Shown one piece after another: positions 1 to 38,411 of a DNA stretch of 38,411 nucleotides. Where the stretch lies: the IMG/VR virus record IMGVR_UViG_3300044476_000029, positions 1 through 38,411 of that record. The stretch is one strand, 5' to 3'. This DNA is from a virus (lineage: Duplodnaviria; Caudoviricetes). The position numbers and the translations under genes were made by a program. The notes beneath the pieces were generated by a model, which saw only the letters and a list, made by a program, of their open reading frames with translations, ran no database searches and was not told the origin of the DNA. The first letter of the stretch is position 1. The number at the start of each line of letters is the position of its first letter.

Positions 1-2
1 TC

Positions 3-995
3 TATTACCTTGAGGGAGGTACTAGCCACCTCGATGCTACATGGAACTATGTGGCATATCGAGACGGTCAGCTCATCCTAAACGCTAATGGTGGTCTGTA
101 CGACTACTTGCACAAGCACCCTGAGTTCCCTCAAACGGATGATACATACAGCAACTATCCTGCCGGATTGTATGTGATGACTCGTAATGGTGATAACCAC
201 CTGTGGACAGAGCTTGTCGTCAAGAACTACCCAGACCCTGCGTGGGGAACTAACTCCGTACTCTCTTATGACGGCAACACTAAGGAGTTCCTGTGGGTGC
301 CTAATGACTCGTTCGAGGGCAATGGCACGGTTAAGGTTGAGGCTGTAGATACGCCAAGGTACTTGGACTATAAGATTCAGGCTGGTGCCGGTATCACAGT
401 GGAGAATGTCTATAACGGTAACTTTGGTCGTTTCTTGCGAATCAATGCCACCGGTACCAACCCATCTGGTCGCACATATGCTAGCACCATGTACGTGGCC
501 AATGCCACTGCTACCTTAGCGCCTAACTTGATCGCTAGGTCGGAGTTGATTACCTTGTTTGTGCCGACAACCGACATCCGGATCATGCAGGGGGTATCTA
601 CGAAATTTGGTGCATTCGTATCGCAGGGTGGGACGGGTACTCTCTCGTTCACCCTGCGCGATGAACAGTATAGGCTTATTGCTCAGTCATATGATACCAC
701 GAACCCACTCCCGCAGGTATTTTTGGAGCTGGCGTGCGGTGTCGTCTATAATCCTGCTACAGCCGTGTCTGTGCCCACATACGACCTACTCTGTGGTGGT
801 AGGTACTACTTGGGTATTTTGACCAATGCAAACGGACTGCAACTACTTGGTGACGAGTCTCAGCAGACCAATAATACACAACCATACTCAGCGTACAAGG
901 TTGACAATCTACTATCAACTACCGCTGTTGCTCAGTTAACGGGCGGTGGCGAGTCCAAACTACGTCCATTTATCAGGGCACTCACTACTGTATGA
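3..995 (+). CDS. Tail/receptor-binding structural protein, 5'-truncated (C-terminal beta-sandwich domain)
   Basis: Frame is open from nt 3 (YYLEGGTSHLDATWNYVAYR), so GTG at 51 is probably internal. Beta-rich, T/G/N-rich. C-terminal pattern (TLFVPT...LRDEQYRLIAQS...LLCGGRYYLGI) parallels ORF 1654-2415. Lies next to the tail fibre. Confidence 0.6.
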   Translation, partial: YYLEGGTSHLDATWNYVAYRDGQLILNANGGLYDYLHKHPEFPQTDDTYSNYPAGLYVMTRNGDNHLWTELVVKNYPDPAWGTNSVLSYDGNTKEFLWVPNDSFEGNGTVKVEAVDTPRYLDYKIQAGAGITVENVYNGNFGRFLRINATGTNPSGRTYASTMYVANATATLAPNLIARSELITLFVPTTDIRIMQGVSTKFGAFVSQGGTGTLSFTLRDEQYRLIAQSYDTTNPLPQVFLELACGVVYNPATAVSVPTYDLLCGGRYYLGILTNANGLQLLGDESQQTNNTQPYSAYKVDNLLSTTAVAQLTGGGESKLRPFIRALTTV

Positions 996-1651
996 GAATT
1001 AAAAAGTCTGGTATCTACTGCATAACCAACAAGCTAAATGGGAAGCGTTACATTGGATGTTCTGTTGATATAGAACGTAGATGGTACGCGCACTGCTGCG
1101 GCAAAGACCCTAATAGTGCTATATATCGGGCGATAAAACACTACGGTAAGGATAACTTTACATTTGAAGTCATCATGTACTGCTGTCAAGGGTGGTTCCC
1201 CTACTGGGAGTGCCACCTGATTGGCAAGTATAATACGATCGCACCTCACGGTTACAACCTCTGCGATGGTGGGCTCGGTACCTATACAAGGACAGAGGAG
1301 TGGCGAAAGCGGGCATCTCTGCGAAACAAAGGAAAGAAGCATACCCCCGAAGCGGTCGAGAAGATCCGCAAAGCGGCCATCGCACAAGGTGGACCTAATC
1401 TCTCGCCCGAGATACGAAAACTGATTGGCGAGAAGAACCTAGGTAAGCCAGGCAAGCGCAGAGGGACGAAACATAGTGAGGCTGCCTGCACCAAGATCCG
1501 TGAGGCTCGGGCTCTACAGGTGACTACTGATGAGACTCGCGCCAAGATGAGTGCGTCTATGCAAGGCAAGAATGTAGGGAAAACAAGATCTGAGGAGTCT
1601 AAGCAGAAAATGCGCGATGCTTGGGCTAAAAGAAAGGCAATAAAGGACTAA
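992..1651 (+). CDS. Free-standing GIY-YIG homing endonuclease with NUMOD3-type repeats
   Basis: GIYCITNKLNGKRYIG...RRW..H...E...YN core, then repeated KHTPEAVEKIR / KHSEAACTKIR / TDETRAKMS / RSEESKQKMR units. ATGA overlap with the upstream gene. Confidence 0.9.
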   Translation: MRIKKSGIYCITNKLNGKRYIGCSVDIERRWYAHCCGKDPNSAIYRAIKHYGKDNFTFEVIMYCCQGWFPYWECHLIGKYNTIAPHGYNLCDGGLGTYTRTEEWRKRASLRNKGKKHTPEAVEKIRKAAIAQGGPNLSPEIRKLIGEKNLGKPGKRRGTKHSEAACTKIREARALQVTTDETRAKMSASMQGKNVGKTRSEESKQKMRDAWAKRKAIKD

Positions 1652-1653
1652 AA

Positions 1654-2415
1654 ATGAAGCTAATCTCGTGTGAAAACTTCGCTCTCCAGTTTGCAACATT
1701 GGCCCTCACTGCTACTGCTGATACTGTTGTCAAGTGCGGTGCTACAGGCAAGAGGTACTACTGGACAGGCTCTGCCTTTGCCGAATACTTCGAGGTGTCT
1801 CAAGGCGGTAACATCACTATCACTCCGCTGGCTCAGACACTGCCCAAGGCATCTGTGTCCAGCCGTACTGTGATCGACACCCCGTTCAGCTTTGAGCCGA
1901 TCAACAATATCAACCTTATCACAGGGTCATATGCACTGCCCGCGATAAACAACGTGTACGCTAGGGCATTCATTGCACCCCACAGTGGCAACTTCTCGCA
2001 GTTGAAGTTCCTTACCGATAACGTAGCAGGTGCATCTATCAACTGGGCTATCTACGGAGATGCAGGTGAGCTGATTGGGCAGGGTATGTCTGTTGCTGAC
2101 TCCAGCTACTCTAACGGTTGGATCAGCACGGCCTTCTGGCGCGATGCGGCAGGCGCGATGAAGGCTAAGTGTGGCGTGCAATTGCTGGGCGGCAAGTTGT
2201 ACTACATTGCCGTTAAGTCTGACTCCATCACTACAAAGTTCTGGGGCTTCAACAACTTACCGAATACAACCATCGGTGCAACTCGTAAGCCACTACAGGG
2301 GTGGTCTAACGTGATCCCTGCACAGTCGTCGCTGTTCCCATCAAGCCTTACGCTTAACGGTAGCAACCAGACTACATTCCCCTACTGCGAGCTAGAGATC
2401 GTGAGTGGAGTATAA
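1654..2415 (+). CDS. Tail-associated structural protein, paralogous beta domain to ORF 3-995
   Basis: RAFIAPHSG...WAIYGDAGELIGQG...LLGGKLYYIAV resembles the C-terminus of the first ORF. Directly precedes the tail fibre. Confidence 0.5.
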   Translation: MKLISCENFALQFATLALTATADTVVKCGATGKRYYWTGSAFAEYFEVSQGGNITITPLAQTLPKASVSSRTVIDTPFSFEPINNINLITGSYALPAINNVYARAFIAPHSGNFSQLKFLTDNVAGASINWAIYGDAGELIGQGMSVADSSYSNGWISTAFWRDAAGAMKAKCGVQLLGGKLYYIAVKSDSITTKFWGFNNLPNTTIGATRKPLQGWSNVIPAQSSLFPSSLTLNGSNQTTFPYCELEIVSGV

Positions 2416-2416
2416 T

Positions 2417-5400
2417 ATGGCACTGAAGCTGCACCCATCCTATGTTACAGACATCCAGAGCATTGGGGGTGATCTTAGCAATCTATGGCTTCGGTCGGAT
2501 GTCGCGATGTTTTACGATTCGGCATCGAGCCTTGAGATTGACAACCCATGCTCAATGGAAGTCATTAACCTAGCTGACATCCGGTTCCGAGACGAACCCA
2601 CCATCACGATCATTGATGAGCATGGTAATGAGCTGTATGTGACACAGCCCATGCTTGTTGATGAGACATTCGGTGCCGCTAACACATTTAATACGGGTGC
2701 CTACCTGCCTATTTCTGGAGGAACGCTTACTGGACCCCTCGCCGTAGGTGCTGGTGGAATTTCACTGTACCCCAGCGGTGGGTCTGTCACATTCGCTAAC
2801 GGTACGTGGAATACGATTGGTGATGATACTAGGTTCGGTGATATCAATGTAGCTAACACGGCAGGTTTCCAGTCTACATCTAACGCCAATATAGGTTATC
2901 TGCGATTCGGTAACACAGGTACTGGTGCTACTATCGGTACAGATGGCACCAGCTTCGCTGTATCTAAGGATACTGCAATTACAGGTGCATTGGGTACCAC
3001 AGGCGCGATCACTGAGGCGGGGACATTACTGTCAAACAAGTATGTAAACCAGGCTGTGCAGTATACTAACCCGACTTGGCTTGCTGCTGTTGACGCTACT
3101 ACCATCAAGACAGGTACTATCGACCTAGCTCGCCTGCCTGCAATGCCATCTGCTAACACGATTGTCTGCACAACTATCCCAGCAATGAGTGCTGGAGATC
3201 AGCTACTGGTTGCACAGGGAACTGTAGTCATCGAGAGCACTACAGGCAATACCTACCGCTATTCCGGAACTGGTTCTGTTGTACTGGCCGCTAGCTATAT
3301 CCAGCAGTCTGACTTGACTCCTGATTGGGCAGTCATTACTAATCGCCCTACTCTGGTCAGCACCTGGACTAATGATGCTGGGTACTTGACACCAGCTAGT
3401 GCATTAGATCCTGCAAAGATTAGTCAGAATACTAGCTACAGATTCGTAACTGATGCAGATAAGGCAGCATGGACAGCCAAACAGAATGCTCTCGGTAATG
3501 CAAGTGCAACTGTATCTGGTATCCTTACAAGCACTGATTGGGCGATATTCAATGCGAAACAGCCAGCAGGTAGCTATCTAACCCCTACCAGCCAATTAAC
3601 ATGGAATAACGTAATTGATAGACCTACTACATTATCAGGCTACGGCATTATGCCGTCTGATACTATATTTGACACTAGGTACCTAGGTAAGACGGCTACT
3701 GCTGTTTGGGCTAATGGAGCCGACAAGATTCCTATGCATATGATAGCTGGAGTATATTTTGACGGTACTGCCGACATTGATATTCCATATGCAAATCTAA
3801 CTGGTAAGCCTACTACTTTTGCACCATCAGCCCACGTTCATGCAGCTACCGATGTAACCCAGACAGCGTCATATCGCTTCGTGACCGACACGGAAAAGGC
3901 TACTTGGAACGCTAAGATCTCTGCTAACCAGACGATCACTCTGTCCGGTATCATTACGGGGTCGGGTACTACAGCTATCACTACTGCGATGGCAGATGGC
4001 GCATTGTCTATCGCTAAGACTAGCGGGCTACAGACTGCACTTGACGGTAAGATTGCACTCACATCTCCTATCACTGGATATGTAGTAGGAACGAATGCGG
4101 CACTTGCAGCAACTGATACTGTTCTGGGGGCTTTCAATAAGATTCAAGCTCAGTTGAACGCCAAGCAAGCATCTGGGTCATATTTGACAGGTAACCAGAC
4201 TATCACTGTATCCGGTGATGCGACTGGCTCTGGAACTACAGCTATTGCGCTTACACTAGCAAGCACAGGCGTAACGGCTGGGACTTACGCCTCGGTTGGT
4301 AACTACATCCCTACCATCACAGTTGATGCAAAGGGTCGCGTAACTGGTATTGCTAACATGGCAAATACCCCAGCATGGTCTGCTATTACAGGTAAGCCTA
4401 CTACACTAAGCGGCTACGGGATCACGGATGCTGCGGCTTCTGGTCACACTCATACTATCGCTAACATCACAGATAATGCCGCCCTTGTTCAAGGCAACAA
4501 CGCGAATACAGGTGCTCAAGGTAAGAGAACAACTGCACTTAGTAATGTTGTTGGAGCATTCCAGAGCAATCTACCGTCCGGTTTCTACGATGGTAATGCC
4601 ACGGACACTCCGAATGCTAACTGGTGCCACTTAATCAACAGCACCCACAACAACTCATACTCAGGTAATCAATATCAATTCCAAATTGCGGCATCCTTCG
4701 ACAACAGTATATCTACATTGCTTAACTCAGGTAATGGTAATTGGGGTCGAGAGAACTATTTCGTAAGAACATTGAATACATCAGGTGCAGGTGCATGGAG
4801 AACACTATGGCATTCAGGTAACTTCACTCCCGGAAACTACCAGCCAGTTGAGAACCAGAGACTAAGCACCTCAAATGCACCTACATTTGCTGGAATCACA
4901 ATAAATGGATCTGTAGTATCTCAAGGGTTGAATGCACAAGCTGGATCAATCTTCACCAGCAGTTCAGTTACAGGTAACAGCTTCATTAAGTCTGGTGGAA
5001 CTGCGGCACAATTCTTGAAGGCTGACGGATCTGTAGATAACAACACATACGCCACGACTGCGGCTCTTGGTAGCTATCAGCCCAAGGAAGATCAGAGACT
5101 GAGCACTACTAATGCTCCTACTTTTGCGGCATTAACTGTTGCAGGTGAGTATATTGACTTCACAGCTATCTCCTCATGGGAAATGGCGACTGTTCAAAGC
5201 CACGCCCATAGTAACATAGCTAACCTGAATACTATTACTCAATCGTTAGCAACTACAGCAGTTCCTACGTTTGGTGGTCTGTATACTACAGGTACTATTA
5301 AAGGTGTTCAGCGCCCAGATGTTGACTTTGGTACTACAGTGTACGCTACATCTACAGGATCTCGTTCTGCACTATCCAATGGCACTAATTCGGTAAAGAT

Positions 5401-7099
5401 CAATCGTTGGCAGTATTCAGGGTTCACTGGATATATTGGTAGTAATACTGCGTTCTTCGGCATGACGCAAGATCACCAGAACGATATTGGTGGGCAGTTA
5501 TCTATTATTGCTGGCGGCACTGGTACATCACACATTGGATTCTTTGCAGGTACTCCAACATTATTAGCTTCTGGTTCTGGTTCTGGTTGCTATCAAGCAC
5601 CATTAGTAGGAACTTGGAACTCAACGGGTTTGACTGTCAACGGAACACTAACCGTTGCAACATCGATCACCACTGGAAACGGTTCTACCTTCAATGGCGA
5701 CATCACTGTAACATCTTGTTCCTATATCAAATATGCTAGAATAAATGCTACTTGGTCAGGTAGCGGATCTGAAACATTTGTCTGTTCCGGTAATGGTAGA
5801 TTCACTGACTATTTGGCAGTCAATGGTCGAATGTACTCTAATGACTGTCAGATCAATGGAGTAGCATTTGGTTCTGGTGACATCAATAACTGGAACTCCT
5901 GCTATGACTATGCAGTGTCAAAGGGCCGCATTGGCATGGACGCATACACTGGCGAAGATACTCTAACTTGGGCTTCTCGTAATAGTAGAGGTAATCACTT
6001 TGGTCGTATACATAATACATCGGGATGTCCAAACTACTTCAATTTCTTACAGATCAAGGAGACATCTGGAACAGTATTCGGTGCTATTGGTCATGCCGCT
6101 GACGGTAACTGGTATGTTGGTAGAGCTACATCTGGGCAGGAGATTAGCACTTACTATATTGTCTGGACTACTAAGGACATATCAATTGCCGCTAGAGATA
6201 GCTGGAATACATCAACTGCGCGAGTTGATAAAATAGCTAACTACGCAAATGCTTACGGCATCGACCGACTGTACCGTAGAGATGCAACTACTGTATCTAA
6301 CAAGTATTACATCTACAATGCTTGGGCTACTGGTCAGTGGTGTGGTAATGCTTGGAGAATTAGTTCCGCCAATGAGCACTCCGATGGAGAATCTGGTATC
6401 ACGACTACTCTGGTTAACTATGCTGACCTATCAAACCGTACATACTACCTAAAGGCATCAGGTGGAACGAATGTAGGTGCGAATGTCGATACTGGGTTTG
6501 CCCCTAATGAGTCTGGTCTGTGGGCGGGGTCTATTGATGCTCCAACAGGTACTGCTCCATTTGGTAGTGCTTGGACATGGATGCAGGAATGGGGTCATGC
6601 TGATTCCAACTGGAGAACTCAATTAGCTTCTGCGTATTTCTCTGACAACATGGCCTATCGCCGTAAGAACAACGGCACTTGGATGTCTTGGAGATACTTG
6701 TTGTCAACTAATGCCGCAGGCGAGTTTGACAATATCAATTTGAAGATTCCCGGAAATAAGACGTTCACTATTGATGGCGATATGATCTCAAATAAGACCA
6801 TTAGCTATACAGTAGCCGGTTCAGACTTGACTGGCGCAGGGCCTTACAATATCGGACCTCTTGATCGTAACGTGCTTGCGTGTCCAGTTGCAACATCCAT
6901 AGTAATGCAGACTCACACGTATGCTTACTTTAAGATAATCAATGCAATTGGCGGAACTGTAGCAGTTACAGCCGCAGGTGGAGCTACAATGAAGCGTGGA
7001 TCGGGGGGGACAGCAACACAAGTAAATGTAGGAGCAGGTCAAACTATGATTATAGGCTACACACCCGGCTTTGGTTTCTACTTCGGGTACTTGTACTGA
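2417..7099 (+). CDS. Long tail fibre protein (~1560 aa)
   Basis: ATG at 2417 follows GGAG (2407-2410). Fibre motifs YLPISGGTLTG, [KR]PTTLSGYGI (x2), ITVDAKGRVT, FIKSGGTAAQFLKADGSVD, and knob-like segments (YFVRTLN..GAWRTLWHSGNF; YRRKNNGTWMSWRYL). Confidence 0.85.
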   Translation: MALKLHPSYVTDIQSIGGDLSNLWLRSDVAMFYDSASSLEIDNPCSMEVINLADIRFRDEPTITIIDEHGNELYVTQPMLVDETFGAANTFNTGAYLPISGGTLTGPLAVGAGGISLYPSGGSVTFANGTWNTIGDDTRFGDINVANTAGFQSTSNANIGYLRFGNTGTGATIGTDGTSFAVSKDTAITGALGTTGAITEAGTLLSNKYVNQAVQYTNPTWLAAVDATTIKTGTIDLARLPAMPSANTIVCTTIPAMSAGDQLLVAQGTVVIESTTGNTYRYSGTGSVVLAASYIQQSDLTPDWAVITNRPTLVSTWTNDAGYLTPASALDPAKISQNTSYRFVTDADKAAWTAKQNALGNASATVSGILTSTDWAIFNAKQPAGSYLTPTSQLTWNNVIDRPTTLSGYGIMPSDTIFDTRYLGKTATAVWANGADKIPMHMIAGVYFDGTADIDIPYANLTGKPTTFAPSAHVHAATDVTQTASYRFVTDTEKATWNAKISANQTITLSGIITGSGTTAITTAMADGALSIAKTSGLQTALDGKIALTSPITGYVVGTNAALAATDTVLGAFNKIQAQLNAKQASGSYLTGNQTITVSGDATGSGTTAIALTLASTGVTAGTYASVGNYIPTITVDAKGRVTGIANMANTPAWSAITGKPTTLSGYGITDAAASGHTHTIANITDNAALVQGNNANTGAQGKRTTALSNVVGAFQSNLPSGFYDGNATDTPNANWCHLINSTHNNSYSGNQYQFQIAASFDNSISTLLNSGNGNWGRENYFVRTLNTSGAGAWRTLWHSGNFTPGNYQPVENQRLSTSNAPTFAGITINGSVVSQGLNAQAGSIFTSSSVTGNSFIKSGGTAAQFLKADGSVDNNTYATTAALGSYQPKEDQRLSTTNAPTFAALTVAGEYIDFTAISSWEMATVQSHAHSNIANLNTITQSLATTAVPTFGGLYTTGTIKGVQRPDVDFGTTVYATSTGSRSALSNGTNSVKINRWQYSGFTGYIGSNTAFFGMTQDHQNDIGGQLSIIAGGTGTSHIGFFAGTPTLLASGSGSGCYQAPLVGTWNSTGLTVNGTLTVATSITTGNGSTFNGDITVTSCSYIKYARINATWSGSGSETFVCSGNGRFTDYLAVNGRMYSNDCQINGVAFGSGDINNWNSCYDYAVSKGRIGMDAYTGEDTLTWASRNSRGNHFGRIHNTSGCPNYFNFLQIKETSGTVFGAIGHAADGNWYVGRATSGQEISTYYIVWTTKDISIAARDSWNTSTARVDKIANYANAYGIDRLYRRDATTVSNKYYIYNAWATGQWCGNAWRISSANEHSDGESGITTTLVNYADLSNRTYYLKASGGTNVGANVDTGFAPNESGLWAGSIDAPTGTAPFGSAWTWMQEWGHADSNWRTQLASAYFSDNMAYRRKNNGTWMSWRYLLSTNAAGEFDNINLKIPGNKTFTIDGDMISNKTISYTVAGSDLTGAGPYNIGPLDRNVLACPVATSIVMQTHTYAYFKIINAIGGTVAVTAAGGATMKRGSGGTATQVNVGAGQTMIIGYTPGFGFYFGYLY

Positions 7100-7171
7100 T
7101 GTGTGTGGTCCAGCTACGCTATTTGGGTGCTGATCTAACCGCAGCGTTTGGTAACTATGTTCGTGATGGTT

Positions 7172-7187
7172 ACTAAATACTGGTATG
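7172..7187 (+). promoter_or_regulatory. Putative gp55-type late promoter, leaderless (aCTAAAT-6nt-ATG)
   Basis: CTAAAT 7173-7178, ATG 7185, no SD. Lies in the 3' arm of hairpin 7147-7177. Confidence 0.75.
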
Positions 7188-7550
7188 AACATCAAACTTG
7201 TTAATGCCGAGTATAATGCTGTCTATGGTCTCCTTGCTTCCTTTGAGGGTCCTGCTGGTGCTGTCGTTACAGCATCTAAGCTGATCGATCAGATGCGTAG
7301 TAAGGTTGACGAAGGTAAGGCAGAGTCCATTGAGCTTGAGGTAGAGCCGTATCAGCTTGAGAGCGTGCTGGAAGGTGTGAAGGCTGTAGTGACTGCTGGC
7401 AAGATTAAGGCCACAGACATTGATGCGCTGACTAGCATCTGCGGGCTGATTAAGCTCCGTAAGGCGTTTGGTTCGTTCCTCGATGCCTTCGTTGCACCCA
7501 AGGAGTCTACCATTGAGATCGACGCATCAGTTGATCTGGATGTAGACTAA
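7185..7550 (+). CDS. Hypothetical protein (possible tail-fibre assembly factor)
   Basis: 121-aa acidic ORF right after the fibre gene with its own CTAAAT site. Function inferred from position only. Confidence 0.55.
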   Translation: MNIKLVNAEYNAVYGLLASFEGPAGAVVTASKLIDQMRSKVDEGKAESIELEVEPYQLESVLEGVKAVVTAGKIKATDIDALTSICGLIKLRKAFGSFLDAFVAPKESTIEIDASVDLDVD

Positions 7551-7574
7551 TAGTGGCAAGTGGGAGCCACTTGC

Positions 7575-7590
7575 ACTAAATGTATGTATG
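7575..7590 (+). promoter_or_regulatory. Putative late promoter of the lysis cassette (aCTAAAT-6nt-ATG)
   Basis: CTAAAT 7576-7581, ATG 7588. Confidence 0.75.
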
Positions 7591-7929
7591 GCTCCCGCTA
7601 CTCCCTATGAACACCTCCTGCTGGACAACATCCTGCATCAGTTACAGGATCTGAACCACTCGGTAGGGCTGCTCAATCAGGATGTAGCTACTATCAAGGC
7701 CAAGCAGACTACGATTGAGAGTCAGATAGTGGCTCTCACAGCCCCGAAATCACTAGAGCTAGGTAAGTATGTGGGACTCGCGAAGTACGTTGTCCCTGTA
7801 CTCCTAGCTCTCTTTTTGGCTATCTCGCAAGCTATTGCCCCGACACCGGAGAAGCAAGGTATGCTCGCAGTTGAGCGTAAGCGTGCGATTGAGCTAATCA
7901 AACAATTACCAGACACGAGCGGAAAATGA
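7588..7929 (+). CDS. Coiled-coil, single-TM membrane protein of the lysis cassette (holin/antiholin-like)
   Basis: N-terminal heptad pattern followed by a TM segment (YVVPVLLALFLAISQAIA). First gene before holin and endolysin. Confidence 0.5.
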   Translation: MAPATPYEHLLLDNILHQLQDLNHSVGLLNQDVATIKAKQTTIESQIVALTAPKSLELGKYVGLAKYVVPVLLALFLAISQAIAPTPEKQGMLAVERKRAIELIKQLPDTSGK

Positions 7930-8174
7930 AGAACGCACTCAACTTGATCCTAGACTTCTTTCGGGCAGGCACAGACGCTAGCTCCAAGCGACTGACGATG
8001 GTACTGAGCTACTTGGTGTGTCTAACTCTATGTATCATCGCGGTCACATTCCATGTACCCATCGAAGGCAATGTGGTAACACTACTTCTTGGGTGCTGTG
8101 GTGTATCTACCACAGGATATGTGATGACAAACAAGAACGAAGTTAAGAACATTGACGCAAAGGATGAAGGCTAA
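7926..8174 (+). CDS. Putative holin (two TM segments)
   Basis: 82 aa: SSKRL, TM1 (TMVLSYLVCLTLCIIAVTF), TM2 (VVTLLLGCCGVSTTGYVM), charged C-terminus. TAATG-coupled to the endolysin. Confidence 0.65.
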   Translation: MKNALNLILDFFRAGTDASSKRLTMVLSYLVCLTLCIIAVTFHVPIEGNVVTLLLGCCGVSTTGYVMTNKNEVKNIDAKDEG

Positions 8175-8566
8175 TGGCTTACCAACTTAGATTCTACCAC
8201 GAACAGGAATTTTTGCCTGATGGCCATGAAGACGTCAGTGTCATGGACGAGCGTATCCTCAAGCTAGCGGATGATGTACGGGCGCTGCTTGATGTCCCAT
8301 GCACTATCAATGCTGGTGGTCGTCAGTATTGTGGCTGGCGTCCTAATGACTGTCCTATCGGTGCGAAGGCTAGCTACCATAAGCTAGGCATGGCTGTAGA
8401 TCTTCACCCACAGGGTATGAGTGCTGATGATGCCCGTACTATCGTTCGGAAGGCTGTTGCTGAAGGATTACTTCCGGAACTGGGTGGCGTTGAACTTGGT
8501 GTCTCGTGGCTACATATAGATGTACGCCCTAGACTAGGCAACAAGGTATTGTGGTTCCATGCTTAA
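8174..8566 (+). CDS. Endolysin, peptidase M15 family (Zn peptidase)
   Basis: R...GAKASYHKLGMAVD and WLHIDVR carry the H-x6-D...H zinc ligands typical of M15. Confidence 0.85.
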   Translation: MAYQLRFYHEQEFLPDGHEDVSVMDERILKLADDVRALLDVPCTINAGGRQYCGWRPNDCPIGAKASYHKLGMAVDLHPQGMSADDARTIVRKAVAEGLLPELGGVELGVSWLHIDVRPRLGNKVLWFHA

Positions 8567-9008
8567 AGAGCTAGCTGTCGGAGCGGCAATGGCACTTGCT
8601 GTTATAGGTGCCCTAGGAACTACAAAGGAATGCTCTAATCCGGTAGCGTCTCGCATCGACACGGTCATCATACACCGCAACGATACCATTAGAGTGGTAG
8701 ACTCGGTACTGGATGTCCGTATAAAAAGGATCAAGGTAGCCCCAGATACGGTCGTTATCGCTACCTTCGACACCTTGTTCCAGGATACAGGTCATACAGA
8801 TTCCGTGAAAACGACTGTCTACGCTGAGCGCAGGTGCCTGGAAGTAGTGGATAGCCTAGCTGCTTGCCAGAGTAAGCTCGCAGTCGATGACAGGGCGTTC
8901 CATCAAATTGATACTGTAGTAGTTAGAGAAACTGCACCACTCAAGCAAAGGTTGCTTGATGCAGGTACAGGTATACTCATCGGACTAGGATTAAGGAGTC
9001 TATACTAA
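8559..9008 (+). CDS. Putative spanin/outer-membrane lysis protein
   Basis: N-terminal hydrophobic segment followed by a Cys, repeated DTV motifs, C-terminal hydrophobic GILIGLGL. Follows the endolysin. Confidence 0.5.
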   Translation: MLKELAVGAAMALAVIGALGTTKECSNPVASRIDTVIIHRNDTIRVVDSVLDVRIKRIKVAPDTVVIATFDTLFQDTGHTDSVKTTVYAERRCLEVVDSLAACQSKLAVDDRAFHQIDTVVVRETAPLKQRLLDAGTGILIGLGLRSLY

Positions 9009-10327
9009 TGCCGAAGCCTAAGAAACTGACAGCCGAAGAACTAGCAGGACTAGCCGCAGACAGGGGTAACCTAAGCATCGGTGATATGCTGTTCCCTCGC
9101 TCGTCTGCTTCCCAAGATACTACCCGTAAGGCGTTTCTATGGAACGCACTGAAGGACGTAGCTAGCCTCCCTGGTCGTGGTGCTATTGGTGCATCTACCG
9201 CAGCATTGGCTCCGTTTGATGGTCAGTCGGCACGGCAGGCACTCGTTGAAGGGCTAGCTCGACCTACAAGCAACACAGGTGAGTTGTCTGACATCTTTGT
9301 GGATGCAGTCAAAGATCCTATGAACGTCATCGGTGAAGGTGTTGCTGTTACAGCAGCTAACCTTGCTCGTGGCGGTAAGTTAGCCAAGGGATTAGTTCGT
9401 GCGGCATCTATGGGTGGTGCTGATGCTGGCGCACAGGCGATGAACGGTGGACCTATTGACTGGAGACAGTCTCTAGCAGTAGCTGGATCTGACATTGCTT
9501 CCGGTATCATGCGCCCTGGTGTTGCCAAGATGTATGATCGTCCTGCTCACGGAGAAGGTGTACCGCTGGAAACTCTGCTCAAGCGCAACCCAAAGGGTAG
9601 CTGGCGTAGGCAGAACATGGATGAGTACATGAAGGATAGTGATGTCATCGACTATGATGGCAACCCGCTATTTGTTTACCACGGTGCCGCAGGTGACTAT
9701 ACTCACCTTAAACCATCCCCCGAAGGTGCTTACGGGCAGGGCATCTATACCACAGATCGCCCTAAGATCGCCTCGGGATATGCTAATGGTAAGCGTGCAG
9801 GCGATGCACCGCAAGTCTATCCTATGATCTCCAACGCCAAGGATCTGTTTGACTTCGACAGTCCGGCTGACTGGGAGCGGTTGAAGCGTGCATTTCCCAT
9901 GCCGGAAGAGGCTGAGCGGTTGGCACTGCTGAAGAAGACCAATCCCAATATGCAGAACAGCCGAGTATATAACTCCATGCTACAGCTACTAGATGACGCT
10001 GAGATGGACGCTATGCCACACGAACTGGCACGGAGAGTCAACCTATCCGAGAACGTAATGTCTGATCGTATCCGTGCTATGGGTCACGAAGGTATGCGGT
10101 ACAAGGACATCGGTAGCCTGCCCGGTAACAACTACAACTACTTGATCTTCGATCCGAAGAACTTGAAGTCAGTTAATAACCCCGGAACATGGGGCAAGAT
10201 GAACATGGATGAGCTAATGGGCATTGTGGGCTCTAAAACAGAAAAGCCCGGACTTGCATCTGGGCTTGCTCGAAGAGCACTGGGACGAGCCGAGACTCGC
10301 TATATCGACTCGCTCAAGACAAGGTAA
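9008..10327 (+). CDS. ADP-ribosyltransferase (ART-PolyVal-like C-terminal domain) with ejection-protein-like N-terminus
   Basis: DSDVIDYDGNPLFVYHG...GAYGQGIYTT...ASGYA...VYPM...GHEGMRY...YLIFDPKNLKSVNNPGTW matches the ART-PolyVal pattern. G/A-rich N-terminus shares DPMNV[IL]G with ORF 33331. Confidence 0.75.
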   Translation: MPKPKKLTAEELAGLAADRGNLSIGDMLFPRSSASQDTTRKAFLWNALKDVASLPGRGAIGASTAALAPFDGQSARQALVEGLARPTSNTGELSDIFVDAVKDPMNVIGEGVAVTAANLARGGKLAKGLVRAASMGGADAGAQAMNGGPIDWRQSLAVAGSDIASGIMRPGVAKMYDRPAHGEGVPLETLLKRNPKGSWRRQNMDEYMKDSDVIDYDGNPLFVYHGAAGDYTHLKPSPEGAYGQGIYTTDRPKIASGYANGKRAGDAPQVYPMISNAKDLFDFDSPADWERLKRAFPMPEEAERLALLKKTNPNMQNSRVYNSMLQLLDDAEMDAMPHELARRVNLSENVMSDRIRAMGHEGMRYKDIGSLPGNNYNYLIFDPKNLKSVNNPGTWGKMNMDELMGIVGSKTEKPGLASGLARRALGRAETRYIDSLKTR

Positions 10328-10790
10328 ACTCGTCACTGCCCTCACTGGGGTTATAGTTGAGTCCGTTAGCTGCACATGACCAGTACATGAGCGTATTAGT
10401 CGGAGGTGTGAAGCCTAGTGCCTCGCACCTCCGTAGCATTGTACGCAGGAACCAGTGAGACTGACCGCAACCAAGAGTGTACGAGATGCTGTATAGGATA
10501 CGTGTGATGCGCAACAGGTTGTGGTTGTAGGCATTCGCCCAGTGGTCGGTCGCGAGGAAGTAGTTGACCATACGCGCCAGCCCACGCATGACTGTATCCA
10601 CTGCCGCACTGTCTGCTTTGATTGCATCGACATTGTCATGCGTCAAGAGCGGAGCATCTGGGTTGACTGGCGAGGGGACGAAGAGCGGGAAGGCGACCTG
10701 TACCCAAGTATGATTGCGCTCCAGCCAGTTGTTGTCCGCCTGCTGGATTGCATCAAGCATATCTATCGTGCGCTGGATTGCATTGTACAT
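10314..10790 (-). CDS. Opioid growth factor receptor (OGFr_N)-like protein
   Basis: LERNHTWVQVAFPL..PSPVNPDAPLLT...NHNLLRITRILYSI...YW matches the OGFr conserved region. GGAG SD upstream. Confidence 0.8.
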   Translation of the reverse strand: MYNAIQRTIDMLDAIQQADNNWLERNHTWVQVAFPLFVPSPVNPDAPLLTHDNVDAIKADSAAVDTVMRGLARMVNYFLATDHWANAYNHNLLRITRILYSISYTLGCGQSHWFLRTMLRRCEALGFTPPTNTLMYWSCAANGLNYNPSEGSDEFTLS

Positions 10791-10819
10791 TGTCGTCTCC
10801 CGTGTGCAGATTGCTTATG

Positions 10820-11446
10820 TTATACGTTAACTGGGTGAGATAAGTTGATGAGACTGCCCGCTTCCGTCCGCACTGTGCCATCAGCATTGTACATATGGGT
10901 GTGGGTGTACTGCGCTTGGTACGATGCTTCGCTCTTTAGTCCAGCAACCATATCACGCAAGGCTACCATCTCTTCCGACAGCTTGATGACAAGCTCCGTT
11001 GCTTCCCTGTTGATCTCATCATAGGTAGCCACGATCTTGTTCAGTCTGTCGATCTCGGCCTGCTGTGCATTAGCGTACATCTGTAGCTTGTCAAGCAACT
11101 CCGATAGCTCTGCTGTCGTCCATACCCGCACAGTTGCTGTTGCTGGGTCATGTAGGTCACGTTGTGCCTGCTGTGCTGTCCTTATCTGATCTGGAGCCCC
11201 AAACAAGCTGTTAGCCATGTTACTGTATGGACCCGTAATCATCGCTTGGGTAGCTCTTGCTTGTGCCTCAGCTAGGCTACGCTCATTCTGCCTTGCCGCA
11301 CGGAATCTCTCGTATTCCGCCATCCGCTCCTCGGCAGTCTCCATGCCCTGCCGTGGGTACATCTGCTCTAGCTCTGACCGAGTTACGACTGGCCGATATG
11401 GCATCATGGACGATAGCCTGTCCCATAGGCTATCAGAACTAGGCAT
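10820..11446 (-). CDS. Hypothetical coiled-coil protein
   Basis: 208 aa, helical, E/Q/R/A-rich. Start overlaps the upstream stop. Confidence 0.6.
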   Translation of the reverse strand: MPSSDSLWDRLSSMMPYRPVVTRSELEQMYPRQGMETAEERMAEYERFRAARQNERSLAEAQARATQAMITGPYSNMANSLFGAPDQIRTAQQAQRDLHDPATATVRVWTTAELSELLDKLQMYANAQQAEIDRLNKIVATYDEINREATELVIKLSEEMVALRDMVAGLKSEASYQAQYTHTHMYNADGTVRTEAGSLINLSHPVNV

Positions 11447-11768
11447 TAGTTACCGCCATGCTGTGAGTAGGCTCTGCCCACAACTGAGCACTGCATCTAC
11501 GAGCGTGCTCCAAGTCACTCTCACCTTCGCGGATGTCCCACTTGTCCCAATCATCTTGGGTCATCTCAGACCTGATGCGGGCGATGGTGTCATCCACTGT
11601 ACCGTACATCTCCTCGTAGCGGATGGGTGCGTTGTCATCCAGCTCGCGCTCGATGCAGTTGGCAATGGTCTGGATCAAAGGGAGTGCATTGGGGTTGCTC
11701 ATATTGGGCTCCAAAATGGAAAAGCCACTTGGATGATCCCACTCCGCTGGTACTAGAGTAGGGTCCAA
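11439..11768 (-). CDS. Hypothetical acidic protein
   Basis: TTG start after GAGG (an internal ATG is an alternative). Chained with 10820-11446. Confidence 0.5.
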   Translation of the reverse strand: MDPTLVPAEWDHPSGFSILEPNMSNPNALPLIQTIANCIERELDDNAPIRYEEMYGTVDDTIARIRSEMTQDDWDKWDIREGESDLEHARRCSAQLWAEPTHSMAVTNA

Positions 11769-11869
11769 GTGGCCTCAAAGTCTTCAAGATCGGTACCAGC
11801 GATCTCTTATACATAGAAGGTAATCACAAACTTGGACGAATCCAAGCACTTTCTGCACAAAGACAAAAC

Positions 11870-11986
11870 TTAATTCACGTTAGAGGCAAGAAGTAGCATG
11901 AGCATGAGCTGGCGTTGCTCCTCATCTCTGCGTTCTCTGTCTAGTCTCTGTCTCTCTTCCTCTTCGCGGCGCTGTTTATCAGTCAT
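11870..11986 (-). CDS. Small charged hypothetical protein (38 aa)
   Basis: ATG at 11986 overlaps the end of the DUF2829 gene. Product MTDKQRREEEERQRLDRERRDEEQRQLMLMLLLASNVN. Confidence 0.45.
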   Translation of the reverse strand: MTDKQRREEEERQRLDRERRDEEQRQLMLMLLLASNVN

Positions 11987-12233
11987 TGATGATGATCCAG
12001 TCGTCTGCCTGTAGGTCAGACACGGACGGTACCCATGTGTTGAGCTGACCATGACTGAAGATCACGAAGAATGGCATGAAGGTACCTACACAGGGATTGA
12101 TCTCCCGCACCCTGAACTCTTTGTCAGAGTACAGGTCGATCCTGCGTACCCACATTCCTTTGCCATTCCAGCCGACCCTTTGAATCTTAGCTCCGTCCTG
12201 TACCGCAAGCAGTGCATCAGAAAAGTTAGCCAT
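11979..12233 (-). CDS. tad2: DUF2829 / Tad2-family anti-defence sponge protein
   Basis: NFSDAL..VQDGAKIQRVGWNGKGMWV...PFF...WVPSVSDLQADDW is the DUF2829 signature. Confidence 0.85.
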   Translation of the reverse strand: MANFSDALLAVQDGAKIQRVGWNGKGMWVRRIDLYSDKEFRVREINPCVGTFMPFFVIFSHGQLNTWVPSVSDLQADDWIIIND

Positions 12234-12376
12234 TATCGCGCTCCTGGAATCTTGAGTAGCTCGCAGATGAGAGCACTCACATCATCTGCCGTGCCTCGCA
12301 CCTTGACAACCTCACCGTTAGGCAAGGTCAGGTTGACACAGGGTTCGTTGATTGCAGTTGTTGTCCCCGGAATCAT
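12233..12376 (-). CDS. Small hypothetical protein (47 aa, not in ORF track)
   Basis: MIPGTTTAINEPCVNLTLPNGEVVKVRGTADDVSALICELLKIPGAR. ATGA overlap upstream and TAATG overlap downstream fill the gap exactly. Confidence 0.6.
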   Translation of the reverse strand: MIPGTTTAINEPCVNLTLPNGEVVKVRGTADDVSALICELLKIPGAR

Positions 12377-12696
12377 GCGAACACCCGGTACTCTAGGCTA
12401 GCCAGTGTAGGCATCAGATAGCGATCCCAGATCACTTGGTTGGTGTCGCCCTTACCAACACTAATGTGGATGGCGATATTGTGATGGGAGTAGGTACACC
12501 TGTCATAGACCTTGTCCAGCAGTAGCTGTGGGTGCTCTGCCAGCCTGTCGATCCTCTCTGTCATTACCTCAAGGATCTTGTCCTTAATGTCCTGGTCAGA
12601 TGGTGCATCGGTGGCTACTCGCTCGTCCGTGTAGACATAGATCCAGCGAGGTGTGGGATTCTCATCAGTGCCGAAGGTGGCGTATACTCTGTACAT
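12373..12696 (-). CDS. Hypothetical protein
   Basis: 107 aa with AAGGAG SD, within the minus-strand operon. Confidence 0.6.
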   Translation of the reverse strand: MYRVYATFGTDENPTPRWIYVYTDERVATDAPSDQDIKDKILEVMTERIDRLAEHPQLLLDKVYDRCTYSHHNIAIHISVGKGDTNQVIWDRYLMPTLASLEYRVFA

Positions 12697-13054
12697 GGTT
12701 ATCTCCTTGGTTGTGTTTAAGCATCTCGTCCTTATATTTCTTACCTAGTTGGAGATAGCTGTGCAAAGTATCCCACATACGATCATCGGGTAGATTAACT
12801 ATAGCGGTTAATTGTCCTAACATATAGCGTTCACCACCACCGAACGGACCTTTAGCCACCATACAACGCATGACAAAGATAGCATCAAGCTGCTGGAGCA
12901 CCCAGTGGCCCGGAGTTAACGATGTCTCTGGTTGACACCACCCGTACCCAAGATCCAGTACCTCAGCCTTGTGCGCATGGATGAGATGGACTAGACGCCA
13001 TGTATCATAATCCCGTGGTAAAAATAGCCTAGCTAGTATACGCCTTATACTCAT
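12665..13054 (-). CDS. Hypothetical protein
   Basis: 129 aa with GGAGG SD. Confidence 0.55.
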   Translation of the reverse strand: MSIRRILARLFLPRDYDTWRLVHLIHAHKAEVLDLGYGWCQPETSLTPGHWVLQQLDAIFVMRCMVAKGPFGGGERYMLGQLTAIVNLPDDRMWDTLHSYLQLGKKYKDEMLKHNQGDNHVQSIRHLRH

Positions 13055-13087
13055 TAGCCCCTCCGTTGAACTCTACCTACATAGAGA

Positions 13088-13216
13088 TTAAGCATTTTCT
13101 GGTGCGGTAAACCAATCTTCGAGCTGAAAAAGGGCCTCATCATCAGAAATAGTGGCTGCTGGTAGAGCACCTATCAACAGCCAGTTAGTCGTAGTCAGTA
13201 GCTGGTCTTCATCCAT
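13088..13216 (-). CDS. Small acidic hypothetical protein (42 aa, not in ORF track)
   Basis: MDEDQLLTTTNWLLIGALPAATISDDEAPFQLEDWFTAPENA, preceded by GTAAAT-7nt-ATG, a variant of the late motif. Confidence 0.45.
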   Translation of the reverse strand: MDEDQLLTTTNWLLIGALPAATISDDEALFQLEDWFTAPENA

Positions 13217-13229
13217 GCACCATATTTAC

Positions 13230-13520
13230 CTAGTCGTCCGGGTCAGTGCCAACTAGCGTCCATGCCAGTCTCCGTGTGCCTCTCATGTACAGAGCAACAG
13301 GCTCCGGGAAGCTCATTGCCTGCTCCCACATAGTCGCTACGGACTCCGGTGTCTCCGGAAGATAGCAGCCATCACCTGTCTCTATCTTGCCACCGACTGC
13401 TGTATATAGGCGAGTTGGCTGGGACAGTGTGTCGATAATGCTACCATCCTCCTTACGCAAGATCGGGAGGAAAGCGAAGTAGGCCATCGGGTGACCTGCG
13501 ATCTTGGTGATCTTAGGCAT
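13230..13520 (-). CDS. Hypothetical protein
   Basis: 96 aa, TAATG-coupled to the primase gene. Confidence 0.6.
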   Translation of the reverse strand: MPKITKIAGHPMAYFAFLPILRKEDGSIIDTLSQPTRLYTAVGGKIETGDGCYLPETPESVATMWEQAMSFPEPVALYMRGTRRLAWTLVGTDPDD

Positions 13521-14407
13521 TAGTATGCTCCTAGATTAGCGAATGCCTTGGTGGTTGGTTTAGTGGCATCTGGTGGAAACTGCTGGCGATTGGCACCGAA
13601 GTTAATGACTAGCTGCTGCATGGCTTTGTCATTGCGGTGGCCGACAACGATCTGATAGACCTCATCGTAAGACCAGCACCACACACCGTTGCAGTTGGAT
13701 GCCAGCATACGGGCAACCAGACTACAGTAATGGTGGTAGCTCTGCTCGCCTGCGGACTGAGGCAACGCAAGCAACTGCTGATACTGGTACTTGCGGATGC
13801 GGTTGATGTACTCTAGTGGCTCTGGGTTGTAGTAGCCACGGACATCCTTGCTTGCCCTCCGAGCTGGTAGCCGCTGGATGTCTGGTCTACTTGCAATGGT
13901 CTCCTTGACCATATCCAGTGAGTATCGTACTGTGTCTGCAATGTTGTACCCGCAGACATAGTTAGGTCCACGGTTGGGCCTAGCTTGGTAGTTACGCATA
14001 CTTGTTGGATCGATGCCCTCGAAGTAAGCGACAAGGGCAGCTTGGCCTTGCGGTGTGTAGATCTCGCTAAAGGGGATCTCCTCCTGCAAAGGTAGCACAA
14101 CCTTGAACTTGTGTGTGGCACCATCAACGAGGTGATTGACACTGGCGTACCAGTAATACTCAAGATGCCTGTACTGGTTGTGGAACTGCACTGGAGTAAC
14201 GCCACCATCGTAGTCCAAGATCAGGGCATATATGGTAGTGATGTTGTCTAGCTTGCGCTCGTTACCTTCCATGCGGGCGAACATCCACAAGGGGCAGGAT
14301 GCCTTGGGTACCGAGTAGGTTTGGTCGTACATGGTGTCCAGCAGGATACCGATGCCGTCACCGTACTGCTGGACGGAGCTAGCGTGCTTGTTGTCGATCA
14401 TTAGCAT
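13520..14407 (-). CDS. AEP-superfamily primase (primase-polymerase domain)
   Basis: ALILDYD (DxD), YASVNH (SxxH), KFKVVLPL and IDPTS motifs. The second ATG at 14401 gives TAATG coupling to the helicase. Confidence 0.7.
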   Translation of the reverse strand: MLMIDNKHASSVQQYGDGIGILLDTMYDQTYSVPKASCPLWMFARMEGNERKLDNITTIYALILDYDGGVTPVQFHNQYRHLEYYWYASVNHLVDGATHKFKVVLPLQEEIPFSEIYTPQGQAALVAYFEGIDPTSMRNYQARPNRGPNYVCGYNIADTVRYSLDMVKETIASRPDIQRLPARRASKDVRGYYNPEPLEYINRIRKYQYQQLLALPQSAGEQSYHHYCSLVARMLASNCNGVWCWSYDEVYQIVVGHRNDKAMQQLVINFGANRQQFPPDATKPTTKAFANLGAY

Positions 14408-16257
14408 GGGATTACCTCAGCCACTCGGCGTGCTGCCTGCTGTGCATGGAGAGTGTCAACCGAGAAGTGTGTGATGTCCATCGAAGCAATTCGCGACTGC
14501 TCCCTGTCCCTACGGTCAGAGTTGTACTCCTGTGTGCCCACATCAGCGCGGCCAGATACATCGCGGAACTTGAGTCCAAGCACCTTAGCGTGCGCGTAGG
14601 TACGGACCAACACCTCGGGCCAGAAACGCTGCACATCCGGTACGATCTGATTGATGTTGAGCTTGTGGATCGGGTTGTACTTGCCAAGCGACCATGCAGC
14701 GTACCGATCGTACACATCCTTGAGCGGCAACCGCGCATCGGGATCAATGGTGCAGTGTTCCTTTGCCCATGTCTCGAACGAGGACTCAGGAATGTAAGTG
14801 TCCTGCTCTGCGATCAGCTTACGGTACAAGTCAGTCTCTGCGCTTGTGATGGTGTACCCATTGGGTAGGGTCTCGTCAATGCAGGACCACATCATGTGGA
14901 TGTTTGTAGGATCGAAGTAGATTGCATATGCCTCGGGCTCTACATCTGACGGTACTTCGCGACTGCGCAGTCCGACATCAAGGGCGTAGAGTCTGCGAGC
15001 CATACCACCAGTGCGGTCAGGGAAGACATCCTTGATGCTGTGGTTGGTGCTACCGACAAAGGTAGCTTTAATCTTGTTGGACTCAATGGACATCGAGTGC
15101 ATTCTACGGGTGTTGTTGGTCTTGCCCGTCACAAATGCTTTAGCGATGTTGAGGCGTTGCACCTGCTGGGTGTCTGCTGTCTGGCTAACTGCGATCTCGT
15201 CAAGGTTATAGACATAATACTTGGCGAACATACGAGCACCGAAGGCATCCCACATGGTCTCAAGCGTGCCCTTGGGTACATAGAAGGCAGGTCCGAGGCA
15301 CTCGAACAGCATATGGAAGCCGTGAGTCTTACCTGTGTGTGGTGCGCCCGTCTTGATGAGAGCAACCGATGCACCGGACACATGGTCAGTATTGATGCCA
15401 AGCAGGCGGCACTTGACTTGCCACATTGTATGGCAGATCATGCGATGGGTCACATCGGCATCGTTGCGCATCCTGTACGCAGTATGTAGGGCATCTGTCA
15501 TCTTACGCAGGTGCAGTTGCTTCTGCTCAGGCGTAAGACCGAAGTCACGGGAGATGTGCTCACGGACGGATACCAGCAAGTTGTCAGTCATCTCCATGCT
15601 GTCCTTGGCCATGTACAGGGGGATGAGCGCAGGGATGAGCAGTGTCTGCTTGCCTGTGATCTTACGCTCGTGTACCTTGGCAGTGATGAGCTGCTCAACC
15701 TCATCAGCATCGCGATCCATGTCATTCTGCCGCCATGCACCGTCCACATAGGCCAAGTTGAGCGACTTGCGCAGGCTAACATACTCTGCGTAGACAGCAC
15801 TCTCGTCAACAGGGGCACTGGCAAGGTGGTGCTCACGGGCGGCATTGAGGTAGCTGTCGGCCTCGCGGTCACTGATGCCAAATACATCAGCGATCTCTGC
15901 AAGTACCTTGCGCTCGACACCTGTACCATTGATCTCACGACTACGGTACTTGATACGTGAGCGGGAGACCTTACCGCAGAGGGAAGTGATGATGGCCTTG
16001 GTTAGGTCGTACCCCGGAGTCTCGGCGTCAATCTCGGCCCGCAGGTCGTCTTGGAGCTGCCCGTTGTTTCGCCACGCCTTGATGGCGATACCTCTACCTG
16101 ATGCCCACACATTGAGTGACTTGGGCTCAGTCCTCTCTTCCACGCAAAACTCAACGTACTGTGTGTACCGAGTTACTGTTGGCTGGTCCTCTACAAGGGA
16201 AGCGGGATCAAATGCACCGTTGCTTGCGGCCTGCTGGATCATGTCAATCAAACTCAT
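14401..16257 (-). CDS. SF3 (VapE/D5-like) replicative helicase
   Basis: Walker A GAPHTGKT, Walker B VYNLDE, sensor FVGSTN, RR arginine finger (MARRL), C-terminal winged-helix-like LKDVYDRYAAW. Confidence 0.8.
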   Translation of the reverse strand: MSLIDMIQQAASNGAFDPASLVEDQPTVTRYTQYVEFCVEERTEPKSLNVWASGRGIAIKAWRNNGQLQDDLRAEIDAETPGYDLTKAIITSLCGKVSRSRIKYRSREINGTGVERKVLAEIADVFGISDREADSYLNAAREHHLASAPVDESAVYAEYVSLRKSLNLAYVDGAWRQNDMDRDADEVEQLITAKVHERKITGKQTLLIPALIPLYMAKDSMEMTDNLLVSVREHISRDFGLTPEQKQLHLRKMTDALHTAYRMRNDADVTHRMICHTMWQVKCRLLGINTDHVSGASVALIKTGAPHTGKTHGFHMLFECLGPAFYVPKGTLETMWDAFGARMFAKYYVYNLDEIAVSQTADTQQVQRLNIAKAFVTGKTNNTRRMHSMSIESNKIKATFVGSTNHSIKDVFPDRTGGMARRLYALDVGLRSREVPSDVEPEAYAIYFDPTNIHMMWSCIDETLPNGYTITSAETDLYRKLIAEQDTYIPESSFETWAKEHCTIDPDARLPLKDVYDRYAAWSLGKYNPIHKLNINQIVPDVQRFWPEVLVRTYAHAKVLGLKFRDVSGRADVGTQEYNSDRRDREQSRIASMDITHFSVDTLHAQQAARRVAEVIPC

Positions 16258-16281
16258 CTTATACCACCTTAGAACACAATG

Positions 16282-16553
16282 AAGCCCTTGGTCAGCGGTT
16301 GGTAGTTGCAGCTACTAACATGACCAAGGGCTTATGGGGAGTATCCCCTCAATTCGTACTGACCTGCTGCAACAGGCTTACAAAGAGAGATTGTTGCGCT
16401 TTCTCGCCAATTCTGTCTTTGTGGTCGCCTTACACGATTTACTGTACTCAAGCAGAGTACAGGTGGTGTTTCGGCTGATGAGGAGGGATGAGATAGGATG
16501 CTGGTATGGATGAGGTAGTGCGGCCTACTCCGATGAGCCCCGCGTATGGAGTA
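16282..16553. other. Cluster of hairpins in the divergent intergenic region (structured leader, ncRNA or origin)
   Basis: Perfect 13-bp inverted repeat 16282-16294/16321-16333. Also GGGGA/TCCCC, CCTG/CAGG, ACAAAGA/TCTTTGT, CTGTACTC/GAGTACAG (16442-16462) and TACTCC/GGAGTA (16526-16553). Confidence 0.55.
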
Positions 16554-16554
16554 C

Positions 16555-16582
16555 AAAGTAAGACAAGAATCTCGGATGTCAA
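16555..16582 (-). promoter_or_regulatory. Putative sigma70-type promoter for the replication arm
   Basis: TTGACA-16nt-TACTTT on the minus strand, about 300 nt upstream of the helicase. Confidence 0.45.
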
Positions 16583-16868
16583 GCAAAATCTAAGGCAGTG
16601 TACCAACACACAGGATGAAACTGAAACACACATGAAACAAACTGTTGATAAGTATGTTTCTGGGAGTCATGTGGTACCCAAAATCAAGCTCAAAACTCCC
16701 TATACAAATGATACACTACATACTCATAGGAAGTGTGTTTTTTAAGTTGGTAATGTAAGTGACTCCCATGGCTCCCATACACATTTGAGCATAAGCATAA
16801 TTTATGGGTCAGCGTGGCTACCAACATCTGTGAACAAAATGTGCATACCTCTAGAGTAAGAGGAGTAC

Positions 16869-17432
16869 ATGATGCCCACAGATCCAAAGCCCAAGAAGAC
16901 ACCGAAGCCACCCACCAAAGAGGCAAAGCCTCGGAAGCTCAAAGAGCTGACACTTGCTGCTAGTGACACCGAGCTACCTGCCAGTGGTTCTTGCCGTGAC
17001 ATGAGCCCAGAGGAGGCCATCGCTGATGGCTACTGGGGTTGCATATACCAGATCACCTTGGCACTACCGTCCAAGATCGGTATCCCTCTGTACTATACGG
17101 GGAGCAAGGGCTTCGGGCCACAGACCAAGACCAAGTCCGGTGAACTAACTGCTGCGGCTACTACATGGATGACCTACACTAGCTCGTCAGACGATGTCAA
17201 TGCTAAGCTAGCTACCGGACTCTACACGGTCCAGTGGAGCATCTTAGGCTACGGGAGGAGCAAGGGGCAGTGCTTGGCCATTGAAGCGGCTCTGATAGCC
17301 CACAGCGTCAAGCAGTACGGGACAGGCCGAGTGCTGAACAAAGCTCAGGTTGGTGGGGGGAAGCTCACAGGCTACCGGAGTAAGTACAGCAAAAGGAAAT
17401 CTGCACCGAAGAGCAACATTCGCTTCAGTTGA
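16869..17432 (+). CDS. GIY-YIG superfamily nuclease (Seg-like, divergent)
   Basis: GCIYQIT...YYTGSK...WMTYTSSS...WSIL...SKGQCLAIEA...LN. AGGAG SD; the ATG at 16872 may be the real start. Confidence 0.65.
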   Translation: MMPTDPKPKKTPKPPTKEAKPRKLKELTLAASDTELPASGSCRDMSPEEAIADGYWGCIYQITLALPSKIGIPLYYTGSKGFGPQTKTKSGELTAAATTWMTYTSSSDDVNAKLATGLYTVQWSILGYGRSKGQCLAIEAALIAHSVKQYGTGRVLNKAQVGGGKLTGYRSKYSKRKSAPKSNIRFS

Positions 17433-17433
17433 C

Positions 17434-17462
17434 TTTACATTCAGCCCCTGCTCGCCTATACT
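17434..17462 (+). promoter_or_regulatory. Sigma70-type promoter
   Basis: TTTACA (17434-17439), 17 nt, TATACT (17457-17462). Confidence 0.65.
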
Positions 17463-17488
17463 TCCATACACAAGCACAGGAGTCAACA

Positions 17489-18049
17489 ATGGCGCGTTGG
17501 GTAGTAGGAAAAGGCATCAATGACATAGTCAATGGTTCGCTCGATCATAAGGTAGCTTACTCTGTCTGGAAGAATATGCTGATCCGATGCTACGATCACA
17601 AGTACCAGCGCATGAGGCCATCGTACATTGGTTGTAGCGTAACCCTGGAGTGGTTGACATTCTCAGTGTTTCTGGTCTGGTTTAAGGCTAACCACAAGGA
17701 TGGTTTTCAGCTTGACAAGGATTGCTTGATACCAGGAAATAAGCTGTATAGTCCAGATACGTGCGTCTTCGTACCTCCCCGAGTCAACTCGATCCTAACA
17801 GATCGCGCTGGCGCTAGAGGACCCTACCCGTTAGGTGTAAACTGGAACACAGCCGTCCTGAAGTTCGTGGCAAAGGTTACTGCGGGTGATGTTCGCCAGC
17901 ACTTAGGGTGCTTTGACACAGCAGAAGAGGCCCATGCAGCCTATCGAGTTGCTAAGAGGGCTGAAGTGAAGCGCGTAGCCATCGAAGCCTTCCTTAACAA
18001 TGAGATCAAGTCTGATGTCTATCTAGCCCTAGTTCGTAGGGAGTTCTAA
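17489..18049 (+). CDS. HNH-type homing endonuclease with AP2-like DNA-binding domain
   Basis: YSVWKNMLIRCY...CSVTLEWLTFSVF...LDKD...GNKLYSPDTCVFVP..VN, then GV.W...HLGCFDTAEEAHAAY. ATG 17489 follows AGGAG. Confidence 0.8.
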   Translation: MARWVVGKGINDIVNGSLDHKVAYSVWKNMLIRCYDHKYQRMRPSYIGCSVTLEWLTFSVFLVWFKANHKDGFQLDKDCLIPGNKLYSPDTCVFVPPRVNSILTDRAGARGPYPLGVNWNTAVLKFVAKVTAGDVRQHLGCFDTAEEAHAAYRVAKRAEVKRVAIEAFLNNEIKSDVYLALVRREF

Positions 18050-18175
18050 CTTTTTTTTTCGTTTGATGGTGTAAATCATAGGTAGAGGCCAACATTTGTT
18101 GCAACCTCTTCCTATAGGGACTTCCCCTGTACATCACAACCAAAGGGCATAGCCCTACAAACGAAAGATCAAACC

Positions 18176-18688
18176 ATGTCGCTACTCAATACTATCCGCA
18201 CTGCACAGACCTTCGTCGCTCGCAAGCCCCTTGAGCTTGGTGACTACCCCGTTGTCATCACTGAGGCTGCATACGGAGAGGGTCAGACCAAGGGAAAGTA
18301 CCGCATCCTATTTAAGGTGCAGGTCACTGAGGGTGAGTTTGCTGGCTCGCTGGCCAATGTCTACGCTTCCTTCCCCGACAATCAGGAGCAGGTTGCTCGC
18401 GGACTCAAGCCATTCGTCAACAGCTACCTGGCTGCTGGCGGTTCCGAGGCTCGTCTAGAGCAGGACGCTGAGTCTCTTGAGGAGGTCGGTGCTAACCTTG
18501 CCGCAGCCATGACTGTCGGTATCCGCAAGGGCGCTAAGTACCTCGGCACACTGTCCATCCGCGCTAACAGCAAGGACGAGACCAAGCCCTGGAAGAACTT
18601 CGTGTTCCCCGACGCTAGTGAGGCAGTTGCACCTCTCGATATGCCCAAGGCTACTGCCGCCGAGCAGGAAGCGTTCGCCAAGGCATAA
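18176..18688 (+). CDS. DUF669-like putative single-stranded DNA-binding protein
   Basis: PLELGDYPVVITEA...KGKYRILFKVQVTEGEFAG pattern and an acidic tail with a near-terminal Phe. Confidence 0.6.
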   Translation: MSLLNTIRTAQTFVARKPLELGDYPVVITEAAYGEGQTKGKYRILFKVQVTEGEFAGSLANVYASFPDNQEQVARGLKPFVNSYLAAGGSEARLEQDAESLEEVGANLAAAMTVGIRKGAKYLGTLSIRANSKDETKPWKNFVFPDASEAVAPLDMPKATAAEQEAFAKA

Positions 18689-18693
18689 TTAGG

Positions 18694-18722
18694 TTGACAA
18701 ACATCAACGGATAGGTTATATT
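18694..18722 (+). promoter_or_regulatory. Sigma70-type promoter overlapped by an inverted repeat
   Basis: TTGACA (18694-18699), 17 nt, TATATT (18717-18722). Inverted repeat CATCAACG/CGTTGATG spans 18702-18740. Confidence 0.65.
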
Positions 18723-18753
18723 CTAATCTGTTCGTTGATGAAGTTAGGTACCA

Positions 18754-18795
18754 AGCCCGTAGTGTGGAGAGCCCATGCTACGGGTTCTCTGTTTT
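18754..18795 (+). terminator. Probable intrinsic terminator/attenuator
   Basis: Stem AGCCCGTAGTGTGG/CCATGCTACGGGTT followed by CTCTGTTTT. Confidence 0.55.
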
Positions 18796-18810
18796 GTACT
18801 AACTTCTTGT

Positions 18811-19074
18811 ATGACTAATCCGTTTCCTCCCTTTGTTTGTGACCCTGAGTGCGGTGGCCAGTGCTGCCGCAATGTCGGTATGATTGATGAGCTACCCTCA
18901 ACTGATGGCATATGCGACCACCTGCACACGGGCAAGTGCTCAATATACGATACTCGTCCTATGGTGTGTCGGGTAGACGATGCCTTCGCATCAGGTGCTT
19001 TTGGTGACTTGTCTCATGCCGAGTACATGGCTATTAACTATGCACAGTGCAAGAGACTAAAAATAATTAGCTAG
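18811..19074 (+). CDS. YkgJ-family CxxCxxCC Zn/Fe-chelating protein
   Basis: C..CGGQCC...C..L...CSIYDTRPMVCR. Start moved to ATG 18811, which follows aCTAACT-6nt (late-motif variant). Confidence 0.8.
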   Translation: MTNPFPPFVCDPECGGQCCRNVGMIDELPSTDGICDHLHTGKCSIYDTRPMVCRVDDAFASGAFGDLSHAEYMAINYAQCKRLKIIS

Positions 19075-19124
19075 ACGAGGCATAAATAGAGGGTAATAGT
19101 CATAATATGTGACAATCTCTATAC

Positions 19125-19313
19125 ATGAGCATCGAACTAACCAAGGCCCGTATCGCACTAGCGCACGCCACCGAGATTAAGCATCAGATCCGTCTGATGG
19201 TTGATACTGGTATGGCTACTCCGTTGGACTACAGCAATGCAGTGCTTAATTGGATCGATGCCGTGGAAGAGGTAATGACACTTGAGCACCAAGAGCGCGA
19301 TACAAATAGTTGA
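19125..19313 (+). CDS. Hypothetical protein (62 aa)
   Basis: Helical ORF in the operon upstream of the sigma factor. Confidence 0.5.
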   Translation: MSIELTKARIALAHATEIKHQIRLMVDTGMATPLDYSNAVLNWIDAVEEVMTLEHQERDTNS

Positions 19314-19324
19314 AGGAGTATCCC

Positions 19325-19492
19325 ATGAGTAATAGATACGCAGAGCATGACGATAATATGCGTCAGCTAAGCAAGCAGGAGCAGACCAAGTTGATGTGGG
19401 ATTACCACTCTGACGCTGGCTTGCAGTTGATCTACCCCACCTTTGCACTGTTTGTCGAGGCACGCACAGGTGTCCGGATTGGTGGTATCTAA
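19325..19492 (+). CDS. Hypothetical protein (55 aa)
   Basis: ATG 19325 follows AAGGAG. TAATG overlap with the next gene. Confidence 0.55.
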   Translation: MSNRYAEHDDNMRQLSKQEQTKLMWDYHSDAGLQLIYPTFALFVEARTGVRIGGI

Positions 19493-19878
19493 TGCAGCAG
19501 TCTGAAGGAGGAGAGCAGACCGTTACATTGATGGATGTGCTCAACAGCATTAAGCTGGACACATTCGAGGGATGTGCTGGTACGATTGATGGGATCACAT
19601 ATGACATCTCCAAGACAGCATCTAGTGTATGGCTGTCTATTCCGATGCAAGGTACATGGCAGGAGATGGTACACAATAATATCAAGCGCATGGAGTCTCT
19701 GATGGTCCGTGATGGCTTTGATGCTGCTGATGTCAATGTCTCTGTGCCGTATGCTGGAGTAGGGTATTCGCTAGTCGTCAAGATCAGCAAGTACAAGGCA
19801 CCCGAGCAGCCTGCAATCGAGTACGCTGAAACAGATAATCAACCAACACTTTCCTCTACTCGTAAGCGCAGGGGGTAA
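19492..19878 (+). CDS. Hypothetical protein (128 aa)
   Basis: Coupled ORF immediately upstream of the sigma factor. Confidence 0.6.
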   Translation: MQQSEGGEQTVTLMDVLNSIKLDTFEGCAGTIDGITYDISKTASSVWLSIPMQGTWQEMVHNNIKRMESLMVRDGFDAADVNVSVPYAGVGYSLVVKISKYKAPEQPAIEYAETDNQPTLSSTRKRRG

Positions 19879-19881
19879 GTC

Positions 19882-20346
19882 ATGGGCGTCAACAGGCGAG
19901 ATATTGATTTCGATAAGGCTAGTCTGTGTGACGCCTCTAACTTCTTCTTCGACCCCGTCCGTGGTACGGATCTGATGGAGCAGTTTGTATTGACAGGTGT
20001 ACCTTGTGATGAGCTATTAGAGATGGTCCAAAAGCTATATGTCAAGCTGACACGGCATCCGGATTACAAGGGATATACGGACGAGATCAAAGAGGATATG
20101 ATATCCACTGCTTATTATGAGTTCCTCAAGTATGGCCATAACTTCAAGGCCAATAAGGCGAGGAATGGCGCATATACATTTCTCCAATGGAACGCCCGTA
20201 ACTCATTTAATAGGGAGCTTAAAAAGCACTACCGTAATCGAAACCTCAAGGAAGCACTAGCTGAGCCGGAGGTAATAGAGGAATGGCACAGGCTGTACGC
20301 AGACAATCTGCTTGCTGACCGTGATGAGGTTCTGTCTGATAGCTAA
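19882..20346 (+). CDS. T4 gp55-like late sigma factor
   Basis: LTRHPDYKGYTDEIKEDMISTAYYEFLKYGHNFKANKARNGAYTFLQWNARNSFNRELKK aligns by eye with the gp55 sigma2 core as I recall it (LSKRFNFSGYT..WKQEMI.DG......LHNFD..K.KN..AYIT....NAF..RIKKE). Last gene before the late region. Confidence 0.85.
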   Translation: MGVNRRDIDFDKASLCDASNFFFDPVRGTDLMEQFVLTGVPCDELLEMVQKLYVKLTRHPDYKGYTDEIKEDMISTAYYEFLKYGHNFKANKARNGAYTFLQWNARNSFNRELKKHYRNRNLKEALAEPEVIEEWHRLYADNLLADRDEVLSDS

Positions 20347-20371
20347 TTTTAGATAGCGAGGTCACTTGCTA

Positions 20372-20388
20372 TCTAAATGCTATACATG
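20372..20388 (+). promoter_or_regulatory. Putative late promoter (tCTAAAT-7nt-ATG)
   Basis: CTAAAT 20373-20378, ATG 20386. Lies in the 3' arm of hairpin 20348-20377. Confidence 0.75.
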
Positions 20389-20613
20389 GAAAAGAAGACT
20401 AGACTCGGATATCTGGCTGGGTTGCAGAGGGACCTAGCCATCGCAAAGGCAGAGCATCTGCATCCCGCTATTATTGATGAGCTTGAGTCTCGCATCGAGG
20501 CACACAAGCAGTACAAGCGCGACTACCACAAGCGCACATACAAGAGTCGTTGCTGTGACGTACCGCAGGCTGAGACTCTTGCTATCGTCAATGCCGCTGC
20601 TGGGATCATCTAA
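20386..20613 (+). CDS. Hypothetical protein (75 aa), first gene of the packaging operon
   Basis: Start moved to ATG 20386 by promoter spacing. TAATG-coupled to TerS. Confidence 0.6.
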   Translation: MEKKTRLGYLAGLQRDLAIAKAEHLHPAIIDELESRIEAHKQYKRDYHKRTYKSRCCDVPQAETLAIVNAAAGII

Positions 20614-21236
20614 TGCAGATGGTAGACCAGTCTAAGGCTGCGGATACGCTGGCCGAACTACGCGCAAGTATGGAGCAAGCAACTGCTGTGCGTAGGCAAC
20701 AGGCAAACCTTGCCGCATTGAGTCCTATTGGAGTGGCACCTACCACGCCAGCTCCTATCGCTCCCGTGAAGAAGAGCAGGCATCGCAAGGTAGCTAAGGT
20801 AGCACAGGACCTTGTCAAGGATGCTGGTATTGCAGACAAGGCACCTACCGATGTAGCTGTTAAGGGCAAGAGTTCCCGCCCACGTAAGCCACAGACACCG
20901 GAAGAGCTGGCGGCTAAGGCGGAGGCGAAGAAGGATGTCCGTAATACAAGAGGCCAGTTTGCTCCTGGTAATACTGCCAACCCACACGGTCGTACAGGAG
21001 CTGCTGGTACAGGTGGTGTATCGATGCGCTACTACTTCGAGCAGTTCTGGAACCGTCTTAACGACCAAGAGCGAGAGAGTATGTGGCAGGCGCTGTTCCA
21101 GAAGGCAGCGTATGGTGACATTGCCGCAAGTAAGCTCCTGCTTCAGTTCAACCGCGAGCTGGATCAGCCTGTCATGCAGGTTGAGGCTGACCAAGGTGTG
21201 CGTATCAGCTTGACCGTACCACAGCGGGATGAGTAA
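20613..21236 (+). CDS. terS: Terminase small subunit
   Basis: RGQFAPGNTANPHGR (DUF5681-like motif) and helical KAAYGDIAASKLLL. TAATG-coupled to TerL. Confidence 0.7.
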   Translation: MQMVDQSKAADTLAELRASMEQATAVRRQQANLAALSPIGVAPTTPAPIAPVKKSRHRKVAKVAQDLVKDAGIADKAPTDVAVKGKSSRPRKPQTPEELAAKAEAKKDVRNTRGQFAPGNTANPHGRTGAAGTGGVSMRYYFEQFWNRLNDQERESMWQALFQKAAYGDIAASKLLLQFNRELDQPVMQVEADQGVRISLTVPQRDE

Positions 21237-22603
21237 TGCCTGATACTTTTGTATTTGAGCCTAACCAGAGCCAGATGCGCCTTCTTGCATCCAATGCCGA
21301 TGTCTGCCTTTACGGTGGTGCGGCTGGCTCGGGCAAGAGCTTGGTCGCTATCGTTGACCTGCTCGGGCTTAATGAGCCGGGACCACGGGCTCGGTATCAG
21401 ATGCCAGAGTATCGTGGACTGATCTATCGTCAGCGTTCCGGTGACTTGGCTGACCTTATTGATAAGAGCAAGCGCATCTACCAGCTCGTAGATCCGGGCG
21501 CTAACTTCAATAACTCCGACAAGACTTGGACATTCAGCTCGGGCGCTAAGATCTATATGCGCTACTTCGAGCGGTTCGAGCAGGCAGAGACGTTCCTCCA
21601 GGGTCAGGAATTGGCTACTATCTATGCAGAGGAGGTAGGCCAGTTCGAGGATGATAGTATCTTCCGTTATGCTATCTCCCGACTGCGCTCGTCCACAGGC
21701 ATCAAGTGCTATATGCGGGCTACCTGTAACCCGTCACGTTATCCTTGGCTGCGGGAGCTATTCCGTATCGATGACATTGGTACTGATACTTGCTTCAATG
21801 TGGATCTCAAGACACCGGATGGACGTATCTTAACCCGTAAGTTCCAGTTTATCCGAGGCCGACTTACAGATAACAAGTACCTCGGTGACGACTACATGGC
21901 TAACTTGCTATTGCAGTCAGAGGCTGACCAAAAGGCACTGCTTGAGGGCAGGTGGGATGCTTATGACTCTGTTGATGGGCAGGTGTACGAGCATGAGCTT
22001 GCACGCATGGTTAAGGAGCACAGGTTAACACGAGTACCATATGACCCTGGCGTGCCTGTACATACTTTCTGGGATATTGGTATGCAGGATCTGACAGTGA
22101 TCCTGTTCGTCCAGTTTGTCGGTAAAGAGGTGCGCGTCATTGATATGCTCAAGGGTAACAATGTGGGTATCGGTGATGGCTTTGTTCCTAAGATATTGCG
22201 CAGGAAGGAAGACCTAGGCTATATCTATGCAGGTCATCACCTACCGCATGACGCATCCCAGCGTGACAAGTTCGGTGGTGTTAGCTTGGTGGATAATGTG
22301 CGCAAGTACCTTAATGATGTGCATATCCTACCCCGAATCGCACTTGATGCGGGCTTACAGCTCACTAAGCAGATGTTCGTTAACGTTTACATTGACCGTG
22401 AGCTAGACCTTTATAGTGACCTAGTAAGGTACAGACGGCAGTGGATCGAGCGTATGGGCATCTATTCGGATGAGCCTGTGCATGACAAGCACTCGCACGC
22501 TGCTGATGCCTTCCGGTACATTGCATACTACAGACCCAAGAGCAAGGTGGATATCAGTGACATGGACTGCGTTGTGGCTAGTAATCCGTTTACTTTTAGA
22601 TAG
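21236..22603 (+). CDS. terL: Terminase large subunit
   Basis: Walker A YGGAAGSGKS, Walker B IYAEE, motif C ATCNP, nuclease motifs WDIG, LPHD and HAADAFRY. Confidence 0.95.
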   Translation: MPDTFVFEPNQSQMRLLASNADVCLYGGAAGSGKSLVAIVDLLGLNEPGPRARYQMPEYRGLIYRQRSGDLADLIDKSKRIYQLVDPGANFNNSDKTWTFSSGAKIYMRYFERFEQAETFLQGQELATIYAEEVGQFEDDSIFRYAISRLRSSTGIKCYMRATCNPSRYPWLRELFRIDDIGTDTCFNVDLKTPDGRILTRKFQFIRGRLTDNKYLGDDYMANLLLQSEADQKALLEGRWDAYDSVDGQVYEHELARMVKEHRLTRVPYDPGVPVHTFWDIGMQDLTVILFVQFVGKEVRVIDMLKGNNVGIGDGFVPKILRRKEDLGYIYAGHHLPHDASQRDKFGGVSLVDNVRKYLNDVHILPRIALDAGLQLTKQMFVNVYIDRELDLYSDLVRYRRQWIERMGIYSDEPVHDKHSHAADAFRYIAYYRPKSKVDISDMDCVVASNPFTFR

Positions 22604-22622
22604 CAAACGTCTTCAGTTGCTT

Positions 22623-22638
22623 TCTAAATCCTTGCATG
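22623..22638 (+). promoter_or_regulatory. Putative late promoter (tCTAAAT-6nt-ATG)
   Basis: CTAAAT 22624-22629, ATG 22636. Lies in the 3' arm of inverted repeat 22595-22628. Confidence 0.75.
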
Positions 22639-23055
22639 AGCAACACAACTATCGTACTAGATAAGCAGACAATGGAACAGCGTGGTATTCGTCTTGGTCA
22701 TCTCATTGAGATCCGTGAGCTTGGCTTCTACGGATTCGACAATGATATCATCAACGATATGGTTAAGTATGAGATCTTCCCACAGGTGTATAAGGTCAAG
22801 AACAAGCTGTATGTCCAGCGTTCTGTGATCTTTGGCATCGTTGAGACGTTCCTGAAGAATGCCATGACACTGTACAAGGCTGTCGAGGAGACCGAGAAGG
22901 TCAAGGCAGAGCTGGCGGAACGCGCTGTCCCTGTGGATGTGCTGACCGAGGTGATGGATGAGGCCAAGGAGCTTGGTATCGAGGATGTCGAGCAGGTGCA
23001 AGAGCTGCTTGACGCTAAGCTGGCCAATACTACCGAACCCGAAGCTACTAACTAA
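22636..23055 (+). CDS. Hypothetical protein, possibly AlpA/Xis-like HTH plus acidic coiled coil
   Basis: IRLGHLIE...IINDMVKYEIFPQVYKVKNKLYVQRSVI loosely resembles the AlpA/excisionase pattern. Confidence 0.45.
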   Translation: MSNTTIVLDKQTMEQRGIRLGHLIEIRELGFYGFDNDIINDMVKYEIFPQVYKVKNKLYVQRSVIFGIVETFLKNAMTLYKAVEETEKVKAELAERAVPVDVLTEVMDEAKELGIEDVEQVQELLDAKLANTTEPEATN

Positions 23056-23066
23056 ATCCTTGCATG
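23051..23066 (+). promoter_or_regulatory. Putative late promoter of the portal gene (aCTAAAT-6nt-ATG)
   Basis: CTAAAT 23052-23057 contains the upstream stop codon. ATG 23064. Confidence 0.75.
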
Positions 23067-25352
23067 ATTGATCTAATGGGCAAGATGGGCAAGGACGATG
23101 ACGCAGATAGCAAGGGCAAGTCCTCAGATAGCGACTTCCTTGAGCTGGTACATACTCGCTATAAGGATACTCAGGCTGTCTGGGAGCCTATCTTTCGGCG
23201 TTTCCGAGAGGACCTTGCTTTCGAGCAAGGTAATCAATGGGACGAGGGACTGAAGAGTCGCCGGACCAAACAGAACCTGTCTTGCCTTGTCATCAATAAG
23301 ATCAGTGCCAAGGTCAAGTACATCGTCAACAATGCACGATCTGCTATGCCTGCGGTTAAGGTCCATGCTATTCGTGATGGTGCTAGTGAGAACACTGCCA
23401 AGGTATTCGATGGTCTGATTAAGTCTATCGAGTACCAGCACAATGCCAAGCAGGCTCGCGTACTTGCCCACAAGTCCAATGTGATCGGTGGTCTTGGTGC
23501 ATGGCGTATCTTGGTATATGCTGATGACGAGGGTAACAAGGAACTCAAGTACGAGCGTGTGCTTGATCCGACTACTATCCTGATGGACCCTGCTGCCAAG
23601 GCACAGGATTTCGCGGATGCTGAGTTTGCCTTTGTCATCAACTGGGTGCCTAATGATGTATTTGAGGACCAGTATCCGGATGTGGATACCAAAAACTATG
23701 CTCCGGAATACAGTGCTTGGTTCTCCAAGGATGCTGTACAGGTTGTCGAGTATTGGGTTCGTGGTGACGATGGTCTATTTGACCAGTATCTGATATGCGG
23801 TGATGAGATCCTCCATGAAGAGACAGAGTATGCAGGTAAGTATCTGCCTATTATGTATCTGACTGGCGAGGAGTATTGCATTGACGATGTCCGTGATTAC
23901 AAGGGTATCGTCCGTGATGTCAAGGATATGCAGATCCTGCATAACCTTAGCAAGAGCCGTACTGCTGATTACATTGCACGTTCTGCACAGGCGGAATGGC
24001 TTGTCGAGGCTGAGCAGGTAAGTGACTATCTGGAGCAATGGAAGAAGGTTAATACTGGAGGATCTGGTCTCCTGCTTTATAACGGGACTTCGTCTGGAGG
24101 CAAGCCACAGCGTATTGATCCGCTTGCACCTCCTACTGGATTGATGGAGGCAAGCAAGGAGACAGACGAAGATATCCGGATGACTATTGGTATCCGCGAT
24201 CCTTTGGCTGATGTGCCATCGAGCCAGTCGGGTAAGGCTATCCAATTGCAGATTAGCCAAGGTAACATTGGTACGTTCGAGTTTGCCGATAAACTGAATG
24301 AGCTGGTTCGGTATGAGGGCAAGGTACTCGTTGATCTGATTCCCAAGGTCTACGATTATCCGCATATCCGTGAGATCATGGGCCTTGATGGCAATGTGAC
24401 CACTGTGCCGCTTAATCAAGAGTACATTGATAATGGCGAGCAGGTGATGCACGATCTTACTCGTGGCAAGTACCTCGTTACGATTAGCTCTGGTGCAAGC
24501 TACGAGAGCCAGAGGTCAGAGACTGCTGATAAGCTGGTTGAGCTGGTTGGTAAGTACCCTGATATGATGGCAGTGGCCGGTGATCTGATCGTCCGTAACA
24601 TGGACTTTGTGGGTGCTGATGAACTGGCGGATCGCTTGAAGGCTGGTATTGCGCCTAACATCTTGGCTGCTAGCAACAGCACCAATGCTGATAAGAGCGA
24701 GCAGGCTGTCATGCAATTGCAGGCTCAGTTGGCACAGGCAGCACAGCAGGCTCAAGAGATGCAGGCGCAGTTTGCACAGCTCCAGCAGGAACATGGTGCT
24801 CTGCAACAGCAAGTGCAGACCAAGCAGGCTGAGATCGGTGCAAAGGCACAGGCTGATACGCAGGTTGCACATGTTAAGGTACAGGCTGAGACACAGACAA
24901 TGCAGACCAAGTACGAGCTTGAGCTACAGCTCCAGCGTGAGAAGGCACAGTTTGAGCGTGAGATGGCGCTGCTCAAGATGCAACATGAGCAGAGGCTCAA
25001 GGAGATGGAGCTTGGTCACGATGCTAGCAAGACCACATTTGTGGCCGATCATCAGGCTCAATTGCAGACTGCACTCAAGCAAGCGGATGGCGAGCAGAAG
25101 CTAGAGCAGATCCAATTCAAGGCTGACGCAGATCAGATGATGCTGGATATCAAGGCTGGTATCGAGGCTGATGCAGATACTGTGGATCACAGGCAGAACC
25201 TGCAAATGCTGGCTCTGAACCATGACCACGAGATCGATAAGCTATCGGTGCAGGCTGATAGCAATGCAATGATGGCACAGCTCAATGCCGCTCTTGCCCC
25301 TAAGCCCGTGGTCGAGAAGAAGCCAAGGGCCAAGAAGCCTAAGCCTGAGTAA
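23064..25352 (+). CDS. Portal protein, P22 gp1-like, with long C-terminal helical barrel
   Basis: F..GNQW...LVINKI...GLGAWRI...DFADAEFAF...GIVRDVKDMQ...SGKAIQ...GKYLVTISSGASYESQRSE, followed by a Q/A-rich coiled-coil tail. Confidence 0.92.
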   Translation: MIDLMGKMGKDDDADSKGKSSDSDFLELVHTRYKDTQAVWEPIFRRFREDLAFEQGNQWDEGLKSRRTKQNLSCLVINKISAKVKYIVNNARSAMPAVKVHAIRDGASENTAKVFDGLIKSIEYQHNAKQARVLAHKSNVIGGLGAWRILVYADDEGNKELKYERVLDPTTILMDPAAKAQDFADAEFAFVINWVPNDVFEDQYPDVDTKNYAPEYSAWFSKDAVQVVEYWVRGDDGLFDQYLICGDEILHEETEYAGKYLPIMYLTGEEYCIDDVRDYKGIVRDVKDMQILHNLSKSRTADYIARSAQAEWLVEAEQVSDYLEQWKKVNTGGSGLLLYNGTSSGGKPQRIDPLAPPTGLMEASKETDEDIRMTIGIRDPLADVPSSQSGKAIQLQISQGNIGTFEFADKLNELVRYEGKVLVDLIPKVYDYPHIREIMGLDGNVTTVPLNQEYIDNGEQVMHDLTRGKYLVTISSGASYESQRSETADKLVELVGKYPDMMAVAGDLIVRNMDFVGADELADRLKAGIAPNILAASNSTNADKSEQAVMQLQAQLAQAAQQAQEMQAQFAQLQQEHGALQQQVQTKQAEIGAKAQADTQVAHVKVQAETQTMQTKYELELQLQREKAQFEREMALLKMQHEQRLKEMELGHDASKTTFVADHQAQLQTALKQADGEQKLEQIQFKADADQMMLDIKAGIEADADTVDHRQNLQMLALNHDHEIDKLSVQADSNAMMAQLNAALAPKPVVEKKPRAKKPKPE

Positions 25353-25387
25353 TCATGTAGCGTTATTTTAGACTGAGTGTTATTGGT

Positions 25388-25421
25388 GGCCGCTAGTATG
25401 AAAGTATTAGCGGCCTTTCTT
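25388..25421 (+). terminator. Intrinsic terminator after the portal gene
   Basis: GGCCGCTAGTAT-GAAA-GTATTAGCGGCC followed by TTTCTT. Confidence 0.8.
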
Positions 25422-25455
25422 ATGTCTATAATTGGATAGCACGGTTTACATGGTT

Positions 25456-25472
25456 ACTAAATGTGTTATATG
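25456..25472 (+). promoter_or_regulatory. Putative late promoter of the scaffold gene (aCTAAAT-7nt-ATG)
   Basis: CTAAAT 25457-25462, ATG 25470. ATGGTTACTAAAT is identical to 7166-7178. Confidence 0.75.
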
Positions 25473-26381
25473 AGCACAGAAAACACTGCACCCGAAGTCG
25501 TTGAAGCACCTAATACTGCACCTGCTGATACCAGCTCGCAGGTTGAGCAGGAGACACCAGATACTCCTGTAGTTGAGACACCGGAGAAGTTTAAGCCTTG
25601 GGAGATCAAGGAGGAAGAGGAATCCGCTCCTGCTGACAATAAGCGGAAGCCTGCAATCCCTTATGATCGGTTCCGGGAGGTTAATGAGGAGAAGAAAGCG
25701 TACCAAGCACAGCTCGCAGAGTACGAAAAGGAGCTTGCCACGTACCGTAGTCGGCAGGAACAGTTGGCCCAGATCAAGACTCCGGCTGACATCAAGATCG
25801 AGGACTATGACGATGTTGAGAAGTATCTAGCTGACCGTGATGAGGCTATCAAGGCTGCGACTGTGGCTGATATTGAGAGTCGATTCCAGCAGCGCGAGAT
25901 CGCTAGGCTGGAGCAACAGCAGAACGAGGCTATCATTGACCGCTTTGGCAAGAATGTCGAGGAAGCTGTCAAGTACAACCCTGACATTGCACAGGCTGTT
26001 GGCTTCTTGGATCAGCACGCAGATAAGCTCCATCCAGCAGTCGCTCGTGAGCTGTTGGTCGATGAGAATGCGGCTGAGGTTATCCATGACATCGTCACTA
26101 ATCAGGAGTTGCTGACCAAGCTGTTCCGCGGTACTCCAGACGATGCTGTGCGAATGATTAACCGTCTGAGTGCCAAGATTGATGTGGCTGCTCGTAGGCA
26201 GACTGCCTCCAGTGCTGGCGGTAATGATGTGCCTGTCCCTGCTGCACTGACCACGACTGCTAAGGTTGCACCGAAGGGTATCCCTGTCACTGTCAAGGGT
26301 GGCGGCAAGGCAACGACCAAGGACATCGCCAAGATGAACAAGGAAGAGTACCGCGCCTTCAAGCAGAATGGCTATAAGTAA
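25470..26381 (+). CDS. Capsid scaffolding protein
   Basis: Acidic P/T-rich N-terminus, IPYDRFREVNEEKK coiled coil, C-terminal MNKEEYRAF. Lies between portal and coat. Confidence 0.8.
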   Translation: MSTENTAPEVVEAPNTAPADTSSQVEQETPDTPVVETPEKFKPWEIKEEEESAPADNKRKPAIPYDRFREVNEEKKAYQAQLAEYEKELATYRSRQEQLAQIKTPADIKIEDYDDVEKYLADRDEAIKAATVADIESRFQQREIARLEQQQNEAIIDRFGKNVEEAVKYNPDIAQAVGFLDQHADKLHPAVARELLVDENAAEVIHDIVTNQELLTKLFRGTPDDAVRMINRLSAKIDVAARRQTASSAGGNDVPVPAALTTTAKVAPKGIPVTVKGGGKATTKDIAKMNKEEYRAFKQNGYK

Positions 26382-26414
26382 GCAATAGTAGCCATTGGTG
26401 CGTTATTGTGGCGT

Positions 26415-26431
26415 ACTAAATGTTGTGCATA
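26415..26431 (+). promoter_or_regulatory. Putative late promoter of the coat gene (aCTAAAT-7nt-ATA, leadered)
   Basis: CTAAAT 26416-26421; predicted +1 is A26429 in a GC-A context. Confidence 0.7.
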
Positions 26432-26597
26432 AGCTAGTCATCTTGTAAAACTGACTATCCAATTCGTCCTCTCCGTCTGCTCGACTGACTGGATGTACTG
26501 AGAGCCCGAGGTTACTTGGAGATGGGTAATCAAGGTAAACACAATACATCCAGCTTGAGATCACAATGCTCATACAGAGCAGAAAGAGAGATATAGA
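26429..26597 (+). ncRNA. Structured 5' leader of the coat mRNA (candidate cis-regulatory RNA)
   Basis: Stems TAGTCA/TGACTA, CTGGATGTA/TACATCCAG (26489-26497/26545-26553), TCTGCTC/GAGCAGA and CTCTC/GAGAG, the last two covering the RBS region. Confidence 0.55.
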
Positions 26598-27887
26598 ATG
26601 TCCGTTACGATCAACTCCCTTATCATCAGCAAGGAATCGCTGGATATCTGGGAAAACAACCTCGTCCTCGCCAAGTACATCGACTGGTCCTACAGTGACA
26701 AGTTCGAGCAGAGGATCGGTGCGACCTACAGCATCCGTCGTCCTGTGATGGTGACTGTCACCAAGAATAACCTTGCTTGGAATGCTGCTAACTCGGCAGT
26801 GACTGAGACCAAGGTTGCACTGGTGATCGACTCCACTGTGACTGCTCCGATCTCGTTCAATGACGCCGACATGGCTCTGCGTGTTGACCAGTTCTCCGAT
26901 CGCTACATCAAGCCCTCCATCGCTACTCTGGCTGCCACGCTGGACGCAAGCATTGCTGACGCAGTGATTAACTCCGCTACTGGTACTGCTGGGCTTCAGG
27001 GATCGTCTGATCCGGGTACCGTTGGACCGAACTCTGCTGGTTACATGGTTACCTATACAGCAGCTACGGATTCGACCTATGTGACTGCTATCACTCAGGC
27101 CCGTAAGGTGCTGATGGATCAGGCTTGCCCGGATGATGGTCAGATCTTCGGTGTTCTGTCCACCTCGTACAATGCTGGACTGGTTCGTGCGCAGGCTGCG
27201 CTGTTCAACCCCCTCATGGAGGTTGGTGCTAAGTATCGCAAGGGTCTCATCGGAACCTACGATGGTATCATCTTCTCATACTCCCAGTCGCTCGTTGCTC
27301 ACACTAACGGTACTGTCAATACGATTGCTATCACTGCTGGTGAGCTGACTTCCGGCTGGGCTGAGACTTCCTCGGTCACTGTGACTGCCACGGCTGGCAT
27401 CAATAAGGGTGACGTTTACGAGGTCACGGGTGCTTACATCGTCAATCCGCTGACGAAGGTTGTGACAGATACTCCGTTCCAGGTGCAGGTCACTTCGATC
27501 ACCAACGGCACGACTCTCGTGGTCTCGCCTGCGATCATCACGGGTGGGCAGTATCAGAACGTGTCTGCGACTGTGGTTGGTAAGGCGACTACTCTCAAGG
27601 GCGGCACTGGTACCACTGCTGTTGAGTCGCTAGTGTTCCACAAGTCTGCGATCTGTGCAGCTTCGATCGAGATGGTCACGCCGAAGAAGTCCTCTGAGGA
27701 CATGGTCGAGACGATCAAGGATACCGAGGCTGATGGCTTCCAGTTCCGCTTCCTGCGCTCGTATGACACCTTCGGTACTACTGGTACCTTCGGTGCAGGT
27801 GTTCCGGGTATGCTGAGCAGGTTTGATGGTATGTACGGCCTAAAAACTGTACTCCCTGCCTGGATTTGCAGAGTCCGTCCTGTCTAA
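26598..27887 (+). CDS. Major capsid protein, P22 gp5-like
   Basis: ENNLVLAK...IGATYSIRRP...FSDRYIKPSIATLA...LVFHKSAI...RFDGMYG..V.P.W..R. 429 aa, follows the scaffold. Confidence 0.92.
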   Translation: MSVTINSLIISKESLDIWENNLVLAKYIDWSYSDKFEQRIGATYSIRRPVMVTVTKNNLAWNAANSAVTETKVALVIDSTVTAPISFNDADMALRVDQFSDRYIKPSIATLAATLDASIADAVINSATGTAGLQGSSDPGTVGPNSAGYMVTYTAATDSTYVTAITQARKVLMDQACPDDGQIFGVLSTSYNAGLVRAQAALFNPLMEVGAKYRKGLIGTYDGIIFSYSQSLVAHTNGTVNTIAITAGELTSGWAETSSVTVTATAGINKGDVYEVTGAYIVNPLTKVVTDTPFQVQVTSITNGTTLVVSPAIITGGQYQNVSATVVGKATTLKGGTGTTAVESLVFHKSAICAASIEMVTPKKSSEDMVETIKDTEADGFQFRFLRSYDTFGTTGTFGAGVPGMLSRFDGMYGLKTVLPAWICRVRPV

Positions 27888-27914
27888 TCAGCTACTTGCT
27901 GGATTGGTCAACTG

Positions 27915-27947
27915 GCCCTGCATCTTCGGATGTGGGGCTTTTTGTTT
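27915..27947 (+). terminator. Intrinsic terminator after the coat gene
   Basis: GCCCTGCATC-TTCG-GATGTGGGGC with a C(UUCG)G loop, followed by TTTTTGTTT. Confidence 0.88.
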
Positions 27948-27952
27948 GTCTA

Positions 27953-27968
27953 TCTAAATCATGGCATG
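27953..27968 (+). promoter_or_regulatory. Putative late promoter (tCTAAAT-6nt-ATG)
   Basis: CTAAAT 27954-27959, ATG 27966, directly after the terminator. Confidence 0.78.
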
Positions 27969-28697
27969 ATTAGCTCACTGACTGCCTATGACATCATCCA
28001 CAAAGCTCTCCGTGTAACTGGTGTCGTTGGACTAGGTGATGCGGTTGATCCACTCGTTTCGCAGGAAGCACTAATGCTCCTTAATGGACTGCGAGCGGAA
28101 TGGTCGCTTAACGTCAAGAACTACAAGAAGTACGAGCAGACATACACTGCTACCGGAAACAAGCAGTTCATCACGTTGGGCACAGATGGTATCACTCCGG
28201 GTGATATTCCTGTACGTCCGAACGATATCACCAACATTACCATCATCAATGGTGCTCCGAACGCAGCGAACAACAACTGGGCATTGCCGATCTTTCCGTA
28301 TGCGGACTATCGCAATATCACGGTCCAGAATATCTATGCTGTTCCGCAGGCTGCTTACATTGACAACGAGTATCCGTTGCAGAATATCTACCTGTACCCT
28401 GGCATGAGTTCTGGCTGGTCTATTCGTGTGATCGGCTCCTCGTACATGACGGACTACGAGAACATCGGTGATCCGTTCATTGATCCACCGGAGTATTTCA
28501 CTGCCTTGTACCTCGGGCTGGCATTGAAGCTGGCACCCTTGTATGGCAGTCAGCTCAGCGAAGGTGTTGTTCAGCAGGCGCACTCCGCTATCAAGCACAT
28601 CAAGCACCATATGCTGATTACTCGGCTTGGCGTACTGCCGAACAACCTCAATGGCCACTCTGGTGCTATTAACTTCATGTCCGGCATGGTTGTATAA
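27966..28697 (+). CDS. Head-tail adaptor, P22 gp4-like
   Basis: TAYDIIHKALRVTGV...ALMLLNGL...PPEYFTALYLGLALKLAPLYG. Start moved to ATG 27966. Confidence 0.75.
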   Translation: MISSLTAYDIIHKALRVTGVVGLGDAVDPLVSQEALMLLNGLRAEWSLNVKNYKKYEQTYTATGNKQFITLGTDGITPGDIPVRPNDITNITIINGAPNAANNNWALPIFPYADYRNITVQNIYAVPQAAYIDNEYPLQNIYLYPGMSSGWSIRVIGSSYMTDYENIGDPFIDPPEYFTALYLGLALKLAPLYGSQLSEGVVQQAHSAIKHIKHHMLITRLGVLPNNLNGHSGAINFMSGMVV

Positions 28698-30259
28698 TGC
28701 CAAGCAAGACTACAGTCCTTAACCTAGGCAGTAAGCCGTATGCTTCTCCCTATTACTCCATTGGCCGAGAGATCTGCCATAATATGTACTTAGAGTTCGC
28801 GCAGTCTGAGGATGCCAAGGCCAAGTATTACCTGCTCAAGATCCCCGGACTCAAGCGGTATGGTGCTGTCGATGAGACCAATCTAGGTGCTTGCCGTGGT
28901 ATGTTGACCACAGGTAATGGTCGTACCTTCACTGTGTTTGGATCACAGCTATGGGAGATCCTTGAAGGCGGAACTCGTGTGTTCCTTGGTTCTCTGTCCT
29001 CATACTCCGGTCCTGTCAGCATGGCCGAGAATGGATATCAGCTAATTGTTGTTGATGGTACTGCTGGCTGGATCTTGAACATGGTAGATAACAACTGGAC
29101 GCAGATCACAGACGAATACTTCCCCGGCAATGCGCAGGCTACTCAAGCACCTACCCATGTAGCGTACATTGATACCTACTTCATCGTCAATGTGCCTGGA
29201 ACGACTGATTACTACTACTCCGAGAGCTACTATATGTATCACGATGATGTCAATGATACATCTCGTGATTACGATCCAGCAGTGCAGAACGGATATTGGA
29301 ATCCGATCAACAGCGGTAAGAAGATCGGTCGTCCGGACAATATCACAGCACTGGCTAATTGCAATAACTATCTATGGCTATTCGGTGCCAATAGCAACGA
29401 AGTGCATTACGATACGGGCGATTACAATAACCAGCTATTCGCTAGGTATGAAGGTGCTATCCTTAACTTCGGTTGCAATGCACCTTACTCTGTGGCTACT
29501 TATGCCAACAACATCTTCTGGTTGGGTTCGGATGTGTCAGGTACTCTTGGCGTGTTTACCAATGAGGGCATGGCACCAAAGCGCATTAGCACTCGCGGTA
29601 TCGAGCAGATCATCCAAGACTTCACCAAGTTCACCGACTGCATCTCCTATACCTACGCACAGGCAGGCCATGCTTTCTATGTGATGCAGTTTCCTTACGA
29701 GAGCAGGACTTTCGTATACGACCTTGTGACTGATAGCTGGCACGAGCGCACATTCTTGGACAAGAATACAGGTGAGCTGTATGCGTGGCATGGTATGTTT
29801 GCAACCCAGAACTTCAACACGCTGATTATGGGCGATGTGGCACATAGCGGTACGTTTGAGCTGGATACGGGCTACTACCAGAACGATGACATGGACAGCG
29901 AGACAGGAGTCAACTACATCCGTTGTGCTAAGAACACGCCTATCCTGTTCGTAAACGGCAACAACGTGCGCTATGACTGGGTACAGATCATCTGCAACCA
30001 AGGTTACGGCACGGCAGTTAATACGGCAGAAGGAGTTGGTCAGAGCCCTAAAGTGCTATTGGCCATGTCGGATGATACAGGTATCACATACCGTAATGAG
30101 CGTGAGGCTCCTCTAGGTAGGATCGGTGAGTACAGCAATCGTAGCCGTGTCCTTGGCTGTGGCATGGGTAGAAACCGTGTGTTCCGCATTACCATGACTG
30201 ACCCTGTGCCGTTTATCTTGGTCGAGCTGCTCATCAACGCACAAGAAATGACTTGGTAA
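28697..30259 (+). CDS. Tail hub / DNA-stabilisation protein, P22 gp10-like
   Basis: GPVSMAENG.QLIVVDG, GCNAPYSV, RISTRGIE, YAQAGHAFYV, YDLVTDSWHER, SDDTG.TY, GMGRNRVFRITMTDPV. Confidence 0.88.
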   Translation: MPSKTTVLNLGSKPYASPYYSIGREICHNMYLEFAQSEDAKAKYYLLKIPGLKRYGAVDETNLGACRGMLTTGNGRTFTVFGSQLWEILEGGTRVFLGSLSSYSGPVSMAENGYQLIVVDGTAGWILNMVDNNWTQITDEYFPGNAQATQAPTHVAYIDTYFIVNVPGTTDYYYSESYYMYHDDVNDTSRDYDPAVQNGYWNPINSGKKIGRPDNITALANCNNYLWLFGANSNEVHYDTGDYNNQLFARYEGAILNFGCNAPYSVATYANNIFWLGSDVSGTLGVFTNEGMAPKRISTRGIEQIIQDFTKFTDCISYTYAQAGHAFYVMQFPYESRTFVYDLVTDSWHERTFLDKNTGELYAWHGMFATQNFNTLIMGDVAHSGTFELDTGYYQNDDMDSETGVNYIRCAKNTPILFVNGNNVRYDWVQIICNQGYGTAVNTAEGVGQSPKVLLAMSDDTGITYRNEREAPLGRIGEYSNRSRVLGCGMGRNRVFRITMTDPVPFILVELLINAQEMTW

Positions 30260-30675
30260 TGAGCAAGCAACTGTTCCCAATTCCGGTTACCACTCCGATC
30301 ATGCAGAACGCAGGCGGCAACCAGTTCAGCATCACGTGGCAGAAGTACCTCAAGGCTGTTGGCGATGACCTATTGACAGCGAACTTGGTCAAGGATGTCA
30401 CTGAGCTGGTACAAGATCCTAACTTCCCCTCTGATCCAACCAAGAAGATCAGCGTTCCGACTGGGCTAAAGTACACGATCAACGCCAATATCTGTGCCTG
30501 TACGTTCGACAAGACGCTGACAGCGGACAAGGAGATCATCCTTCCGTATGTCAGCTTACTTGCGTTCAAGGTGGACAGCGTGCTGTATCCAGCAGGTACT
30601 AAGCGGATCACGGTGCCTGCGAGTACAGCGTTCGTGCAGTTCTGGTACATCGTTGACTTTAACTCTCCGATCTAA
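30259..30675 (+). CDS. Small tail structural protein
   Basis: ATG 30259 by TAATG coupling (MSKQLFPIP...ITWQKYL). Lies between hub and ejection genes. Confidence 0.55.
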   Translation: MSKQLFPIPVTTPIMQNAGGNQFSITWQKYLKAVGDDLLTANLVKDVTELVQDPNFPSDPTKKISVPTGLKYTINANICACTFDKTLTADKEIILPYVSLLAFKVDSVLYPAGTKRITVPASTAFVQFWYIVDFNSPI

Positions 30676-30687
30676 ATATCGTATATG
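30671..30687 (+). promoter_or_regulatory. Putative late promoter of the ejection operon (tCTAAAT-7nt-ATG)
   Basis: CTAAAT 30672-30677 includes the upstream stop codon. ATG 30685. Confidence 0.72.
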
Positions 30688-30705
30688 AAAAAGGTAGGTA
30701 ACTAA
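30685..30705 (+). CDS. Leaderless 6-codon minigene (MKKVGN)
   Basis: ATG AAA AAG GTA GGT AAC TAA; its stop overlaps the ATG at 30705 (TAATG). Confidence 0.5.
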   Translation: MKKVGN

Positions 30706-31481
30706 TGGCCATTCCCGCAATCCTTGCCGCTGCTGCACTAGCCAAGACAGCAGGCAGTCTGGCTGGAGGTATCGGCCAGTACAATGACACCCAGCGAGGC
30801 ATGAATGCCTACAAGAACCTTGCTAATCAGGGTGTCAATACCATGCAACAGGGCAAGCAGGAGTCCAATGCTGCCTTTGATCCGTACACACAGGCAGGTC
30901 AGACTGGCGTTGCTGGTGCTACAAATGCCGCAGGTAGCTACTTGCAGAACACTATGGCAGGTCAGCCTAACCTAGCAGATACCAAGACAACTGCACAGGG
31001 GACGCAGGCTTACCTTGATCCGTCAGCTAACTACTCGACTGACCAAGCTAACCGTGCTATGCAGGCATCTGCGTTGGCCAAGGGTGGTGTTGGTGGTGGT
31101 CTTGCTCGTGCGCTGTCTAACAACGCTAGTAAGATGGCTATGACCAACTGGAACAATGCCGCTAGCCAACAGCTTGCCGCCAACCAGCAGAACTACGGAC
31201 AAGCCAACCAGAACTGGCAGAACAACTTCCAGGCCCAGAATCAGAACATGGCCAACTACCAGAACCTGGCTAACATGGGCTTGTCGGCTACCGGAACCAA
31301 TCAGGGTCTTCAGCAGCAGTACAACTCGGGCATCAACCAGAACTACCTCAGTCAGGCAGGAGCTATGCAGGGTGGATGGAATACCAAGGGTCAGATCTTC
31401 AACAACACGGCTACTGCCTTTGGTAATAACATTGGTGGTGGTATTTCTAGTGTCGGCGGTGCTGCCGCAGGAGCTAAGTAA
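30705..31481 (+). CDS. DNA ejection protein, P22 gp7-like
   Basis: Hydrophobic G/A N-terminus, FDPYTQAG, N/Q-rich helical body, LANMGLSA. First of three ejection genes. Confidence 0.7.
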   Translation: MAIPAILAAAALAKTAGSLAGGIGQYNDTQRGMNAYKNLANQGVNTMQQGKQESNAAFDPYTQAGQTGVAGATNAAGSYLQNTMAGQPNLADTKTTAQGTQAYLDPSANYSTDQANRAMQASALAKGGVGGGLARALSNNASKMAMTNWNNAASQQLAANQQNYGQANQNWQNNFQAQNQNMANYQNLANMGLSATGTNQGLQQQYNSGINQNYLSQAGAMQGGWNTKGQIFNNTATAFGNNIGGGISSVGGAAAGAK

Positions 31482-33331
31482 TGGCTGACTTCATGCCACA
31501 GAACCCAAATACCGCTGAGGATATGAACAGTATCCTAGGTATGTACAAGACATCCTACGATGCGGCTGATGCTATCCGCCAAAATGAGCGTAAGAAGAAG
31601 TTCGAGAAGAGCTTCGCATCGCTCATCAACAATGCGGGTAACCTGAGTCAAGCTGAGTTCTACAAGCAGGCTCGTGAAGGCGAGTTCTCCCCAGAGCAGA
31701 TCCGTGAGGCTATGAAGTATCGTGAGGATCAGCTCGGTATGCAGAATAAGACTGCACAGGCTGATTTAACCCAGCGTGCTCTTGGTTATGATCCATTGTC
31801 CGGTGGTCGTAATAACGCTCAGATCGGTAATACACCTGAAGGTATTATTCCGGGGCAGGTCAAGACTGCTAGCCCTAGCATGGACGGTGCCGGTGCTCCG
31901 ATTGGACCTACGACTATTGATGCAGACAAGCTACCTAATCCAGCTAACGTAGGACCACGAGCACCAGAAGAGCAGCCTGCTGTGCAGGAGGCACCCGTTG
32001 TTGCTCCAGCCGCACAGAATACATCTGCGAAGCTGGATACTTGGTTTAATTCACTGAAGGGCATGAGCAAGCAGGAAGTCAAGAAGGTGCAGGCTGAGGT
32101 TGGTCTTACAGGTAAGGATCTTGATGGTCGTCCCGGTAAGCTGACAAAGCAAGCACTGGCGGCATATCTCAAGAAGCAGGCACCTATTGATGAGGCTACT
32201 ACTACTGGTGGTACCTTTAATGTGCAGGCTCCGGATGCTGGCTTTGTGTCCAAGGGTGAAGAGGCCAAGATGGCTCCGGACAATGTTGGTCCGGACGTAT
32301 TTGCCCCTGCTCCCGAAGATACCCGTACCTTCGACCAGAAGTTCCAAGACTCCTATAATAAGGACAACTCTCTGGCTGGGCAGGTACAAGCTGGTTCTGC
32401 TAATGCTGGAGCTGCTGGTCTATTTGACTGGCAGCCAAAGGATACAGGAACTAACGAGTTCCGCCAGTATCGCAGTGCCCTTGACTCCATGCTCAAGAGC
32501 AACGGATTTGCTGATGCTGGTAGCTACCTCAAGCAGATCTACGATCAGGAGCTGCGTGCCAATACTCCTCCGATGCCTAATCAGGGATTGCTGGTTACGG
32601 GTGTTGATGGTGTTGCCAAGTATCAAGGTGAGCTGAACAACTACATTGCTGGGCTGGCAAAGGCTAAGGGCGCTGCTGAGGCTAAGGTCATGCAGGCTCG
32701 TGATGGCCTAGCTCAGTTCGCGAACAAGTATGGTGTTGATACTCAGACTAGCGAGAAGTTCGGCGCGGATATGGGTGGTCGTAGGGCTGGTGCTGTATCT
32801 GGTGCTGGTGTCATGCGTACTCGTGCAGTGTCTGATGCTGAGAAGGCCATTGGTGATCGAACTGGTGCTGCCTATCAAGACATCGCGGCGGCTCGTGACC
32901 AGTTCAAGTCAGCTACGGACCCCGAAGCACAGTATTCTGCGGTCATGTCTGCTATCAATGCCAGCTTGAAGGCTGATGGTGCTAGCATGAATGCGGACAA
33001 CGTAGTCGCTTTCTTGGTGTCTTCGGGCATGGTTCCTCCTGTACGAGCACAGGCAATCAAGCAGTTGATGTCCGAGAATCCCGGTGGCGCGATGGACGCA
33101 GTTACTCGCTTGGTCAAGACATCCCTAGCTGAAGGTAACCCTGCGCAGGCGTCCAAGTGGTTCGATCAGCGTATCAATAACGTCCGTGGCCAGCTCAAGC
33201 TGGTTGGCTATGATGTGATTGACGGTGCTACTAATGACGCACCCGCAGAGTCCGGTGCCAAGCGAGCATTGAAGGCAAAGGCAAAGGGTGCTCCTAAATC
33301 CAATGACCGTAGTGGTGGAAGGAAGCTATAA
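31481..33331 (+). CDS. DNA ejection protein (gp20 position) with PG_binding_1-like segment
   Basis: 616 aa, A/Q-rich, TAATG-coupled on both sides. Internal EVKKVQAEVGLTGKDLDGRPGKLTKQAL. Confidence 0.6.
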   Translation: MADFMPQNPNTAEDMNSILGMYKTSYDAADAIRQNERKKKFEKSFASLINNAGNLSQAEFYKQAREGEFSPEQIREAMKYREDQLGMQNKTAQADLTQRALGYDPLSGGRNNAQIGNTPEGIIPGQVKTASPSMDGAGAPIGPTTIDADKLPNPANVGPRAPEEQPAVQEAPVVAPAAQNTSAKLDTWFNSLKGMSKQEVKKVQAEVGLTGKDLDGRPGKLTKQALAAYLKKQAPIDEATTTGGTFNVQAPDAGFVSKGEEAKMAPDNVGPDVFAPAPEDTRTFDQKFQDSYNKDNSLAGQVQAGSANAGAAGLFDWQPKDTGTNEFRQYRSALDSMLKSNGFADAGSYLKQIYDQELRANTPPMPNQGLLVTGVDGVAKYQGELNNYIAGLAKAKGAAEAKVMQARDGLAQFANKYGVDTQTSEKFGADMGGRRAGAVSGAGVMRTRAVSDAEKAIGDRTGAAYQDIAAARDQFKSATDPEAQYSAVMSAINASLKADGASMNADNVVAFLVSSGMVPPVRAQAIKQLMSENPGGAMDAVTRLVKTSLAEGNPAQASKWFDQRINNVRGQLKLVGYDVIDGATNDAPAESGAKRALKAKAKGAPKSNDRSGGRKL

Positions 33332-35346
33332 TGCCCGTAAAGAATCTGTTGAACAAGGTCAGTGAATCTGGGTACGGTGGACTGTCAGAGGCGGAGTTTG
33401 ATACGCTGAAGCAGTTCACTACCGCCAACCCACAGTACAAGCCGCTGTTCAATAAGGTGTCTGACAGTGGTTTTAGTGCTCTATCCGACAAGGAGTTCGA
33501 GAGTCTGAAGGGCATTCCCACCACTGCGCCAGCACCTGCTCAGGAGCGCCCTCTTGAAGATCGTGTGCGTATCACTAATAAGGGTCCACTGGACGTAGCA
33601 AGTGACATCTATGGTGATGTGCGGGGCGGTATGTCTGTGCTTGCATCGCCTGTTGTAGGTGCCTGGAACACACTCACAGGATCGAAAGGGAGCTTGAATG
33701 ACCTGTCTTGGCAGAAGTACAAGGATAATGTAGCTGCTGCTATAGACCAGGGGCATGAGGGAAGGGGCGTTCCGGGGCTTATTGCTGATCCTATGAACGT
33801 TCTAGGTGGTCCATTAGTTCGCGGTGCTACTGCTCCGTTTGTTCGGCTAGCTCAGACATCGCGTGTGGCACCGCTCGTATCAAGAGCTGCCCGCCTAGCA
33901 GAGACTCCTGTTGTAGGCGTGCCTCTTCGTGGTTTTGCGCGGGGTGCTGCACATGGTGCTGTTGTAGGCGGTGCCTCATCACTCGACCCTACTGTAGACT
34001 ATAACTTTGCACAAGGTGCTCTTGGTGGTGGCCTGTTTGGCGGTGCTCTTGGTGCTAGCGGTGAACTACTGCAATCCAGCGCAAAGGCTAACTTCCCGGG
34101 CCTTAACCTCAATCGGCCTAACCGTAACGTGCCACTGGAGACGCGCCAATACGTTGCAGATAACCTAGACGAGATCCTGCAACCTAAGAAGTTGACAGAG
34201 TGGTGGCCCGCTAATACGGCTGCTTTAGAAGCACGAGCTGAGGCCCGACTAGACCAGATGAGCGGCAAGTATGAGGCAGGACTCCAAGCTCTTGATGCAG
34301 CTCACCCTAACCTTACAATTGATCTACGAAACGTAGAGAAGTCCGCTAATCGACAGGCAGTAGCAGATCTGTCTAACTTCGACACACCTTATCTCGATTA
34401 CAGACCCGATATCGCGGCTGGCTTTGCCTTACCCTCGACTAGCTCCGAGCTTATTAGTCAGGTGTACGGTGGTATGCGCGGCTCAAAGATGGCTCAGCTC
34501 CGTAAGGGCATGACTGGCCCAGAGCGAGTAAATGGCGAGTTTGTGATGGGAAACATTGACCCGCTAGCTCGCGTAAAGAGCATCAATCAGGAGCTTAATC
34601 TAAACCAGAGGGCGCATCCCGTGCTATCGGGCCATGCACCAGCTAGCATAGAGGCTAGACGGTTCCAGCCGCTAATGAGCAAACTTGCTGACGATCCTAC
34701 AAGTATTGGCCGTATTATCCGCGCTGAGAACCAAGCTGTGCAGGATGCTACAGCCGCAGCACGCACCTATATACCTAGCATAAGAGGCACTGCCCCGTTT
34801 ACGCATAACCTGCGCGAGCGTGCATTTGCTCAAGGTGTAGGTGTAGGTGAGCTGAAGGCCATGGAGACAGCAATCAACGAAGAGATGGCTAATAGGGTTA
34901 CTCCCAAGGAGCTATCATTGATGCGTTCTGCTGCTACTAGGCCGGAGTATTACAGAGACCCCTCGGGGCAGGTGCAGGATATCAAGAAGATTACGGGACT
35001 GTCGGCTAGGGATGCTGCTAATCAAGTGCTTGAGTCCTACCCAGAATACTCGAAGGCTCTTGGACTTGAGAAGAGAGCACCGAAGGGGAAGGTAATCTCA
35101 CAAGGCAATGTTAAGGAACAGTTTGCACTTGATAAGGGATTGCTCAATGTGCTTGCGCATCCAGGTAGGACTGGTCTACAGCACCGACTGAACCTTGGAT
35201 TCACCAATCCTGCCGTAGAGCATACTTCTGTGCAGAGTGCCAAGTACCTTGCAGGTGAGTTGATGAAGCGTGGGCTCATCAGCGTACCTACGGCAGTAGG
35301 TGGTGCTAGGCTGCTCTTCGGTGTACCTAGCAGAGATGAGCAGTAA
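33331..35346 (+). CDS. DNA ejection protein (gp16 position)
   Basis: 671 aa with G-rich hydrophobic stretches (GALGGGLFGGALGA) and an N-terminal 22-aa repeat. Confidence 0.6.
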   Translation: MPVKNLLNKVSESGYGGLSEAEFDTLKQFTTANPQYKPLFNKVSDSGFSALSDKEFESLKGIPTTAPAPAQERPLEDRVRITNKGPLDVASDIYGDVRGGMSVLASPVVGAWNTLTGSKGSLNDLSWQKYKDNVAAAIDQGHEGRGVPGLIADPMNVLGGPLVRGATAPFVRLAQTSRVAPLVSRAARLAETPVVGVPLRGFARGAAHGAVVGGASSLDPTVDYNFAQGALGGGLFGGALGASGELLQSSAKANFPGLNLNRPNRNVPLETRQYVADNLDEILQPKKLTEWWPANTAALEARAEARLDQMSGKYEAGLQALDAAHPNLTIDLRNVEKSANRQAVADLSNFDTPYLDYRPDIAAGFALPSTSSELISQVYGGMRGSKMAQLRKGMTGPERVNGEFVMGNIDPLARVKSINQELNLNQRAHPVLSGHAPASIEARRFQPLMSKLADDPTSIGRIIRAENQAVQDATAAARTYIPSIRGTAPFTHNLRERAFAQGVGVGELKAMETAINEEMANRVTPKELSLMRSAATRPEYYRDPSGQVQDIKKITGLSARDAANQVLESYPEYSKALGLEKRAPKGKVISQGNVKEQFALDKGLLNVLAHPGRTGLQHRLNLGFTNPAVEHTSVQSAKYLAGELMKRGLISVPTAVGGARLLFGVPSRDEQ

Positions 35347-35354
35347 GCAGCAGG

Positions 35355-35570
35355 TTAGTGCATCGCTAGTTTTACGACACAGTAGACGAAAGCGAGTGCT
35401 CCGGGTACAAGAATAAGCAGGCAGAGCGCGAGCAGCAGGTTGGATGTAACATCCCGCTCTGCCTTCTCGCGCTCTTTATCCGCAAGGTACTCCTCCTGAG
35501 AGGGACCGTTATCGAGTGCAGCATATGCTCTGTATGAGGAGTCAAGTACGGTGTAAGGCTGATTGCTCAT
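35355..35570 (-). CDS. Small membrane protein (71 aa), superinfection-exclusion candidate
   Basis: C-terminal hydrophobic segment LLLALCLLILVPGALAFVYCVV. TGATG-coupled to the upstream gene. Confidence 0.55.
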   Translation of the reverse strand: MSNQPYTVLDSSYRAYAALDNGPSQEEYLADKEREKAERDVTSNLLLALCLLILVPGALAFVYCVVKLAMH

Positions 35571-35761
35571 CAGATGCCTGCCTTTGCCTGTGCTACGAGT
35601 TCTGGGTCAATGAGCGACTGCTGCCATGAGGACATGTTACGGATGCGCTGGAAGTTCTTCTCACGGGCAATCCGCTCCTGGAGCAGCCTACGAGCAGCCT
35701 CTTCCCGTTGCAGCCTTGCAACGATGGCTTCCATGTCGTCCGGATCGTGTGTGTTGCTCAT
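35570..35761 (-). CDS. Small hypothetical protein (63 aa), leaderless
   Basis: ATG lies 6 nt after a sigma70-type -10 box. Confidence 0.6.
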   Translation of the reverse strand: MSNTHDPDDMEAIVARLQREEAARRLLQERIAREKNFQRIRNMSSWQQSLIDPELVAQAKAGI

Positions 35762-35796
35762 GTCTTAACAATACAGCAATTTTGTGAGGATGTCAA
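35759..35796 (-). promoter_or_regulatory. Sigma70-type promoter giving a leaderless mRNA
   Basis: TTGACA (35796-35791), 17 nt, TATTGT (35773-35768), 6 nt, ATG (35761). Confidence 0.72.
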
Positions 35797-35820
35797 GAGC
35801 ATCCTTGGATTTAGCAAGAA

Positions 35821-35837
35821 TCTAAATCATCAGCATG
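35821..35837 (+). promoter_or_regulatory. Putative late promoter (tCTAAAT-7nt-ATG)
   Basis: CTAAAT 35822-35827, ATG 35835. Confidence 0.75.
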
Positions 35838-38204
35838 AGTGGACTAATGCCTGCATATCTTCTTCGCGAGTGGACCAATGACGGCAAGCTAGCCTCTGGT
35901 GGTACTCTGTCATTTTACATCAGCGGCACAACAACGCCCAAGACAGTGTACGCTGATGCTGCTCTGACCATCCCGCTACCCAATCCTGTTGTGCTCTCGG
36001 CCAGCGGATCTGCGGTCATATTCTTAGGTGCGGGTGCATACCGTATCCATCTGAAGGACAGCACAGGTGCTCAGATTGCACCACCTGTGGATGGTATCCT
36101 TGGTGATAATGGTGGGGCAGCAGAAGGTAGCAATCTATCCTACGCCTTTGTCAAGCTGTACAACGACTTGCGGACACTGACATCTGTACCGGATGTTGTC
36201 TACGTGTCTGGTCGGCTAGTAGAGGGAGATGGCGGACAGGGTCTGTTCCAGCTTTTGACCACAGGCACAGGTGGTCTTGTTGATGATGATGGCATTATCC
36301 TTACATCTGCCTCCGGTACTCACGTATACAAGCGTATCTTTGATGGGTACGTGGACCCACAGTGGTATGGACTCTCCTATGGTGTAGCTAGCAACCAGTC
36401 CGTATATCTGCTCAAGGCACTAGCGGCATCCATCCAGTACAACTTCCCAGTGCTGGTAGCTGGTAGCGTATACCTTGCGCAGAACGTCACAGTACCAGCA
36501 CATGCTAGTCTGACATTCACAGACGATGGGTTCCTTGTTGCCGCCACAAGCATCAATGTGACTTTTGCTGACGACTCCAAGCTAGTTTGCTCGGGGCGCA
36601 CGTTTGGAACATACATCCACCCGCTAATCGGTAAGCGTGTCATTGATACGATTAAGCTGAGCTATATGGGTGACACATCAGCAGACGCTCGTATGGATAA
36701 GCTCCTACTGGCATCACCGTCACCCGATCAGCCCATTGAGATTGATGAGAGTGTCAGCATCCTAGCGAGCACTTGGATCGTGCCTAACATACTCCGTTTT
36801 ACGAACTCCGCAGTTGTGACTTTCACGGGTACGGCTGGGCTGGTTTGGGTTAGCAAGTACCTTGAGGTACAGGCTATTAAGTTGTTCCAGATCAACTCGA
36901 CATCATCCAATACATTTGATTTTGGCGATAGCTACGCCTACCCAGAGATGTTTGGAGCTATTGGTAATGGTGTAGCTGATGACAGTGCTATCCTAGCACT
37001 CACGCTCAATGCAGCTAAGCGCGTCCGGTTGGTTGATAATAAGACATACCTGTGTGCCAGCAACATATCATTCGCTGACGCACAGATCAAGGGTGCAGGC
37101 ACAATCTTGCTCCCATCGACCGTGACACTTACCTGCTCGTCGCTGGAGCTTGATGGCGTAACTGTATCTGCGCTTGGTCGTGTGACGCTCGCCAACACAG
37201 CCACTGTTACTGGGTACGTTAGTCTCGGTGATTGGACACTTAGTACATCAGCACCTTTGCTGACATGGTACGAGGTGTACGACCCATCCGGTGAGGTAAG
37301 ATACGGATCTGCCAAGCAACAGACGATTGTTGCCAATAAGTTCAGCGCAGGGTCAAATGATGTGCTTGCTGTTGGTCGTGTCGTAGTGCTTCCGGGTAAT
37401 GTGACTCTTGGTGCTCCTTGGGTCATTGCTGATGTTCTTGTGACCAACAATGCGGCTATCACGGATCTGTATACAGCAGGCAGTGCATACATCAACAGCA
37501 CCACGATTACCAATCGCGCTCTTGGATCTGCTTATGTTACGCCAGCCCTTATTGATGCCAGTATACCAGATGCTATCTGGGCAGGCGCTATCGGTACAGG
37601 TGCTCGTGGTGAGATTATACCTGTTGACTACGCTATCGAACCCCTAGCACCAACAACAGACTACACGTACAGTATCGGTGGACTGTCGTTCTACCCTAAC
37701 GCGCCTACCATTGATGACTTTACTGCATCTATTGTCCCGATTACCCGTAATATGTCCAACATACGGTGGACTCTGTCCATGTCCGGTGCTGTTATACCGC
37801 TGCTGTCTAACGTCCCAGCAACTATCACCATTACGGCTGTATCTGATAGATTCAAGCGCATCCTTGGGTTGTCTACAACTAGGTACCTGTATAATAGGTA
37901 TGTTGGCAGGACATTGGATATCGGCAATGCGGCTGATGCTATTGCAACATCCTATACTGTTAACCCACCATACCTAGTGTCGTGTGCCTTCACCTCGCCT
38001 TATGTGCTCACATTCAAGTTCTATGATAAGAACCTAGGAAATAGAGGCCCCAGTCCTGCCTTCACAGGTAATACGCCTAACCCTGAGATGGGTTGGATCG
38101 ACATCTTCGCGGAGTGGTTGCCACCAAACTCGGGAACGATCCAGAATATGCGCTACGTGTTCGGGACGGAAGGTAATATCTACAACAACGGGCCTGCTGT
38201 ATAA
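35835..38204 (+). CDS. Tailspike with P22-type head-binding N-terminus and beta-helix-like region
   Basis: DGKLASGGTLSFYISGTTTPKTVYAD...NPVVLSASG head-binding pattern, then GDGGQGLF, DDDGIIL, VDPQWYG and YPEMFGAIGNGVADDSA (pectate-lyase-3-like cap). Confidence 0.75.
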   Translation: MSGLMPAYLLREWTNDGKLASGGTLSFYISGTTTPKTVYADAALTIPLPNPVVLSASGSAVIFLGAGAYRIHLKDSTGAQIAPPVDGILGDNGGAAEGSNLSYAFVKLYNDLRTLTSVPDVVYVSGRLVEGDGGQGLFQLLTTGTGGLVDDDGIILTSASGTHVYKRIFDGYVDPQWYGLSYGVASNQSVYLLKALAASIQYNFPVLVAGSVYLAQNVTVPAHASLTFTDDGFLVAATSINVTFADDSKLVCSGRTFGTYIHPLIGKRVIDTIKLSYMGDTSADARMDKLLLASPSPDQPIEIDESVSILASTWIVPNILRFTNSAVVTFTGTAGLVWVSKYLEVQAIKLFQINSTSSNTFDFGDSYAYPEMFGAIGNGVADDSAILALTLNAAKRVRLVDNKTYLCASNISFADAQIKGAGTILLPSTVTLTCSSLELDGVTVSALGRVTLANTATVTGYVSLGDWTLSTSAPLLTWYEVYDPSGEVRYGSAKQQTIVANKFSAGSNDVLAVGRVVVLPGNVTLGAPWVIADVLVTNNAAITDLYTAGSAYINSTTITNRALGSAYVTPALIDASIPDAIWAGAIGTGARGEIIPVDYAIEPLAPTTDYTYSIGGLSFYPNAPTIDDFTASIVPITRNMSNIRWTLSMSGAVIPLLSNVPATITITAVSDRFKRILGLSTTRYLYNRYVGRTLDIGNAADAIATSYTVNPPYLVSCAFTSPYVLTFKFYDKNLGNRGPSPAFTGNTPNPEMGWIDIFAEWLPPNSGTIQNMRYVFGTEGNIYNNGPAV

Positions 38205-38215
38205 AGTGGCAGTTA

Positions 38216-38232
38216 TCTAAATCCACCACATG
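38216..38232 (+). promoter_or_regulatory. Putative late promoter (tCTAAAT-7nt-ATG)
   Basis: CTAAAT 38217-38222, ATG 38230. Confidence 0.75.
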
Positions 38233-38411
38233 AGCAACATGACGCTACCGTGGTTCCTGCAACGCTTTACCTACCCGGACGGAAGACCTCTCTCCGGAGG
38301 TAAGGTGTACTTTTATGTGGGTGGTAGCACTAACCTGCCCAAGAACGTCTATACCGATCACATCAATACTCTGCCCATTACTCAGCCGTTGATCTTGGAC
38401 AGTGCTGGTGT
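38230..38411 (+). CDS. Second tailspike/fibre with head-binding domain, 3'-truncated (not in ORF track)
   Basis: MSNMTLPWFLQRFTYPDGRPLSGGKVYFYVGGSTNLPKNVYTDHINTLPITQPLILDSAG is paralogous to the N-terminus of 35835-38204. Open to the window end. Confidence 0.75.
   Translation, partial: MSNMTLPWFLQRFTYPDGRPLSGGKVYFYVGGSTNLPKNVYTDHINTLPITQPLILDSAG

Follow-up and report, generated by a model that had tools for sequence, protein, structure and literature searches.

In large T4-related phages, gp55 is one part of a replication-coupled transcription machine, while in P22 and lambda late control is exerted by Q antitermination. The T4 late system combines gp55 with gp33, gp45, and gp44/62 at promoters of the type TATAAATA, and its structure has been solved (7D7C/7D7D). 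According to the parts of the T4 literature drawn on here, gp55 on its own initiates accurately at a basal level (PMC2988020, PMC7892883), this basal late transcription is slow and needs supercoiling, and nine T4 late sites have A for T at position -13 (PMC2988020). Late promoters of the Aeromonas phage Aeh1, which is T4-related and keeps genes 45 and 55 in its core, have a/gC at -13/-12 (PMC2988020, section 9). At the T4 genes e and I-TevI, an RNA structure in read-through transcripts silences the late genes early in infection (PMC3014915). A gp55 without gp33 is already known: Sinorhizobium phage phiM9 and Rhizobium phage P10VF lack a gp33 homologue, and the relevant part of PMC4621102 proposes basal-only activity for them. 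Both are T4-superfamily phages that have the T4 core genes and, besides gp55, an RpoE-like sigma (PMC4621102). Phage Mu, a small phage on the host replisome, has late promoters without a -35 element that are served by C, a sigma70-dependent activator with clamp motifs, as described in the portion of PMC12867686 used here. Among 50,697 phage records, 149 had gp55 matches at E≤1, and the 40 matches listed come from genomes of 149 to 249 kb. The literature searched, which leaves most subscription journals outside, yielded no account of a small podovirus with gp55.

Here we describe such a gene in the IMG/VR record IMGVR_UViG_3300044476_000029, analyzed over its 38,411 nucleotides (the window). 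Portal (E 3.7e-122) and coat (E 4.7e-19) are P22-like, which bears out the P22-like podovirus assignment made in a first-pass annotation from the letters alone, and P22-type portal, coat, scaffold, Ad3/Hc3 neck, and ejection proteins are all present, which makes the phage a P22-like podovirus by gene content. Because a single 8146-base contig (depth 13.1) from run X1, possibly the source sample, bridges both window ends, the genome forms a circle of 38,962 bases (about 39 kb), 551 of them unseen; contig positions 7859-8146 equal window 38124-38411 and positions 1-7307 equal window 1-7307, the two matches being taken as one and the same record. The genome is essentially complete. A CheckV value of 53% completeness, for a record listed as linear, was overruled by the bridging contig and by the relative G001 (33.8 kb, 95% complete). 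The ORF starting at 38230 keeps its frame through the 551-base gap to a stop at 995, and the single tail protein of one relative resembles both ends (62% at the N-terminus, E 3e-4 at the other end), from which we infer one tail gene running from 38230 across the gap into window 1-995.

When ca. 50 ORFs were scanned against Pfam and PHROGs, the only replication genes matched were primase/helicase-like and SSB-like; there was no match to a DNA polymerase (the T4 gp43 query was partial), an integrase, or a repressor. Two GTDB genome scans for the host found no relative. After the lysis genes there is a protein with an ART-PolyVal ADP-ribosyltransferase domain (9008-10327, +, E 6.7e-11), in what seems to be a variable region, as a variant in run X1 appears to skip 9012-11465. 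Other genes code for an OGFr_N domain protein (10314-10790, -, E 1.4e-9), a Tad2-like anti-Thoeris domain (11979-12233, -, E 9.6e-20), and three homing-endonuclease-like proteins, two GIY-YIG and one HNH (992-1651, 16869-17432, and 17429-18049, all +).

The sigma gene (Table 1) has the motifs quoted in the first-pass annotation, a C-terminus reading DEVLSDS and a position ahead of the packaging genes, just as described there; it is followed by a 75-aa ORF, terS, and terL. Its product matched PHROG 234 (late sigma transcription factor; phrog_234) with E 7.5e-10 and had no match in Pfam. The sole PDB match at E≤10 was 7d7c_F, gp55 (E 0.041), and T4 gp55 was recovered from the PDB at E 9.7e-5 with a profile built from the 15 closest sequences. 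In the reverse direction, a T4 gp55 query found the same ORF in the six-frame set of the window (E 1.8e-4). Among 1.84 billion representative sequences, 48 proteins matched the window protein at E≤0.001. The AlphaFold model (pLDDT 87.8) had gp55 as top match with Foldseek (E 0.011, TM 0.60) and 7d7c_F with VIA-align (Z 13.4, rmsd 4.0, 115 residues aligned; runner-up Z 10.2), followed by other sigma2 domains. Residues 22-141 of the model superpose on gp55 10-134, with a sigma2 fold, the long H4 and the next helix, and no sigma3/4, and the best named viral matches of the model are sigma-like or late sigma factors. The gp55-like identity first proposed from motifs is thus matched by both profile and fold, and the ORF is, by homology and predicted structure, a sigma2-only factor of the T4 gp55 family. 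Pfam Sigma70_r2 misses this protein and therefore provides no test for the absence of a sigma gene in relatives. A scan of viral contigs with this single protein found nothing.

Table 1. Positions of the sigma gene, nearby elements, and late boxes in the window
Feature	Position	Strand	Remarks
Late box	7172..7178	+	6 nt to ATG 7185; within 13-bp hairpin 7146-7178, G-U pairs
Late box	7575..7581	+	6 nt to ATG 7588, lysis cluster gene 1
Sigma70-type promoter TTGACA-17-TATATT, 11/12	18694..18722	+	Consensus match only
128-aa ORF, candidate sigma partner	19492..19878	+	Directly upstream of sigma gene; predicted alpha/beta fold
Predicted gp55-family sigma2-only late factor, 154 aa	19882..20346	+	Strong Shine-Dalgarno; no clamp motif
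Hairpin, 3' arm = late box	20348..20377	+	Kept behind gp55 in window, L010, and L011
Late box TCTAAAT	20372..20378	+	7 nt to ATG 20386 (75-aa ORF, then terS, terL)
P22-like packaging and head/neck module	20613..30259	+	terS, terL, portal, scaffold, coat, adaptor Ad3, head closure Hc3
Late box	22623..22629	+	6 nt to ATG 22636; within hairpin 22595-22628
Late box	23051..23057	+	6 nt to portal ATG 23064; without hairpin
Late box	25456..25462	+	7 nt to scaffold ATG 25470
Late box, coat gene	26415..26421	+	Only one with leader; about 170 nt to ATG 26598
Late box	27953..27959	+	6 nt to adaptor ATG 27966; just past intrinsic terminator 27914-27939
Late box	30671..30677	+	Precedes 6-codon mini-ORF 30685-30705
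Late box	35821..35827	+	7 nt to tail-protein ATG 35835; within 7-bp inverted repeat
Late box	38216..38222	+	7 nt to ATG 38230 of putative gap-spanning tail gene

To compare the protein with T4 gp55 at its contact with RNA polymerase, a complex was modeled with the beta' clamp helices of E. coli as a stand-in host. The score was 0.65 versus 0.02 for the best control; the mark set for this score is reached by 116 of 157 solved pairs versus 2 of 215 mismatched pairs. Modeled contacts involve residues 68-83, and across runs at least 67% of contacts agree, with a partner pLDDT of at least 73. Structure prediction with the clamp helices, a check suggested at the outset, thus gave a predicted fit, which is to be read as likeness and not as binding because a similar complex, 7D7C, is already solved. 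Among the T4 residues described as tested in the part of PMC7892883 used, L54, E70 (as D72), F86, and Y97 (as F) are kept; E70 is the only one conserved in the acidic trio E70/D74/E77, and N13, R57, H95, T99, and R114 are replaced by P25, H59, Y98, Q102, and Y117. A motif scan of the protein found neither an SLDFL-type nor a QL[SD]LF-type clamp motif, in agreement with the earlier statement that none was obvious.

The hexamer CTAAAT, put forward in the first-pass annotation as the late promoter, is not enriched as such (14 found versus 13.8 expected), and TATAAATA occurs at or below chance. What is enriched is CTAAAT placed six or seven bases before an ATG, with 11 cases on both strands versus a mean of 0.57 and a maximum of 4 in 500 shuffles, so the promoter claim holds for the box in this context and not for the bare hexamer. 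Ten of these cases are on the + strand, and the single one on the - strand heads no long ORF. As many as 13 of the 14 copies of the hexamer are on the + strand; ten stand 6 or 7 bases ahead of a gene's ATG, and one more precedes the leader of the coat gene, which has a box at a similar place in L010 and L002 too. These 11 WCTAAAT boxes head only virion, packaging, and lysis units, with none before replication or other leftward genes. Position -13, which was outside the search pattern, is A or T in all 19 sites from four lineages and G or C in the three CTAAAT sites that head no gene. No -35 consensus emerges over the 19 sites, and a -10-only promoter spanning -13 to -6, of the variant WCTAAWT and with a start site deduced from this geometry, fits the pattern. 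A sigma70 hexamer TANNNT in register was found at 0 of the 10 box-led starts, which speaks against firing by host sigma alone, the outcome that had been named as refuting the proposal.

With the C of the box at -12 in T4 numbering, +1 would therefore fall on the A of the ATG or one base before. The median anti-Shine-Dalgarno energy was +1.2 kcal/mol for the 10 box-led genes versus -6.1 kcal/mol for 31 other genes (p 1.6e-5). Because of the box-to-ATG geometry and the lack of Shine-Dalgarno pairing, we infer that the late mRNAs are mostly leaderless. Two small leftward ORFs in the late region (35355-35796, -) lie behind a sigma70-type promoter, TTGACA-17-TATTGT, that ends 6 nt before an ATG without Shine-Dalgarno, and they probably form a leaderless early cassette. 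The six-codon ORF at 30685-30705 (+) contains the Shine-Dalgarno for the ejection gene that follows, whose ATG (30705) overlaps the stop of the small ORF, an arrangement that suggests translational coupling. The terminase genes are flanked by two ORFs without annotation (+): 20386-20613, seen only in the gp55 clade (L010, L011), and 22636-23055, present also in gp55-negative relatives.

The CTAAWT box recurs in three related lineages, in two of which the sigma gene is in view. L010 (35% GC) has the sigma gene at the same place and CTAATT followed by 6 or 7 bases and ATG before five homologous genes, together with the coat site, while in L011 (63% GC) the sigma gene and the box are both found, together with the same following genes. 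Boxes also occur in L143 and in L002, which nearly duplicates the window, but neither sequence extends as far as the sigma position. Among 38 related records, the box pattern was found in six and gp55 in two, which are the two with most boxes. The window record had 12 matches to the pattern, including one intragenic CTAATT; the other clade members had 5, 2, and 1, and two distant genomes of 55 kb had 2 and 1. The median anti-Shine-Dalgarno energy was +1.5 for 11 starts of the clade versus -6.6 for 37 homologous starts outside it (12 loci; near-duplicate loci, ejection-gene starts, and doubtful start picks were left out), and none of these 37 had a box; the close relatives that supplied them had no pattern match anywhere. 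The box bearers form one clade in the adaptor tree (support 94/99) and in a quick head-closure (Hc) tree (94), both with all other rows labeled as Shine-Dalgarno by default, and for this reason the correlation of box and sigma counts as one evolutionary event. Most gp55-negative records are fragments, and only G001 (95%), G019, and G026 (87%) are both close and near complete. In L012 (G001) and other gp55-negative relatives neither gp55 nor Q was found, with 0 of 4 matching the Q models; they share with the window head genes at 40 to 62% identity and a terminase at only about 30%.

The T4 partners of gp55 were searched for in the record. The Pfam model of gp33 had no match (T4 control E 6.3e-28), in a poorly conserved family of which a very divergent copy could escape, and gp45 had none with one Pfam model (T4 control E 4.2e-53) or with a second one run without T4 control. 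In a six-frame search of the window, T4 gp45, gp44, gp62, and part of gp43 gave nothing better than E 0.2, and no clamp or clamp loader was matched among the ca. 50 scanned ORFs. The 551 unread bases cannot hide gp45 because they are too short for 228 aa. Two Q models found no antiterminator in the record, with E. coli prophage controls positive. With these controls and an essentially complete genome, the earlier impression of no recognizable gp45, gp33, or Q stands, and its suggestion of clamp independence holds as regards a phage-encoded clamp, although the host beta clamp or another phage cofactor could still take part. As judged from gene content, a system without phage clamp or gp33 is not the T4 clamp-activated system.

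The locus thus shares with T4 the sigma2-only family and fold and the -10-only geometry without -35, but it lacks gp45, gp33, loader, polymerase, and C-terminal clamp motif, sits in a 39-kb P22-like genome and not one of 169 kb, uses the box WCTAAWT, and has late genes mostly without Shine-Dalgarno. The replacement of A by C at -12 is found in Aeh1 too; unlike Aeh1, the window clade has A/T at -13, A or T at -8 depending on the lineage, and a free -6. The lack of gp33 is common to phiM9 and P10VF, which differ from the window in their T4 gene set and additional sigma. With P22 and lambda it has in common the P22-type portal, coat, and neck and a regulator gene immediately ahead of the late genes, but there is no Q match, and eleven separate late boxes take the place of one antiterminated operon. 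It resembles Mu in phage size, reliance on the host replisome, and late promoters without -35, whereas the window protein would be a sigma without clamp motif and not, as described for C, an activator with one (PMC12867686).

Some of the boxes overlap hairpins. CTAA pairs with an upstream arm above shuffles at 4 of 11 window sites (nominal p<0.05), two more are near p 0.1, and 5 of 11 show no hairpin (p>0.5); elsewhere the figures are 2/5 in L010, 1/1 in L011, 0/2 in L002, and 0/1 in L143. The 10-bp stem behind the sigma gene is paired in 29 of 30 cells over three lineages, with two double changes and two G-U-type changes, versus 27 to 40% when slid out of register, but its covariation, tested over three sequences, falls short of significance, with 107 of 500 shuffles matching these values. 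Box-overlapping hairpins of the window have no U tract and are absent from the terminator hits, and so they were rejected as canonical terminators. A cruciform is disfavored where G-T pairs stabilize the + strand (RNA energies of -13.3 versus -4.3 at 7173 and -11.7 versus -3.6 in L011). A hairpin-plus-box scan of ca. 20 of 64 parts of the viral contigs gave at least 120 loci, none matching a window protein, and L044, L051, L079, and L095, with a sigma-like match nearby, were judged chance matches in unrelated AT-rich phages. The likeness to T4 e and I-TevI lies in a late promoter inside a structure formed only by longer early transcripts. In the T4 cases, as far as PMC3014915 was consulted, the hairpin hides the Shine-Dalgarno or AUG, while the window starts concerned lack a Shine-Dalgarno, and about 7 nt separate the end of the stem from the ATG. 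By analogy, the hairpins may silence late genes in early read-through RNA, a role we propose with low confidence.

We consider it probable that a gp55-family factor, with host RNA polymerase and no phage clamp or gp33, fires the eleven boxes and that the late mRNAs are mostly leaderless. A late programme run by the sigma alone is likely because no helpers were found and because virion genes lie right behind a matching box without ribosome-binding site. Since T4 basal transcription is slow and supercoiling dependent, a helper is nonetheless to be expected, and the sigma might read the boxes together with another phage protein that does not resemble gp33, the product of the ORF at 19492 being the best candidate. 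In each of the three lineages that show the sigma gene, this ORF stands before it (the L010 version at 21% identity, the L011 version with a profile probability of 92.9), and a structurally different cofactor has been raised for phiM9 in the section of PMC4621102 concerned. Its model (pLDDT 72.6), however, has no clear fold match (best Z 6.0), no viral match was found at E≤0.001, and the adjacency may stem from one shared acquisition, so we regard a required partner of this kind as rather unlikely. As a gp33 homologue the ORF was rejected, given its alpha/beta fold versus the all-helical gp33, and the Atlas had no usable match.

Activation through the host beta clamp seems less likely again. 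With no DNA polymerase among its scanned ORFs, the phage would have to rely on the host replisome, late gene expression by Mu C draws on the host clamp according to the part of PMC12867686 consulted, and three close homologues (P0006, P0052, and L011) end in Qx[ST]FL; yet Qx[SDE][LM]F and LDF[LYF] are missing from the gp55-like protein P0001, from ORF 19492, and from its homologues, Qx[SDE][LM]F occurs in only 1 of 54 gp55-family proteins, at an internal position, and the C-termini of the family are not conserved. That host sigma reads the boxes, or that boxes and hairpins serve as signals for RNA processing or translation with the gp55-like gene incidental, is very unlikely. The strand bias of some box hairpins would suit RNA signals, but the restriction to late genes, the T4/Aeh1 geometry, the missing TANNNT, the lack of boxes in gp55-negative relatives, and the boxes without hairpin all speak against it.

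Under transcription by the gp55-family factor with host polymerase, host sigma70 would first act at the promoter match in Table 1 to transcribe the operon whose last gene is gp55. A long hairpin with a U-rich tail at 18754-18792 (+), about 30 nt past this promoter, covers the Shine-Dalgarno and ATG of ORF 18775 and could be an attenuator that delays gp55. The gp55 protein would then bind the beta' clamp helices and read WCTAAWT, a variant of TATAAATA of the Aeh1 type, as -13 to -7, with the "basal" activity that T4 gp55 shows alone and with transcription starting on the ATG or one base before. Late timing would come from gp55 accumulation and not from coupling to replication. As the least certain step, box-overlapping hairpins in read-through RNA may prevent the premature synthesis of packaging proteins from early transcripts. 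The full picture of a captured T4-type sigma, with no clamp or coactivator, its own -10-only promoter for each late unit, leaderless starts replacing Shine-Dalgarno, and hairpins partly setting the timing, is plausible, with somewhat less than an even chance of being right in all its parts.

What is new here is the confinement of WCTAAAT boxes to virion, packaging, and lysis units, with leaderless-type starts. With gp55 as its only recognizable part of the T4 late machinery, this natural 39-kb genome lends itself to asking whether a complete late programme can be driven by basal gp55 transcription, and what takes the place of clamp coupling. Close relatives that translate the same virion genes from Shine-Dalgarno starts offer a matched comparison for the rewiring of regulon and translation after the gain of one sigma. 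The 154-aa sigma and its 7-base promoter are also a compact candidate for orthogonal expression.
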